DNA of 64,000 bases from an uncultured Actinomycetota bacterium (GCA_963762745.1 CAVXMB010000005.1:146536-210535); one strand, 5' to 3'; shown: positions 1 through 64,000, counted from the stretch's first letter. The notes: generated by a model not told the origin, from the letters alone. Translations and numbers: made by a program.

Positions 1-2
1 CC

Positions 3-1517
3 GAGAATCAGCGCCACAACGAGACCGGCGAGGCCTTCTCGCTCGACTATCGCGTCTATCGGAAGGACGGCCGGATCGTCTGGATCCACGACGAGGCGAA
101 GATGATCCGGGATGAACGCGGGGTGCCGACCTTCTCGCTCGGCCTGATGATCGACGTCACGGAGATGAAGAGAGGCGACGAGAAGGTCGCCTTCCTGACG
201 TATCACGACGAACTGACCGGTCTGCCGAGTCGCGCGATGTTCGAGGAGCTCTTGGAGCTCTCGATCTCCCGCGCGCGCCATCACGAGGCGTCTGTGGCCG
301 TCATCTGCGTCGACATCGATGACTTCCGCCTGGTGAACGACTCGCTGGGGCGTCTGGCGGGCGACGAGGTCCTGAACGTGGTTGCCGGTCGCCTCCGAGA
401 GGCGGCGCGCGAGACGGACCTCGTGGCGCGGCGATCCGGCGACACGTTCCTCCTCCTGCTGGCGGACCTCGAACGAGAGGGCGACGACGTGGAGCTCGCG
501 GTCGCCAGGGCAGAGACGGTGGCACAGCGGATCCTGGATTCGCTCGCGGTCCCGTTCCGCGCCGGCGGCACCGAGCTCTACGTGTCCGCATCGATCGGGA
601 TCAGCCTGTTCCCCCAAGACGGGGACGAGACGGGCAGCCTCCTCCGCAACGCGGAGGCCGCGATGCTGGAGTCCAAGAAGGGCGGCCATGCCTACGTCGT
701 CTCCAACCGAGGAGCGCTCGACTCCTCGGCGAAGCTCCGCTTCGTGACCAGGCTGCGGAAAGCCGTGGAGAGCCAGCGCTGGACGCTCCACTACCAGCCG
801 ATCCTGGAGCTCGCGACCGGACGCATGCACGGCGTCGAAGCGCTGATCCGCTGGATGGAACCGGACGGCACGATGATCCCGCCGGGCGACTTCATCCCCG
901 TGGCCGAGGAGCTGGGTCTGATCGAGGCGATCGGGGATTGGGTCGTGCGGGAGCTCGTCTACCAGGCCCAGGCATGGCGCGAGCTCGACATCGATCTCGA
1001 GATGAGCTTCAACCTCTCGCCTCGCCAGTTCTGGCAGCCGGACCTGGCGAAGGGGATCCTCGAACGGATCCGAGAGGGTGGCATCGATCCCTCGAAGGTG
1101 GTGGTCGAGATCACCGAGTCCTCCGCGATGACCGATCCGGACAAAGCCCAGGCGATCCTCGAGGATCTGCACGCAGGCGGATTGCGCATCGCGATCGACG
1201 ATTTCGGCACGGGCTACTCCTCGCTCGCGCGGATCCGCGACATGCCGGTGGACGTGCTGAAGATCGATCGTTCGTTCGTGAGCGGGGTGGACGTCGATCC
1301 CCAGAACCAGAGCATCGTGTCCGCCTTCATCGAGCTGGCCCGAGGATTGGGCATGACGACGCTCGCCGAGGGGATCGAGACCGAGGGCGAGCTCGCGTTC
1401 GTCCTGGAGCGCGGCTGCGTCATGGGTCAGGGCTTCTACTTCTCGAAGCCCGTCCCGCCGGAGGAGATCATCGCGCTCGCGCTCGGTGGTCTGCCCGCCG
1501 TGAGCAAAGCCGTCTAG
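3..1517 (+). CDS. PAS-GGDEF(degenerate)-EAL c-di-GMP phosphodiesterase, 5' truncated by the window edge
   Basis: Open frame from nt 3 (PAC-like DYRVYRKDGRIVWIHDE); HDELTGLP; GGDEF site reads SGDTF; VEALIRW and IDDFGTGYSSL EAL motifs. Confidence 0.92.
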   Translation, partial: ENQRHNETGEAFSLDYRVYRKDGRIVWIHDEAKMIRDERGVPTFSLGLMIDVTEMKRGDEKVAFLTYHDELTGLPSRAMFEELLELSISRARHHEASVAVICVDIDDFRLVNDSLGRLAGDEVLNVVAGRLREAARETDLVARRSGDTFLLLLADLEREGDDVELAVARAETVAQRILDSLAVPFRAGGTELYVSASIGISLFPQDGDETGSLLRNAEAAMLESKKGGHAYVVSNRGALDSSAKLRFVTRLRKAVESQRWTLHYQPILELATGRMHGVEALIRWMEPDGTMIPPGDFIPVAEELGLIEAIGDWVVRELVYQAQAWRELDIDLEMSFNLSPRQFWQPDLAKGILERIREGGIDPSKVVVEITESSAMTDPDKAQAILEDLHAGGLRIAIDDFGTGYSSLARIRDMPVDVLKIDRSFVSGVDVDPQNQSIVSAFIELARGLGMTTLAEGIETEGELAFVLERGCVMGQGFYFSKPVPPEEIIALALGGLPAVSKAV

Positions 1518-1532
1518 CCCGGACGAGAGACC

Positions 1533-3380
1533 TCAGCGCCGGCCGAGCGCCTCTCGCACGGTCTCGACGATGGCGTCGGCGTCGATCCCCGCCCATGCAC
1601 GGAGCTCTTCGGGTGATCCCGATCCGGGCAATTCGGTCACCGCGAGCTTGATCACGCGGCCGGTCAGGTCGCCAGAGCCCGCGAGCGCGTCCAGTACCGC
1701 GTCGCCGAGCCCGCCCTCGATCCGGTGGTCCTCGACGACGACGAGCACTCCGATGTCGTCGGCGGCGGCTCGCACGGCGGCTGCGTCGATCGGCTTCACG
1801 CTGTAGCAATCGAGCACGCGAGCGGAGACGCCGTCGGCGGCGAGACGATCGGCGGCGCGCAACGACTCGTGGAGCGTGATCCCCGCGCCGATCAGCGCGA
1901 CGTCGGAGCCCTCGCGGAGCCTCTTGGAGCCGCCGACCGGGAACGCTTCGTCCGGTCCGTAAAGCGACGGCGTCGCCTCCCGCGTCGTCCGGATGTAGGA
2001 GATCCCGGGAAGATCCGCCATCCCGGTGACGAGCCTGACGGTCGCGTTCCCGTCGGCGGGGTACAGGACGGTCGATCCGTTGATCGCGCGGAGCGCCGCC
2101 AGGTCCTCCAGCGCCATCTGGGACGGCCCGTCCTCGCCGATCGACACACCCGCGTGCGAGCCGCAGAGCCGAAGATCGGCTCGGCCGATCGCCGCCATGC
2201 GGATCTGGTCGTACGCGCGGGTCAGGAACGCCCCGAACGTCGCCGAGAAGGCGGCCTTGCCGAGCGCCTGCATCCCGGTCTGCGCGCCGACCATCGTCTG
2301 CTCGGCGATATACATCTGGAAGAAGCGCTCCGGGGCGACCGCCTCGACGTCCTCGGTGTGGGTGGAGTTGCCGACCTCGCCGTCGAGGACGACGAGGTCG
2401 GGACGCTCTCCGGCGAGCCACGCGAGGGTCTCGCCGAACGCCTTCCGCGTGGCGATCGCCTCGACGTAGGTGGGCGCGGGCGCGCCGGCAGGCGCGCCCG
2501 CGCCCACCGGCATCCACGGCTCTGGCTTCGGAGGCGTGATCGTGAGCGAACGGATGCCCCCGAGCTCCTCGATCGCCCGCTCGGCCATCTCCGGCGGCAG
2601 CGCTTTGCCGTGCCAGCCGTCCTTGTCGGCCACCTCGGAGACGCCGTGGCCCTTCTCGGTGCGCGCCACGATCATCGTGGGCCGGTCGTCCTCGGTCGCG
2701 GTCCGGTAAGCCCGGTCGATCGCCACGACGTCGTGTCCGTCGATCGCGATCGCGTTCCACCCGAACGCCTTCGCTCTGGAGACGAAGACGTCGGAGTCCC
2801 ACCCGTGCATCGTCGGTCCTCGCTGCCCCAGACGATTGAGGTCGAGCACGATCGTCAGGTTGGTGGCCTCGTGATGCGATGCGGCCTCCATCGCCTCCCA
2901 GACGGATCCCTCCGCCGTCTCCGAGTCTCCGACCATGACCCACACCCGCGCGGGGCTCTCGTCCAGCCGCATCGCGAGCGCCATCCCGAGGCCGATCGCC
3001 GGTCCCTGCCCGAGCGAGCCGGTCGCCGCCTCGACCCACGGCAGCTCCGGGGACGGTGCAGGGTGCCCCTGGATCGGGGAGCCGAACTTCCGCAACGACA
3101 GCAGCATCGTGTCGTCGATCGCCCCGATCGCTTTCAGCGCGGCGTACAACACGGGCGCGGCGTGTCCCTTGGAGAGCACGAACCGATCGTTGGCCGGGCT
3201 TCTCGGATCGGAGAGGTCGGTCCGAAGGTGGTCTGCGAAGAGTACCGCGACCAGGTGCGCGGCCGAGAGCGAGGACGTGGGGTGGCCGGAGCCTGCCTCG
3301 GTGGTGGATCGGATGCTGTCCACGCCGAGCTGGGCGGCGAGTTCGTTCCAGAGCTGCGTGCGGTCGTCCATGTCGTTCAT
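1533..3380 (-). CDS. tkt: Transketolase (single-chain, ~615 aa)
   Basis: SGHPTSSLS, DRFVLSKGHA, QGHP, TGSLGQG, TPP motif GDSETAEGSVWE, IAEQ, SIGEDGPSQ; ATG at 3380 with GGAG upstream. Confidence 0.93.
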   Translation of the reverse strand: MNDMDDRTQLWNELAAQLGVDSIRSTTEAGSGHPTSSLSAAHLVAVLFADHLRTDLSDPRSPANDRFVLSKGHAAPVLYAALKAIGAIDDTMLLSLRKFGSPIQGHPAPSPELPWVEAATGSLGQGPAIGLGMALAMRLDESPARVWVMVGDSETAEGSVWEAMEAASHHEATNLTIVLDLNRLGQRGPTMHGWDSDVFVSRAKAFGWNAIAIDGHDVVAIDRAYRTATEDDRPTMIVARTEKGHGVSEVADKDGWHGKALPPEMAERAIEELGGIRSLTITPPKPEPWMPVGAGAPAGAPAPTYVEAIATRKAFGETLAWLAGERPDLVVLDGEVGNSTHTEDVEAVAPERFFQMYIAEQTMVGAQTGMQALGKAAFSATFGAFLTRAYDQIRMAAIGRADLRLCGSHAGVSIGEDGPSQMALEDLAALRAINGSTVLYPADGNATVRLVTGMADLPGISYIRTTREATPSLYGPDEAFPVGGSKRLREGSDVALIGAGITLHESLRAADRLAADGVSARVLDCYSVKPIDAAAVRAAADDIGVLVVVEDHRIEGGLGDAVLDALAGSGDLTGRVIKLAVTELPGSGSPEELRAWAGIDADAIVETVREALGRR

Positions 3381-3404
3381 TTCGCTCCCGTGATCGTCGC
3401 CGGC

Positions 3405-3458
3405 GACGAGAGAGTACCGGGCGGCGGCCCGGACCCGGTTCTCGGCGGTACTCTCGTC
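3405..3458. promoter_or_regulatory. Symmetric divergent promoter region between tkt and the DEAD-box helicase (TACTCT -10 box on each strand inside an inverted repeat)
   Basis: gagagtaccg (3410-3419) and cggtactctc (3446-3455) form a perfect 10-bp inverted repeat, each arm containing TACTCT. Confidence 0.55.
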
Positions 3459-3473
3459 ACAGGAGCATGCGTG

Positions 3474-4664
3474 ATGACGACCTTCCGTGACCTGGGTGTG
3501 TCCGACGAGGTGGTTCGCGCCCTGGCAGCGCGCGGGATCGAGGCTCCGTTCCCGATCCAGATCATGGTGATCGAGGACGCGACCTCGGGACGGGACACCC
3601 TCGCGAGGTCGAAGACGGGGTCCGGCAAGACGCTCGGGTTCGCGATCCCCATCGTCGATCAGGTCGACCCCGCGACCGACCGCCGGCCGGCCGCGCTCGT
3701 GCTCACGCCCACGCGGGAGCTCGCCCAACAGGTGAGCGACGCGTTCGAGGACATCGCCAAGGCGAAAGGTCTGCGCGTCATGGCCGTGTACGGCGGGACG
3801 AAGGTCCGCGAGCAATCGAAAGGGGTCGGATCGGCTCACATCCTGATCGCGACGCCGGGACGTCTGGACGACCTCGTGGAACGTGGGCTCGTCCGCTTGG
3901 ATGGCGTCGAGATCCTGGTGCTCGACGAAGCCGACCGCATGCTCGACATGGGCTTCCAACCGCAGGTCGACCGCATCGTGCGGCGGCTGCCGAAGGATCG
4001 TCAGACGATGTTCTTCTCCGCGACGCTCGACGGCGCGATCGGCAGGATGGCGGACGTCTACACGCGCAACCCGGTGCGGCACGAGGTCGACATGGGCGAG
4101 CTGCGGTTCGTCGAGGAGGCCGATCACCGGTTCATCCCGGTCGCGCCGCAAGAGAAGCTCCTGACGCTCGTCCGGCTGGCCTCGGAGTCGGAGGGATCGA
4201 CGCTCGTGTTCGTGAACACGAAGCGCGCGGTCGACCATCTGGCTCGGCAGCTCCGCGCGGAAGGGGTGCCGGTCGTCGCGATGCACGGGGACATGACGCA
4301 GCAAGCGCGGGAGAGCGCGCTGCACCGCTTCGAAGAGGGATTCGTCGGGATCCTGGTCGCGACCGACGTGGCCGCGCGCGGACTCGACCTCGAGCGGATC
4401 ACGCTCGTCGTGAACTACGACCCGCCGAAGGACGACAAGGGCTACGTCCACCGGGTCGGCCGCACGGCGAGGGCGGGCCGTGCCGGGACCAGCATCACTT
4501 TCGTCACGCCCGAGCAGTTGGGCGACGTGAGTCGCATGGCAGCGAGGCTGGATCTCCACTCGGAGTTCGAGCAGGAGGGCATGAAGGTCGCACCACCTCG
4601 TGTCGTCTTCAGCGGTGGCGCGAGGGGCAAGCGGAGCGGTCTGCGACCGCGTCGCCGCCGCTGA
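3474..4664 (+). CDS. DEAD-box RNA helicase
   Basis: Q motif PFPIQ, SKTGSGKT, PTRELA, TPGRL, DEAD, SAT, TDVAARGLD, HRVGRTARAG; AGGAG RBS at 3461. Confidence 0.95.
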   Translation: MTTFRDLGVSDEVVRALAARGIEAPFPIQIMVIEDATSGRDTLARSKTGSGKTLGFAIPIVDQVDPATDRRPAALVLTPTRELAQQVSDAFEDIAKAKGLRVMAVYGGTKVREQSKGVGSAHILIATPGRLDDLVERGLVRLDGVEILVLDEADRMLDMGFQPQVDRIVRRLPKDRQTMFFSATLDGAIGRMADVYTRNPVRHEVDMGELRFVEEADHRFIPVAPQEKLLTLVRLASESEGSTLVFVNTKRAVDHLARQLRAEGVPVVAMHGDMTQQARESALHRFEEGFVGILVATDVAARGLDLERITLVVNYDPPKDDKGYVHRVGRTARAGRAGTSITFVTPEQLGDVSRMAARLDLHSEFEQEGMKVAPPRVVFSGGARGKRSGLRPRRRR

Positions 4665-4673
4665 TCTGCAGCC

Positions 4674-6896
4674 TCAGCCTGCCGCGCCGCCCTCCACGAC
4701 GCGGAGCGCGGCGCGCCGGTGGATCGCGACGATCTCGTCCGCGGGGACCGGGCGAGAGAAGAAGTAGCCCTGGCCCCGCTCGCACCCGCGCTCGACGAGG
4801 GCGCGCCATTCGGCCTCCGTCTCGATCCCTTCGGCGAGCGAGGTCATTCCGAGGTTGGACGCGAGTGCGACCATGGCCGACACCATGCTCCCGTTCTGCT
4901 CGTCACGATCCAGCTCCCGGACGAAGGATCGGTCGATCTTGAGTACGTCGACCGGCATGTAGCGGAGACGGGCGAGCGACGAATAGCCGGTCCCGAAATC
5001 GTCGATCGCGAGCTTCAGACCGCGAGCGTGCAGCTCGTGCAGGATGCCCAGCGTTCGATCGGGATTCGTCATCGCGGTGGATTCGGTGATCTCGACGGTG
5101 ACCCGGCTCGGGTCCATCCCGGACCCGAGGATCGGTACCACGATGCGGTCGGCGACGTCGTCCTGCCAGAGCTGTCGAGGCGAGAGGTTGAAGGAGATGT
5201 TCAGGTCGAGCCCCTCCTCGCGCCACATCCGATCCTGCCGGCAGACCTCGTCGATCACCCACGCGCCGATCGCATCGATCAAGCCCATCTCTTCGGCCAA
5301 GGGGATGAAGTCACCAGGAGGGACGAGACCCCCGTTGGGCTCTGGCCAGCGGATCAACGCCTCGACGCCGATCACCCCGGCGGTGTCGAGGTCGATCAGC
5401 GGCTGGTAGTGCAGCATCCACTGTTCCTGTTCGACGGCCCGGCGGAGGCGCGTCGAGAGCGAAAGTCTGACGATCGAGTCGGCGTTGTCCTTGGCGTGGA
5501 GGACGTAGCCTCCGGGGCCTGAACGCTTTGACCGGAACATCGCGGTCTCGGCGTTCTTGAGCAAGGTCGCCGCATCCGGGGCGTCCTCGGGGAACAGGCT
5601 GATCCCGAGGCTCGCGGTGATGTAGAGCTCCGTCTCCCCCACCTTGAACGGGGTGCGCAACGCTTCCTGGACCCTGAGTGCCACGGACTCTGCGGCAACC
5701 GACACGCCTTCGTGGCCTCCGGGGACCACAGGGGTCTGGTCGAGATCGGCCAGCAGGAGGAGGAACTCGTCCCCACCGGGCCGGGCCACGAGGTCGGTCT
5801 CGCGGGTCGCATCGCTCAGCCTCTGCGCGAACTGCACCAGCAGCGCGTCGCCCGCCTCGTGGCCGAGAGAGTCGTTCACCAGCTTGAAGTCGTCGAGGTC
5901 CACCGTCACGACGACGACGCCGAGGTTGTGCCGCTTCGCCCGGGCGAGCGCGAGACCGAGGAGCTCGTCGAACATCGTCCGGTTCGGGAGTCCCGTGAGC
6001 TTGTCGTGATACGCGAGGAAGGCGATGCGCTCCTCTGCGACCTTGCCGTCGGTGATGTCCAGCATCACGCCCTGGATGTATTCCGCCTGGCCGAGCGCAT
6101 CGGTGAGCACGATCGCGCTGTCCCGGAACCAGACCGTCCTGCCGTTCTTCGCTAGGAGGCGGTATTCGAAGACGAACGGGCCGCCGGCCTCCCGACCCCG
6201 CAGGTACGTCGCCATCGCCTCTTCACGGTCGTCCGGGTGCAGGATGTTCTCCCAGAGCTGCGGATCGTCGATGTACTCGTGCGGCTGGTAGCCGAGGATG
6301 GCCTCGATCTGCGGGCTCACGTAGGTCGTCGACATGTCCTCGTCGGCGACGTCGACGTACACGATCGCCGGGATCTGCTCCACCAGGGCTCCGTACTTCG
6401 ACTTCGCCTCGTGGAGCTCGGCTTGCGTCTTGATCAGCTCGGTGACGTCCAACATCAGGCCGAGCCAGTGGAGCGCGTGCCCTGCCTCGTCGACGATCAG
6501 CACCGCGTCCTCCCGGACCCACACCGTGTGGCCGTCGGGATGCACCACGCGATACTCAGCTCTGAACGGCTCGCCGGTCCGCACCGCGCGCTCGCTCTCC
6601 GCCGTCACTCTGTCCAGGTCCTCGGGGTGGACGGTGTCCGCCCATGCGTACGGTCTGCTCAGGAACTGCTCCCTCGAGATCCCAAGCAGATCGATCACGC
6701 TGGGACTCACGTCGATCATCGGTTCGTTCTCGTCCACGCCATCGACGTAGAGGACGGCGGGGAGTTGATCGATGATCCCTCGATACCGGATCTCGAGCTC
6801 GCGGAGGCGTTCGTCCGTTGCGCCTGAGGGTGGTTCGAAGTAGCCCTCTCGGGTCGACGATCGTTCTGTAGAGGTCGCTTCTTTCTCGCTCGTCAT
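4674..6896 (-). CDS. PAS-PAS-GGDEF-EAL diguanylate cyclase/phosphodiesterase
   Basis: Two PAS_3-like repeats (VHPEDL, LHPDDR), intact GGDEF, EAL and DDFGTGYSS. Confidence 0.94.
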   Translation of the reverse strand: MTSEKEATSTERSSTREGYFEPPSGATDERLRELEIRYRGIIDQLPAVLYVDGVDENEPMIDVSPSVIDLLGISREQFLSRPYAWADTVHPEDLDRVTAESERAVRTGEPFRAEYRVVHPDGHTVWVREDAVLIVDEAGHALHWLGLMLDVTELIKTQAELHEAKSKYGALVEQIPAIVYVDVADEDMSTTYVSPQIEAILGYQPHEYIDDPQLWENILHPDDREEAMATYLRGREAGGPFVFEYRLLAKNGRTVWFRDSAIVLTDALGQAEYIQGVMLDITDGKVAEERIAFLAYHDKLTGLPNRTMFDELLGLALARAKRHNLGVVVVTVDLDDFKLVNDSLGHEAGDALLVQFAQRLSDATRETDLVARPGGDEFLLLLADLDQTPVVPGGHEGVSVAAESVALRVQEALRTPFKVGETELYITASLGISLFPEDAPDAATLLKNAETAMFRSKRSGPGGYVLHAKDNADSIVRLSLSTRLRRAVEQEQWMLHYQPLIDLDTAGVIGVEALIRWPEPNGGLVPPGDFIPLAEEMGLIDAIGAWVIDEVCRQDRMWREEGLDLNISFNLSPRQLWQDDVADRIVVPILGSGMDPSRVTVEITESTAMTNPDRTLGILHELHARGLKLAIDDFGTGYSSLARLRYMPVDVLKIDRSFVRELDRDEQNGSMVSAMVALASNLGMTSLAEGIETEAEWRALVERGCERGQGYFFSRPVPADEIVAIHRRAALRVVEGGAAG

Positions 6897-6941
6897 GGGT
6901 CGGCGCATCGCAGCCGCGAGGGCGGCTGGCTCCTCATGGAA

Positions 6942-6969
6942 GCATCGGCCGCAGCCGGGGGAGACTTGA
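6942..6969 (-). promoter_or_regulatory. Putative sigma-28 family (WhiG/FliA-like) promoter
   Basis: Minus strand TCAAG-N15-GCCGATGC about 45 nt upstream of the DGC/PDE start. Confidence 0.55.
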
Positions 6970-7008
6970 CCGCTCGCGCGAGCCCTGGTGGGCGGGGTTG
7001 CGCCCTCG

Positions 7009-7872
7009 CTAGCAGGCGTTCTCGTCGGGCAGGAGGGGCCTGAATAGCATCGAGAAGCTCGTGCCGCCGTCCGTCCACGGGGTGAGCTCGTTCGCTCGGG
7101 AAGCAGCCTGGTGCACCGCCGTCCAGTCCTCCCCGTCGACCACGCCGCACCGATAGGCGTCTCCGGGGGCCACCGGGTCGCCGAAGCGATCCAGCCGGCC
7201 TTCCAGCGGCCATGGGACGGGCTCCTGGGCCAGGTCGTCGACCTCGCGGTAGTTGCCCACGAACAGGCGCGCGGAGGTTGCTTCGTAGGCGGCCTCAGGA
7301 CCGAGCGACCCCTCGGGGATCCACGACTCGAGCGATCCCAGCTTGGTGACGAGCTCCGCGAGCCGCAGGCGGGCCTGGTATTCAGGCTCCGGCATGCCCT
7401 CCGGTCGCTCGGTCAGCTCGGAGAGCGCGTACGCACGGATCGTGCGATCCACGCCTCCGGCGGAGACGGTGATCACGGTCGTGTGGGCGTCGGCGATCCC
7501 CATGAAACCGAGGTCGTCCAGATCGGCCGGGACGTCTTCGATCGCGGCGAGCGACTCTTCGAGGATCGCCTGGACGCCGGCCTCATCGATCCGACGGCTC
7601 GACATCGCGGGGAGCGCGGGGCCCGGATAGATCTCGATCTGCGCGCCGGGGAGCACGAGCGTGCCGTCTCCGTAGAGCGCGAAGATCGGGAAGTTGGTGT
7701 ACGTCCATTCGACGGGGGTGAATCCCCCTTCGAACGCGACGCGGACGAGCACGTGATCGGGGGCGGGGCTGTGGTCGATCCCGTTTCCTGCGGCCGGATC
7801 GACGGGCGCGTCGGCACAGGCGACGAGCATGAGCAAGAGCGTGAGGGACGCAGCGGCGGGGCGGACCTTCAT
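7009..7872 (-). CDS. Hypothetical lipoprotein
   Basis: Signal peptide with lipobox LVAC; GGAGG RBS; typical codon usage. Confidence 0.8.
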   Translation of the reverse strand: MKVRPAAASLTLLLMLVACADAPVDPAAGNGIDHSPAPDHVLVRVAFEGGFTPVEWTYTNFPIFALYGDGTLVLPGAQIEIYPGPALPAMSSRRIDEAGVQAILEESLAAIEDVPADLDDLGFMGIADAHTTVITVSAGGVDRTIRAYALSELTERPEGMPEPEYQARLRLAELVTKLGSLESWIPEGSLGPEAAYEATSARLFVGNYREVDDLAQEPVPWPLEGRLDRFGDPVAPGDAYRCGVVDGEDWTAVHQAASRANELTPWTDGGTSFSMLFRPLLPDENAC

Positions 7873-7903
7873 GGGTGCCTCCGGTGTCGAGAGTTGGGGC
7901 TTC

Positions 7904-7930
7904 GACGCTCCATGCGGCCTAGGTGGTTCC
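7904..7930 (-). promoter_or_regulatory. Putative ECF-sigma promoter for the lipoprotein gene
   Basis: Minus strand GGAACC-N17-CGTC overlapping the TetR stop codon. Confidence 0.5.
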
Positions 7931-8608
7931 TGAGCCCTTCCGTTGATCGGCCGGCCGGACCTTCGCTTCGAGCCCTCCGATCAGGAGGTCGAGGCCGAAT
8001 TCGAACTGCTCGTCCGGATCGCACTCCGCGAAATAGGGCGAGCACGCCTGCAGCACCGCGAACTCGCCCGGGAGCGCGGCCGCGAGCTCCGCGTGCGCCT
8101 TCATGTGGATCTCGTCCCCTCCGCCTGCGATCGACCCGAGCTCCATCATCACGAAGCCCTGGATGTAGCCGCCGAACACATGGAACGCCTGCGCCGTGTC
8201 GCGATCGGACAGGCCGCACGACCGCAGGAGCGTGAGCGCGTATTCCATCGGACGCATCGAGTCGATCGAACGGATGGGACCTCGTTGCTCGGCGAACAGG
8301 CGCATCACTGCCGGGTGCGCTTGCAGGAGACGCCGCCACGCACGCGCCCCCCGCCGGCAGTTCTCGGCCCAGTCGTCGACGAGCTCGGGGAAGTCGAAAT
8401 CTGCCATCACTCGCTCGCAGATCCCGTCGAGGAGGTCCTCCTTGTCCTCGACGTGGTGGTACAGCGACATCGCTTCGACGCCGACCTCGCGTGCCACCCT
8501 CCTCATCGAGACGGCCTCGAGACCCTCCTCATCCATCACACGAAGCGCCGCCTCGACCACGCGATCGCGTGTCAGCGGCTCTCGAGTCCCCACTTCGTTC
8601 GTCTTCAC
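7919..8608 (-). CDS. TetR family regulator with TetR_C-like C-terminal domain
   Basis: LTRDRVVEAAL...GLEAVSMRRVARE VGVEAMSLYHHV.DKEDLL HTH; C-terminal FEFGLDLLIGGL. Confidence 0.93.
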   Translation of the reverse strand: MKTNEVGTREPLTRDRVVEAALRVMDEEGLEAVSMRRVAREVGVEAMSLYHHVEDKEDLLDGICERVMADFDFPELVDDWAENCRRGARAWRRLLQAHPAVMRLFAEQRGPIRSIDSMRPMEYALTLLRSCGLSDRDTAQAFHVFGGYIQGFVMMELGSIAGGGDEIHMKAHAELAAALPGEFAVLQACSPYFAECDPDEQFEFGLDLLIGGLEAKVRPADQRKGSGTT

Positions 8609-8637
8609 GTCGCTCCCAGCGCTTCCTCGGTTCGGGG

Positions 8638-8693
8638 TTGACAGGCTTACGTTGTACGCCTACCCTCCGTACATCGTAAGCATACGCTGTACG
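8638..8693 (+). promoter_or_regulatory. Housekeeping-sigma promoter of the MMPL gene overlapped by three TetR-type operators
   Basis: TTGACA (8638-8643)-N17-TACCCT (8661-8666); TAC-N3-GTA palindromes at 8646-8658, 8668-8680 and 8681-8693. Confidence 0.75.
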
Positions 8694-8735
8694 TTCCGCA
8701 ACCGCATGCAAGACAAGAACAGAGGGGAGCCGAAG

Positions 8736-11018
8736 GTGAGGATCAATCCGGAAACGCTGGCTCGAGCGAGCAGCCGTCACCCGTGGCGAACCGTCGTGGC
8801 CTGGGTTGTGTTGCTGGGAGGCGCTATCGGCCTCGTTGCCGGCGGGCTGTTCGGCGACGCACTCACGAACGCGATCGATTTCACGAACGAGCCCGAAGCC
8901 AAGGAGGCAGCCCGCCTCGTCGAGGAGCGGCTTCGAGGCGAAGAGCCCGACTCCGAGCTCATCCTCGTGGTTGCGGACACCGCGACCGTTGAGGATCCCA
9001 CCTACTCGGAGTACGTGAGCGCCCTCCAGGAAGAGGTGCTGGCGCTCGGTCCCGATGTCGTGAAGAGCGTGGGCAGCTTCCTCACCGAGGACGGCCCTGT
9101 CTCGGAGAGCGGTCGCGCCGTTTTGATGCCGGTCCTCATGACCGAGACCGACGAGGACGCGCTCAGCGACGACGCCAAGCTGCTGGACGAAGCCGTCACT
9201 TCGGTCGACCAACCGGAAGGCTTCGAGACGCACGTGGCGGGTCCGGCGACCCTCTTCAATCAGTTCAACGAGATCATCGAGGAGGACATCGCGAAGGGCG
9301 AAGGCATCGGCTCGATCGTGGCGTTGATCGTGCTGCTCGTCGTCCTCGGCGCGGTGGTCGCGGGCCTCATCCCGCTCGTCCTCGCGGCCTTCTCCATCGC
9401 GATCGCGATGGGAGCGACCGCTGTGGCAGGGCTCTTCGTCGACTTCTCGTTCTTCGTGCAGAACATGATCACGATGATCGGCCTCGCGGTGGGGATCGAC
9501 TATTCGCTCTTCATCGTGGCCCGATACCGGGAGGAGCGACTCCACGGGCGCGAGAAGCTCGAGGCCATCGGCCGTGCCGGCGCGACGGCCAACCGCGCCG
9601 TGTTCTTCAGCGGGATGACCGTCGTCCTCGCGTTGCTCGGGCTGCTCATCGTCCCGAACACGATCTTCCGGAGTCTGGCGGGCGGGGCGATCTTCGTCGT
9701 ACTGATCGCCGTGGCCGCCTCGATGACACTGCTGCCTGCGATCCTCGCGCTCCTGGGGGACCGAGTGAACAAGCTCCGCGTCCGAAGGAACGCCGGTCGC
9801 GTCGAGGCGGGGACGGGATTCTGGGACCGTGCCACCCGCCTCGTGATGAGCCGACCTGTCGTCAGCCTCGTCGTGGGGGCCGGCCTCATGGTCGTCCTGG
9901 CGATCCCCTACTTCAGCATCCACACCGGGACGTCGGGGGTGAGCACGCTCCCGGACGACATCGAGGGCAAGCGGGCGTTCGTGCTGCTGGAGGAGCACTT
10001 CGCCGGCGGTCTCTCCGAGCCGGCGGAGGTCGTGATCGACGGCGACATCGCTGCTTCGGATGTGCAGAGCGCGATCGACGAGCTCACCGCGGCCGTGACC
10101 GGCGATGATGCCTTCGCCGCCCCGAGCCCGCTCGAGGTGAACGACGCCGGCGACCTCGCGGTGCTCGCGATCCCGTTCCGGGGGGACATCTACGAAGACG
10201 TGTCGGTCCAGGCGATCCGAGATCTCAGGGAGGAGTACATCCCGGCGGCGTTCGTGGGCACGGATGCTCGGGTTCTCGTGGGCGGAGAAACCGCCTTCAA
10301 CGTGGACTTCTTCGATCAATCCGATACGTACATGCCCATCGTCTTCGTGTTCGTGTTGGGTCTGTCGTTCCTGCTCCTGACGGTCGTGTTCCGATCCGAT
10401 CGTCTGCCCGTGAAGGCGATCCTGATGAACTTGCTGTCCGTGGGCGCCGCCTACGGCATGGTCGTGATGTTCTTCCAGCAAGGGGTCGGGTCGGCGGTTC
10501 GTGAAGGACATCGCCTCGGCGCTGAACTTCAGCAGGATCGAATCGATCGAGGCGTGGATCCCATTGTTCCTGTTCTCCGTCCTGTTCGGACTGTCGATGG
10601 ACTATCACGTGTTCCTGCTGACGCCGGATCCGCGAGCACTACGACAGCACCGGGGACAACACGGAATCGGTGGCGTACGGCCTGCGGACGACGGCGGGGA
10701 TCATCACGGGCGCCGCGCTGATCATGGTCACCGTGTTCGGCGGGTTCGCGCCGGTACGGCTCGCGCCGTTCCAGCAGATGGGGTTCGGGCTCGCCGTCGC
10801 GGTCTTCCTGGACGCGACGATCGTGCGGACGTTGCTCGTGCCGTCGTCGATGCGGCTCCTGGGCGACGCGAACTGGTACCTGCCGCGCTGGCTGCAGTGG
10901 CTGCCGAAGCTCAACGTCGAGGGGCATGAGGCCGCCGAGCGGGCGTCGGGTGCCCGACACGCCGGGCGAGCTCGTCGAGGCCGGCGAATCCGGGACGCGG
11001 CCGGGAGAGTTCGGATAG
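8736..11018 (+). CDS. MMPL family transporter, frameshifted near 10495, 10625 and 10945 (likely sequencing errors)
   Basis: GLAVGIDYSLFIVARYREE, FSGMTV; second half FGLSMDYHVFLL and IITGAALIM/DATIVR lie in successive frames. Confidence 0.88.
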
Positions 11019-11023
11019 AGACG

Positions 11024-11699
11024 TCAGTCCGGGAGCCGGGAGCGGGTCTTCTCGCTCCCGAGCTCCCGGAGGACGTCTCGGGCGATCCACCTCGCGGACG
11101 GCGTCTCGAGGAGGAGGATCTGCTCGGCCTCGTCGATCGCGGCCGAGTGGAGCGCTCGGTTCCGCTTCCCGATCTGCCGGAGCGCCCACGACACGCCCTT
11201 CTTGACCTCGTTCCGGTCATCGGTCGCCGCGAGCCTGATCAACGGCAGGTAGTCGAGGAACTCTCGGTCGGGGGCCTGCTTCGCCCATACGGCTCGTCGA
11301 GCGATCATCGAGAAGGCGCAGCGCTTCACGAAGGGTTCCGGTCTTCGAGCCCACGCCCTCGATCGCACTGGCGTGGGCCGGTGCGCGGCCGAAGAGGTCC
11401 GCCGCCGAGTCGCACAGGTCCCACGAAGTGATGTCGAGCACCCATCGCTCCCTCTGGACCTCGGTCAACGCCTCGGGATCGGCCACGAGCGTCGCGAGGA
11501 TGCGCGCTTCGTGGATCGCCGTCTCCCACAGCTCGATGGCGAGGGCGTGGTCGACGCCACACGTTCTCGCGACCGCTCGGATGTTCGGCATGCTCACACC
11601 GAGCGCCTGCGAGACGTCGATCCCGACGCGCGCCATCCCCGGTTTGCGGGACGGATCAGCCCGGCGTCGCAGCTCGGCGATCACCGATCGGGCGTCCAT
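11024..11699 (-). CDS. DNA alkylation repair protein (AlkD-like), one frameshift near 11358
   Basis: GVSMPNIR, LWETAIHEARILA, SWDLCD, then DDRNEVKKGVSWALRQIGKR in the adjacent frame; removing one G joins them as AIEAWARRPEPFVKR. Confidence 0.85.
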
Positions 11700-11739
11700 C
11701 CGCCCAACCCTACGGCGAGCGACGATAAGGTTCGCTCCG

Positions 11740-12639
11740 ATGGGAGCGGAGCACGACGCGGTGCGGGCACGGCTCGGACGGATCGGCGTGTGGACGTTCG
11801 CGTTCGACTCGCTCCGGGCCGTGGATGTTCGCGAGGCCGTCGCCGAGATCGAGGTCCTGGGCTACCCCGCCGTGTGGGTCCCCGAGGGTGGTGGATCGAG
11901 GGAGATCTTCGCGCATCTCTCGCTGCTCCTGTCCGCTACGCGGAACACCACGGTGTGCTCCGGGATCGCCAACGTGACGGCTCGCCATGCGGAGGCCATG
12001 GCCGGAGGGGCGAGGACGCTCGCGGACGCCTACGGTGAGCGATCGGTCGTCGGGATCGGGATCGGGCACCAATACACGGCCGGACGACGACGCCAGGACT
12101 GGGAGGATCCCGTCGGCCGGATGGGCGCGTACCTCGATGCGATGGAGGGGGCCCGGGTGGGTCCCGACCCCGAGGTTCCCGTGCGTCGACTGATCGCCGC
12201 GCTCGGTCCACGGATGCTCGAGGTGGCCGCGTCGAAGACGCTCGGTGCTCACACGTACTTCGTGCCCGTCGAGCACACGGCGAGGGCTCGAGACCTCCTC
12301 GGGCCGGAGCCGGTGCTAGCCGTGGAGCAGACCGCCATCGTGTCGAGCGATCCCGCGGCGGCCCGCGAGATCGCCCGGCCGTGGGCGGCGGACTACCTGT
12401 CGCTCCCCAACTACGCGAACAACTGGCGGCGACTCGGCCACCAGGATGACCTCGACGAGGGTGGGAGCGATCGCCTCATCGACGAGGCGTTCGCGTGGGG
12501 TGATGTGTCCGCGATCGCGGGCCGCGTGCGCGAGCATCTCGACGCGGGTGCGGATCACGTCTGCATCCAGGTGATCTCGGGACGGGACGACGACGTCTGT
12601 CTCCCCGCTCTTCGCGAGCTCGCGGACGCGCTTCTTTGA
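11740..12639 (+). CDS. LLM-class, probably F420-dependent, oxidoreductase
   Basis: LGYPAVWVPE, SGIANV, AALGPRML, GAHTYFVPVEHT, HLDAGADHVCIQV. Confidence 0.88.
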   Translation: MGAEHDAVRARLGRIGVWTFAFDSLRAVDVREAVAEIEVLGYPAVWVPEGGGSREIFAHLSLLLSATRNTTVCSGIANVTARHAEAMAGGARTLADAYGERSVVGIGIGHQYTAGRRRQDWEDPVGRMGAYLDAMEGARVGPDPEVPVRRLIAALGPRMLEVAASKTLGAHTYFVPVEHTARARDLLGPEPVLAVEQTAIVSSDPAAAREIARPWAADYLSLPNYANNWRRLGHQDDLDEGGSDRLIDEAFAWGDVSAIAGRVREHLDAGADHVCIQVISGRDDDVCLPALRELADALL

Positions 12640-12649
12640 TCCGGCCGGC

Positions 12650-13033
12650 GTGATGCGGAGACTGCTGCAGGGCCGGGCCGCCCCGCTCTGGTACGTGGTC
12701 GCCGACGCGACGGCACTGGTTGCGTTCGTGGTGATCGGACTCCGTGCACATCGTGGGGACACGGTGGAGGGGTTCCTCAGGAACGCCGTCCCCTTGCTCG
12801 GGGTCTGGTTCCTGGTCGCGTGGCGCGCGCGGACCTACCGCCGGCCGGGGTGGCGGAGCCTCCTCATGTGCTGGATCGTCGCGGTGCCGATCGGGCTCCT
12901 GGTGAGAACCGTGCTCGTGGGATCGCCGCGTGGAGCGAGGATCCTCGTGTTCGTGGGGATCGGCCTCGCATTCACCCTGCTGTTCCTGGTGCTCGGGCGC
13001 CTGCTGGTCCGACTCGTGTCGCGGGGCCGGTGA
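12650..13033 (+). CDS. DUF3054-like membrane protein
   Basis: AD...VAFVVIGLRAH pattern, four hydrophobic segments, GLLVR. Confidence 0.75.
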   Translation: MMRRLLQGRAAPLWYVVADATALVAFVVIGLRAHRGDTVEGFLRNAVPLLGVWFLVAWRARTYRRPGWRSLLMCWIVAVPIGLLVRTVLVGSPRGARILVFVGIGLAFTLLFLVLGRLLVRLVSRGR

Positions 13034-13046
13034 GTCTTCGCCGCGG

Positions 13047-13310
13047 CTAGTAGCGGTCGTCCTGGGAGGGCAGATCCCTCGGAGCCTGCGGGCGCTGACC
13101 CCACGACCACGTGCGCACCTGCGAGCGACCGCCGATGCCGTCTCGCTCCCACCTGCGGACCTGCGACCTGAACGAGTACGAGATCACGGCGATCAGGGCC
13201 GCGATCGTGAGCAGGACGGTCAGGACCAGGATCGCGGTGAGCTTGAGCACGGCGCCGAGCACACCGAACGCCGCCGCGAGGAGGACGAGGAGCAGGATCA
13301 CCCAACCCAT
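13047..13310 (-). CDS. Small membrane protein (87 aa)
   Basis: MGWVILLLVLLAAAFGVLGAVLK... hydrophobic N-terminal half; TACGAT -10 box 6 nt before the ATG. Confidence 0.7.
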   Translation of the reverse strand: MGWVILLLVLLAAAFGVLGAVLKLTAILVLTVLLTIAALIAVISYSFRSQVRRWERDGIGGRSQVRTWSWGQRPQAPRDLPSQDDRY

Positions 13311-13314
13311 GGAT

Positions 13315-14172
13315 CTATCGTACGAGCTGCCCGGCGAAACGCTCGATGCGTCGCGCGAGCGCGTCCGGATGCTGCAACGGCAGGTCGTGGATCCCCTCCA
13401 TCCACGAGATCCGGACGGGCGCTCCCGAGGCGGCCACTCGCTGCACGGCCCGGCGCTTCCGCTCGTCCCACTCGGGGTCACCTCCTCCGCGGGCGAGGAC
13501 GGCGAGGGTGGGAACCGAGAGGCGCGCGAGCGCCGCATCCGGATCGTGGAGCCAGATCGCGTGGAGGATCCGGAAGTGGTTCGCCCTCGACAGGCGAGGT
13601 CTGATCCGGCCACGCCGGTCGACGTGCATCACCGACAGGACGATCTCCTCGATCCCGGGCGTCACGTCGACCGCGTCGCTGAGGAAGGTTCGGATCATGC
13701 CGCGGAACTCCTCCGCGGGCATCCCGGCGAGGTGGGGTGGCGCCAGCCGTTCCTTCGCGGTCGCCCAGTCCATCGTGCCGCGCAACGTGCCGAGTCCGCC
13801 GTCCACCAGCACCGCGCCGCCGACGGCGCGAGGACGGCGGGTGGCGAGCTCCAAGGCCACCATCGCGCCCCACGAGTGCCCGACGACGATCGGGCGTCGG
13901 AGACGGGTCGCCGCGATCACGACCCGAGCATCGGCCACCACCTGCTCGAAGCCGTACCCGCTCGACGGCTTCGAGGAGAGGCCGTGCCCGCGAGCGTCGT
14001 ACGTGATGATCCGGAAGCGACGGGTCAGCCGCGGCAGCATCAGATCCCAGATCCGCTGTGAAGAGGCGAGCCCGTGATGGAGGAGGAGCCCGGGAGACGA
14101 AACGGATGGACCCTCGTGGACGCGGACGGCCAGCTTGACCCCACCGTCTCCGGGAACGCGCATCTCCTTCAT
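13315..14172 (-). CDS. Alpha/beta fold hydrolase
   Basis: HHGL oxyanion region, YDARGHGLS, nucleophile GHSWG, C-terminal GIHDL. Confidence 0.9.
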   Translation of the reverse strand: MKEMRVPGDGGVKLAVRVHEGPSVSSPGLLLHHGLASSQRIWDLMLPRLTRRFRIITYDARGHGLSSKPSSGYGFEQVVADARVVIAATRLRRPIVVGHSWGAMVALELATRRPRAVGGAVLVDGGLGTLRGTMDWATAKERLAPPHLAGMPAEEFRGMIRTFLSDAVDVTPGIEEIVLSVMHVDRRGRIRPRLSRANHFRILHAIWLHDPDAALARLSVPTLAVLARGGGDPEWDERKRRAVQRVAASGAPVRISWMEGIHDLPLQHPDALARRIERFAGQLVR

Positions 14173-14184
14173 ACTCGGACGCGC

Positions 14185-14994
14185 ATGGTAGAGGAGTTCC
14201 GCTCACCGCTCGGCGACGACGCGAACCTCGGTCGCGTCGCGATCGTGACCGGCGGGGGCACGGGGATCGGCCGGGCGACGGCTCGCGAGCTCGCCCGGAC
14301 CGGCGGCCGTGTCGCGATCTGCGGCCGGCGGCCGGAGCCCCTGGAGGACACGCGAGCCGAGCTGGAGGCCGCCGGCCGCGACGTGCTCGCGATGACCTGC
14401 GACGTTCGTGAGCCCGACCAGGTCGAGGCGTTCCTGGACGCCGTCGAGGGACGGTTCGGGACGACGAACATCCTCGTCAACAACGCGGGAGGGCAGTTCG
14501 CGGCACCCCTCGAGCAGATCGGGTTGAAGGGGATGCGCGCCGTGCACCGCCTCAACGTCGACGCGCCGTGGCACCTGACGAACCGCGTCGCCGAGCGGTG
14601 GATGATCCCCAACCGGGGAGGCTTCGTGTGCTTCGTGGGCTTCAGCCCCCGCCGTGGTGTGCCGCTCATGGCGCATTCCTCGGCTGCGCGCGCCGCCCTG
14701 GAGAACATGGCCTCGACGATCGCGATCGAGTGGTCCAAGTACGGGATCCGGGCGGTGTGCGTGGCTGCGGGGCTCATCCAGACGGAGGGGATGCTCGGAT
14801 ACGGAGGCCAGGAGCTGGTCGACGAGTACGCGAAGTCGGTGCCGATGCGAAGAGCCGGGCGTCCCGAGGAAGTGGCTGCCACGATCGCGTTCCTCGCGAG
14901 CGCCGGCGGTGCGTACGTGACGGGCACCACCGTCGTGGTCGACGGTGGTGCGGACGCGTGGGGGATCGGCACGCCGCCACCACCGATCGAGTGA
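14185..14994 (+). CDS. SDR oxidoreductase (trans-2-enoyl-CoA reductase / AtuB-like)
   Basis: TGGGTGIG, NNAGGQF, HSSAARA in place of YxxxK, VDGG. Confidence 0.88.
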   Translation: MVEEFRSPLGDDANLGRVAIVTGGGTGIGRATARELARTGGRVAICGRRPEPLEDTRAELEAAGRDVLAMTCDVREPDQVEAFLDAVEGRFGTTNILVNNAGGQFAAPLEQIGLKGMRAVHRLNVDAPWHLTNRVAERWMIPNRGGFVCFVGFSPRRGVPLMAHSSAARAALENMASTIAIEWSKYGIRAVCVAAGLIQTEGMLGYGGQELVDEYAKSVPMRRAGRPEEVAATIAFLASAGGAYVTGTTVVVDGGADAWGIGTPPPPIE

Positions 14995-15008
14995 GGTCTG
15001 ACGGAGAT

Positions 15009-15053
15009 GCCGAACGACCACGGGCCGAACGACCACGGGCCGAACGACCATGG
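15009..15053 (+). repeat. Intergenic tandem repeat, 3 x 15 bp
   Basis: gccgaacgaccacgg twice, then gccgaacgaccatgg. Confidence 0.9.
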
Positions 15054-15067
15054 GAAGGAGACCCTGC

Positions 15068-15358
15068 ATGTACGGAACGTTGATGCGTGCGCGCGTGACA
15101 CCTGAGAACCGCTCCGCCCTCCTCGCGCTGATGGGGGAGGGCGCGGGGGCGAAGGGGTTCCAGGCGACCCACGTCCTGGTGCCGGACGAGGACGAAGGCA
15201 CCGTGATCGCTGCGATCTTGTTCGAAGACCGGGAGAGCTACTCCGCCAACGCGCACGATCCCGCCACCGAGGAGTGGTACGGCCGGTTCCGAGCGCTCCT
15301 GGAGGAGGACCCAGGATGGACCGACGGCGAGTGGGTCTCGTTCCCGGCGAGCCGCTAG
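15068..15358 (+). CDS. Small dimeric alpha-beta barrel (ABM-like) protein
   Basis: GAAGGAG RBS; MYGT..R...F.D.ESY.ANA.DP...WY...RALLE.DP.W.DGEW pattern. Confidence 0.7.
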   Translation: MYGTLMRARVTPENRSALLALMGEGAGAKGFQATHVLVPDEDEGTVIAAILFEDRESYSANAHDPATEEWYGRFRALLEEDPGWTDGEWVSFPASR

Positions 15359-15387
15359 CCTGTCGGCTTCCAGGAGAGGGGTGACCG

Positions 15388-16836
15388 ATGGCAGACGCGC
15401 TGCAGAACTTCATCGACGGGAAGTGGGTGGACGCGCAGGACGGTGATCGCTTCGACGTGTTCAACCCTGCGACGGGCGAGGTGATCGCGACTGCGCCCGA
15501 CTCGAAGGAGGCCGACGTCGATGCCGCCGTCTCCGCCGCGCGCCGGACCTTCGACGACGGTTCGTGGTGGCCCGGCACGTCTGCCCGTGAGCGAGGCAGC
15601 ATCCTCTTGCGCGCCGCGGACATCGTTCGACGGGAGCAAGAGCGCCTCGCGGCGCTGGAGTCGCTCGACTCCGGTAAGCCGATCGGCGACGCGCGCGAGG
15701 ACGTGGCCGAGGTCGCGTTCATGTTCGAGTACTACGGCGGCTGGGCCACGAAGATCGATGGCGATTCGCACCACGTGTCGGCCGACGCGATGTTCATGGT
15801 GTGGAAGGAGCCGATGGGTGTCGCGGTCGGCATCACGCCGTGGAACTACCCCTTGATGATGGCGGCGCAGAAGGTGGCCCCCGCGCTCGCCGCCGGATGC
15901 ACCTTCATCCTGAAGCCACCCGAGCAGACCCCGCTCACCTGCCTCGAGCTCCCGAAGATCCTCGAAGAGGCGGGGTTGCCGGCCGGCGTCCTGCACGTGC
16001 TCACCGGCTTCGGCGAAACGGCCGGTGCCCCACTGGTCGCCCATCCCGCGGTGGACAAGGTCGGCTTCACCGGCTCCAGGGAGGTGGGGAAGATCATCAT
16101 GCGGTCGGGCGCGGACACGCTGAAGCGCGTGACGCTGGAGCTCGGCGGGAAGTCGCCGAACATCGTGTTCGCCGACGCCGATCTCCCCTCCGCGTTCGAG
16201 GGATCCGCGAACGGCGTCTTCTGGAACCAGGGCGAGATCTGCTCGGCCGGCACCCGGGTCTTCGTCGACACGAAGGTCTACGACGACGCCGTGAACGCGT
16301 TCGTCGACCGAGCCAAGGACGTGAAGCTCGGTGAGGGTTCCGACGAGTCCACGACGATGGGTCCGCTCGTCTCGAAGGAGCAGCAGGAGCGGGTCGAGCG
16401 GTACATCGAGATCGGGACCGGCGAGGCGACCCTCGCGGCCAAGGGCGAGAAGCCCGGCGATCCTCGACTTGCCGGCGGGTACTTCGTGCCTCCGGCGATC
16501 TTCGCCGATGTGACGAACGACGCGACGATCGCGCGTGAGGAGATCTTCGGACCGGTCATGTCCGTGATCCCGTTCTCCTCGGTCGAGGACGTGATCGCGA
16601 TGGCGAACGACAACGACTACGGGCTGGCCGCCGCTGTCTGGACGCAGGACATCAAGAAGGCCTTCCGCACCGCGCAGGCCCTTCGGTCCGGGATCGTGTG
16701 GATCAACGACACGCAGCCTGCGCCGACCGAGATGCCCTGGGGCGGGTACAAGCAGTCCGGGATCGGACGCGAACTGGGCAAGGAAGGCATCGAGGATTTC
16801 CTCGAGAAGAAGTCCGTCTACCTCAACCTGTCCTAG
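15388..16836 (+). CDS. Aldehyde dehydrogenase (betaine aldehyde / aminoaldehyde dehydrogenase-like)
   Basis: ITPWNYP, FTGS, LELGGKSP, catalytic Cys in NQGEICSAG, EEIFGPV, GGYKQSGIGRE. Confidence 0.93.
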   Translation: MADALQNFIDGKWVDAQDGDRFDVFNPATGEVIATAPDSKEADVDAAVSAARRTFDDGSWWPGTSARERGSILLRAADIVRREQERLAALESLDSGKPIGDAREDVAEVAFMFEYYGGWATKIDGDSHHVSADAMFMVWKEPMGVAVGITPWNYPLMMAAQKVAPALAAGCTFILKPPEQTPLTCLELPKILEEAGLPAGVLHVLTGFGETAGAPLVAHPAVDKVGFTGSREVGKIIMRSGADTLKRVTLELGGKSPNIVFADADLPSAFEGSANGVFWNQGEICSAGTRVFVDTKVYDDAVNAFVDRAKDVKLGEGSDESTTMGPLVSKEQQERVERYIEIGTGEATLAAKGEKPGDPRLAGGYFVPPAIFADVTNDATIAREEIFGPVMSVIPFSSVEDVIAMANDNDYGLAAAVWTQDIKKAFRTAQALRSGIVWINDTQPAPTEMPWGGYKQSGIGRELGKEGIEDFLEKKSVYLNLS

Positions 16837-16838
16837 CG

Positions 16839-18029
16839 ATGCGACCGCTCTCGCGCCGCGCGTTCATCCGAGCCGCGGGTGCGGTGGCGTGGACCGCCGT
16901 GATCGGGGCGTGCGCCCCGGGCCGTTCGCGCCGCGTGGCGGCCGCGGGTTCGTTGCCGATCCACGACGACAACCTTCCGATCGACCCGGCGAGCACGGTG
17001 GAACGGGGCGCCACGCTCCGGATCTATCAGTGGCGGGACTACCTGGCCGGTGACGTGCTGGACGGCTTCGCCCGGCGTCACGCGGTGTCGGACGTCGACC
17101 TCGAGGTCGAGAGCTTCACCACGATGGCGGAGGCGGTCGAGCGGTTGCGCCGGCCCGATGCCGACTTCGACGTGTTCTTCCCGACGACGGACGCTCTCCG
17201 GCGGCTTGCCTCCGAGCGACTGCTGCTCCCCCTCACGCAGGAGTTGCTGCCGAACCAGAAGAACCTCTGGCCGTACTTCCGGGAGGGTGACGGCCCGTTC
17301 TACGACGCGGGCCAGCGCTACAGCGTGCCGTACACCGTGTATTCGACGGGGATCGGCTGGCGGCGGGATCTCGTTCGGCACGCGGACGCACCCGCGTACC
17401 TGGCGAACCCCTACGACGCCTATTGGAACGAGCGATACCGCGGGGCGGTCGGGATCTACGACGACTACCGCGAGGCGGTCGCGATGGCCCTCCTGCGCAG
17501 CGGCGAGGATCCGAACACCGGTGAGGAGCGAGCGATCGCGCGAGCCGTGGACGACCTCGTCGGGCTGGCGGAGGCGGTGGACGTCGAGGTCTCGGCCGAG
17601 GGCGCCTACCAGGAGCTCCAGACGGGCGAGTACGCGTTCCAGCAATCGTGGTCCGGGGACCTGCTCTCCGCCAAGCGGTTCGGGGCGGCCGCAGCCGACG
17701 ATGCCGGGCTCGTCGCCTACACGTGGCCTCGCGGCGGCATCGTCGGCTGCGACCTGACGGCCATCTGCGCGCGCGGACGGAACCCCGTCCTCGCGCACGC
17801 GTTCCTCGATCACTTGATGGACGTCGGCGTCGCGATGCGGAACTTCCGCTGGAACGGCTACCAGCCCCCGGTGGGGGACGACCCGCCGGCCGTCCCGGGG
17901 TACCTGCGCGACGCGATCCTCCACCCCGACGACCTCACCGGAGGACGGTTCCTGCAGCCGCTCGGGCCGGAGGCCGACGCCCGGTGGCGTGTGGGGTGGC
18001 AGCGCTTCCTCGAGACGGTTGGGAGCTAG
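16839..18029 (+). CDS. Spermidine/putrescine-type ABC substrate-binding lipoprotein (PotD-like, Tat signal)
   Basis: SRRAFIR Tat motif plus GAC; YQWRDYL, YSVPYTVYSTGIGW, QSWSGD, NPVLAHAFLD. Confidence 0.85.
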   Translation: MRPLSRRAFIRAAGAVAWTAVIGACAPGRSRRVAAAGSLPIHDDNLPIDPASTVERGATLRIYQWRDYLAGDVLDGFARRHAVSDVDLEVESFTTMAEAVERLRRPDADFDVFFPTTDALRRLASERLLLPLTQELLPNQKNLWPYFREGDGPFYDAGQRYSVPYTVYSTGIGWRRDLVRHADAPAYLANPYDAYWNERYRGAVGIYDDYREAVAMALLRSGEDPNTGEERAIARAVDDLVGLAEAVDVEVSAEGAYQELQTGEYAFQQSWSGDLLSAKRFGAAAADDAGLVAYTWPRGGIVGCDLTAICARGRNPVLAHAFLDHLMDVGVAMRNFRWNGYQPPVGDDPPAVPGYLRDAILHPDDLTGGRFLQPLGPEADARWRVGWQRFLETVGS

Positions 18030-18511
18030 CCGGCGATCTCGGCCGTCCACGTGCCGCTCTCGTCGTAGCCCGTGAGCGCGACGAGCGGCTCCGCGGTCGC
18101 GGGATCCACGGCGAGGATCCAGATCGTCGCATCGGTGCACTCGAGGTTGTTCGGGTCGTTCCCCCTGGCATCCGACACCAGCTCGCCCTTCGAGTTCCGG
18201 AGGCAGACGCCGCGCGCGAACAGGACCCACGCGGGGCCGATCGATCGACCCTCCAACGTGTCGCGGACCGACGCGAACGCGACGTGGACCTCGCCGCCGT
18301 CGGCCGGGTAGCGCTTCTCGACCTCCTTCGGCGTGAGCTCCGGCCGGGCATCCGGCGGCGGCGGCTCCAGCTCGAACCCCAGGGCACCGGGGATCTGCTG
18401 CCGCATCGACTGCCGCAGCGCCGCGTAGGGATCGGGCTGGTCCGCGAGCAGGACGACGAACCCGAGGGCGATCGCGGCGGCGGCCGCGACTGCCACCACG
18501 ACGCGCTTCAT
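18026..18511 (-). CDS. Hypothetical exported protein
   Basis: N-terminal hydrophobic helix MKRVVVAVAAAAAIALGFVVLL; Cys pair; C-terminal AVDPATAE. Confidence 0.65.
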   Translation of the reverse strand: MKRVVVAVAAAAAIALGFVVLLADQPDPYAALRQSMRQQIPGALGFELEPPPPDARPELTPKEVEKRYPADGGEVHVAFASVRDTLEGRSIGPAWVLFARGVCLRNSKGELVSDARGNDPNNLECTDATIWILAVDPATAEPLVALTGYDESGTWTAEIAG

Positions 18512-18663
18512 CCGCTCGCCTTCCAGCTGCGGATGAGCGGCACGCGCCCGTCCTCCGTCGTGGCTCGGTCCATGCGCGGATGATGACAGGAGGACGAGCC
18601 CCGAGTGCGTCCCTGCGGGCACCTCAGGCAGGCCGACCCATGCCCGCGATAGACTCGCGCCTC

Positions 18664-19785
18664 ATGGCGGGCGGCGAGGTGCAGCTGATCGATCTCGTGA
18701 AGCGCTTCGGCGACTTCACGGCGGTCGACGGCATCAACCTGAAGGTCGCGCCCGGCGAGTTCTTCTCGCTCCTGGGCCCATCGGGCTGCGGGAAGACCAC
18801 GACGCTGCGGATGATCGCCGGGTTCGAGCGACCCACGGAGGGACAGGTGGTCCTCGACGGCACCGACGTGGCCAGCGTGCCGCCGCACAAGCGGCACGTG
18901 AACACCGTCTTCCAGAACTACGCGCTGTTCCCGCATCTGAACGTCGAGAAGAACGTGGCCTTCGGCCTTCGATACAAAGAGACGTCGAAAGGGGAGAGCG
19001 GCAAGCTCGTGGCCAGGGCGTTGGAGCTCGTGCGCCTGACCGGCTACGAGAAGCGGAGGCCGAACCAGCTCTCCGGCGGGCAGCAGCAGCGGGTCGCCCT
19101 CGCGCGGGCGCTGATCCTGAACCCCTCGGTCCTCCTGCTCGACGAACCGCTGGGTGCGCTCGACGCGAAGCTGCGGAAAGCCCTCCAGATCGAGCTCAAG
19201 GCGATCCAGGAGGAGGTCGGCATCACGTTCATCTACGTGACGCACGACCAGGAGGAAGCGCTCACGATGTCGGACCGGCTCGCCGTCATGTCGAACGGCC
19301 AGATCGAGCAAGTGGGACCGCCGAAGGAGGTCTACGAGGAGCCCTCGACGGCCTACGTCGCCGACTTCCTCGGGGTCTCCAACCTGATGGATGCGACCGC
19401 GTACGGACCGGCCGAAGGTGGCTGCAAGGTCCGCTTCGGGGACTTCGAGCTGATCGCCGGCCAGGGCGAGCCGGACGCGCACGGCGAGGTGAAGCTCTCG
19501 ATCCGCCCGGAGCGCGTCGACCTCGAGGAGGCAGGCACCACCGGTCCCAACAGGATCCCCGGCATGGTGGAGCGGCTCGTGTACGTCGGCTCGGCCATGC
19601 AGGTGATCGTGAATCTGGCGCCCGGAGAGAAGCTGCAATGCCTCACGCAGAACGAAGGCGAGGCGCTGCCGTTCCAGCAGGGGACGGCTGTGTCGGTGCA
19701 TCTGCCGGTGCAGGCGCTCCGCGTCCTGCCGCAGGGCGATGTCTCGGACGAAGGGTTCACCGCCGCCGCCCAGGCGCTGCGGTAG
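18664..19785 (+). CDS. potA: Polyamine ABC transporter ATP-binding protein
   Basis: [47 protein letters not shown]-like tail. Confidence 0.92.
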
Positions 19786-19790
19786 TTCGC

Positions 19791-20717
19791 TCAGATCTCG
19801 AAGCGGGCGAAGTCCTCGACGGCCGAACGGCCGGTCCCCTGACGCCGGTTGAACCAACGGAGGATCAGCAGGGCCACGGTGATCGAGAGCAGCGAGAGCA
19901 GCATCATGATCGTCGCCAGCGCGTTCAGGCTCGGGTTCCCCGCGTTCCGCGCCGCGCTGTAGATCTTGATGGGGATCGTCGTGCAGTCCTGCGCGCAGAG
20001 GAACTGGCTGATCACGAAATCGTCGATCGAGATCGCGAACACGATGAAGAAGCTCGAGAGGATCGCCGGCGCGAGCAGCGGGAGCAGCACGCGCCGGAGC
20101 GCGTCCGCCGGTGACGCACCGAGGTCCATCGCGGCGTCCTCGTAGTCGCGGCCGATCGCGAAGAGGCGGCCTCTCGTCACGATCACCACGTACGAGAGCG
20201 AGAACGTCACGTGGCCGAGGAGCTGTGCCGACGTGCCCAGCCGGAAGTGGTACAGGTTCGAGAAGATCAGGAACATCGAGGCGCCCATCACGATCTCGGG
20301 CGTGACCAGCGGGAAGAGCATCAGGAAGTTCGCCGCGCCGGAGCCGCGGCCTCGCCATCGGGCGAGCCCGATGGCGAGGCCGACACCCAGGGCCGTCGCG
20401 ATCGGCATGGTCAGCAGGGCGAGCTTGAGGCTCTGCATGAGGGCCGGGAGCAACGTGTCGTCGAAGTTCTCCGACGCCTCGTTCCAGATCGCTTCGTACC
20501 ACTGCATGCTGAATCCCTGGAACGTGCTCCGTGAACGCCCGTTGTTGAACGAGAACTGGACCGCGACCAGGACGGGCGCGATCGTCCAGATGATGTAGAG
20601 CCACGTCCAGACGGAGAGGAGGCGCGGCTTCCCCCACGGGTTCGAGAAGAACGACCGGAGCCGGCCGACACGGGGCGCGGCGGTCTCTCGCGGCAGCGTC
20701 GCCTCGGCAGTCGTCAC
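19791..20717 (-). CDS. potC: Polyamine ABC transporter permease (PotC-like)
   Basis: FSFN, TPEIVMG, EDAAMDLGAS, SIDDFVIS. Confidence 0.88.
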   Translation of the reverse strand: MTTAEATLPRETAAPRVGRLRSFFSNPWGKPRLLSVWTWLYIIWTIAPVLVAVQFSFNNGRSRSTFQGFSMQWYEAIWNEASENFDDTLLPALMQSLKLALLTMPIATALGVGLAIGLARWRGRGSGAANFLMLFPLVTPEIVMGASMFLIFSNLYHFRLGTSAQLLGHVTFSLSYVVIVTRGRLFAIGRDYEDAAMDLGASPADALRRVLLPLLAPAILSSFFIVFAISIDDFVISQFLCAQDCTTIPIKIYSAARNAGNPSLNALATIMMLLSLLSITVALLILRWFNRRQGTGRSAVEDFARFEI

Positions 20718-21652
20718 CGCTGGGCCTCCTTCGCCGCCCGCGAGACGCTCACGAGGTAGTAGACCATCAGCGCGCCGATGAACGCGGACAGGAGCAGGGT
20801 GAGCGCCGCGCCCTTCGGTTGCTGGCCTTGCCCTCCCTGCAGCGCGAAGTCGATCGCGTTGCCGATCATCGTGTTCTCGGGGCTCGCCGTCATGAGGTTG
20901 GGCGTGTAGTAGTCGCCGAACATCGGCAGCGTGATGATCACGGCGCCGGCGAGGATGCCCTGCTTCGACAGGGGCAGGGTGACCCGCCAGAAGGTGCTCG
21001 CGGGACTGGCCCCCATGTCACGGGAGGCCTCCAGCTGCGACTTGTCGATCCGGTCGAGCGCCGCGTACAGGGGCAGGATGAAGAAGGGGATGTAGCCGTA
21101 GACCAAGCCCAGGATCACGGTGAGGTGGGAGACCGTGCCGCTGCTCCAATTGATCGGGTCGTTCACGAACGGGGTGAGGAGCAGGAGCCGATTGAACAGG
21201 CCGGGGTCGTCCGGCTTCACGGACAGGAGGTTCACCCAGGCCAGCATCCGCATCAGGTAGCTCATCCAGAACGGGGCGATCATCAGGGTGAGCAAGAGGA
21301 TCTTCAGCCGCCCGCCGTATCGAGCGACGTAGTACGCGACCGGGTAGCCGACGACCAGGCAGATGGCGACCGAGATCGCGACGTAGCCGAGCGTGCGGAT
21401 GAACTGCGCTTGGAGGCCGCTCGACGTGAAGAGCTCACCGGCGGTCGTCGAGAAGGTCTCGTACTGCCATTCGAGCGGGTTCCACGCCGGGATGGGGAGC
21501 CCGAAGATCTGGTCGCGGGTGCCGAACGCGACCGCCGCGATCGCGTAGAACGGCGTGATGAACAACAGGAGCAGCCACGCGATCCCCGGGGCTGCGAGCG
21601 CCGGGTAGTACCAGCGTCGTTGCCCGACGATCCCGCCCGTCGGTGTCGGCAT
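20714..21652 (-). CDS. potB: Polyamine ABC transporter permease (PotB-like)
   Basis: GYPVAY, PFWMSYLMRMLAW, YIPFFILPLY, EASRDMGA. Confidence 0.9.
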   Translation of the reverse strand: MPTPTGGIVGQRRWYYPALAAPGIAWLLLLFITPFYAIAAVAFGTRDQIFGLPIPAWNPLEWQYETFSTTAGELFTSSGLQAQFIRTLGYVAISVAICLVVGYPVAYYVARYGGRLKILLLTLMIAPFWMSYLMRMLAWVNLLSVKPDDPGLFNRLLLLTPFVNDPINWSSGTVSHLTVILGLVYGYIPFFILPLYAALDRIDKSQLEASRDMGASPASTFWRVTLPLSKQGILAGAVIITLPMFGDYYTPNLMTASPENTMIGNAIDFALQGGQGQQPKGAALTLLLSAFIGALMVYYLVSVSRAAKEAQR

Positions 21653-21662
21653 GCCCCGGAGG

Positions 21663-23006
21663 TTACGCCCCCGCCTTGAACTCCGCGTAGGCGTCCTGCC
21701 AGACCGAGTCGACCTCGATCGGGAGACCCGTCGCGCGCTTGCCGATGTCGAAGTCTTCTTCGGAGACGATGGTCGGCTTCAGGTTGTCCCAGTGGCCGCC
21801 CGCCGGAGCCTCGTAGTCCCAGACGAACCAGCCTTCGAGCCCCGGGTAGCTCTCCTCGAAGATCGTGTCCGGGTTCACGGCGCTGAACGGCACCTGGTAG
21901 CCCACCCAGGTCCAGTTCTTGATCGCGTTGAACTCGTCCATCATGAAGTTGAGGAACAGGTGCGCGAGCACCGGGTTCTTCGCGTTCGTCGGGATCGCGT
22001 ACGTGTCGTTGTCGATCGTCCCGCCGAAGCCGTCCCGAGCCGGCCAGTAGTAGCGCAGGAGACCAGCTTCCTTCTTCGGGTCGTTCGTATACCACGGGCC
22101 TGCCTGGATGTCGCCCGACCAGGACTGATGGAGGCCGAACTTGCCTTCCGGCACGCCGGAGTAGGCTCCGTCGATCGTCGTCTTGACGTCGACAAGATCG
22201 TTGAGCTCGATCAATCGGTCCTTGGCCGTGTTGATCACGGCGGGGTCGGTTTCGTCCAGGTTCGTCTGGTCCGCGAGGTCCCGGTACATCCCGAGCGACA
22301 AGGCCTCCCGGTAGACGTCGTAGATCCCGACCTTGCCGGCGTAGTCGGCGTTCCAGTAGATCTCGTACGGGTTGGACATCGCCGCGACGTCCTCTACCTC
22401 CAGGGGGACGATGTCGGTCCGCCATGCCATCCCGGTGTGGTAGATCGTGTAGGGCACCGTGTACTGCGACCCCTGGTCGTAGTACGGGTCCTGCATCACC
22501 GGCCAGAGATTCTTGATGTTCGGGATGTAGTCCTGGTTCAGTGGCTGGATCAGCTTGCTCGCCACGAGCTTGGGGATGTAGTCGATCGTGGGGAAGAACA
22601 CGTCCACGTCGACCTCACCCGTCTGGAACTTCTGGATCGCCTGCTCCATGTTGTAGAAGGTCTCGTACTTGACCTCCACGTTGTATTTCTTGCCGAAGTC
22701 CTTCAGCACGCGCTTCCAGATGTACTGCTCCCAGTTGTAGACCACGAGCGGCCCCGCCTCGGGCTCGAGGTTGGAGTCGATCGGCGGGTTGTCCTCGTAC
22801 GTCTGCAGCGTGACGGGGTTGTCCAGCGTGCCGAACCGCGGGGTGATGTCCTCGCCGTCGGGCGGAGGGTTGGTCCCACCGTCATCGCTGCAGGCCGCCA
22901 AGATCGCCGCCGAGGTGGGCAGAGCCACTCCTGCTGCGAGCGATCGACGGAGGAAATCGCGCCTCGAAACGTTCCGGTACGAAGGATCGCGCGGGTGGAA
23001 GACCAT
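21663..23006 (-). CDS. potD: Polyamine ABC substrate-binding lipoprotein (Tat signal)
   Basis: SRRDFLR Tat motif, LAAC lipobox, YNWEQYI, WSGD, NPVLAHLFLNF; GAGGAGG RBS. Confidence 0.88.
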   Translation of the reverse strand: MVFHPRDPSYRNVSRRDFLRRSLAAGVALPTSAAILAACSDDGGTNPPPDGEDITPRFGTLDNPVTLQTYEDNPPIDSNLEPEAGPLVVYNWEQYIWKRVLKDFGKKYNVEVKYETFYNMEQAIQKFQTGEVDVDVFFPTIDYIPKLVASKLIQPLNQDYIPNIKNLWPVMQDPYYDQGSQYTVPYTIYHTGMAWRTDIVPLEVEDVAAMSNPYEIYWNADYAGKVGIYDVYREALSLGMYRDLADQTNLDETDPAVINTAKDRLIELNDLVDVKTTIDGAYSGVPEGKFGLHQSWSGDIQAGPWYTNDPKKEAGLLRYYWPARDGFGGTIDNDTYAIPTNAKNPVLAHLFLNFMMDEFNAIKNWTWVGYQVPFSAVNPDTIFEESYPGLEGWFVWDYEAPAGGHWDNLKPTIVSEEDFDIGKRATGLPIEVDSVWQDAYAEFKAGA

Positions 23007-23240
23007 GACACCCTCCTCGCCTCTCTGGGGCATGAGTTGAACGCCGGTTCAGGAGGCTATCCCAGCCGACGGGGAACGCGCAAGGCAGCACGGGCCGGGG
23101 TCCTCCTCATGGGGATACGAGTGGGTGGGCCCCGAGGCTTGCCTTGGGGGTCGAGGCTGGTCCCCTCCGAGACCGGCCCTCGCGAGCGCTCCGCGGGCTG
23201 AGACTCCGCTAGCATCCGCGCGATCCGCCGGAGGGAGACG

Positions 23241-24062
23241 ATGAGCGAAGCGGTCTTGCTGGTCGAGGACGTCGGTCCTGTTCGCCGCCTCACGATGAAC
23301 CGTCCTGGGTCGCTGAACGCCCTCAACCAGGAGCTGGTCGGCGCGATGTCGAGTGCGCTCGACGAGGCCGCAGCCGACGACGACGTCCGCGTCTTGATCC
23401 TCCGAGGGGCGGGGAGAGCCTTCAGCGCCGGGTACGACCTGAACGAGGATGCGACCGGCGGCGTGCTGGACGCTCGCCGCTGGCACGAAGACCTCAGGCA
23501 CTCCACCGAGGAGATGCTCAAGTTCCTGGACCATCCGAAGCCCGTCATCGCATCCGTGCACTCCTACTGCCTCGCCGGCGGCACCGATCTGATGCTGGCC
23601 TGTGATCTCGCGGTCGCCGCCGATGACGCGTACTTCGGCTACGTCGACGTCCGGTTCGGCTCGGGGGTCGTGTCGATGCTGCTCCCGTGGGTCGTCGGTC
23701 TCCGCCGGGCGAAGGAGCTGCTGTTCACGGGCGAGGATCGCGTCACCGCCGAGGAGGCCCTGCGAATCGGGCTCGTCAACCGGGTGGTCCCTCGTGACCA
23801 GCTGGACGACGCCACCCTGCAGCTCGCGGAGTCGATCGCGAAGAACGAGCCGTTCGTCGTGCAGACGACCAAGCGAGCCGTGAACCGCGCGTGGGACGTG
23901 GCCGGGTTCCGCGCGGCGATGGCCGCGAACACCGAGCTCGATGTGATGATCGAGACGGCCAACCTTCCGGCGCGCGACGAATTCCGCCGGATCACCACGG
24001 AGCAGGGACTCAAGGCCGCGATCGCCTGGCGTGACGCCAGGTTCCGAGGCGACGCAGGATGA
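23241..24062 (+). CDS. Enoyl-CoA hydratase/isomerase (crotonase) family protein
   Basis: NRPGSLNAL, AFSAGYDL, KPVIASVH..CLAGG, AEEALRIGLVN. Confidence 0.92.
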   Translation: MSEAVLLVEDVGPVRRLTMNRPGSLNALNQELVGAMSSALDEAAADDDVRVLILRGAGRAFSAGYDLNEDATGGVLDARRWHEDLRHSTEEMLKFLDHPKPVIASVHSYCLAGGTDLMLACDLAVAADDAYFGYVDVRFGSGVVSMLLPWVVGLRRAKELLFTGEDRVTAEEALRIGLVNRVVPRDQLDDATLQLAESIAKNEPFVVQTTKRAVNRAWDVAGFRAAMAANTELDVMIETANLPARDEFRRITTEQGLKAAIAWRDARFRGDAG

Positions 24063-24957
24063 CCTCGTCGCCTCGGATCGATCCCCTCGCGGGATCGCGG
24101 CGCTCGCGGTGATCTTCGGGCTCTTCGCCGCATTGGGGTGGGGGCTCGCCGACTTCTTCGGCGCCCTGGCGGGACGCCGGATCGGCGCGATCAGCGCCGT
24201 GGTGGCGGGTCAGGTGCTGTCGGCGGTGTTCATCACGGCGGTGCTCGTCGCCACCGGCGAGTCGGTCGAACCGTTGGGCGCCGACATCTGGCTCGTCGTG
24301 TTGAACGGTGCGGTGGCGGCGCTCGCGTATACGACCCACTACAAGGCGCTCGAACTGGGACCGGTCGCCGTCGTCTCGCCGATCGGTGCGGGATACGCCT
24401 TGGTGGGCGTCGCCCTCGCCGTGCTGATCCTCGGCGAGCGCCCCACCGGACTCGCGCTCATCGGTGCAGCGGTCGCGGTCGTCGGTGTGGCGCTCGTCTC
24501 GACCGATCTCAAGAAGCTGCGCCAGGGCATCGAGAACCGCCTCCCCGGTCTGCCCTGGGCCGTGGTGGCGGCGATCAGCTTCGGCGTCGCGGGGTTCCTC
24601 CTCGGCTGGATCTCGGATCGAGCGGGCTGGATCCCGGGGCTCTGGGGATCCCGGGTGTCCCAGGTCGTGTTCTACCTGCCGCTGTTCTTCGTCTTCCGAC
24701 GCGAGCTCTCGCGGGTTCGCCTCGGCTTCGGTCTGTGGATCGCGCTCCTCGCCGGCGCCGGCGACATCCTCGGGGTCGTGATGTTCTCCGCCGGCTCGGA
24801 GCGCGGCCTCAACTCGATCGTGCTCGCCGCGAGTGCCGTCTTCCCGCTGATCGCGGTAACCCTGTCGGTGATCGTCTTCAAGGAACGGCTCGTCGCGAAC
24901 CAGCTGGTCGGCGTCGTCCTGGTCGTCGGCGGTCTCCTCCTGTTGGGCCTCGGCTGA
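24059..24957 (+). CDS. EamA/DMT family transporter (probable 1-nt deletion near 24092; alternative in-frame GTG start at 24109)
   Basis: WGLADFFG, YKALELGPVAVVSPI, LGERP, FKERL; ATG at 24059 overlaps the upstream TGA. Confidence 0.85.
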
Positions 24958-24966
24958 CCCGACGGG

Positions 24967-26532
24967 CTACCGAACATCTACCCAGAGGGTGTTCTCCTCT
25001 TCGTCTACGCCGATCGCCCGGATCGGGGCCTCGACCGACAGCTCCTCGACCTGACGCGTCTCTCGATCGATGCGGCGGATGATGCCATCCTCGTCTCCCA
25101 CCCAGATCGCTCCGAGTCCGACCGCCAGGGAGGTGGGATCCTCTCCCACGCGGATCTGCGGTCCTCTCTGACCGCCCAAGATCGGCGTGACCAACCCGGC
25201 GTTCTGAGTAAGAACCCATAGGTCGGAGCCGTCCAACTCCAGGATGTCGGCGCCACCCGGTATCTCCAATGGGTCGGCCGGCTCCATGGTCTCAGGGTCG
25301 AAGCGAGTGACTGTTCCTTCGAGGACGTCGCTGGTCCACACGGCTCCAGATCCCGCCGCGATCGCATCGATCGGCGAGAGATCCTTCGTCCGGTTCACGC
25401 GACCGGTCCTCGGATCGAAGCGGAGGAGCTCCCCGTCCGATGTCCCGACCCACACGTAACCGGCACCGATCGTCACATCGGTCGTCCACGAGATGACCGG
25501 ACCGCGCTGTAACGAAGCGACGGATCTGACCTCGCGTGTCCCCGGATGAACCCGTAGCAACTCACGGTCCGTCATCAGCCAGATCGCGTCGTATCCAGAC
25601 GCGATGTTGATCGAGATCGGATTACCTCTCCCGATCGCGGCCCGGCCTCCTTCGTCATCGTCGACGGGATCCACGTGGATCAGCTGATCCCGTCGGATCA
25701 CCCAAACGCCACCCTGTCCGACGACCAGCGGATGCGCGGTGTGCCGAACGGTCCTCGCCTCCTGGAGTGGCCGGACCGAGATCTCCGACAAGGTCCGACC
25801 CGACGCCGGATCTACCTCCAAGAGCGCCCCCGGTGCGGGCGCTTCCGCCCGGGGGGGCGGAGTTCCTGCCTCATCGCCACGCAGCAGCAGCGTCGCCCCG
25901 ATCGTGACGATGCCCACAGCGACGATGCCGGCGAGCCAGACCCGTTGGCGAACGTCACCCTTCCGGCGGGGAACCTCCAACGTGCGAAGGCGTTCGGCTG
26001 CGTCCGCCGCTGGTAACGGCCCGGCACGCGTGCTCCCGTCGACGCCGGTCACTGCCCAGACCTGCCAGGTGCCGGGTACGCCCTTCAGCTCGTGCGCGGA
26101 GAAGTCCTCGAAAGAGAATCCGGCGCCCGTCGCGAGCTCTTTCGTTGTGCTCGACACGAGGATCTCTCCGGCCGTTGCGAGCGACATGACGCGCGAACCG
26201 ATCACCACCGCGATCCCCTGGGTCTTCCCGTCGACCCGCTCGGTCTCGCCGGTGTGGATCCCGCTGCGGATCTCGATGCCCAGTTCTCGGATGGCGTCCG
26301 AGAGAGCGCACGCGCACCTGATCGCCTGGGCTGGCTCGGGGAACGTGGCGAAGAAGCCGTCGCCCGCCCGATCTTCCTCGCGTCCGCCGTGGCGGCGCAG
26401 GAGACCGGTCACGATCCGATTGAACCTCGAGATCAGTTCGCGGAAGCGAGCGTCGCCCAGCTCCGACGCGACCTGCGTCGAGCCTACGATGTCGAGGAAC
26501 AGAACCGTCGCGGTTCGGCGGCTTGCCGGCAT
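24967..26532 (-). CDS. Class III adenylate/guanylate cyclase with a TM helix and a C-terminal beta-propeller-like extracellular domain
   Basis: TVLFLDIVGST, GDGFFATF, IRSGIHTGE, ELKGVPG; TM WLAGIVAVGIVTIGATLLL; repeated G.GAVWV-type units. Confidence 0.88.
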   Translation of the reverse strand: MPASRRTATVLFLDIVGSTQVASELGDARFRELISRFNRIVTGLLRRHGGREEDRAGDGFFATFPEPAQAIRCACALSDAIRELGIEIRSGIHTGETERVDGKTQGIAVVIGSRVMSLATAGEILVSSTTKELATGAGFSFEDFSAHELKGVPGTWQVWAVTGVDGSTRAGPLPAADAAERLRTLEVPRRKGDVRQRVWLAGIVAVGIVTIGATLLLRGDEAGTPPPRAEAPAPGALLEVDPASGRTLSEISVRPLQEARTVRHTAHPLVVGQGGVWVIRRDQLIHVDPVDDDEGGRAAIGRGNPISINIASGYDAIWLMTDRELLRVHPGTREVRSVASLQRGPVISWTTDVTIGAGYVWVGTSDGELLRFDPRTGRVNRTKDLSPIDAIAAGSGAVWTSDVLEGTVTRFDPETMEPADPLEIPGGADILELDGSDLWVLTQNAGLVTPILGGQRGPQIRVGEDPTSLAVGLGAIWVGDEDGIIRRIDRETRQVEELSVEAPIRAIGVDEEENTLWVDVR

Positions 26533-26589
26533 CGGCCGAGTATGGGGGGGCCGGCTCGGGTGCTCAAGGGAGACGGACCATGGCCGAGC

Positions 26590-28242
26590 TCACCCCTGGT
26601 GCCGGTAGAACTCGACCTTCTCCGCCTCGAGGGGCGTGTTCCCGAGGATCAGGTCCGCGGCCTTTTCAGCCAGCATCATCACGGGGGCGTAGATGTTGCC
26701 GTTGGTCACGTACGGCATCGACGACGCGTCGACGACGCGCAATCCCTCCAGCCCGTGCACCTTCATCGTGAGCGGGTCCACGACGGACCGGTCGTCGATG
26801 CCCATCCGGCACGTGCACGAGGGATGCAACGCCGTCTCGCCGTCCCGGCGCACCCAATCCAGCACCTGCTCGTCGGTCTCCACCTGCGGCCCGGGGGAGA
26901 GCTCGCCGCCGTCGAACGGAGCGAACGCCGGCTGCGACAGGATCGTCCGTGCGACCTGGATCGCTTCGACCCACTCCCGCCGGTCCTGCTCGGTCGACAG
27001 GTAGTTGAATCGGAGGGCCGGGTGCACCCGGGGATCGATGCTCGCGATCTTCACCGAGCCCCGTGCATCGGAGTACATCGGTCCGATGTGCACCTGGTAG
27101 CCGTGATCCCCGGCCGGGGCCGACCCGTCGTAGCGCACGGCGACCGGAAGGAAGTGGAACATCAGGTTCGGGTAGGCGACCTCGTCGTTGCTCCGGGCGA
27201 AGCCGCCTGCCTCGAAATGGTTCGTCGCGCCGAGCCCCGAGCGGAAGAACAGCCATTGCGCACCGATGAACGGCTTGCGCCAAAGCTTCAGTCCCGGGGC
27301 GACCGAGACGGGCTGCGTGCACGCGTGCTGCACGTACACCTCCAGGTGATCCTGGAGGTGTTCGCCGACCCCCGGGACGTCGCGCACCACCTCCACGCCG
27401 AGCGCGCGGAGCTCGTCGGCGTTGCCGACACCCGAGAGCTGCAGGGTCTGGGGAGAGTTGATGGCGCCGCCGCACATGATCACTTCCCCTGCGCGGACGC
27501 GCCGGGTCGGGCCCCTGCCACGGGAGTACTCGACGCCCACCGCCCGGGTTCCCTCGAACAGGACCTTGTTGACGAACGCGTGCGTACGCACGTCGAGGTT
27601 CGGTCGGCTCGACACGGGATGCAGGTAGGCGCGGGCGGCTGACAGCCGGCGCCCACGGTGCACGTTCCGGTCGAACGGCGCGAAGCCCTCCTGGCGATAC
27701 CCGTTGACGTCGTCGGTGAGGGGATAGCCGGCCTGCTGCACGGCTTCGAAGAACGCGCCGAACAACGGACTCTTGGCCGGTCCTCGCTCGAGGACCAGTG
27801 GGCCGCTGTGCCCTCGATACTCGTCGGCGGGCTCCGCCGCGAGGCAGCTCTCCATGCGCCGGAAGTACGGCAGGCAATGCGCGTAGTCCCACGTCTCCAT
27901 GCCCGGGTCCGCCGCCCACCGCTCGTAGTCGAGCGGGTTGCCGCGCTGGAAGATCATCCCGTTGATGCTGCTCGACCCGCCGAGGACCTTGCCGCGCGCG
28001 TGATAGATGCGACGCCCGCCCATGTGCGGCTCGGGCTCGGACTCGTACTTCCAGTCGTACCAGCTCCACCCGATCGGGTAGGTGAGCGCCGCCGGCATGT
28101 GGATGAAGACGTCCCAGATGTAGTCGGGACGGCCTGCCTCCAGGACCAGCACCTTGTTCGAGGGATCAGTGGTGAGCCGATTCGCGAGCACGCAGCCGGC
28201 CGAACCGCCGCCGACGATCACGTAGTCGAACGCCCGCTCCAT
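26590..28242 (-). CDS. betA: Choline dehydrogenase
   Basis: [64 protein letters not shown]. Confidence 0.93.
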
Positions 28243-28309
28243 CGGGGGACAGTGTGTCGCAAAGGGCCGCCAGGCGCTCGCGCGGGAACTGCGCTAGCGT
28301 GCTGGCGCG

Positions 28310-29077
28310 ATGGACGGCCCGTCCCCTACCGCCAGCGACACGTTCGAGATCTCGGTGGGTGCCGTTCGGGAGGCGAACGCCCGCGGGATCCCACTGAAGC
28401 TCCTCGGCGGACAGGCGGTCCGTGTGCTCTGTCCCTCCTTCCCGCACCGAGCGCGCGACGGTCAGGACATGGACTTCGCCTGCATCTCGTCCAAGAAGCG
28501 TGACGTGATCGCGTTCTTCGGCGAGCAGGGATTCCTCAGCGATCAGCGCTTCAACACGCTCCACGGCGATCGGCAGATGTACTTCACCACCGCCGACGGC
28601 GCGACCTCGGTCGACGTGGTCATGGACCGGCTCCGCATGTGCCATGAGCTCGAGTTCGGTTCACGGATCGACCGGATGCCCGACACGCTCGACGTCGCCG
28701 ACCTCTTGCTGACGAAGCTCCAGATCTTCGAGCTCAATCGGAAGGACGTGCACGACATCCTCCACCTCTTCTCGGGTTACTCGGTGGCCGAAGGCGATGA
28801 GCCGGGCACGATCGGGACCGACAGGGTGGGCAAGATCGTCGGGGAGGACTGGGGGTGGTGGCGCACCGTCACGATGAACCTGGAGAAGGTCATCCTCTAC
28901 GCGGAGGGGCGTCCACCGGATCTCGTCCCGGAGGATCCTCCGTTCGACCCGTCCGCGCAGGCCATCGCCCTGCTCGACGCGTGCAACGCGGCGCCGAAGA
29001 CCCTGAAGTGGAAGATGCGGGCGAAGGTGGGCGACCGGGTCCAGTGGTACGAGCTCCCGGAGGAGGTCGGCCACTGA
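28310..29077 (+). CDS. Uncharacterised Pol-beta superfamily nucleotidyltransferase (AbiEii/DUF1814/DUF2204-like)
   Basis: LLGGQAV...R...DMDF (GG plus DxD), third carboxylate strand VDVV, LLLTKL, RKDVHD; Trp-rich tail DWGWWRT / W.E.PEE. Confidence 0.72.
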   Translation: MDGPSPTASDTFEISVGAVREANARGIPLKLLGGQAVRVLCPSFPHRARDGQDMDFACISSKKRDVIAFFGEQGFLSDQRFNTLHGDRQMYFTTADGATSVDVVMDRLRMCHELEFGSRIDRMPDTLDVADLLLTKLQIFELNRKDVHDILHLFSGYSVAEGDEPGTIGTDRVGKIVGEDWGWWRTVTMNLEKVILYAEGRPPDLVPEDPPFDPSAQAIALLDACNAAPKTLKWKMRAKVGDRVQWYELPEEVGH

Positions 29078-29150
29078 CGGGAGCGCCGTTGCCCTGCCCG
29101 GCATCCGTCCTGGCTTGCGTGCCGGAGGCTCCGGGGTCAAGATTCCCCCG

Positions 29151-30095
29151 GTGAAGATCTTCTTCGTGACCGACCTCCATGGGTCGGAGATCTGCTGGAA
29201 GAAGTTCCTGAACGCCGGGTCGTTCTACGGCGCGGACGTCGTCATCCTCGGCGGCGACGTCACGGGCAAGGCCATGGTCCCGATCGTCCAGCGGGCGAAC
29301 GGCACGTGGGAAGCCTCCCTCCAGGACCATCGGGACACCCTCGAGTCCGAGGACGCGATCGTCGAGTTCGAGAAGCGCGTGATGGACCGCGGGTACTACC
29401 CGATCCGGGTCTCCGACCAGGAGTACGTCGCGATGCAGGAGGACGAGGACCTCGTCGACAAGCGGTTCAAGGAGGTCATGCTCGACGGCACCGAGCGGTG
29501 GATCGCGATGGCGGAGGAGAAGCTCGCCGGCACCGGGATCCGGGTGATCGCGTGTCCGGCCAACGACGACATGTTCGAGATCGACGACCTGCTGACCGGC
29601 GCCCAGGTGGTCGAGACCGGCGACGAGGAGCACCCGATCCGGCTGGGCGACTTCACGATGGTCTCGATGGGATGGACGAACCCGACGCCTTGGCACACGT
29701 TCCGCGAGGCGGAGGAGCCGGAGTTGGCGACGCGGATCGATCGAGCACTCGAGGCGGCGACGGATCCGGAGACGACGATCTTCAACTTCCACGCGCCGCC
29801 CTACGGATCCAAGCTCGACAACGCGCCGGCCTTGAACCCCGATCTCACCTACGTGTCGGGGGGCCAGGCGATCCGACCGGTCGGGTCGACCGCCGTGCAC
29901 GAATCGATCAAGCGGTTCCAGCCGCTGCTGTCGCTCCATGGGCACATCCACGAGAGCAAAGGCTCGACAAGGATCGGGAAGACGCTGGCGCTGAACCCTG
30001 GGAGCTCCTACGAGGAGGGGATCTTGCAGGCGGCCGTGGTGAACATCGACGAGAAGAAGCGGAAGGTCAAGAACTACCAACTGGTGAACGGCTAG
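29151..30095 (+). CDS. Calcineurin-like (Icc-related) metallophosphoesterase 1
   Basis: TDLHG, GGD, PANDD, FHAPPY, HGHIHE, NPGS. Confidence 0.9.
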   Translation: MKIFFVTDLHGSEICWKKFLNAGSFYGADVVILGGDVTGKAMVPIVQRANGTWEASLQDHRDTLESEDAIVEFEKRVMDRGYYPIRVSDQEYVAMQEDEDLVDKRFKEVMLDGTERWIAMAEEKLAGTGIRVIACPANDDMFEIDDLLTGAQVVETGDEEHPIRLGDFTMVSMGWTNPTPWHTFREAEEPELATRIDRALEAATDPETTIFNFHAPPYGSKLDNAPALNPDLTYVSGGQAIRPVGSTAVHESIKRFQPLLSLHGHIHESKGSTRIGKTLALNPGSSYEEGILQAAVVNIDEKKRKVKNYQLVNG

Positions 30096-30126
30096 ACGGC
30101 CGTTCCGAACCCTGGAGGGGGTGCAG

Positions 30127-31764
30127 ATGGCAGCGGTAGGTGAAGCTCCTACCTTGTTCCTGCGGAAGGCGACCGGCCTGGTGAAAGGCTGGTCGAAGTT
30201 CGACGCGTTCCTGTACTCGTTCATGTCGGTCAACTTCGTGACGCTCGGCTTGTTCTTCGCGTTCTCGGTGCTCGCCTTCGTGCCGACCGGACAGATCCTG
30301 CCGGCCCTACTGATCAGCGGCGTGTTCGTCTCGTTCCTCGTGGTCACGTACGCGGGCCTGATCTCCGTGATGCCACGCGCGGGCGGTGACTATGTCTGGC
30401 AGAGCCGCGTGCTGGGCGGTGGGATCGCGTTCGTGCTGTCGATCACCGGATGGTGGTTCATCCTCTGGTACTGGGCGCCGATCTACGGGAACATCCTCAA
30501 CGTCGAGGTGTTCCAGCCGCTCGCGGCGGTCTTCAAGCTCGACGGCGTCAGCGAGTTCCTCGCGTCGAACAACGGCCTGTTCTTCGTCTGCGCGGTGACG
30601 GTGCTCCTCGCCGGCTATCTGGTGTCCCTCGGCATGGAGGGCTACGCCAAGGTGCAGAAGTTCTGCTTCTACATCGGCATGGCGGCCCTCGCCGCCGTCT
30701 TCCTGGTCATGTTGTTCGGTTCCCAGAGCGGGTTCCAGAACGCCTTCAACCAGGAGGCGACCAACCTCTTCGGCGCGAGCGGCGATGTGTACACCCAGAC
30801 GATCGAGATGGGAACCGTGAACAACGGCGGGCCGATCGTGCCGGAGCTCGGTCTCACTCCCTTCTTCGGGCCGACGCTGCTGCTGGTCCCCTTCCTCTGT
30901 TTCTGGATCCTGTGGCCCAACTGGGGCGCGACGCTCTACGGCGAGGTCCGCGGCGCGAGCGACTTCAAGCGAGTCATGAGCGGCATGATGTGGGGCCTCT
31001 GGATCACGGTCGCCGTGGCGCTGGTGTTCGTCCTCCTTTCGGCCAAGTTCTTCGGCTGGGAGTTCTTCAACGCCGCGAACCTCAACTATTGGGCGGTGGT
31101 GTACGGCTTCGGCGAGGCGACGATCCCCGTGTGGTCCTATCCGCCGCTGCTCGCGAGCTTCTACTTCCACAGCGAGCTGATCTCGGCGCTGATCATCCTG
31201 GCGTTCGGCGCGTGGTTCCTGGGATGGGCCGGGACGCTGTTCCTGTCGTCGACCCGGGTGATCTTCGCGGCGGCCTTCGACCGGATCCTGCCGGAGAAGG
31301 TCGCCGACGTCTCGGAGCGGCGCCACGTACCGGTCTGGGCGCTGATCCTGATGTTGGTGCCGGCGTTGATCGTGAGCGCGTTCTACGCGTACACGTCCAC
31401 ATTCAGGACCTGGATCCTCGACGCCACGCTCGTGATCGCGGTGACGTTCCTCGGCTCTGCGATCGCGGCGATGATCCTGCCCTGGAGGAAGAAGCGGCTC
31501 TACGAGAGCTCTCCGATGGCTCGGTACAAGATCGGCGGGATCCCGCTCATCACCGTAGTGGGCTTCCTCACCGCCGGGTTCCTCATCTTCAACCTGTATC
31601 ACTGGTTCACGAACGATCTGTACGCCATCAACGACCCCGACTCCCTCGTCTTCATGGGGTCGATGTACCTGTTGGCGCTCGTGGTCTACGTGGTCGCGAA
31701 GGTCGTGCGCAAGAGCCAGGGCATCGACCTCGGAGCGATCCACAAGGAGATCCCGGTCGAGTAA
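30127..31764 (+). CDS. APC family amino acid/amine permease
   Basis: FLRKATGLVK, MPRAGGDYVWQSR, GEVRG, RVIFAAAFDRILP; about 12-13 TM segments. Confidence 0.9.
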   Translation: MAAVGEAPTLFLRKATGLVKGWSKFDAFLYSFMSVNFVTLGLFFAFSVLAFVPTGQILPALLISGVFVSFLVVTYAGLISVMPRAGGDYVWQSRVLGGGIAFVLSITGWWFILWYWAPIYGNILNVEVFQPLAAVFKLDGVSEFLASNNGLFFVCAVTVLLAGYLVSLGMEGYAKVQKFCFYIGMAALAAVFLVMLFGSQSGFQNAFNQEATNLFGASGDVYTQTIEMGTVNNGGPIVPELGLTPFFGPTLLLVPFLCFWILWPNWGATLYGEVRGASDFKRVMSGMMWGLWITVAVALVFVLLSAKFFGWEFFNAANLNYWAVVYGFGEATIPVWSYPPLLASFYFHSELISALIILAFGAWFLGWAGTLFLSSTRVIFAAAFDRILPEKVADVSERRHVPVWALILMLVPALIVSAFYAYTSTFRTWILDATLVIAVTFLGSAIAAMILPWRKKRLYESSPMARYKIGGIPLITVVGFLTAGFLIFNLYHWFTNDLYAINDPDSLVFMGSMYLLALVVYVVAKVVRKSQGIDLGAIHKEIPVE

Positions 31765-31786
31765 CGCACCGGGATCGACGGAGCGT

Positions 31787-31812
31787 GGAGGCGGCCTCTC
31801 GAGGCCGCCTCC
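31787..31812 (+). terminator. GC-rich stem-loop after the APC permease (no U-tract)
   Basis: ggaggcggcct-ctcg-aggccgcctcc perfect 11-bp stem; a second hairpin gatcccggt...accgggatc spans the stop codon (31749-31777). Confidence 0.6.
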
Positions 31813-31836
31813 CGTGTCCCTGGGTAGGGTGACTTC

Positions 31837-33285
31837 ATGGCGGACGCGCACCGGATGTTGATCGGAGGCGACTGGGTCGCCTCCAGGAGTGGGGCCACGT
31901 TCGATGCCACGTCGCCGTCGACCGGCGAGGTGATCGGGTCGATCCCGGAGGGCACGCGGATCGACGCGCAGCGCGCGATCGCCGCGGCCAACGATGCGTG
32001 GCCGGGATGGTCGGCGCTCTCTGCGTTCGACCGGGCCGCGGCGATGCGTCGCATCGCCGTCGCGATCGACGAACGCCGGGACGATCTCGCGCGGACGCTC
32101 GCGCTCGACCAGGGCAAGCCGCTCGAAGCCGAGGCGCGCGACGAGGTCGAGGAGCTGATCGCGTACTTCGATATGGCGGCAGCGGACGCGACCCGACTCG
32201 AGGGGCTGATCCCGCCGAGCATCGACGCGGAGAAGCGGGTGTTCCTCTACCGCGTGTCACGGGGTGTCGTAGGCGTGATCAGCCCGTGGAACTGGCCGTA
32301 CACGATGCCCGGCGAGATCGTCGCCCCGGCGCTCGCCGCCGGCAACGCCGTCGTGCTCGCACCGGCCCCCACGACGAGCGTGTGCGCGGTCAAGCTCGCG
32401 GAGTGCATCCACGCGGCGGACCTCCCGCCGGGGACGTTCAACCTCGTGACCGGGCCGGGGCCGGTGGTGGGTGACGAGGTCGCGGCGAACCCGGGGACGG
32501 CGGCCGTCGGCTTCATCGGATCGATCGCGACCGGTCACACGGTCGCCTCGCGCGCGGCCGGCAAGGAGCTCCTGCTCGAGATGGGGGGCAACGGGCCGCT
32601 CGTGATCTGTGAGGACGCCGACCTCGATGCCGCGGTCGAGGCGACCCTCGCGGCCTGCTTCCTCAACGCCGGCCAGAGCTGCACCGCCGGCGAGCGGATC
32701 CTCGTGCACGAGGACGTGAAGGACGACTACGTCGGCAGGCTCTCGAAGGCGATCGAGGAGCGGATCCGGCTCGGCGATCCCTTCGACGACACGACCACGA
32801 TGGGACCGGTCAACAACGAGCCGACGGCCGACAAGACGGAGCGTCATGTGACCGAGGCCCAGGAGCGCGGCGCGACGCTCGTTGCCGGCGGCCATCGCGC
32901 ACCGGCGCACGGGAGCGCGCTGTTCTTCGAAGCCACCGTGCTGGACGGGGTCACCGACGAGATGGAGATCGCCCGGGAGGAGACGTTCGGCCCCGTCGTC
33001 CCGGTAAGCGCGATCCGGTCCGAGCAGGAAGCGATCGACTTGGTGAACGGCTCGCCCTACGGCCTCCTGTCCGCGATCTTCACGAAGGATCTCGGTCGCG
33101 GCCTCCGCTTCGCCGAAGCCGTGCGCACCGGCTGGGTCAACATCAACGAGGGCACGAACTACTGGGAGTCCCACCTCCCGTTCGGCGGCCGGGCGGGATC
33201 CAAGAGCGGCGTCGGCCGCGTCGGCGGCCGCTTCTCGATGGAGCGACTGACCGAGCTGAAGACGATCGTCGTCAACCTCGGGTAG
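31837..33285 (+). CDS. Aldehyde dehydrogenase (SSADH-like)
   Basis: ISPWNWP, LEMGGNGP, NAGQSCTAG, EETFGPV, PFGG. Confidence 0.92.
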   Translation: MADAHRMLIGGDWVASRSGATFDATSPSTGEVIGSIPEGTRIDAQRAIAAANDAWPGWSALSAFDRAAAMRRIAVAIDERRDDLARTLALDQGKPLEAEARDEVEELIAYFDMAAADATRLEGLIPPSIDAEKRVFLYRVSRGVVGVISPWNWPYTMPGEIVAPALAAGNAVVLAPAPTTSVCAVKLAECIHAADLPPGTFNLVTGPGPVVGDEVAANPGTAAVGFIGSIATGHTVASRAAGKELLLEMGGNGPLVICEDADLDAAVEATLAACFLNAGQSCTAGERILVHEDVKDDYVGRLSKAIEERIRLGDPFDDTTTMGPVNNEPTADKTERHVTEAQERGATLVAGGHRAPAHGSALFFEATVLDGVTDEMEIAREETFGPVVPVSAIRSEQEAIDLVNGSPYGLLSAIFTKDLGRGLRFAEAVRTGWVNINEGTNYWESHLPFGGRAGSKSGVGRVGGRFSMERLTELKTIVVNLG

Positions 33286-33295
33286 GCGAACCTCC

Positions 33296-34277
33296 GTGGC
33301 GACGACCCGAAGCGGAGCGACCCGCCTCTTCTTCGCGGCCGACATCCACGGGTCGCAGGTCACGTTCCGGAAGTTCCTCGCGGCCGCGGACTTCTACGGC
33401 GTCGACGCCCTCGTCTTCGGCGGCGACCTGATGGGCAAGGTCCTGGTGCCGATCGTGCGGCACAACGGCGGCTTCCAGGCAACCTTCCAGGGACGCGACG
33501 AGCGATTCGAGGCCGACGGTCTCGAGCCGTTCACGCGCGCGGTCGAGCAGCCCGGCTTCTACTGGAAGGTCTTCGACAGGGACGAGTACGAGGTCCTCGA
33601 AGCCGACCCGCTGGCCAGGCACGGCCTGTTCCACGAGCTCGCGACGGCGAGGCTCGCCGAGTGGATCGAGCTGGCCGAGGATCGGCTGCGCGGGACGGGG
33701 GTCCGGCTCTACATGACCGGAGGGAACGATGACGAGCCCGCAGTGCTGGAAACGCTCGATCACCACGAGGGGGAGCAGGTCTTCGCGAGCGAGGGCCGCC
33801 TGGTCGAGCTCGACGGCGAGCACACGATGATCACGGTCGGGCTCTCGACCTTCACGCCGTGGGACACCCCTCGCGAAGCGAGCGAGGAGGAGATCGCGGG
33901 ATGCGATCGATGCGGCGGTCGGCGCCGTGCCCGACCTCGGCCGCTGCGTGTTCAACCTGCATTGTCCGCCGAAGGACACGCCGATCGACACGTGCCTGAA
34001 GCTGGAGGTCCGTCCCGGCGAGCTGCCTCGGCCGATCCGGGAAGCGGGCCGGTTCGTGACGACGGGCGGGGGGAGCCGGGCGGTGCGGGAGGCGATCGAG
34101 AAGTACCAGCCGCTCGTCGGGCTGCACGGTCACATCCACGAGTCGGGCGGCCGCTTCCGGATCGGTCGAACCCAGACGTTCAACCCGGGAAGCGAGTACG
34201 TGCAGGGCGTGTTGCAGGGCGTGATCGTGACGCTGAAGCGGGGGAAGCTCGCCTCCTACCAACACACGCAGGGATAG
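33296..34277 (+). CDS. Metallophosphoesterase 2, paralogue of 29151-30095; one extra G near 33899
   Basis: ADIHG, GGD, GGNDD in the first frame; LHCPP, HGHIHE, NPGSEY in the second frame (33927-34277 ORF). Confidence 0.85.
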
Positions 34278-34303
34278 AGGCGTTCGATAGTGTCGGCCAC
34301 CTC

Positions 34304-36763
34304 ATGAGGGATCGCGCGCAGCTCGTCGTGATCGGGGCGGGGATCGTCGGCACCAGTGCGGCGTATCACCTGGCCGAGCTCGGAGTGACGGACGTCCTCG
34401 TGATCGATCAAGGCCCGTTGTTCGAGACCGGCGGCTCGACCTCCCACGCGCCGGGACTCGTGTTCCAGACGAACGGCTCGCGGACGATGTGCCGCCTCGC
34501 GCAGTACTCCGTCGACCTGTATTCCGGGCTCGAGCTGGAGGGACAGCCCGCCTGGTACGGGGTCGGTGGCATCGAGGTCGCGACGACCCCGGAGCGGACC
34601 GAGGAGCTGAAGCGCCGGCGGGGTTACGCGCGTGCCTACGGGATCGAGGGGACCGAGCTCCTCACCCCCGAGGAAACCGCCGCGCGGATCCCGATCCTCG
34701 ACCCCGGTCACATCCTCGGTTCCTACCTCGTGCCCTCGGACGGGATCGCCAAGGGCACGCGTGTCGCGGCGGCACTCGCCGCGAAGGCCGAGGAGAAGGG
34801 TGTCGCGTTCGAGGGTGGCGTCCGCGTCACCGGCTTCGACGTCCGCGACGGCATGGTCCATGGCGTCCACACCGACCGAGGTGACATCGAGTGTGCACAG
34901 GTCCTGGTCTGCGCCGGGATCTGGGGCCCGACGATCGGACGGATGGCCGGGGTGCCGATCCCGCTCGCGGTGGTCCAGCACCAGCTCGTGTGGACGAAGC
35001 CGTTGCCGGCGCTCGCAGCGGACGCCGGGCAGGAAGTCGTCCATCCGATCCTCCGTCACCAGGACCTGTCGCTCTACTTCCGCCAGCAGGGCGATCGGTA
35101 CGCGCTCGGCAACTACCGCCACGAGCCGATCCTGTTCGATCCCGACGACCTCCGCCCCTATCGGGACGGGGAGCCGCAGCCGAGCATCGAGCCGTTCACG
35201 CCCGAGCACTTCGAGGTCGCGTACCAGGAGAGCACGAGGCTGCTCCCGCCCGTGAAGGAGATGCTGGACGAGTCGACCGCGATCAACGGCATGTTCTCGT
35301 TCACGCCGGACATGGGTTCGATCGTCGGTGAGTCTGCGGACGTCCGCGGCTTCTGGATCTGCGAGGCCGTCTGGGTCACGCACGGCGGGGGCATGGGGAG
35401 GATGGCCGCCGAATGGATCGCCGGGGGCGAGCCTTCGATGGATATGGCCGAGGCGGATGCGAACCGCTTCTACCCGTTCATGACGACGAAGCCGTACGTC
35501 CGCGCGCGCGGCGCCCAGCAGTACCGCGAGGTCTACGACATCCTCCACCCGCTTCAGCAGATGTCCCATCCGCGCGCGCTGAAGCTGACGCCCTTCTACG
35601 CGCGCCACCGGGACCTCGGCGCCGAGTTCTTCTCGGGTGCCGGCTGGGAGCGGCCGCAATGGTTCGAGGCGAATCACGTGCTGACCGGCGCGCCATGGGA
35701 ATCGCGTAAGGGCTGGGCGGCGCAGAGCTGGTCGCCGTGCGTCGGGGCGGAGCACATCGCCACACGCGAGCGCGTCGGGCTCTTCGACATCACGCCCTTC
35801 GCCAAGTTCGACATCACCGGCGCAGATGCGCTCTCGTTCCTCGAACGCATCTGCGCCAACCGGATCGATCGTCCCGTGGGGACGATCGTCTACACCTCGA
35901 TGCTCACGCCGTCGGGAGGCATCCGGTGCGACCTCACCGTCACCCGGAAGGACGAGGATCGTTTCCGCGTCGTCACCGGGGGCGGGTCGGGGCAGCACGA
36001 CCGCGCGTGGCTGCTCGCCCAGCGGCGCGACGGCGAACGGGTCAACCTCACCGTCCGCACGGGATCGCTCTTCGCGCTCGGTCTGTGGGGACCGCGCGCC
36101 CGCGACGTCCTCCAGGCCGTGACGGACGTCGACGTCTCCAACGACGCGTTCCCGTACATGACCGCTCGCTACCTGAACGTCGGCGAGGTCGATCCCGTTT
36201 GGACGCAGCGGATCTCCTACGCCGGCGAGCTCGGTTGGGAGCTCTACGGGCAGATCGCGATGGGACAGCGAGCCTGGGACGTTCTGTGGGAGGCCGGGCA
36301 GGTGTACGGGATCGTCGCGGCCGGCGGCGGCGCGTTCGACTCCCTGCGCCTCGAGAAGGGTTACCGACTGTGGGGCCAGGACATCCACACGGAGCACGAT
36401 CCGTTCGAGGCCGGCCTCGGCTTCGCCGTCCGGATGGACAAGGGTGCGTTCCAGGGTCGGGAGGCGTTGCAGCGCAAGCTCGACGTCGGGCCGAGCGAGA
36501 GGCTCGCCTGCATCACCCTCGACGATCCCGCCCACGTCGTGATGGGCAAGGAGCCGATCCTGCACGCCGGCCGGGTCGTTTCCTACGTGACGAGCGCCGC
36601 CTACGGCTACTCGATCGGTCGAGGGATCGTCTACGGCTATCTCCCGGCCGAATTGGCGGTGGAGGGAACGCCGGTCGAAGTGGAATACTTCGGCGACCGT
36701 CTGGCGGCTACCGTCGCGGCCGAGCCGTTGTGGGACCCCAAGGGCGAGCGCCTGCGGGCCTGA
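34304..36763 (+). CDS. FAD-dependent oxidoreductase/GcvT fusion (dimethylglycine oxidase/dehydrogenase-like)
   Basis: IGAGIVG, GGSTSHAPG (flavinylated His site), FSFTPD, AVWVTH, GWERPQWF, YAGELGWEL, SLRLEKGY. Confidence 0.9.
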   Translation: MRDRAQLVVIGAGIVGTSAAYHLAELGVTDVLVIDQGPLFETGGSTSHAPGLVFQTNGSRTMCRLAQYSVDLYSGLELEGQPAWYGVGGIEVATTPERTEELKRRRGYARAYGIEGTELLTPEETAARIPILDPGHILGSYLVPSDGIAKGTRVAAALAAKAEEKGVAFEGGVRVTGFDVRDGMVHGVHTDRGDIECAQVLVCAGIWGPTIGRMAGVPIPLAVVQHQLVWTKPLPALAADAGQEVVHPILRHQDLSLYFRQQGDRYALGNYRHEPILFDPDDLRPYRDGEPQPSIEPFTPEHFEVAYQESTRLLPPVKEMLDESTAINGMFSFTPDMGSIVGESADVRGFWICEAVWVTHGGGMGRMAAEWIAGGEPSMDMAEADANRFYPFMTTKPYVRARGAQQYREVYDILHPLQQMSHPRALKLTPFYARHRDLGAEFFSGAGWERPQWFEANHVLTGAPWESRKGWAAQSWSPCVGAEHIATRERVGLFDITPFAKFDITGADALSFLERICANRIDRPVGTIVYTSMLTPSGGIRCDLTVTRKDEDRFRVVTGGGSGQHDRAWLLAQRRDGERVNLTVRTGSLFALGLWGPRARDVLQAVTDVDVSNDAFPYMTARYLNVGEVDPVWTQRISYAGELGWELYGQIAMGQRAWDVLWEAGQVYGIVAAGGGAFDSLRLEKGYRLWGQDIHTEHDPFEAGLGFAVRMDKGAFQGREALQRKLDVGPSERLACITLDDPAHVVMGKEPILHAGRVVSYVTSAAYGYSIGRGIVYGYLPAELAVEGTPVEVEYFGDRLAATVAAEPLWDPKGERLRA

Positions 36764-36777
36764 CCGAAGGAGCTTCG

Positions 36778-37947
36778 ATGGCAGTGAACGAGGACCCGGG
36801 CATCCTGCTCTACACGAGGATCCGCAAGTCGCCCTACTTCTACGCCTCGCGCGAGCACGGCGTGGCGCGCTACAGCGTCTACAACCACACGTACCATCCG
36901 CGCCATTACGGCGACCCGGTGGCCGAGTACTGGCACCTCGTGAACGCGGTGACCATGTGGGACGTCGGCGTCGAGAAGCAGATCCAGATCAAGGGTCCGG
37001 ACGCATTCGACCTCACGAACATGATCGTGCCGCGGGACCTCAACAAGTGCGCGGTGGACCAGTGCAAGTACGTGTTCATCACCGGCCCCGACGGGGGGAT
37101 CCTGAACGACCCCGTCCTCCTGCGGGTCGAGGAGGACGAGTTCTGGCTCTCGCTCGCCGACTCGGACGTGAACCTCTACGCCCTCGGGATCGCGGGCGCG
37201 AAGGGGATGGACGTCACCGTGCAGGAGATCGATGTCGCGCCGGTCCAGATCCAGGGCCCGAACGCGAAGAAGGTGCTGGTCGAGCTGTTCGGCGACAAGA
37301 TCCTCGACGTTCCCTACTACGGGTTGATGAAGGCGGAGCTCGACGGGATGCAGGTCGTGGTCTCGCGCACCGGCTACACGGGTGAGGTCGGCTACGAGAT
37401 CTATCTGCGGGACGCGTCGATGCACGGCGTGCAGCTCTGGGACAGGGTGCTCGAAGCAGGCAAGCCGCACGACCTCCGCGTGATCGGTCCGTGCCACATC
37501 CGTCGCATCGAGGGAGGCATCTTGGCCTTCGGCGCGGACATGTGGTACGAGAACAACCCCTTCGAGGTGGGCTACCACTACACATGGATGGTCGATCTCG
37601 AGCAGGAAGCCGACTTCATGGGCAAGGAAGCCCTGAAGAAGATCAAGGCCGAGGGCGTGAAGCAGAAGCTCGTCGGCGTCGACATCGAGGGCGACCCGCT
37701 CGGCACCTACATCGACAATGAGATGATCGACTTCTTCCCGGCGTCGGCCGGTGGTAGCGTCGTCGGTCGCGTGACGTCGGCGTGCTACTCGCCGCGTATG
37801 GAGAAGAACATCGGGCTCGCGATGCTGCCGATCGAGCACACGGAGCTGGGCACGACCCTCGAGGTCGAGACCCCGAAGGGCAAGGTCGGCGCGACCGTCG
37901 TGCAGACACCCCACTGGGACCCGACCAAGGAGATCCCCAAGGGTTAA
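36778..37947 (+). CDS. GcvT-family THF-dependent aminomethyltransferase/demethylase (DmdA-like)
   Basis: RIRKSPYF, SVYNH, EYWHL...MWDVGVE, ILNDPVLLR, SRTGYTGEVGYEI, RRIEGG. Confidence 0.85.
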   Translation: MAVNEDPGILLYTRIRKSPYFYASREHGVARYSVYNHTYHPRHYGDPVAEYWHLVNAVTMWDVGVEKQIQIKGPDAFDLTNMIVPRDLNKCAVDQCKYVFITGPDGGILNDPVLLRVEEDEFWLSLADSDVNLYALGIAGAKGMDVTVQEIDVAPVQIQGPNAKKVLVELFGDKILDVPYYGLMKAELDGMQVVVSRTGYTGEVGYEIYLRDASMHGVQLWDRVLEAGKPHDLRVIGPCHIRRIEGGILAFGADMWYENNPFEVGYHYTWMVDLEQEADFMGKEALKKIKAEGVKQKLVGVDIEGDPLGTYIDNEMIDFFPASAGGSVVGRVTSACYSPRMEKNIGLAMLPIEHTELGTTLEVETPKGKVGATVVQTPHWDPTKEIPKG

Positions 37948-38104
37948 GGGCAGCTGGCTTTCTTGGGGGCCACTCGATGTCTCGAGCACCGTTCTGATGG
38001 CTGGCTGGCTGTCGGGAGGTTGGGGGAGCCTGGATGGGGGTTCCCAATAGGTCAGCGAGTCAATACACTACGTTGCGTCCGGAAGGAGCCGCGAACCGCG
38101 AACA

Positions 38105-38837
38105 ATGTGGACTCTACTTAAGCGAGTCTTGCCGTACGTTGCGGTATTCTTGATGGGGTCGGTGGCTGCCGTCTTCGCGACGGCCGACCCTCCGAAGCAT
38201 CGTCGTCATGCTAGTGATTCTGGGCTTCCAAGCACAGGGTCACACCACGAACTACTTCCCGGGACCGGCGTGGATCGACAAGTCGGTTGAGTATTACCGA
38301 GCCTCAGACGGGGCGACCTGGAACACATCTTGGAACAATAGTCTGGACTTTGGTGACAGCAAATGGAGCAACATCAGCGTGGGCGACGGGTTCACCTATA
38401 TTCGACAATCGGTGTTGCGTGATCAGGTGAGTTGCATCAACTTCGCCAATGAGGACAGCGTCGTCAAACGATGGTCGCAAGACGGTCCAGGTGGGCACCT
38501 TGGCGGTGCAGGTGTCTGCCATATGGGAGGAGCGGGAGAGAAGTTCAACATGGACTTCGACACCGACGAAGACTGGCATCACCAGGCAGGAAGCGATGGT
38601 GTGCCCAACACCGTGAGCGCCCATGGCGTCGCCACTCATGAGTTCGGGCATGCGGCTGGTGGATGGCTGACGTCTACCGGTTCGCCTGGACACTTCACAT
38701 CTTCCGCGGACTGCAACTGGGCCGACCCACCCAGTGTCCAGACCATGTGCGAAAACCTGGGCGGTGATCTGGACAACTCGGACAAGTGGCAGACCATCGA
38801 AACGCACGACACTCACGAGTTCACGGCGGAGTATTAG
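38105..38837 (+). CDS. Secreted matrixin/metzincin-like zinc metalloprotease (signal peptide at 38105 probably joined by a frameshift near 38195; the in-frame ORF starts at 38208)
   Basis: D..FD..E.W, VATHEFGHAAG (HExxHxxG), distal GHF, Met-turn-like QTMC; TACACT -10 box near 38064. Confidence 0.7.
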
Positions 38838-38851
38838 GAGGCGACATCCTG

Positions 38852-39121
38852 ATGAGACGACTCCTTATCGTGAGCGTGTTTGCTGCCCTTGGGGCAGGAA
38901 TAGGAGCGCTCCTCATAGTTGCGAACGGCGGGTACTGCTCCGACGGTGTTAGCGAGTCGTTCTGCGGAAGGAGACTCTTCGGGTGGCAGTTTTCCTCCGC
39001 CGTGGCTATCGGATACGCGGTTGGGTTTGGCGCCGTGATTGGTGCGTCGATTGGGTTCTTGGTCGATTACGCATTTGGGAGATTGCGGCAGCCCCGAGAG
39101 TTCATCGATCAGATCGAATGA
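38852..39121 (+). CDS. Small two-TM membrane protein with a Cys pair
   Basis: AGGAGG RBS right after the protease stop; TM-YCSDGVSESFCG-TM. Confidence 0.65.
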   Translation: MRRLLIVSVFAALGAGIGALLIVANGGYCSDGVSESFCGRRLFGWQFSSAVAIGYAVGFGAVIGASIGFLVDYAFGRLRQPREFIDQIE

Positions 39122-39628
39122 CCAATCCGAGTATCTAGGTTTGAGGTCAGTTACACGGAGCGCTTGAGTCTGGGCGCCCATTTGAATCCGACCAGACGGC
39201 TAGCAGAAGATTCACTATATGGACCATGCGTACGGCTCTCTGCCCGTCTTCAGCGCACCGCAGGTAGGACGCTTGCGCTTGACTTCCCTGACACGGAAGG
39301 CAGCGGGGGCGAATGCTCTAGCGCCCGCCATGAATGGCTGATCCACCGAGGGTGCGGAGGAAGGGGTGGAGCTTTTCAGCCGTCACGTTAAGGCTCATCC
39401 CGCAAGGTAGTCGCGATAGCGAAGGTCATCAATAGCTCGTCGGTGTCAGAGAGACTTCGCGCCATCCTTCGACCTCCGCCAGCGGCGGGGTGCCACAGTC
39501 GCTCGAGGAACTCAAGATCGACCTCCCAGCCGGAGCCCCACTTCGGCGGAAGGCTTCTAAGTCGCTCGTGAATCACCATCGCGTCGGGCGGCGGCGACAG
39601 CCAACCAGCAGTGGGGAACCAAAGAAAG

Positions 39629-40603
39629 CTAGCGGCCGTTCACCCAGGCGGGGAAGTTCCCGAACACCGTGGTTCGCTCGCTCACGTCGTCCTCTTCGCC
39701 GGTGCGCGGGTCGAGGATTACGATCGACCCTTCGCGATCGACCAGGAGGCCACCGGCCGACCAGTCCGGGAACTTGTCGAGCCGGACGAGGTCCGACGTC
39801 AAGTTCCGCGCATCGGACCCGTCCGGCCGCATCACCCAGACGTCCTCGTCGCTGAGGCGCTCGAGGTCGTGGGGAGGCGGTTCGAACGACGACGGTGTGC
39901 TCCGCGTGGACTCGAACGCGATCCACTCGCCGTCGGGCGACCAGGTCGGGTACCCGTCGTAGCTGTCCGGCGTGGTCGTGAGATTCGTCTCGTTGGGCCC
40001 GTCGGCGTCCATCACCCACACGTCGTAGTCGGGATCGCCGAACGGCGTCGAGCCGCCCATCGAGGACGCGAAGGCGATCAGGGAGCCATCGGGCGACCAG
40101 GCTGGATACTCGCCCCAGACGTCCGAGAGCTGCCGTGCGTTCGCGCCGTCGGCGTCCATCACGAAGAGCTGCGGCATGCCGTTCTCGTCGGAGGAGTACG
40201 CGATCTGCCGACCATCCGGGGACCAGACCGGTCCCCACTCGTTGGCATCCGGCGACCGGGTGAGGTTCCGGTAGCCCGTGCCGTCCGTGCGGATCACGGC
40301 GATGTCGTCGTTGACGTTCACACCGGCGCGCGAGTCCCGGAACACGAGGAGGCGTCCATGGCCATCGGGATCGAACTGCGGGCCGGGGAAGGAGGTCACC
40401 GTTCGGTCGTCGCCGCCCGGCAGCGAGAGGAGATGGATCTCGCCATCGTCGCCGCTGAACACGACCGTTCCGCGGCCCGGGGCGGCAGCGGGGAGTGCAT
40501 CCGACCGGGACGCGGCTGGGGAAGGGCCGGCCGCGTCCCCCTCGGACGTGCATGCGACGAGTGCGACCGAAACGAGGAACGCGGCAAGGGACATGCAGCC
40601 CAT
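39629..40603 (-). CDS. TolB-like (PD40 repeat) lipoprotein
   Basis: LVAC lipobox; repeated P.WSPDG..IAF / VMDADG motifs. Confidence 0.88.
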   Translation of the reverse strand: MGCMSLAAFLVSVALVACTSEGDAAGPSPAASRSDALPAAAPGRGTVVFSGDDGEIHLLSLPGGDDRTVTSFPGPQFDPDGHGRLLVFRDSRAGVNVNDDIAVIRTDGTGYRNLTRSPDANEWGPVWSPDGRQIAYSSDENGMPQLFVMDADGANARQLSDVWGEYPAWSPDGSLIAFASSMGGSTPFGDPDYDVWVMDADGPNETNLTTTPDSYDGYPTWSPDGEWIAFESTRSTPSSFEPPPHDLERLSDEDVWVMRPDGSDARNLTSDLVRLDKFPDWSAGGLLVDREGSIVILDPRTGEEDDVSERTTVFGNFPAWVNGR

Positions 40604-40704
40604 GTGCCCGAGTACACCTGCGAGGGGAGTGGCGTTCCCCGGTGACCGTGGGTTCGCGCGGCAGGACGACCGCCGAAGGGTCCTCGGGCACTATTGGCCC
40701 GGTG

Positions 40705-41574
40705 ATGACCTCGCGGGGGCACCGGACACCGACACTCTCGGAAAGCGAGACGGCCGCGCTCCGCAGGCTCGTCGAGCGGCCGCTGTTCGAGTTGATCCCG
40801 CTCCGGGATGCCTTGGAGCGGGCCGAGGCGCTGCCCGAAGGAGCCGCAACCACGGTCACGGCGTCGCCGAGCCACGGGATCGAGGCGACGATCGAGCTCT
40901 GCGAGGGATCGGTCGCACGTGGGCACGATGCGACGCCGCACCTCGCAGCCCACATGTTCCGGGATCGGGCACACCTGAAGGATGTGCTCGACCGATGCCG
41001 CCAGGTCGGGATGAGCAGCGCCTTCGTGATCGGTGGCGATGCCAAGGATCGGGGTGAGCTGCACGACGGGCTCGCGTTGCTCCGTGCGATGGAAGAGCTG
41101 GGGAACCCGTTCACGTCGATCGGGGTCGCGGGCTATCCGGAGGGACACCCGGCGATCCCGGAGACACAACTGATCCACGCGCTCCTCGCGAAGCAGGAGC
41201 ACGCCACGCACGTCACGACGCAGATGACGTTCGACGGCGATGCGATCTCATCGTGGATCGGCCGGATCAGGGATGCCGGCGTGACGCTGCCCGTGCACGT
41301 CGGCGTGCCGGGCGCGGTGAGGGTCCGGCGTCTGGTCCGGATCGCGGCACGGATCGGTGTCGGCGGTTCGCTTCGCTACCTCAGGAAGAACCGGCAACTG
41401 ATCCAGCTCCTCTTCCGCAGGACGTTCACGGCCGACCGGCTGCTCCGTTCGCTCGGGCCGACGCTCATCGCTCCGGAGGCGAACATCGCGAAGCTCCACC
41501 TGTTCACGTTCAACCAGGTCGAGGAGACCGTGGCCTGGCAACGGCGGATGCTGGAGGAGCTCAACGGCGCGTGA
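40705..41574 (+). CDS. metF: Methylenetetrahydrofolate reductase family protein
   Basis: FELIP, TVTASP, TPHLAA, IGGDA, VAGYPEGHP, TTQMTFD, HLFTFNQ. Confidence 0.8.
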   Translation: MTSRGHRTPTLSESETAALRRLVERPLFELIPLRDALERAEALPEGAATTVTASPSHGIEATIELCEGSVARGHDATPHLAAHMFRDRAHLKDVLDRCRQVGMSSAFVIGGDAKDRGELHDGLALLRAMEELGNPFTSIGVAGYPEGHPAIPETQLIHALLAKQEHATHVTTQMTFDGDAISSWIGRIRDAGVTLPVHVGVPGAVRVRRLVRIAARIGVGGSLRYLRKNRQLIQLLFRRTFTADRLLRSLGPTLIAPEANIAKLHLFTFNQVEETVAWQRRMLEELNGA

Positions 41575-42025
41575 CGGCGAGCAATTCTGTGACGTAGCCG
41601 GCGAACGACGGGCGGACGAAGACGCGCGTCGTTCGCTCGTCGCGCTGGTGCAGGATCACCTGCGCCCCGCCGAACAGGGTCTGGGCGCACATCCCCGGCA
41701 GCCAGCGGCTCGGATGGAGATCCAACCCGCAGGCCGAGGACAGCGCCTCGAGACCGTCGACCAGCTCGAAGACGATCCGGTTCGCGCCGACGTCGAGGAC
41801 CGAGCGATGGTGGCCGGCCAGCGCGGCCTCCAGCTCGCTGGCGATCGCGGTCGCGGCTCCCGATTCGGCGACGACTAGCGACTCGTCGGGGCCGAGCCAG
41901 AGGACGTCCCGACCGTTCCACGTCGTCGCGGTGTTCGGCTCGGGCGGTTCGAAGGGGAGGGCGGCCGCGTCCACCCGGACGTCGATCTGTGCGAGATCGA
42001 TCGTCGCGAGGGGCTCAGCCGTCAT
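41561..42025 (-). CDS. soxG: Sarcosine oxidase gamma subunit
   Basis: LWLGPDE, LDLHP, CAQT, VRPSFAGY. Confidence 0.88.
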   Translation of the reverse strand: MTAEPLATIDLAQIDVRVDAAALPFEPPEPNTATTWNGRDVLWLGPDESLVVAESGAATAIASELEAALAGHHRSVLDVGANRIVFELVDGLEALSSACGLDLHPSRWLPGMCAQTLFGGAQVILHQRDERTTRVFVRPSFAGYVTELLAVTRR

Positions 42026-44498
42026 GGCGCGCCCCCTCCGGGTCGTAGAAGACGGGCGAGACGATCTCCGCTCCGATCGTGCCGCCTGGCAGCGGCGCGT
42101 GGACCGTCTGCCCGATCCGGTCGCGTCCGCCCTCGACCATCGCGAGCGCGATCGGCCGATCGAGTGTCGAGCTCCGATACGACGACGTGACGTGACCGAT
42201 CATCGCCATCGGGATGCGACCGGTGTCCTCCTCGACGAGCTGCGCGCCTTCGGGGAGGAGATCGTCCGAGAGGAGCCCGACGAGCTGTTTGCGATCGAGC
42301 CGGGCCGTATCCGCCCGCCGAAGCGACCGGCGCCCGATGAAGTCCGAGTCGTCCTTCCGGACGATCCAGCCCATCCCGAGATCGTCGGGCGTCACCGTGC
42401 CGTCGGTGTCCTGCCCGACGATCACGAATCCCTTCTCGGCTCGGAGGACGTGCATCGCCTCGGTGCCATAGGGGGTCACGCCGAACGGCGCCCCCGCCGA
42501 CATGACCGTTTCCCACAGCTCGAGGCCGCGCCGGCCGTCGAGGAGGATCTCGTACGAGAGCTCACCGGTGAAGCTCACCCGAGCGACGCGCACCGGGATC
42601 CCCGCTACCTCGCCGTCGCGGAACGTCATGATCGGGAACGCCTCGCGTGAGAGATCGATGTCCGTGCCGAGTGCGGCCAGCACCTCGCGCGCCTTCGGTC
42701 CCGCGATCGCGACGTCGGACCACTGCTCGGTGACGCTCGTGCAATACACGCGGAGATCCGGCCACTCGGTCTGGAGCCATTCCTCGAAACGGTCGAGCAC
42801 CATCGCGGCGTTCCCGGTCGTCGTGGTCACCAGGAAGCGATCATCCGCCACGCGAATCGCGACGCCGTCGTCGGCCACCATGCCGTCGAGCCCGAGCATG
42901 AACCCGTAGCGGATCGAGCCGACGGCGAGCGTGCTCATCCGGTTCGTGTACATCCGGTCGAGGAATGCGGCCGCGTCGGGTCCGATCACCTCGATCTTCC
43001 CGAGGGTGGAGGCGTCGAGCACACCGACCGCGTTCCGTACCGCGCGGCATTCACGGGCGACCGCAGCCATCCATGTCCTTTCCGTCGCGCGGGAAGTACC
43101 GAGGTCGCTTCCACTGGCCCACGTCTTCGAAGACGGCGCCGTGCTCCTCGTGCCACGGGTGGATGCGCGTCCTCCGGATCGGATCGAGCAGGTCGCCACG
43201 ATCCGGTCCCGCGATCGTCAGGTATGGAACCGGCACGGCCGGTGGGCGAGCGCTGGTCGGCCCCTGCGCGTCCGGGCCGGCGCCGAGCAACTGGTTCACG
43301 ATCGCCGCTGTCAGCACGCCGCTCGTTCGTCCCTGATCGATCGCGGTGCCGATGTACGTCGCTCGCTTCACGTGCTCCACGGACGTGAGGCCGGCGTCCA
43401 GCACGGTCGCGACATCGGCCACCGTCTGGTCGCGCTGCAGGTCGACGAACGAGGTCGAGCGATGCGAATCGATGAACCACGCAGGCGACGTCGGGGTCAT
43501 TCCCTCGCCAGACGCTGCGCCGACGACCTCGAGCCACGGTGGCCCGTCGGTGGGGAGGAAGCAGGTGAGCATGTTGTCGAAGCGAACCGACCCGCCGATC
43601 GCTCGCCACAGCGACAGATTGGGATTCCATCCGCCCGAGACGAGCAGGGGTTCCCCCCTTCGAGCTCGAGGGCCCAGGTCCCGCGTAGATCGATGACCTC
43701 TGCGTCGACTCCAACGGCGTCGAGGACGCCCACCAGTTCATTCGATGCGAGTCGTTCGCGGTCAGGATCGTCACGTGGTTGCCGACGAGGACGCCGAACC
43801 ATTCCAGATATGCCCCGGCTGCGGAGGCGAGCATCACGCCGGGCCGGTCGTTGCCGGCGAACGCGATCGGTCGCTCGGTCGCGCCGGTCGCGAGGATCAC
43901 GCGACCCGCGCGGACGTGCCAGAGGCGTTCGAGCTCCGGCGTGCTTTCCAGCGCGACGACGTAGCCGTCGTCGTAGATGCCGAGGGCAGTCGTCCGCGGC
44001 AGGACGGTGACGCCGTCCGGAGGATCGTCGACGCGGTGGCGTTCGTCTACGAGGATCACGCGGTCGCCGCGGTTCGTCGCGGCGACCGCGGCCGCACGCC
44101 CGGATGGACCGCCTCCGACGACGAGCGTCTCGACGTGCCGATGCCGGTGCTCGCGGCGCCGCGACGGAACGCACCGCCGCGGTCAGGCGTCCCACGCCTG
44201 CCCGCGGCTCCGCCACGAGACCGTCCACCAGCTCGACCATCGTCGCGGCGACGATCGGGTCGAACCAGGGCTCGCTGATCTCGACGAACGCGTTCGGCTC
44301 CTCGGGCCCGGCGGTCATGATCCCGCGGGGTCTTCCGAGGATCGGGCTCCGGAACCCGCCCGTCACGCCGTTCGCCAGCAGCGCGCTCGCCAGCGTGTCG
44401 CCTTCGAATCCCTCGTACTCCGCGCCGTCGAACCGGAACGTGACCGGCTTCGACCGGTCGATCCAGGAGCCGCCCTCCGGAAGCCGTCGCGACGTCAC
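42015..44498 (-). CDS. soxA: Sarcosine oxidase alpha subunit, at least 4 frameshifts (near 44165, 43740, 43655, 43070)
   Basis: GFEGDTLASALLANG..RPRG..EEPNA; GGGPSG; ATGATERP..NDRPGVMLA; FVDLQRD..EHVKR.T..DQGRTS; DASTLGKI; SFTGELSYE; LRAEKG, in successive frames. Confidence 0.88.
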
Positions 44499-44767
44499 GC
44501 GGGCGGCTCCTCATCGATCCGGTACGTCGCGAGGAACCGATGCGTCGTCGTGTCGCGAACCGCGTTGAACCAGCGACGGCACCCGTGCACGTGGTACCAG
44601 CGCTCGCGGAACGGTCCACGTGGGTTGTCGCGCATGAACAGGAAGTCGGCCCACTCCTCGTCCGACAGGGCATCCGGATCGGCCGGATAAGCGACATGCG
44701 CCTGGCCGCCGTACTTGAACTCGATCTCGTCGCGCGGACCGCACCACGGGCAGTGGATCAGCAGCAT
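44495..44767 (-). CDS. soxD: Sarcosine oxidase delta subunit
   Basis: MLLIHCPWCGPRDEIEF, RDNPRG, WYHVHGCRRWF (Zn ligands). Confidence 0.93.
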   Translation of the reverse strand: MLLIHCPWCGPRDEIEFKYGGQAHVAYPADPDALSDEEWADFLFMRDNPRGPFRERWYHVHGCRRWFNAVRDTTTHRFLATYRIDEEPPA

Positions 44768-44770
44768 GTC

Positions 44771-45118
44771 CTACCCACCGTCCCCGTCGAACGCGGCCAC
44801 GACCCGCTTCGGCGCGGTGAGCCGCCACGCCTCGGTGACCAGCTCGCGCATCTCGTCCCGATCCACCGTCCGGAACCGGACGCCCACCCAGCCGCTCGGC
44901 CCGACGTACGGCGGGACGAAGAACGTCTCGGGATCCATCTGGACGAGGGCGCGCTGCTCGTCGTGCGTGCTCTTGACCCACGCCTCGCGTTCCTGGTCGG
45001 AGAACATCACGAAGATCTTCTTCCTCACCCGGAACGTGGGCTGTTCCCAGGTCTCCAGCTCGACCGCCTCGGGGAGCGCGAGCGCCATGCCCCGAACCGT
45101 GTCTTTCCGGACACCCAT
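44771..45118 (-). CDS. MmcQ/YjbR family protein
   Basis: LALPEA..WEQPTFRVRKKIF, PPYVGPSGWVGV, ELVTEAWRLTAPKR. Confidence 0.85.
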   Translation of the reverse strand: MGVRKDTVRGMALALPEAVELETWEQPTFRVRKKIFVMFSDQEREAWVKSTHDEQRALVQMDPETFFVPPYVGPSGWVGVRFRTVDRDEMRELVTEAWRLTAPKRVVAAFDGDGG

Positions 45119-45143
45119 CAGTGTTCTTCCATATCTGCGCGCA

Positions 45144-46346
45144 TCAATGCGCGACCGCCGCCGCGCCGTGCTCGTCGATCAGCGCGCCGGTCGTGAACCT
45201 GTCCAGCGAGAACGGGCGTACCAGAGCTGAGGGCTCACCCGTCGCGATCGTTTCCGCGTACGCCCACCCGGATCCGGGCGTGGCCTTGAAGCCTCCGGTG
45301 CCCCAGCCGCAGTTCAGGAACAACCCGTCGATCCCCGACAGCCCGACGATCGGCGACGCGTCCGGGCAGACGTCGACGATCCCGCCCCAGGTCCGAAGCA
45401 GCTTCGCGTGCGCGAAGATCGGGAACAGCTCGACCGCCGCCGCCAGCTGGTGTTCGATCACGTGGAACGAGCCCCGCTGCGCGTAGCCGTTGTACGAGTC
45501 GATCCCCGCCCCCATCACCAGTTCGCCCTTGTCGGCCTGTGACACGTATACGTGCACCTTGTTCGACATCACGACGCAGCCGAGGACGGGCTCGTACAGG
45601 GCGCTTACCAACGCCTGCAGGGGATGCGACTGCAGCGGCAGGCGGAGTCCGACCATCGAGGCGAGCACGCTGGTGTGACCCGCGGCGGCGAGGGCCACCT
45701 TCGCACCGCGGATGTCGCCGCGTGTCGTCGCGACACCTTCCACGCGACCGCCGGGCCCGCGGAGGAACCCGGTGACCTCGGCGTGCTCGACGATGTCGAC
45801 GCCGAGCTCGCTGGCTCGCGTCGCATAGGCCCACGCGACCCTGTCGTGTCGCGCGACGCCACCTCGACGCTGCAGCGTCGCCCCCAACACGGGGTAGCGG
45901 AGCGACGGTGAGACGTTCACCAGAGGACAGAACTCGGCGACCTCCTCGGGAGTCAGCCACTCCGCGTCCACGCCGTTCAGGCGGTTCGCGTGCACCCGCC
46001 GCATCGACGATCGAACCTCACCCAGGTCGTGCGCGAGGTTCAGGACCCCGCGCTGCGAGAACTCGACGTCGACGCCGAGCTCCTCCTCGAGCCCTTCCCA
46101 GAGCTTCAGCGAGTGCTCGTAGATCGCCGCGGACTCGTCCCAGAGGTAGTTCGAGCGGATGATCGTGGTGTTCCGGGCCATGTTGCCGCCCGCGAGCCAG
46201 CCCTTCTCGACCACACAGACGTCCGTGATGCCGTGGTGCGTGGCCAGGTAGTAGGCCGTCGCGAGACCGTGCCCGCCTCCTCCCACGATCACGACCTCGT
46301 AGGAGGGCTTCGGCTCGGCGGCTCGCCAGTAGCGCACGGCGCACAT
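45144..46346 (-). CDS. soxB: Sarcosine oxidase beta subunit (true start may be GTG at 46337)
   Basis: [62 protein letters not shown]. Confidence 0.95.
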
Positions 46347-46391
46347 CTTGCCGCAGCGGCGCGGGGGCCGTCCGCCGTATGCTCACCGGCC

Positions 46392-47582
46392 ATGACGCCG
46401 CCCGGCTGGTCGGAGGAGGACCGCGCGATCCAGGAGCGCGCCCGCCGATTCGTGGACGAGGACCTGATCCCCTGGGAGGTCCACGCCGAGGAGCACGAAG
46501 GCCGGATCCCCGACGACGATCGCAAGGGACACGTCACGAAGGCGAAGGAGCTCGGCCTGTTCGCGATGAACATGCCGAAGGAGCTGGGTGGCGGTGGGTT
46601 CACCACCTTCCAGCAGGTCCTGGTCTCCGAGCAGATCGGGCGCGTCACGAACGCCCTCGGCTGGTGCGTCCACACGCCGCCGGCGTGGGCTCCCTCGGTC
46701 TGCACGCCCGAGCAGATCGAGCGCTGGATCGTGCCCGCGGTGCGGGGCGAGCGCCACGAGTGCTACGCGATCACGGAGGAGGGCGCCGGCTCCGACGTCG
46801 ACGCGATCGAGTCGACCGCATCCCGTGACGGCGACGACTACGTCTTGAACGGCACGAAGATGCACGTGACCTCGTACAACACCGCGGACTGGATCTTCTT
46901 CCAGGCCAAGCTCGCGGGCGGCGAGCACGAGGGTGAGCACGCGCTCTTCTTCGTCGACAAGGACACATCCGGCGTTCGGCTCCTCCGCGAGCCGCGCTAC
47001 TCGCACACGTACCCCGACACCCACGCGATGGTCGCGTTCGAGGACGTGCGGGTGCCGAGCTCGCATCTGATCGGCGCCGAGGGGGACGGCATGTCGTTCA
47101 CCCACGAATGGTTCCGGTACGAGCGCCTGATGATCGCGGCTCGCTGCTGCGGCGCGATGGAACGGCTCGCAGACGAGGCCACGGCGTTCGCGAAGGAGCG
47201 CGTGCAGTTCGGGAAGCCGATCGTCGAGTTCCAGGCGATCGGTCACATGTTGGCGGATTCGCTCACCGACCTGTGGGCCTCACGGCTGATGACGTACGAG
47301 CTGGCGCGCGGGATCGATGCCGGGATCGACGTGAAGATCCAGCACGCGCGGTGCTCGATGGCCAAGCTCTTCGCCTCCGAGGCCGCCGGGCGCGTCGCCG
47401 ACCGGGCGGTGCAGATCTTCGGCGGCCGTGGCTACATGCGCGAGAACGTCGCCGAGCGTTTCTACCGGGAGCTCCGCGTCGATCGGATCTGGGAGGGGAC
47501 CTCCGAGATCCAACGGAACATCGTGGCGGACCAGTTGGCGAAGCGTGGCGTCGAAGGGCTCATCGGAGAGGAGAGACCATGA
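46392..47582 (+). CDS. Acyl-CoA dehydrogenase family protein
   Basis: AITEEGAGSD, LNGTK, RVQFGKPI..FQ, AVQIFGGRGY, RIWEGTSEIQR. Confidence 0.92.
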   Translation: MTPPGWSEEDRAIQERARRFVDEDLIPWEVHAEEHEGRIPDDDRKGHVTKAKELGLFAMNMPKELGGGGFTTFQQVLVSEQIGRVTNALGWCVHTPPAWAPSVCTPEQIERWIVPAVRGERHECYAITEEGAGSDVDAIESTASRDGDDYVLNGTKMHVTSYNTADWIFFQAKLAGGEHEGEHALFFVDKDTSGVRLLREPRYSHTYPDTHAMVAFEDVRVPSSHLIGAEGDGMSFTHEWFRYERLMIAARCCGAMERLADEATAFAKERVQFGKPIVEFQAIGHMLADSLTDLWASRLMTYELARGIDAGIDVKIQHARCSMAKLFASEAAGRVADRAVQIFGGRGYMRENVAERFYRELRVDRIWEGTSEIQRNIVADQLAKRGVEGLIGEERP

Positions 47583-47974
47583 CGGATGCGATCGAGGAGG
47601 TTGGTGCCGCGGTCGAGCGACTGATGGAGGCGTTCTCCACCGGCGACGAGGACGGGTACTTCGCCTGCTTCCATCCCGACGCCACGTTCTTCTTCCACGG
47701 CCAGGACGTCATCGGCTCCCGCGAGGACTATCGCACCGCGGTTCGCTCCTGGAAGGCCGAACACGGGTTCCGGGTGCTGTCCGCGGGATCCCGTGACGCC
47801 GAGATCAGCGCGTATGGCGACGTCGCGATCCTCACCCACCGGGTCACGACGGTGCAGATGTGGGACGGGGAAGAGTCGACGCTGCACGAGCGCGAGTCGA
47901 TCGTCTTCCAGCGGCAGGACGATGGCGCATGGCTCGGGATCCACGAGCACCTGTCGGCCGACGGACCGTTCTAG
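47579..47974 (+). CDS. NTF2-like/SnoaL-like (DUF4440-type) protein
   Basis: ATGA coupling to the ACAD; YFACFHPDATF, GDVAI, RESIVF..W..IHEHLS. Confidence 0.82.
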   Translation: MTDAIEEVGAAVERLMEAFSTGDEDGYFACFHPDATFFFHGQDVIGSREDYRTAVRSWKAEHGFRVLSAGSRDAEISAYGDVAILTHRVTTVQMWDGEESTLHERESIVFQRQDDGAWLGIHEHLSADGPF

Positions 47975-48063
47975 GTCCGCCCCGCTTAGCGGTCCGGCGC
48001 AACTCGACGGCGCCTCGAGCGGGCGCTAGCATCCGCCTTCGGTCATCGAGGGAGGGACGCGAG

Positions 48064-49062
48064 ATCTCGAACGGCGAGCCCACGGTCCAGCCCGTGAGCG
48101 GGACGGTCGTTCCCCGGTATGCGGGACCGTCGACCTTCGTTCGCTTGCCGGAGTTGCGCGACATCGACCGGTGCGACGTCGCCATCCTCGGGATCCCGTT
48201 CGACTCCGGCGTGAGCTTCCGGCCGGGTGCGCGGTTCGGCCCGCAGGCGATCCGTCAGGCCTCGCGGATGCTCCGACCGCAGTTCCATCCGATCCACGAG
48301 ATGGAGCCCTTCGCGTTGCTGCAGGGCGCGGATGCGGGTGATGTCGCCTGCAACCCCTTCGACATCATGGAGTCGATCGGCCAGATCGAACGAGGCGCGG
48401 ACGAGGTGTTGGAACGGGCCGGTTCGATCGTGAGCATCGGCGGCGACCACACCGTCGTCCTGCCGCTGCTCCGATCGATGCACCGGAAGCACGGTCAGGT
48501 GGCGCTGGTGCACTTCGACGCCCACCTCGACACCTGGGACACCTACTTCGGCGCTCCCTACACGCACGGAACGCTCCTTCGCCGCGCGTCCGAGGAAGGC
48601 CTGTTCCGAGACGACGCCTCGATGCACGTCGGGATCCGCGGCCCCCTCTACAGCGCACAGGACATGATCGACGACGCCGGTTTCGGGTTCCGCACGATCC
48701 GGACGGAGGACGTCCATCGCGAGGGTGTCGAAGGCGTCGTCCAGCGGATCCGGGAACGGGTGGGCGACCATCCCCTGTACGTCTCGATCGACATCGATTC
48801 CCTCGACCCGGCGCACGCGCCCGGGACCGGCACGCCGGAGGTCGGCGGCCTGACGTCGCGGGAGCTCCTGATGATCCTGCGAGGTCTGGCGGGACTCCGC
48901 CTGGTGTCGGCCGACGTCGTCGAGGTCTCCCCGCCCTACGACCATGCGGACCTCACGTCGCTTGCCGCGGCGACGGTGGTCTACGAGCTGGTGTGCCTCC
49001 TGGCGGGTGGTCCGGCGGTTCGCAGCACCGCGGATCAGCGCACTCCTCCGGAGGAGGGCTGA
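48064..49062 (+). CDS. speB: Agmatinase-like ureohydrolase (start codon uncertain)
   Basis: RPGARFGP, GGDHT, HFDAHLD, HGT, SIDIDSLDPAHAPGTGTPE; exact substrate not determinable from sequence. Confidence 0.85.
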   Translation: MSNGEPTVQPVSGTVVPRYAGPSTFVRLPELRDIDRCDVAILGIPFDSGVSFRPGARFGPQAIRQASRMLRPQFHPIHEMEPFALLQGADAGDVACNPFDIMESIGQIERGADEVLERAGSIVSIGGDHTVVLPLLRSMHRKHGQVALVHFDAHLDTWDTYFGAPYTHGTLLRRASEEGLFRDDASMHVGIRGPLYSAQDMIDDAGFGFRTIRTEDVHREGVEGVVQRIRERVGDHPLYVSIDIDSLDPAHAPGTGTPEVGGLTSRELLMILRGLAGLRLVSADVVEVSPPYDHADLTSLAAATVVYELVCLLAGGPAVRSTADQRTPPEEG

Positions 49063-49063
49063 G

Positions 49064-49942
49064 ATGTTCCCGTGGCCGGAAGGGAAACGCGCCGCGCTCG
49101 CCGTGACGTTCGACATGGATGCCGAGGCAGCCGTGCTCGCCGTCGACGAGAAGTACGCTCGACGCCCGTCGATCATGACCCATCAGCAGTACGGACCGGT
49201 GACGGCGGTCCCTCGCCTGCTCAAGCTGATGGAGGCCCTGGAGATCCGCACCAGCTTCTTCATCCCCGGCTTCTCGGCGGAGCGGCATCCGTGGACCGTG
49301 AAAGCGATCGTGGCGGCGGGACACGAGATCTGCCACCACGGCTACCTCCATCGTCCGCCCGGCCTGATCGACGCGGCGACGGAACGAGCGGAGCTGGAAC
49401 GGGGCCTGGAGGCCCTGGAACGCACCGCGGACATCCGCCCGACCGTCTTCCGGGCACCATGGTGGGAGACGTCGGACGTGACGCTCGATCTGCTCGCCGA
49501 GTACGGGTTCACGTGCGACTCGAGCCTGTTCGACCGCGACGAGCCCTATCGCCTCGCCGTCGGAGCGTCCGAGCTCATCGAGGTGCCGATCTCCTGGGCC
49601 CTGGACGACTGGGAGAAGTACGCGTTCCTCCCGGATCCGCCCACCGGGTCCGGTGTGATCGAGCCACCCGCGCGGGTCCTCGAGACCTGGTGGGAAGAGA
49701 TCGAGGCGTACCTGGAGGTCGGCGGGTGCTGCGTGTTGACCATGCATCCGTTCCTGTCGGGCCGGCCGGCACGAGCGCTCGCGCTCGGACGCTTGTTGGA
49801 GCGAGCGAAAGCGGTGCCGGAGCTCTGGATCGCGACGATCGGAGAGATCGCAGCGCACACCAGCGCGTCGGACGTGCCGGCACGGACCTTGTCGTTGCCC
49901 GTCATCGGAGAGGGGCCGGCGGAGCCGGTTCCCGGATCGTAG
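49064..49942 (+). CDS. Polysaccharide deacetylase-fold (CE4, PuuE/HpPgdA-like) hydrolase
   Basis: WPEGKRAAL.VTFDMD, YG..AVPRLL, HEICHHGYLH, FRAP, DDW, LTMHP. Confidence 0.88.
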   Translation: MFPWPEGKRAALAVTFDMDAEAAVLAVDEKYARRPSIMTHQQYGPVTAVPRLLKLMEALEIRTSFFIPGFSAERHPWTVKAIVAAGHEICHHGYLHRPPGLIDAATERAELERGLEALERTADIRPTVFRAPWWETSDVTLDLLAEYGFTCDSSLFDRDEPYRLAVGASELIEVPISWALDDWEKYAFLPDPPTGSGVIEPPARVLETWWEEIEAYLEVGGCCVLTMHPFLSGRPARALALGRLLERAKAVPELWIATIGEIAAHTSASDVPARTLSLPVIGEGPAEPVPGS

Positions 49943-49953
49943 AGGGGAGACCA

Positions 49954-51396
49954 GTGGAAACGAACCGCGAGGAGCATCCGACGTTGGAGGACGAAAGCGG
50001 CAATCCCGTCTACGGGCTGGAGCGGCGGGGAGTCGACTACGTCCCGGAGCACGAACGCAAGATGACGCTCCGGAACCTGACCGTGTTCTGGATCGGAACG
50101 AATCTCTATCCGTTCAACATCGTTCTCGGCGTGCTCGCATACACGCTCGGTCTGTCCGTCTGGCTCACCCTCCTGACCCTCACGGCCGGGATCCTGCTCA
50201 GCTACTGGCTCGTGGGGCTCACGTCGATCCCGCCCGCGAGGGCGGGGATCCCCACCATGGCGGTCAGTCGCGCGCCGTACGGCCTGCGCTTCGCCCGCAT
50301 CAACGCCGCGCTCGCGTGGCTCGTCGGGATCTTGTTCGAGATCATCAATGCCTCGATCGGCGTCTTCGCCGTGCTGGCGCTCTTCGCCTTCCTGGGCTGG
50401 GACGACTCCGGAACGACGGGAAAGCTGATCGGGCTCGCGTTCGTGTACGCGCTCTCCGTGCTCCTCGCGTTCCTCGGACACGGCACCATCGTCCACGTCC
50501 AGCGGTTCTTCTCGATCGCCCTCGGGGTGATCTCGATCGTCGTCCTCGTCGAGGCGCTTCCCGACCTCGATCTCGCTGCGAGCCTGGGCGGGGAGTACGA
50601 CCTCTGGGGCACCCTGTCGGCGATGGCGATAATCCTCGGGATCGTGATCGCGGGCCATGTCGCCTACGTGATCGCGGCTGCCGACTACCCGCGATACCTG
50701 CCGAGCGACACACCCGCGGGCAGCATCGTTCGAACCGTGCTGTTGTCGGCGGGTGGCTCGGGCCTGCTGCTCGGCATCGTGGGCATCCTGCTGGCCTCCC
50801 AGACGGACGCGGACCTCGTGGTCGACACCTTCGGTGGCGTCGAGTCGATCATGCCGTCGTGGGTGTACCTGCCCTTCCTCCTCGCCGCGATCGGCGGGTC
50901 ACTGACGAACCTGATGCTGACGATGTATTCGGCGGGTCTCGCCGCACAGGCGGCGGGGCTCCCGATCAAGCGCTACCACGCGGTGATGGTCGACGCGGTC
51001 CTCGCGACGATCGGGCTGATCTACGTGCTCTTCTTCGACGAGGCCCTCCTCACCACGATCAACGACATCGTCGTGAACACGATCATCTGGATCGGTCCCT
51101 GGGGCGTGATCTGGATCTACGACGCCTGGCGTCGGAACTGGAACATCGATCCCGTGGCGGCGCACGGTGGTCCGGAGAGCCCGTACTGGGGCTCGGGAGG
51201 GGTGTACTGGCCCGGGGCGATCGCATTGATCGCCGGGATGATCGCGGCCTGGGCAACGATCAGCGTGCCCCGCTACGCAGGCCCGGTCTCCGAGAACCTC
51301 CTCAACTTCACGGACCTGTCCTGGCTGGCTGGCCCTCTGGTCGCGTTGGCCGTCTTCATACCCTTCGACCGGGCGCAGCGGCCCAGCGTGCGCTGA
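49954..51396 (+). CDS. NCS1 purine/cytosine permease family transporter
   Basis: ERRGVDYVPEHER, W.G.N, GIPTM..SRAPYG, ADYPRYLP, MYSAGL. Confidence 0.88.
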   Translation: METNREEHPTLEDESGNPVYGLERRGVDYVPEHERKMTLRNLTVFWIGTNLYPFNIVLGVLAYTLGLSVWLTLLTLTAGILLSYWLVGLTSIPPARAGIPTMAVSRAPYGLRFARINAALAWLVGILFEIINASIGVFAVLALFAFLGWDDSGTTGKLIGLAFVYALSVLLAFLGHGTIVHVQRFFSIALGVISIVVLVEALPDLDLAASLGGEYDLWGTLSAMAIILGIVIAGHVAYVIAAADYPRYLPSDTPAGSIVRTVLLSAGGSGLLLGIVGILLASQTDADLVVDTFGGVESIMPSWVYLPFLLAAIGGSLTNLMLTMYSAGLAAQAAGLPIKRYHAVMVDAVLATIGLIYVLFFDEALLTTINDIVVNTIIWIGPWGVIWIYDAWRRNWNIDPVAAHGGPESPYWGSGGVYWPGAIALIAGMIAAWATISVPRYAGPVSENLLNFTDLSWLAGPLVALAVFIPFDRAQRPSVR

Positions 51397-51397
51397 G

Positions 51398-52081
51398 GTG
51401 GCCGTCGCCGTCATCACGGGAGCGGCCTCCGGTCTGGGGGCGGCCACCGCGAGGCGCCTCCGCAAGGAGGGCCTTTCGGTCGCCGGCCTCGACCTCCACG
51501 CGGCCGCGGACGTCGACCTCGCGTTCGAGGTCGACGTCCGGGACGGGGCCGCGATCGAGGACGCGGTCGCCCGGACCGAGGCTGAGCTCGGTCCGGTCGA
51601 CCACCTGATGACCGCGGCCGGCGTCTACGAGCTCTTCCCCCTCGGGGGCATCGGACCCGATCGCTGGCGGCGGATGATGGCCATCCACATCGACGGGACG
51701 GCGAACGCGTGCCGAAGCGTCTACCCCGGGATGAAGGGTCGAGGCAGGGGTTCGATCGTCACGATCGGCAGCGAGCTCGGCTTGATGGGCGATCCGGAGG
51801 CCGCACACTACGCGGCCGCGAAGGGAGCGATCCACGCCTTCTCGAAGAGCCTCGCGATGGAGGCGGTGACGCACGGCATCCGCGTGAACTGCGTCGCGCC
51901 GGGTCCGGCCGACACACCGTTGTTGAAGCAGGAGATGCGCTCCCCGGAGTACGTCAACTCATTGGTGCTGGAGCGGATCGTCAAGCCGGAGGAGGTCGCG
52001 GACACCGTGGCGTTCCTGATGCTCGAGGAGCACAACTTCGTGGGAGCCGTGCTCTCGCCGAATGCGGGAGCCGTGGTCTGA
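51398..52081 (+). CDS. SDR oxidoreductase
   Basis: TGAASGLG, S, YAAAK, VAPGP. Confidence 0.9.
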   Translation: MAVAVITGAASGLGAATARRLRKEGLSVAGLDLHAAADVDLAFEVDVRDGAAIEDAVARTEAELGPVDHLMTAAGVYELFPLGGIGPDRWRRMMAIHIDGTANACRSVYPGMKGRGRGSIVTIGSELGLMGDPEAAHYAAAKGAIHAFSKSLAMEAVTHGIRVNCVAPGPADTPLLKQEMRSPEYVNSLVLERIVKPEEVADTVAFLMLEEHNFVGAVLSPNAGAVV

Positions 52082-52083
52082 GG

Positions 52084-52851
52084 ATGCGCCACGACGGGAT
52101 CGACGGCCGCGTCGCGCTCGTGACCGGCGCCGGCCAGGGGATGGGTCGGGCCATCGCCGAACGGCTCGCCACCGAGGGGGCGAAGGTCGCGGCCAACGAC
52201 CTCAACCCCGAGACGGCGCAGGCGACCGCGGAAGCGGTGGGAGGGATCGCGGTGCCCTTCGACGTCTCCGACCCCGATGCCGTCGATGCCGGCATCGCCG
52301 ACGTCGAGAGCCGACTCGGTCCCGTCGAGATCCTCGTGGCGAACCACGCGTTCATGACGATGGCCCCCTTCGAGGAGGAGTCCCCGGAGCACTGGCGCCG
52401 CATCCTCGACGTGAACCTCTTCGGAACGGGCATGTTGATCGAACGGTGCGCTCCCGGCATGGCCGACCGAGGGTTCGGCCGGATCGTCGTGATCGCATCC
52501 GAATGGGGCGCGATCGGCTGGCCCAACGCGACTGCCTACGCTGCTTCGAAGGGCGGGTTGATCAGTCTGGTGAAGAGCGTGGCTCGGGCGGTCGGCGTCA
52601 AAGGCGTGTCGGTGAACGCGATCGCTCCGGGCGTCACGGACACGCCGCAGCTCGACGTGGACGCCCTGGACGCCGGTGTCTCCCACGAAGAGATCGTGCG
52701 GCGCTACGGGGAGGACATCCCGCTCGGGCGGGTCGGCCGGCCGGAGGAGATCGCGGCGGCGGTCGCGTTCTTGTGCTCGACGAACGCAGAGGCGTTCGTG
52801 GGTCAGGTCCTGCATCCGAACGGCGGCACGACGCGGGTGTGGGGGATCTGA
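52084..52851 (+). CDS. SDR oxidoreductase
   Basis: TGAGQGMG, YAASK, IAPG, GQVLHPNGG. Confidence 0.9.
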   Translation: MRHDGIDGRVALVTGAGQGMGRAIAERLATEGAKVAANDLNPETAQATAEAVGGIAVPFDVSDPDAVDAGIADVESRLGPVEILVANHAFMTMAPFEEESPEHWRRILDVNLFGTGMLIERCAPGMADRGFGRIVVIASEWGAIGWPNATAYAASKGGLISLVKSVARAVGVKGVSVNAIAPGVTDTPQLDVDALDAGVSHEEIVRRYGEDIPLGRVGRPEEIAAAVAFLCSTNAEAFVGQVLHPNGGTTRVWGI

Positions 52852-53762
52852 TGGCAGGTGCCGTCCTCGTCACCGGCGGACTGGGCTATGTCGGTCGACA
52901 CCTCGTCGCCGCGCTCGCGGACCGAGGGGAACGGGTCATCAGCTACAACCGCGACTACGCGGAGGGCTCGCCTCCCGGTGTGGAGTTCGTCCAAGGTGAG
53001 CTCTACGACATCCCGCGTCTCGTCGACACGTTCTCCCGTCACGACGTCGACCGCGTGATCCACACGGCGGCGATGTCGCATCCCGACCTGTCGATCGACC
53101 TGCCGATCACGACGTTCACGGCCAACGTCGACGGGACCCTGCATCTGCTCGAGGCGGCTCGGATGGCGGACGTGAAGCGGCTGGTGAACTTCTCGTCCGA
53201 ATGCGCCTACGGCAACGTCGACGGTCCGGTGAACGAGGACTCGCCGCTGCGTCCGACGACGCCCTACGGCGTCACGAAGGTCACGACGGAGTTGCTGAGC
53301 GGCGTCTACAACGACCTCTACGGGCGGGACATCATCTCGCTCCGGGTGACCGAGGTGTACGGACCCGGGAACAAGATGCCGGAGATCCTGCGGGACATCA
53401 TCCGCCCCGCGCTGGTCGGCGAGCCGTTCGTGATGGAGACCGGGGGCGACCACGGGTTCCATTTCGTGCACGTGCGAGACGTCGCGCGCGCCGCGATCCT
53501 CGCAGCGGACAGCGACTCGCCCGAACGGCCGGTCTTCAACATCACGGGTGGGTCGCAGGTGACGTTGCGCCAGGCTGGGGAGATGATCTCGGCTCTCATC
53601 CCCGGTGCCCGGATCGAGATCGGTCCGGGCTATTGGCACCTGGACCGGCAAGGTCCATGGGACATCACAGCTGCGGCTCGGGATCTCGGATACAAGCCCG
53701 ACCATCCGTTGGAGCGAGGGCTCCCCGACTACGTGGCATGGCTCCGAGAGCACGAGTACTGA
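52851..53762 (+). CDS. NAD-dependent epimerase/dehydratase (extended SDR)
   Basis: VTGGLGYVG, HTAA, SSECAYG, YGVTK, FVHVRDVA. Confidence 0.9.
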   Translation: MAGAVLVTGGLGYVGRHLVAALADRGERVISYNRDYAEGSPPGVEFVQGELYDIPRLVDTFSRHDVDRVIHTAAMSHPDLSIDLPITTFTANVDGTLHLLEAARMADVKRLVNFSSECAYGNVDGPVNEDSPLRPTTPYGVTKVTTELLSGVYNDLYGRDIISLRVTEVYGPGNKMPEILRDIIRPALVGEPFVMETGGDHGFHFVHVRDVARAAILAADSDSPERPVFNITGGSQVTLRQAGEMISALIPGARIEIGPGYWHLDRQGPWDITAAARDLGYKPDHPLERGLPDYVAWLREHEY

Positions 53763-53771
53763 GCCTAGCCA

Positions 53772-54170
53772 TCAGTCGTTCTTGTCTTTCCCCTTGCCGT
53801 TTCCCTTGTCCTCGTCCTTGCCGTGGCCCTCGTCATCGTCCGCTTCTTCCTCTTGGACCGGAGAAGGGCTCGGCGCTTCCGACTCCGAAGGCGCGAGGAG
53901 ACGGAGCTGCACATCCACGACCTGGGCCGACTCGAGGACCTCCAGGGCCCATGCCTCGTCGATCAGTCCCTGGTCGAGCCGCGACGTCACCGACGCGACC
54001 AGGTTCTCGAGCCGGTCGCGCGCGAGGCCCGGCTTCCCTTCCTCCGCGAGGTCTCGGATCGAGGCCACCCGTTCCCGCAACCTCGTCTCGAAGCTCGCCG
54101 GCGGATCGTTCCGACCGCAGGAGCTCACCAGGATCGCGACGATGCCGAGCGTGATCACCACTCGTCTCAT
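53772..54170 (-). CDS. Small lipoprotein with an acidic and Lys/Gly-rich tail
   Basis: VSSC lipobox-like motif; ATGA overlap with the kinase stop. Confidence 0.72.
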   Translation of the reverse strand: MRRVVITLGIVAILVSSCGRNDPPASFETRLRERVASIRDLAEEGKPGLARDRLENLVASVTSRLDQGLIDEAWALEVLESAQVVDVQLRLLAPSESEAPSPSPVQEEEADDDEGHGKDEDKGNGKGKDKND

Positions 54171-55375
54171 CGCTCGACGGACTCCTCGAGCCGGGTCAGG
54201 GCATCCTCGAGCGGCGCCGGCAGGGATGAGGAGCCTGTTCCTTGATCGGGCGGCGTGCCGCTCCGGCCGGTGAAGGCGGCGACCGCGAAGACGGTGACGA
54301 GCACCAGGACGAGGATGGCGCCCGCGACGATCATCGCGGTCTTCGACGGGAGACGCCGCGGTCCTTCCGGCTCCGATGCCGGTGCCTGGTACGGCAGGCG
54401 AGCGGTCTGGTCCATCCGAGGCATGCGGACGGTCTCGTTCCCGTCCACCGCCATCTCGGTCTCCGGCTCGGTCTCGGGCTCGGTGTCGGTCGGCGGCAGC
54501 GGCGTCGTGACCGGCGCGGCGATCGCGGCCGTGACGTCTGTCGTCTCAGGTGCGTCCTCTGCGAGGAGCGCGGCCGCCATCGCCTCCGCGCTCTCGTAGC
54601 GCTCGGCCGGATCACGCCGCATCGCGCGCTCGATCACGGCGACGATGTCTGGATCCGCGCCCGGCAGGGCCGACGTCGGCGGCTCGAACTCGCCCTCGCG
54701 GATCGCGGTGGCGAGCGCGAACGGGTCGTCACCCTCGAACGGCTTCCGGCCGCAGAGCGCTTCGTACAGGAGCACCCCGACGGCGTACAGGTCGCTCGCC
54801 GGGCTCGCCGGCACTCCTTCGATGCGCTCGGGCGCAAGGTAGGAAGGGCTCCCCATCAGCTCGCCGGTCCCCGTGAGGGTCTCGTCCGCATGGACCCACT
54901 TGGCGATGCCGAAGTCGGCGACCTTCCACGTGCCGACTCCGGCGTCCAGGACGTTCCCGGGCTTCACGTCCCTGTGGACGATCCCGAGCTCGTGCGCCGC
55001 CGCGAGCGCCCGAAGCACCTGGAGGCCCACATCTCGCACCCGCTCGGGCGGCATCGGGCCGTCGGCCAGCTCGTCTCCCAGGGTGCGACCGGAGAGCCGC
55101 TCCATGACGACGAACGGCCGTCCATCCTGCTCACCGGTGTCGAGCACGCCGACGACGTGAGGATGGGTCAGACGTGCGGCGAGCCGGGCCTCCGCGACGA
55201 CCCGCTCGCGCATGCCGTCCTGCTCTGCGAGGTCCGCGCGAAGGAGCTTGAGAGCGACCTCTCTGTCGAGCCGGAGATCGTGGGCTGCGAAGACCTCGCC
55301 CATACCGCCGTGACCGATCCGCTCGCCCAGTCGATAGCGCCCGCCGACGGTTTCCACCTGATCAGTAGAGGACAT
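54167..55375 (-). CDS. Hanks-type Ser/Thr protein kinase with a C-terminal TM helix
   Basis: GHGGMGEV, VALK, HRDVKPGN, DFGIA, YLAPE, SDLYAVG. Confidence 0.95.
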   Translation of the reverse strand: MSSTDQVETVGGRYRLGERIGHGGMGEVFAAHDLRLDREVALKLLRADLAEQDGMRERVVAEARLAARLTHPHVVGVLDTGEQDGRPFVVMERLSGRTLGDELADGPMPPERVRDVGLQVLRALAAAHELGIVHRDVKPGNVLDAGVGTWKVADFGIAKWVHADETLTGTGELMGSPSYLAPERIEGVPASPASDLYAVGVLLYEALCGRKPFEGDDPFALATAIREGEFEPPTSALPGADPDIVAVIERAMRRDPAERYESAEAMAAALLAEDAPETTDVTAAIAAPVTTPLPPTDTEPETEPETEMAVDGNETVRMPRMDQTARLPYQAPASEPEGPRRLPSKTAMIVAGAILVLVLVTVFAVAAFTGRSGTPPDQGTGSSSLPAPLEDALTRLEESVER

Positions 55376-55451
55376 CCAGAAGAACTTTCCCTCAGAACTC
55401 CTTCCCTACACATCGTCCGGGCCGCGGGCCCGAGGCGCCCGCGGCGCTCCC

Positions 55452-57995
55452 TCAGCGAAGGCTCAGAGATCGCACGGCGACTCCGCGATCGGCGAGGGCG
55501 CCGGCGAGCGTGGCCACGAACGGATGTTCCTCCGCCGACAGCTCTCGCGGGTTCGCCAGGAGGAACAAGACGCCGCCCGACGCACGGACCCGAACCCACC
55601 GAGCACCGAGCTCGGTGAGCACGTCCGCGGTGATTCGCGTATCCCTTGCGGCGACGGTCAGCCGGAAGGGCGACGCGATCTGGGGCAGACGGAGGGCGGC
55701 CGCGCGGGCCACCCGCTCCTGCTCCGCCCGTGCGGGCGAACCGGCCCGCGCAGCCGCCGCGAAGGGGTCGGGACCGGCGATCGCGTTCCACAGGATCCGC
55801 TGGGTGCCGTCCGTCCATCCGCGGAACACGGGGTCGAACGTGAAGATCGTCGCCCGGCCCTGGCCGACGGCCTCATCGACCACGGCCGACGTCCCGGCGA
55901 GCTGCTCGGCACCGCTGTCGAGGCCGGACACGAAGAAGTCCTCGCTCGACGCGTCCGGGAAGACGGCGGCCTCCTCGCCCCTGCCGGGTGCCATCACGGG
56001 GTCGTCCTCGAACATCGCCCAGGCGAACGGTCCGACGCCGGCGGCGAGCGGACCGGTCTCGTCCATCGCGATCCGCACGAGGCTCCCGGGCATGTTCGTG
56101 TGCGCCAGCTGCAACACGGCCGTGGACGCGCCGATCCGCGTAGCCACCTCGGCGCTCCCCTCCCATGCGATCAGTCGGCCACCGCCGTTGACCCACGCGA
56201 CGAGCGCCTTCTTCCCCTTGGCGCCGAGCGCCTGCAGGGCGTAGTTCGGGTACCCGTCGGGCATCACGAGGACGTCGTGGTCGGAGAGCGCTCCTCCCAC
56301 GATGTCGCCTCCCGTGACCGTCTCGAAGGGCAGGTCCCACACTTCGTCGAAGAGCCAGCGGACGGCGCCGCGGGACTCGAGCGCCGTGGCGCCGGGACCC
56401 TCGAACACCGCGACGGACGTCGAGCCGGATGCGTCGAACGGCCACGCCGGCTCGTCCAGCGCCTCGACCGGCGCTCCCACCGGATCCAGATCGGATCCCG
56501 TGAACCCGCCGGGCACGTTCATCAGCAGCGGGTTGCTCCACCCGGTGACGTCGTAGGTCACGTCGTGCGGGATGTAGGTGTCCTCGTTCAGCATCGACTG
56601 CACCCAGTGTTTCCGGGCTTGCGCCAAGGGGATCCAGTAGGTCCCCACGGGGAGCGTCGTGCTCGTGGGAGCGCGGCCGTACGCGCGGAAGTCAGGCACT
56701 GTGAGCGGTTCCGTCAGCCGGGAGAGCTCGACGTCCATCCGCTGCAGCCGTCGGACCAGCCGCTGCACCTCGTACGCCTTCGAAGGATCGTCGCGGAGGA
56801 AGTAGTGGCGGACCACCGCCCCCGTGGGCGGCTGCTCGAGCACGCGGTGTCCCTTCTGGAAGACGAAGTTCCGCTCGAGCGTTCCTGCCGCTCCCTCCGC
56901 CGCGGCGTCGACCCACGAGGTGTGCCAGTCCTGGAGGATCTCGTCCTTGTTCGATGCCGCCTCGAAGACCGAGACGACCGAGGTCACGTACTGCTCGTAC
57001 ATCCGCACGGGGAGCGGGTCACTGCTCTGCTTCTCGAACGTCATCCCGGCCCCGTGGAACGCGACCGTCGGCACCGTGTCCCCGTAGAACACGCCGAAGA
57101 AATCGTACGGCTCGTAGTTGAAGTAGCGGATCCGCTGCCGGTCGAACTCGGCCGCCATCGCCGGGCCGTAGATCCCGTTGATCCAGTCGTTCGAGATGTC
57201 CGCGATCTCGTGATAGACGGGGTCGGAGTTCGGCGGGAAGAAGTACGTGTACGAGCCCATCTCGTGCACATCGAGGTCCAGCACCGGTGGCAGCTGTCGC
57301 AGGAGCTCGAGCTTCGCGTCGGTCTCCGGTTGGGTCCGAGCGAACCAGTCGCGGTTCATGTCGATGTCGTAGGCGTTCCTGCGCGTATCCGCTTCGCGGC
57401 CGTCAGGGTTCTGCACCGGCATGATCACGACGAGGGTGTTGTCGAGGATCGTGTCGGACACGCAATCGTCCCGGTCGGCGAGCTCGTAGAGCAGCTGGAG
57501 CGAGGACTCGGTGCCGCTCTCCTCGCCACCGTGGACGTTCGCCTGCACGAGCAGGATCGCGGGCGTGGATGCCGCGAGCGCCTCCGCCTCGGCGGCGGAC
57601 GTGTCCGGGTCGCGCAGCTGATCGATCGCCGCCCTGACCGCCGTGAGGCCGTCCTCCGTGACGTGCTCGGGTGCGCCGACGATCGCGTAGCGGAGCGGGC
57701 GTCCCTGGACGGAGAACCCCGCGGTGCCGCTCGTCACCCGGTCGCTGGCTTCGTCGACCGCATCGATGTACGCATCCGACTCCGCCACGGTGATCTCCCG
57801 CGAACCGAGCGCGGGAAGTGCTTCGCCGCCGAGCTCGGCCTCCTCCGATCTCGGCACCTCTTCGGTGAAGAGGGGTTCCGTCAGGATCGGATGACACGCC
57901 GCCTGGGCCGCCACCGGGCCGACGGAGAGACCGCCGACCACCAGGAACAAGACGAGCGGGACCGCCGGGAGCCGTTTCGGGATGCGTCGAGACAT
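55452..57995 (-). CDS. Secreted M14 family zinc carboxypeptidase
   Basis: Signal peptide; VHGGE (HxxE), QNPDG, DMNRD, DVHE, YDVTGWS; AGGAGG RBS. Confidence 0.88.
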   Translation of the reverse strand: MSRRIPKRLPAVPLVLFLVVGGLSVGPVAAQAACHPILTEPLFTEEVPRSEEAELGGEALPALGSREITVAESDAYIDAVDEASDRVTSGTAGFSVQGRPLRYAIVGAPEHVTEDGLTAVRAAIDQLRDPDTSAAEAEALAASTPAILLVQANVHGGEESGTESSLQLLYELADRDDCVSDTILDNTLVVIMPVQNPDGREADTRRNAYDIDMNRDWFARTQPETDAKLELLRQLPPVLDLDVHEMGSYTYFFPPNSDPVYHEIADISNDWINGIYGPAMAAEFDRQRIRYFNYEPYDFFGVFYGDTVPTVAFHGAGMTFEKQSSDPLPVRMYEQYVTSVVSVFEAASNKDEILQDWHTSWVDAAAEGAAGTLERNFVFQKGHRVLEQPPTGAVVRHYFLRDDPSKAYEVQRLVRRLQRMDVELSRLTEPLTVPDFRAYGRAPTSTTLPVGTYWIPLAQARKHWVQSMLNEDTYIPHDVTYDVTGWSNPLLMNVPGGFTGSDLDPVGAPVEALDEPAWPFDASGSTSVAVFEGPGATALESRGAVRWLFDEVWDLPFETVTGGDIVGGALSDHDVLVMPDGYPNYALQALGAKGKKALVAWVNGGGRLIAWEGSAEVATRIGASTAVLQLAHTNMPGSLVRIAMDETGPLAAGVGPFAWAMFEDDPVMAPGRGEEAAVFPDASSEDFFVSGLDSGAEQLAGTSAVVDEAVGQGRATIFTFDPVFRGWTDGTQRILWNAIAGPDPFAAAARAGSPARAEQERVARAAALRLPQIASPFRLTVAARDTRITADVLTELGARWVRVRASGGVLFLLANPRELSAEEHPFVATLAGALADRGVAVRSLSLR

Positions 57996-58127
57996 CGATC
58001 CTCCTGGTGGGTTCGGGGGTACCCAAGCTTCGAGGTCCCCCGGGCGCTGCGTCAACCTCCCAGCTGGGCCGCTACGAGGCAGCGCGAGGCTCGATAGCAT
58101 CAGCTGTCAAGAAGCGTGAGGAGGCCG

Positions 58128-59624
58128 ATGACCGTGGAACGGATCAGCCACTGGATCGGGGGCAAGGTCGTGCCCGGCGAGTCCGGACGGACCGGCCCGG
58201 TGTTCAACCCGGCGACGGGCGAGCAGACACACGAAGTGGACTTCGCGACCACCGAGGTGGTCGGCGAGGCCGTCGCAGCGGCGGCCGAAGCCTTCCCCGG
58301 ATGGCGCGCCACGTCGCTCTCGAAGCGCGCTGAGGTCATGTTCCGGATCCGCGAGCTGCTGGACGACCGCAAGGCAGAGGTCGCGGCCGCGATCACGGCG
58401 CAGCACGGCAAGGTGCTTTCCGACGCGATGGGCGAGGTGCAGCGCGGTCTCGAGAACGTTGAGTTCGCCTGCGGGATCCCCAGCTTGTTGAAGGGCGGAT
58501 TCACGGAGCAGGCCTCGACCGGGGTCGACGTGTACTCGATCCGGCAGCCGCTCGGCGTCGTGGCGGGGATCACGCCCTTCAACTTCCCCGCGATGGTGCC
58601 GCTCTGGATGCTCACGAACGCGATCGCCTGCGGGAACACGTTCGTCCTCAAGCCGTCGGAGAAGGACCCCGGCGCGTCCCTCCTGCTGGCGGAGCTGCTC
58701 CGCGACGCCGGCGTGCCCGACGGCGTCTTCAACGTCGTCCACGGCGACAAGGTCGCCGTGGACGCGATCCTCGATCATCCCGACATCGAGGCGGTGTCGT
58801 TCGTCGGTTCGACCCCGATCGCGAAATACATCTACGAGCACGGCACCCAGGCGGGCAAACGCGTCCAAGCGCTCGGCGGCGCGAAGAACCACATGATCGT
58901 CCTGCCGGACGCCGACCTCGACATGGCGGCCGACGCCGCCGTCTCCGCCGGCTACGGCAGCGCCGGCGAGCGCTGCATGGCGATCTCCGCCGTCGTCGCC
59001 GTCGGCGGGATCGCCGACGAGCTCGTCGGGAAGATCGCCGACAGGCTCCCGAACGTGAAGGTCGGACCCGGAACCGATCCGGAGTCGGAGATGGGGCCGC
59101 TCGTCACCCGGGAACACCGCGACAAGGTGGCGGGCTATCTGGACTCGTCGGCCGAACAGGGCGCGACCGTGGTCACGGACGGACGGAAGGACGCGGCGTT
59201 CGAGGGCGACGGGTTCTTCCTCGGGGTGTCGCTGATCGATCACGTGACCGAGGGTATGGACGCCTACCGGGACGAGATCTTCGGTCCCGTCCTCTCCGTG
59301 GTCCGCGTCGACACCTACGACGAGGCGTTGAAGATGGTCAACGACAACCCCTACGGGAACGGCGTCGCGATCTTCACCCGCGACGGCGGCGCGGTCCGCC
59401 AGTTCCAGTTCGACGTGAACGTCGGCATGGTCGGCGTGAACGTGCCGATCCCGGTACCGGTCGCCTACTACTCCTTCGGCGGATGGAAGAACTCGTTGTT
59501 CGGCGACAACCACATGTACGGTCCCGAAGGCATCCAGTTCTACACGCGAGGGAAGGTCGTCACGGCGCGCTGGCCCGATCCGGCCACTTCCGCCGTCGAC
59601 CTCGGGTTCCCCAGGACTCGCTGA
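58128..59624 (+). CDS. mmsA: CoA-acylating (methyl)malonate-semialdehyde dehydrogenase
   Basis: PFNFPAMVP, KPSEKDP, FVGSTPIA, GGAKNH, AGERCMA, NVPIPVP. Confidence 0.93.
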   Translation: MTVERISHWIGGKVVPGESGRTGPVFNPATGEQTHEVDFATTEVVGEAVAAAAEAFPGWRATSLSKRAEVMFRIRELLDDRKAEVAAAITAQHGKVLSDAMGEVQRGLENVEFACGIPSLLKGGFTEQASTGVDVYSIRQPLGVVAGITPFNFPAMVPLWMLTNAIACGNTFVLKPSEKDPGASLLLAELLRDAGVPDGVFNVVHGDKVAVDAILDHPDIEAVSFVGSTPIAKYIYEHGTQAGKRVQALGGAKNHMIVLPDADLDMAADAAVSAGYGSAGERCMAISAVVAVGGIADELVGKIADRLPNVKVGPGTDPESEMGPLVTREHRDKVAGYLDSSAEQGATVVTDGRKDAAFEGDGFFLGVSLIDHVTEGMDAYRDEIFGPVLSVVRVDTYDEALKMVNDNPYGNGVAIFTRDGGAVRQFQFDVNVGMVGVNVPIPVPVAYYSFGGWKNSLFGDNHMYGPEGIQFYTRGKVVTARWPDPATSAVDLGFPRTR

Positions 59625-59690
59625 TCAGGCGATCGGGATCGAGTGGCCTGGGCGGGATCCGGCCGCGCCCAGTGACGAAAGAACCGCCGA

Positions 59691-60734
59691 TCAGCTGAGC
59701 TCATCGACGGGGAGCGGGTGGCTCGCGAAGAATGACAGCACCTGAGCTGTTGCATCCGTTCCGGGGCTCGGGGACCAATCATGTCCGCCTCCCTCGATCA
59801 CCTCGAGCACCACGTCGCCTCCCGATCGGCAGTTCCGGTACGCCGTCGTCTCGACCGCTGACCCCGACTCCACGGCCGGGTCGATGAGGCGGCATGCGTT
59901 CCGTCTCGCCCACGACTCGACCCAGGACGTGACCGGCGTCCCGGTGACGGCAGCGATCATCCGGAGCTGCGCCCCGCTCCCACCGCTTCCGCGGACGATG
60001 TCACGGACGACGTCCGCAGCCGGTCCGACATCCTCTTCGGAGAGCGGAACCACATCGTCGGCGGATCCGTGCATGACGATGATCGGCATCGGACGCCCAC
60101 GGCAATCGGGCAACAGGTGGACCCCCGCCACGGCGGCGACGGCAGCAACCCGATCGCTCAGCGCACACCCGAGCGTCGCCGCGAACATGCCTCCGTTGGA
60201 GAATCCCGACACGAAGATCCTCCTCCGATCGATGCACAGGTCGGCCTCGACGCGATCGAGGACCTCAGCAGTGAACCCGATGTCGTCGGCGAGCGATGGA
60301 TCGTGGACCGTCTCGAGATTGAAATAGGCGGGGGTCGTTCCTTCGACGTCGGACCCGCTTGGAAAGACCGCGACGAATCCATCGGCGAGGGCACGCGCCG
60401 CAAGCCCGGACCTGAGGGCTTGGTCCTCGCTCGAATTGCTGAAACCGTGGAAGCTCAACACGACCGGCATGGCCACGCCCTGTGCCGTCTCCGGCACGAC
60501 GATGTCGTACGCTCGCTCGATCCCATCGTGTCGGAACGACTCGGACCGTGATCCAGGTGATACGCCTTCGTTGCACCCGGCACTCTCGACCGCGGGAGCG
60601 ATCGCGGTCGGCGGCGACGTCGCCGGGCTGCCCTGCGTCGGTGATCCATCGGGATCTCCGGTGGTCGGGCTGCACGCGCCGGCGATCACGACAGCCAACA
60701 GGATGGTGAGGCGATACCGACGGGCTCCCTGCAT
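59691..60734 (-). CDS. PHB-depolymerase/LpqC-like esterase lipoprotein
   Basis: AGAC lipobox, FHG, GFSNGG nucleophile, HGSADDVVP, GGGHDW. Confidence 0.85.
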   Translation of the reverse strand: MQGARRYRLTILLAVVIAGACSPTTGDPDGSPTQGSPATSPPTAIAPAVESAGCNEGVSPGSRSESFRHDGIERAYDIVVPETAQGVAMPVVLSFHGFSNSSEDQALRSGLAARALADGFVAVFPSGSDVEGTTPAYFNLETVHDPSLADDIGFTAEVLDRVEADLCIDRRRIFVSGFSNGGMFAATLGCALSDRVAAVAAVAGVHLLPDCRGRPMPIIVMHGSADDVVPLSEEDVGPAADVVRDIVRGSGGSGAQLRMIAAVTGTPVTSWVESWARRNACRLIDPAVESGSAVETTAYRNCRSGGDVVLEVIEGGGHDWSPSPGTDATAQVLSFFASHPLPVDELS

Positions 60735-60841
60735 CGGCGGAGGATAGGCTGTGAAGCGCCCGCGTCCTACATGGCCAGCACTCCAAGGCGACTGCGGCAC
60801 CATGATGGACGAGAAGGCGACGAGCCCATAGGGAGGTTCTG

Positions 60842-61300
60842 GTGGCGGACGTGCAGGAGCTGCTGCAGCGTGAGGAGACGGCCTGGGCCGAGTTCGTGGC
60901 CGAGGTCGGCAGGGTCCCCGAGCATCGACGCGGCGACGACGGCGTGGTCCCCGGCTGGTCCGTGAACGACCTCGTGTTCCACAACGGGAAGTGGGCGGGG
61001 GTGGCCGCCGAGAAGCTGGCGCGGATCCGCGACGCCGGGAACGCGGGCGAGGAGGACCCCGACGAGGTCTGGCAGGGCAAGAACGCGCTCTGGGCCGCGG
61101 AGTCGAAGTCGATGCTGTTCCAGGAGGCGATGTCCCGCGCCCTCGCCGACCGGAAGGCCGCCCGGGAGGCGTTGAGCGCACTCTCCGAGGTCACCGACGA
61201 AGCGGCGTCCTGGTTCAAGGAAGAGACGTTCGACCACTACCAGGAGCACACGGAGGAGGTCAGTCGCTTCGCCGACAGCCTCGGGGTTCCGGAGAGGTAA
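60842..61300 (+). CDS. DinB/YfiT-like four-helix bundle protein
   Basis: GWSVNDLVFH...HYQEH His-triad pattern; GGAGG RBS. Confidence 0.75.
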   Translation: MADVQELLQREETAWAEFVAEVGRVPEHRRGDDGVVPGWSVNDLVFHNGKWAGVAAEKLARIRDAGNAGEEDPDEVWQGKNALWAAESKSMLFQEAMSRALADRKAAREALSALSEVTDEAASWFKEETFDHYQEHTEEVSRFADSLGVPER

Positions 61301-61338
61301 CGCTCGGGCACCACGGCCTCCTGTTCCTCGACGCTCCC

Positions 61339-61911
61339 TCAGGGGTCGTAGCGCATGAACCAGATGTGCGGGCCTCCGCCGGGTGCGTCATCGTCCACGA
61401 TCGTGCGGAAGCCGCGCCGCTCGTAGTACGCGACGTTCCCCGCTCGTCCCGTTTCGAGGAAGGCAGGAACACCGTCGCGATCGGCGAAGCCGAGCCCGTG
61501 CCGGATCAGCGCCGCCCCGAGCCCGGCGCCGCGGTGCTCCGACGCCACGGCGAGGTGATCGAGATACCAGAACGGCTCGCGCGGGAAGTTATCGGCGATC
61601 CACTCCCACATTTCCTCGTGTCGGGATCCCGCAGCCGCAAGCGTGGGGCGCATCGATCGGTCGATGTCCATCATCACCTGGTCGCTCCCAGGCGGGATCC
61701 AGGCCGCGACGCCGAGCCCGGCGCCCGCTTCCCAGAGCCAGCCGAGCTCGGCGATCTGCTCGTCGAACGCGCGGAAGAAGTTGGTGATCACCTCGGTCTG
61801 TTCTGCACCGAACGGCCAGACGAGCATCGGATCGTCCGTAAATGCGCGGCCGAGGAGCGCGGCGAGATCGGGGACGCGGTCGACTGATGCCTGGACAACC
61901 GGCTCGGACAT
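61339..61911 (-). CDS. GNAT family N-acetyltransferase
   Basis: AFTDDP, WYLDHLAV..HRGAGLG, AFLET...NVAYYERRGF. Confidence 0.9.
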   Translation of the reverse strand: MSEPVVQASVDRVPDLAALLGRAFTDDPMLVWPFGAEQTEVITNFFRAFDEQIAELGWLWEAGAGLGVAAWIPPGSDQVMMDIDRSMRPTLAAAGSRHEEMWEWIADNFPREPFWYLDHLAVASEHRGAGLGAALIRHGLGFADRDGVPAFLETGRAGNVAYYERRGFRTIVDDDAPGGGPHIWFMRYDP

Positions 61912-61986
61912 CGGCGGAGCGTACCGTGTGCCGCCTCGGGTCCTCCGTCGCCTATCCTTGCGTTCCCGGCTACGGAGGATGCATCG

Positions 61987-63153
61987 ATGCTCGAGCAGGA
62001 GACGATCAGGGAGCGCGAGGGGCGATGGAAGCCGCGCCCCACGTTGAGCGGCAGCGACTACACGGATCCCGCGGTCTGGGAAGAGGAGCGCGAGCGGATC
62101 TGGTTCGGCGACTGGGTGTGCCTGGGGCGGGCCGAGGAGGTCGCCAACTCCGGTGATTACCTCGTCCGGGACCTCGCGGGGGAGTCGATCTTCGTCACGC
62201 GCAACGCAGAGGGTGAGCTCCACGGCTTCTACAACGTCTGCTCGCACCGAGGCACGAAGTTCCTCGACGACGAGCCCACCAGCGGCAACGTCCGCAAGGC
62301 GTTCGTCTGCCCCTACCACTCCTGGACCTACGACCTGAACGGGTGTCTGATCGGCACGCCGAACGTCAGGGAGGACGAGCACTTCGACCGGGGGCAGTAC
62401 CCGCTCCACGGCTTCCCGGTCGACACCTACGCCGGGTTCCTGTTCGTGAACCTCGCTCGCGAGCCGCGGCCGCTCCTCGAGTCCCTGAACGACGGCGTCG
62501 AGAGCGTAACCGCGTTCGATCGCTTCGGGATGGAGGATCTCCGGATCGGCGCGCGGATCGTCTACGAGGTGAAGGCGAACTGGAAGATCGTGGTGGAGAA
62601 CTACAACGAGTGCCTCCACTGCCCGGTCGTCCATCCCGAGCTCGTCCAAGTGGTCCCACTGTTCCGGTTCGGCGAGGTCTGGGACGGCGAGACCCGCGAC
62701 GGGGGAAACGACATGGTGGACGGTGCCCGCTCCTTCACGATGACCGGCCGCTCCGAGCTACCGGCCCTCCCCGGTCTGCTCGACGAGGACATGAACCGCT
62801 ATTACGGCGCGTACCAGTTCCCGAACCTGCTGCTGAACATCCATCCCGACTGCGTCATGTACTACGTCGGCTACCCGACGGGGCCCGGGCACACCACGGT
62901 CGTGTCGGAGTATCTGTTCCGACCGGAGACGATCGCCGATCCCGCGGTGTTCAAGCCGGAGCCCGTTGTCGAGCTGTGGGACCTGATCTCCAAGCAGGAC
63001 TGGGAGGTCTGCGAGCGCGCGCAGATCGGGGTGGGGTCGCGCGCGTTCACGACCGGCGTATACCCGCGCCAGGACCGGTACCTGTACGCGTTCAACGAGA
63101 GCTACCGAGCGAAGATGGGTCGCGCGAAGCTCGGCCGGGGGCCGGTCGACTGA
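61987..63153 (+). CDS. Rieske non-heme iron oxygenase alpha subunit (GbcA / choline monooxygenase-like)
   Basis: CSHRG...CPYHSW Rieske motif; NWK..ENYNECLHC..VHP; QDWEVCE. Confidence 0.9.
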   Translation: MLEQETIREREGRWKPRPTLSGSDYTDPAVWEEERERIWFGDWVCLGRAEEVANSGDYLVRDLAGESIFVTRNAEGELHGFYNVCSHRGTKFLDDEPTSGNVRKAFVCPYHSWTYDLNGCLIGTPNVREDEHFDRGQYPLHGFPVDTYAGFLFVNLAREPRPLLESLNDGVESVTAFDRFGMEDLRIGARIVYEVKANWKIVVENYNECLHCPVVHPELVQVVPLFRFGEVWDGETRDGGNDMVDGARSFTMTGRSELPALPGLLDEDMNRYYGAYQFPNLLLNIHPDCVMYYVGYPTGPGHTTVVSEYLFRPETIADPAVFKPEPVVELWDLISKQDWEVCERAQIGVGSRAFTTGVYPRQDRYLYAFNESYRAKMGRAKLGRGPVD

Positions 63154-63644
63154 TGGCGATCAAGCGTATGAACCACGCCGTCCTCTACGTACGCGACGCG
63201 GAGAAGACCTACGAGTTCTACCGGGACGTGTTCGGGTTCCGGGTCGTGATGGAGCTGCCGGGGGCGAAGTTCCTCCAGGCGCCGGATTCGGAGAACGACC
63301 ACGACCTCGGCCTCTTCAGCATCGGGGATGAGGCGGGCGCATCGACGGCGGGACGATCGACGGTCGGGCTGTACCACATCGCGTGGGAGGTCCAGACGCT
63401 CGGCGATCTCCGCGAGATCGCGCAGAAGCTCACGGAGGCGGGCGCGCTGACGGGCGCCACGGACCACAGCACGACCAAGGCGCTCTACGGCCGCGACCCT
63501 GACGGATTGGAGTTCGAGGTCTGTTGGATCGTGCCGAAGGAGCTCCAGACGCCGGAGATCGAGGACGAGCGTGCCCGGATGCGGCCGCTCGACATCGAGG
63601 CCGAGATCGAGCGTTTCGGTCTCCAGACGGTCGGCGGTATCTGA
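63153..63644 (+). CDS. VOC (glyoxalase-like) family protein
   Basis: NHAVLYV, GLYHIAW, YGRDPDGLEFEV; start overlaps the Rieske stop. Confidence 0.88.
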   Translation: MAIKRMNHAVLYVRDAEKTYEFYRDVFGFRVVMELPGAKFLQAPDSENDHDLGLFSIGDEAGASTAGRSTVGLYHIAWEVQTLGDLREIAQKLTEAGALTGATDHSTTKALYGRDPDGLEFEVCWIVPKELQTPEIEDERARMRPLDIEAEIERFGLQTVGGI

Positions 63645-63647
63645 GAG

Positions 63648-63998
63648 TCAGGCGGTCTCGAGCAGCCCGCGCTTGGAGCGGATGCGACGGTCGATGGGGC
63701 CGACGATCAGGTACTCGACGGCCACCCCTATCACCGCGATCACCGCAACGATCGCGAGGAGCGAGGCGACGTCGTTTCCCGCGCGGTCGAGCAGGTGCCC
63801 GAGCCCGCTGGCCCCCGTCGCCTGGACGATCAGCTCGCCCGCCATCAGCGCCTTCCAGGTGAACCCCCAGGCCTGCTGCATGCCGGCCATGTAAGCGGGG
63901 AGGGCCGCGGGGAACACGACCGACCGCTGCAGCTCCCACCCGGTCGCCCCGAGCGTCCGCCCCGCTCGTACGAACAGGGGCGGGACCTGGCGGATCCC
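63648..63998 (-). CDS. ABC permease (NitT/TauT/SsuC type), 5' truncated by the window edge
   Basis: RAGRTLGA..VVFPAALP, W..LMAGEL, GLGHLL. Confidence 0.85.
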   Translation of the reverse strand, partial: GIRQVPPLFVRAGRTLGATGWELQRSVVFPAALPAYMAGMQQAWGFTWKALMAGELIVQATGASGLGHLLDRAGNDVASLLAIVAVIAVIGVAVEYLIVGPIDRRIRSKRGLLETA

Positions 63999-64000
63999 CT

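What the first reader, a model, noticed from the sequence alone, without database searches (positions are those of the whole stretch)
28310..34277. Nucleotidyltransferase + two metallophosphoesterases + APC permease module: candidate undescribed writer/eraser or phosphodiester-salvage system
Seen: five co-directional genes divergent from betA. They are an orphan NTase (GG..DxD, third Asp, KL, KD..D), MPE1, an APC permease, an ALDH and MPE2, followed by two GcvT-family genes. No HTH antitoxin, GlnB or sugar-nucleotide gene is adjacent. Established: this NTase motif set is shared by AbiEii/MenT-type toxins and by LicD-type phosphocholine transferases, and calcineurin-like MPEs cleave phosphomono- and diesters. 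Inference: (a) a reversible nucleotidylation switch (NTase writes, MPE erases) controlling the permease or catabolic enzymes, or (b) import and processing of a phospho- or nucleotidyl-amine (e.g. a phosphocholine-type compound) that releases substrate for BetA or the GcvT enzymes. I recall similar NTase/MPE/APC trios in archaea and uncultured bacteria, but this is unverified.
Basis: partly seen in the sequence, partly recalled or inferred. Interest (0 to 1): 0.8.

Follow-up and report, generated by a model that had tools for sequence, protein, structure and literature searches.

The report
Conserved nucleotidyltransferase–phosphoesterase–permease amine-uptake module
Inside a choline-breakdown gene cluster sits a tightly linked trio of genes (a small nucleotidyltransferase, a metallophosphoesterase and an unusual permease) that recurs together in soil bacteria and several archaeal groups, has never been characterised, and probably represents an undescribed way of coupling nucleotide chemistry to the uptake of small nitrogen compounds.

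Summary
Divergent from a true betA lie NT (28310-29077), MPE1, an APC-type permease, an ALDH, MPE2 and two GcvT-family genes. MPE2 is frameshifted, but only in this assembly.

NT has no Pfam hit. It folds as a Pol-beta nucleotidyltransferase closest to MenT1 and ANT(2''), with all catalytic Asp invariant. MPE1 has every metallophosphoesterase motif. Its nearest structures are of unknown function.

The core is NT+MPE+APC:
- Of 115 unique NT loci, 102 have the MPE within 3 kb and 93 have both partners.
- In 151 Actinomycetota genomes, the same 16 hold all three families and 0 of the other 135 hold any.
- The trio also occurs in Chloroflexota, Bathyarchaeia, Thermoplasmata and Micrarchaeia. One 1.9-Mb Bathyarchaeia genome has five full trios.
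- Neighbours vary but are always amine, amide or quaternary-amine catabolism genes.

I found no description in print. The mechanism is unresolved. My best guess (about 0.4) is a nucleotidylation/hydrolysis cycle controlling the cognate permease, analogous to GlnD-GlnK-AmtB. The main rival (about 0.3) is that the two enzymes process the imported compound. A toxin-antitoxin or LicD reading is not supported.

The parts
26590..28242 (-). betA, choline dehydrogenase (GMC oxidoreductase), divergent from the operon
   Evidence: NCBIfam TIGR01810 scores 841 bits against a cut-off of 732. Pfam finds GMC_oxred_N and GMC_oxred_C. A GMC homologue lies within 6 kb of NT in 62 of 115 unique loci.
28310..29077 (+). 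NT: 255-aa Pol-beta-fold nucleotidyltransferase of an unnamed family, a distant relative of PF14907
   Evidence: No Pfam or NCBIfam hit. The AlphaFold model has pLDDT 91.2. Best structural matches are MenT1 at Z 11.2 and ANT(2'') at Z 11.1. G33, D53, D55, D106, K136, K145, D146 and D149 are invariant. There is one copy in the genome.
29115..30095 (+). MPE1: 326-aa calcineurin-like metallophosphoesterase of the aq_1956/TT1561 type, with an extra insertion
   Evidence: PF14582 scores 28.3 bits. All metal-binding motifs are invariant in 31 sequences. The model has pLDDT 92.9. Best structural matches are 2yvt at Z 24.0 and 1uf3 at Z 22.8.
30121..31764 (+). APC-superfamily permease of a distinct subfamily, with a conserved cytoplasmic N-terminal motif (LFLRKATGLVK, residues 12-22) and a conserved C-terminal tail (GIDLGAIHKEIPVE-COOH)
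   Evidence: PF13520 scores 42.4 bits. The N motif occurs in 85 of 96 subfamily ORFs and the tail in 84 of 96. It is the only such gene in the genome.
31837..33285 (+). Aldehyde dehydrogenase, probably betaine-aldehyde dehydrogenase
   Evidence: PF00171 at 1e-144. The best NCBIfam models are BADH and others, all below their cut-offs. The gene is absent from many close relatives of the locus.
33296..34277 (+). MPE2: a paralogue of MPE1 (about 38% identity), split here by a 1-base insertion near 33897-33903
   Evidence: The two frames are shown. The genome search splits the match at residue 206/207. The extra base is absent from 5 of 5 relatives and from contigs of 4 of 4 runs.
34298..36763 (+). 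DAO-FAO_M-GCV_T-GCV_T_C protein (dimethylglycine/sarcosine oxidase-dehydrogenase type)
   Evidence: Pfam and NCBIfam.
36802..37947 (+). GcvT-family, DmdA-like aminomethyltransferase. The start is approximate.
   Evidence: NF009133 scores 343 bits, below its cut-off of 410. Pfam finds GCV_T and GCV_T_C.

Best explanation
NT, MPE1 and the APC permease are one conserved three-component uptake module for small nitrogen compounds. In this window the module is built into a choline to glycine-betaine to dimethylglycine/sarcosine catabolic cluster, so the permease most likely imports choline or a close quaternary amine.

Proposed mechanism (inferred, not shown): NT uses an NTP to put a nucleotidyl group on a cytoplasmic part of its cognate permease, or on a factor bound to it. 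MPE hydrolyses that phosphodiester again. Together they form an on/off cycle that sets transport activity according to the cell's state. This is the logic of GlnD/GlnK/AmtB, but with separate writer and eraser proteins, no PII protein, and an APC carrier instead of Amt.

Shown: the three families co-occur and co-localise almost without exception. Both enzymes keep complete catalytic sets. The permease subfamily carries its own conserved cytoplasmic N- and C-terminal motifs.

Inferred: that the enzymes oppose each other, and that the target is the permease.
For: 1. Co-localisation. Of 115 unique NT loci, MPE lies within 3 kb in 102, within 300 nt in 91, and MPE plus APC are both present in 93. 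Among the 69 loci with at least 5 kb on both sides, 64 have both.

2. Phyletic profile. In 151 sampled Actinomycetota genomes, NT is in 16, MPE is in 15 of the same 16, and the APC subfamily is in the same 16. The sixteenth MPE is cut by a contig end. None of the other 135 genomes has any of the three.

3. Range. The trio persists across domains: Limnocylindrales, Solirubrobacterales, Bathyarchaeia, Thermoplasmata and Micrarchaeia.

4. Duplication as a unit. One 1.9-Mb Bathyarchaeia genome has 9 NT, 7 MPE and 14 APC genes in 5 full trios. Copy numbers match in other genomes: NT:MPE:APC rows at the thresholds used are 2:2:2 and 3:3:3; a third genome gives 2:3:2, its third MPE row being a weak fragment on a short contig.

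5. Context. The neighbouring enzymes change: choline dehydrogenase, amidohydrolases, CN-hydrolases, class-III aminotransferases, MttB, formamidase, GS-like and saccharopine-DH-like enzymes. NT and MPE meanwhile keep 26 and 38 invariant positions. This fits a common target rather than the variable substrate.

6. Catalytic competence. NT keeps D53, D55 and D106. MPE keeps DxH, GD, GNDD, H and GHxH.

7. Permease hallmarks. The subfamily has cytoplasmic motifs outside the Pfam core: F-x-R-x-[AS]-[ST]-G-L-V-[KR], with an always-Ser/Thr position 18, and a tail ending in [ILV]-P-[VP]-[ED].

8. Architecture. In Micrarchaeia, NT is fused to two tandem PRTase-like domains, the second degenerate. This recalls an NT domain followed by tandem ligand-sensor domains, as in GlnD. 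That architecture of GlnD is recalled knowledge.
Against: - No target is shown.
- The permease motifs are also kept by 7 APC paralogues in the Bathyarchaeia genome that have no adjacent NT or MPE. They may therefore be intrinsic to the carrier.
- 13 of 115 NT loci lack an MPE nearby, and some NT genes sit beside enzymes only.
- The choline-type clusters carry a second MPE without a second NT.
- NT's closest structural relatives include small-molecule O-nucleotidyltransferases (ANT(2''), LnuA), and NT is acidic like them, with pI about 5.
- I recall no precedent for a calcineurin-like MPE removing a protein-bound nucleotide.
- The loci sampled by similarity are biased towards relatives of the window.
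Confidence: 0.4

Rival explanations
1. Substrate processing. NT and MPE act one after the other on the imported compound or on a conjugate of it. For example, NT could O- or N-nucleotidylate an amino alcohol or amine and MPE could then cleave the phosphodiester. Alternatively, MPE1 and MPE2 could release choline from a phospho- or nucleotidyl-amine that the permease imports. The product would feed BetA, ALDH and the GcvT-type enzymes.
For: - NT is structurally as close to ANT(2'') (Z 11.1) and LnuA (Z 9.5), which nucleotidylate hydroxyls of cationic small molecules, as it is to MenT1.
- NT is acidic, with pI about 5 in bacteria.
- The module always sits among catabolic enzymes.
- There is a second MPE in the choline clusters.
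- The fusion to a Gpt-like PRTase domain with an intact PRPP loop points to nucleotide chemistry.
- Some NT genes lie next to enzymes without a permease.
- Separate paralogous NT/MPE pairs per permease fit substrate-specific enzymes.
Against: - The implied substrates (quaternary amines, amides, polyamines, methylamines) share no common acceptor group, yet NT and MPE keep many invariant non-catalytic positions.
- Nucleotidylation followed by hydrolysis gives no net chemistry unless the cleavage is on the other side of the phosphate.
- APC carriers are not known to carry phosphodiesters (recalled).
- BetA needs free choline, and no further activating step is evident.
Confidence: 0.3
2. Signal nucleotide pair. 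NT makes a small nucleotide messenger or alarmone and MPE degrades it. The messenger acts on the permease or on the catabolic genes.
For: - Pol-beta-fold enzymes include messenger synthases. CD-NTases and Rel appear low in the fold lists.
- An MPE profile search weakly matches the Ap4A hydrolase SapH (3qfm, E 2.4e-4) and Rv0805-type cNMP phosphodiesterases. MPPED2 scores Z 20.3.
- A cNMP-binding protein follows NT in one locus, L017.
Against: - No conserved receptor gene is present in the module.
- One messenger pair per permease paralogue (5 trios in one genome) is hard to reconcile with a diffusible signal.
- The top structural relatives are transferases acting on acceptors, not cyclases.
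Confidence: 0.1
3. MenT/AbiEii-like toxin module. NT would be a growth-arresting tRNA nucleotidyltransferase, and MPE would be its antidote or a repair enzyme.
For: MenT1, MenT3 and MenT4 are among the best structural matches, with Z 11.2, 8.6 and 7.8.
Against: - No PF08843 hit in 26 members, and no AbiEi/MenA-type neighbour.
- No PADLOC hit for NT.
- No conserved Ser/Thr two residues before the DxD, where MenT3 carries its phosphoacceptor S78 (PMC11375011 section 12).
- Acidic pI.
- Syntenic chromosomal position inside catabolic operons, with 70% or higher identity across many MAGs.
- Strict linkage to a permease.
Confidence: 0.03

Closest known systems
MenT/AbiEii (DUF1814) nucleotidyltransferase toxins
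   Same: Minimal Pol-beta fold plus a helical C-domain. GG...DxD, a third Asp and a K...KD..D helix motif are shared. MenT1 is the top structural match, at Z 11.2 over 168 residues.
   Different: - No PF08843 hit.
- No antitoxin gene.
- No conserved phosphoacceptor before the DxD.
- Acidic rather than basic.
- Embedded in catabolic operons.
- Always found with an MPE and a permease.
ANT(2'')-Ia and LnuA antibiotic nucleotidyltransferases
   Same: Same small fold (Z 11.1 and 9.5). They are acidic proteins that act on cationic small molecules. 1 of 26 family members weakly matches PF10706 (E 0.028).
   Different: There is no resistance context. NT carries about 60 extra conserved C-terminal residues (K230, W234, R237, W246, Y247). 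Its acceptor is unknown.
GlnD-GlnK-AmtB (and GlnE) reversible nucleotidylation control of nitrogen uptake and assimilation
   Same: A Pol-beta NTase is paired with a phosphohydrolase and linked to a carrier of a nitrogen compound. The Micrarchaeial NT fused to tandem ligand-binding-type domains recalls GlnD's NT plus tandem ACT domains. The GlnD architecture is recalled knowledge.
   Different: - Writer and eraser are separate proteins.
- The hydrolase is a calcineurin-like MPE, not an HD domain.
- There is no PII protein.
- The carrier is an APC, not an Amt.
- There is one pair per permease.

This is a resemblance of logic only. Nothing here tests it.
aq_1956 (2YVT) and TT1561 (1UF3), the Pfam Metallophos_3 family
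   Same: These are the best structural matches to MPE1, at Z 24.0 and 22.8. The same motif variant GNDD is present.
   Different: Both are structural-genomics proteins with no assigned function. MPE1 is about 70-100 residues longer and has the family motifs TPWxTxRE and PVGS.
BetT-BetA-BetB choline uptake and oxidation system
   Same: A choline dehydrogenase and an aldehyde dehydrogenase lie next to a putative choline importer.
   Different: The importer is an APC-type carrier, not a BCCT carrier. It comes with NT and MPE. The cluster continues into demethylation genes, so it serves catabolism rather than only osmoprotection.

Membership tests
Pol-beta-fold nucleotidyltransferase superfamily | The fold, with hG[GS], DxD and a third carboxylate on the adjacent strand | tested here: met
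   The model has pLDDT 91.2. The top fold matches are all NTases. G33/G34, D53, D55 and D106 are invariant in 26 sequences.
DUF1814 / AbiEii / MenT (PF08843) | Match to the family profile | tested here: not met
   PF08843 is not among the families matched by any of the 26 members at E up to 1. The window protein has no Pfam hit at E up to 0.01.
DUF1814 / AbiEii / MenT (PF08843) | Adjacent cognate antitoxin (AbiEi/MenA type) | tested here: not met
   The neighbours are betA and MPE1 in the window. In other loci the neighbours are MPE, APC and catabolic enzymes.
DUF1814 / AbiEii / MenT (PF08843) | Ser/Thr phosphoacceptor just upstream of the DxD (MenT3 S78 before D80xD82) | tested here: not met
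   Positions -1 to -3 before D53 are variable (G, D, A, N, P, Q, H) in alignment A1. The MenT3 position is taken from PMC11375011 section 12.
PF14907 NTP_transf_5 (uncharacterised nucleotidyltransferase) | Profile match above the gathering score (31.2 bits) | tested here: inconclusive
   10 of 26 members match weakly, best E 9.1e-6. The best score seen was 27.0 bits for P0246. The window protein does not match. This looks like a distant sister family.
LicD / fukutin-type phosphotransferases | Profile or fold closer to LicD/FKRP than to other NTases | tested here: inconclusive
   No Pfam LicD hit. FKRP 6kaj scores only Z 5.5 over 112 residues, against 11.2 for MenT1.
Calcineurin-like metallophosphoesterases (PF00149/PF14582) | Motifs DxH, GD, GN[HD][DE], H and GHxH | tested here: met
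   D20, H22, G47, D48, N150, D151, D152, H226, H275, G276, H277 and H279 are invariant in 31 sequences. PF14582 scores 28.3 bits against a cut-off of 28.2. The fold matches at Z 24.0 to 2yvt.
APC superfamily (PF13520 AA_permease_2) | Profile match above the gathering score | tested here: met
   42.4 bits against a cut-off of 27. About 12-13 hydrophobic segments are present.
GlnD-type uridylyltransferase/uridylyl-removing system | NT and HD domains in one protein, with a PII target protein | tested here: not met
   No HD domain and no PII gene occurs in the window cluster or in the surveyed loci. The comparison is one of logic only.
Choline dehydrogenase BetA (TIGR01810) | Equivalog score above the cut-off | tested here: met
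   841.2 bits against a cut-off of 732.1.

The most novel reading that the evidence does not exclude
NT, MPE and APC form a previously unrecognised class of three-component transport system. In it, a secondary carrier for small nitrogen compounds is covalently nucleotidylated and de-nucleotidylated by its own dedicated writer and eraser. Alternatively, uptake is driven or trapped by nucleotidyl transfer to the cargo. Either way it would be an ancient system shared by bacteria and archaea and multiplied per substrate in Bathyarchaeia.
Probability: 0.3. Interest if true: 0.85.

Novelty: new variant of a known kind. Interest (0 to 1): 0.72.

Why it matters
Choline, betaines, methylamines and polyamines are major nitrogen and carbon currencies in soil and sediment. 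The organisms carrying this module are abundant, uncultured lineages of Actinomycetota, Chloroflexota, Bathyarchaeia and DPANN archaea.

A dedicated nucleotidyltransferase/phosphoesterase pair tied one-to-one to a permease subfamily would be a new principle of transporter control or energisation. It would also assign a role to three large families now annotated only as 'hypothetical protein', 'metallophosphoesterase' and 'APC family permease'. The NT family alone comprises at least 2969 clusters at 50% identity.

The question is directly testable with three small, well-folding proteins.

Tried and rejected
- **Complex prediction.** NT + MPE1 + the permease's last 30 residues, with the tail as partner: verdict 'no answer', ipSAE 0.01 and 0.00, controls not run. 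This is no evidence either way.
- **An apparent APC-NT fusion.** Open frames of 830-870 aa over NT in G141 and G041 are out-of-frame open reading in GC-rich DNA. They are not fusions.
- **The BetA-NT 868-aa protein P0121.** It is a single record and may be a read-through, so I gave it no weight.
- **Sequence searches of the PDB.** With NT and its profile they found nothing. With the permease they found nothing.
- **Rfam.** No RNA family in 23000-40000 at E up to 0.1.
- **Promoter and terminator scan.** Nothing above the shuffles.
- **PADLOC.** NT has no match. MPE matches only a generic weak PDC-S10 model.
- **Public runs.** No run holds more than 0.17 of the sampled words of 33500-34300. Expression could not be examined, and I make no habitat claim.
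- **Cultured hosts.** Two large homologue lists gave only unnamed or 'hypothetical' metagenomic proteins.
- **Mirror-tree comparison.** Comparing the paralogous modules in G001 gave no clear signal.
- **Literature.** Six full-text searches found no description of the trio.

Full report
**Observation**

The window is GC-rich (about 0.68).
- betA at 26590-28242(-). TIGR01810 scores 841 bits against a cut-off of 732.
- On the other strand: NT (28310-29077, 255 aa, no Pfam or NCBIfam hit), MPE1 (29115-30095), an APC-type permease (30121-31764), an aldehyde dehydrogenase (31837-33285), MPE2 (33296-34277), a DAO-FAO_M-GCV_T protein (about 34298-36763) and a DmdA-like GcvT protein (about 36800-37947).

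No HTH, PII or sugar-nucleotide gene is adjacent.

One correction concerns MPE2. It is in two frames here because of one extra base near 33897-33903. Five of five related loci lack that base. So do contigs from four of four soil runs that cross the place, one of them about 98-99% identical. MPE2 is therefore intact in relatives, and the break is peculiar to this assembly. The genome is a 2.28-Mb, 8-contig, 74%-complete MAG, and several related long-read MAG loci show similar frame breaks in other genes.

**The three core proteins**

*NT.* It has 3349 relatives at E up to 0.001 among the 3896 candidates scored. The 120 best are all unnamed or 'hypothetical' and have no precomputed Pfam domain. 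A profile search of 1.84 billion cluster representatives finds 2969 clusters at E up to 0.001 and 933 at E up to 1e-30, nearly all 245-280 aa.

An alignment of 26 members from bacteria and archaea keeps G33, A36, D53, D55, D106, H112, R119, K136, Q138, N143, K145, D146, D149, D180-W181-G182, K230, W234, R237, W246 and Y247.

The AlphaFold model (pLDDT 91.2) has a Pol-beta fold. The best matches are:

| Structure | Z | Aligned residues |
|---|---|---|
| MenT1 | 11.2 | 168 |
| ANT(2'') | 11.1 | 154 |
| a fungal NTase-like protein | 9.8 | |
| LnuA | 9.5 | |
| JHP933 | 9.0 | |
| MenT3/TglT | 8.6 | |
| FKRP (LicD-like) | 5.5 | |

All are, and Foldseek gives the same top set. Ten of 26 members weakly match PF14907 (best E 9.1e-6, below the gathering score). 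The window protein does not match.

*MPE1.* It keeps every metallophosphoesterase motif in 31 sequences, plus the family motifs TPWxTxRE and PVGS. Its model (pLDDT 92.9) is closest to aq_1956 (Z 24.0) and TT1561 (Z 22.8), both of unknown function. MPPED2 and Mre11 follow at about Z 20.

*The permease.* It is a weak PF13520 match (42 bits) and belongs to a distinct subfamily. Outside the Pfam core it carries an N-terminal cytoplasmic motif F-x-R-x-[AS]-[ST]-G-L-V-[KR] and an extreme C-terminal tail G-[IV]-D...[YFH]-x-x-[ILV]-P-[VP]-[ED]. Both are kept at only about 22% overall identity, from Actinomycetota to Micrarchaeia. The N motif occurs in 85 of 96 subfamily ORFs and the tail in 84 of 96. 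The misses are mostly truncated or mis-started ORFs.

**Linkage**

Two scans of species-representative genomes gave 58 and 80 loci. A third scan added three archaeal loci. After removing duplicates, 115 unique loci remain:

| Feature | All 115 loci | 69 loci with at least 5 kb on both sides |
|---|---|---|
| MPE within 3 kb | 102 | 65 |
| MPE within 300 nt | 91 | |
| APC within 5 kb | 95 | 64 |
| MPE and APC both | 93 | 64 |
| GMC (BetA-like) within 6 kb | 62 | 40 |

These loci were chosen by similarity to the window's NT, so they over-represent its relatives.

An independent, evenly drawn sample of 151 Actinomycetota genomes gives a cleaner test. NT is in 16, the MPE family is in 15 and the APC subfamily is in 16. 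These are the same 16 genomes. The one missing MPE (G041) is cut by a contig end. None of the other 135 genomes has any of the three at the thresholds used. Two of the 16 (G023, G125) are flagged unpublished. Without them the count is 14 of 149.

Gene order varies: NT-MPE-APC, APC-MPE-NT, APC-NT-MPE, or APC on the opposite strand.

Thirteen of the 115 NT loci lack an MPE nearby. Four of these come from MAGs that hold a full trio at another locus (the record names pair L086/L099, L088/L111, L092/L018 and L109/L008). In G005, the 'orphan' NT genes lie 13-43 kb from NT-less MPE-APC pairs.

**Range and multiplication**

The trio occurs in Limnocylindrales, Solirubrobacterales, Bathyarchaeia, Thermoplasmata and Micrarchaeia. 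MPE-NT also occurs in a Marsarchaeota MAG.

One 1.9-Mb Bathyarchaeia genome (G001) has 9 NT, 7 MPE (one broken) and 14 APC (one broken) genes. Five complete trios are among them. The paralogues are old: NT 29-49%, MPE 39-54% and APC 29-33% identical. All eight further APC paralogues checked there keep both motifs, and seven of the eight have no adjacent NT or MPE. The motifs therefore mark the subfamily and do not by themselves show docking of NT or MPE.

**Context**

Around the trio the enzymes change, but the theme is constant:
- choline dehydrogenase (the commonest)
- PotD-type binding proteins and ABC parts
- amine oxidase
- amidohydrolases and CN-hydrolases
- class-III aminotransferases
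- M20 peptidases and hydantoinases
- carbamate kinase with an OTCase-like gene
- saccharopine-dehydrogenase-like genes and arginine decarboxylase
- MttB-family methyltransferase and formamidase
- a glutamine-synthetase-like gene

The window itself adds a PotABCD-like transporter, another ALDH, SoxG and a third GcvT gene. The cargo is therefore most likely a small amine, amide or quaternary amine. In this window it is choline or a near relative.

**Fusions**

Among longer homologues, 11 of 12 are NT fused to PF00156 phosphoribosyltransferase domains, about 570 aa long, from Micrarchaeia and an acid-mine metagenome. The first PRT domain keeps the PRPP loop and the second is degenerate. In two Micrarchaeia loci the order is APC-MPE-NT::PRT::PRT. 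One representative is a winged-helix::NT fusion (P0234). One BetA::NT record (P0121) stands alone and may be a read-through.

**Mechanism**

What is shown:
- The three families form a unit.
- Both enzymes are catalytically complete.
- The unit duplicates as a unit.
- It serves nitrogen-compound catabolism.

What is inferred is what the enzymes act on.

I favour, at about 0.4, a nucleotidylation/hydrolysis cycle on the cognate permease or on something bound to it. My reasons:
- The enzymes stay constant while the cargo and the downstream enzymes change.
- Each permease paralogue tends to have its own pair.
- The carrier has conserved cytoplasmic ends, including an always-Ser/Thr residue before TM1.
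- NT plus a hydrolase plus a nitrogen carrier repeats the logic of GlnD-GlnK-AmtB.

The main rival, at about 0.3, is that the pair processes the cargo. ANT(2'') and LnuA are equally close structural relatives. NT is acidic, with pI about 5. The second MPE, the PRT fusion and the enzyme-only neighbourhoods all fit small-molecule chemistry.

A messenger synthase/hydrolase pair (about 0.1) lacks a receptor and fits poorly with one pair per permease.

A MenT-like toxin reading (about 0.03) fails four tests: family profile, antitoxin, phosphoacceptor position (PMC11375011 section 12 read) and PADLOC.

**Novelty**

Six full-text searches found no paper describing this trio or either family's function. 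I saw only listings and abstracts, except for the one MenT paper, of which I read the outline and section 12. About 1.7 million PMC articles and subscription journals are outside the searched library, so prior description cannot be excluded.

The parts are new members of known superfamilies. The system-level association is undescribed as far as these searches reach. If the switch model is right, it is a new variant of reversible nucleotidylation control. If the cargo is nucleotidylated, it is a new kind of uptake chemistry.

**Limits**

- No experiment or expression data bear on the function.
- The single complex prediction gave no answer.
- No cultured host was identified.
- The structure models could not be inspected residue by residue, so I make no statement about the acceptor pocket.

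Noticed in passing
window 33897-33903: A single extra base splits MPE2 into two frames. It is absent from 5 of 5 related loci and from contigs of 4 of 4 soil runs. It is probably a long-read assembly error rather than a pseudogene. Several related MAG loci (for example L004, L012, L038) show similar breaks in DMGO or APC genes.
   Followed up: yes
G001 (the genome of L054); loci L137-L144 and L150-L157: A 1.9-Mb Bathyarchaeia genome carries 9 NT, 7 MPE and 14 APC-subfamily genes, including 5 complete trios. They lie next to MttB, Fae-Hps, formamidase, aminotransferase and GS-like genes.
   Followed up: partly
P0122-P0132, P0212, P0267; L134:6992-8731, L135:3823-5562: In Micrarchaeia and an acid-mine metagenome, NT is fused to two tandem phosphoribosyltransferase-like domains. 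The first has an intact PRPP loop and the second is degenerate. The fusion gene still lies downstream of APC and MPE.
   Followed up: partly
P0234 (396 aa): One cluster representative has a MarR/IclR-like winged-helix domain fused to the N-terminus of NT. It is a single case and its context is unknown.
   Followed up: no
window 24967-26532 (-): A 521-aa protein with a weak adenylate/guanylate cyclase domain (PF00211, 5e-9) and a beta-propeller-like C-terminal part lies directly beyond betA. Its GC3 is lower (0.79) than that of its neighbours.
   Followed up: no
window 15388-24957 and 41561-43199: The flanks hold a second ALDH, a PotABCD-like ABC transporter (SBP_bac_8, two permeases, an ATPase with TOBE_2), an enoyl-CoA hydratase, an EamA transporter, and further on SoxG plus a third GcvT gene. 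The whole region is an amine/one-carbon catabolic island. ECH, EamA and SBP_bac_8 recur in 25-28 of 112 related loci.
   Followed up: partly
window 38001-40000: A local GC dip to 0.605 holds a matrixin-like (Peptidase_M10) ORF at 38208-38837 with low GC3 (0.68). It may be foreign DNA that ends the operon.
   Followed up: no
L145 (G141) and L146 (G041): The genome search reported open frames of 830-870 aa over NT. These are out-of-frame open reading in GC-rich DNA upstream of NT, not fusions. Open-frame lengths in such genomes need this caution.
   Followed up: yes
L054:9745-10716 (-), L058:8267-9208 (-): Two small conserved ORFs (about 145 and 165-175 aa, no Pfam hit) sit between MPE and the opposite-strand APC in four Bathyarchaeia loci. 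They could be extra module parts.
   Followed up: no
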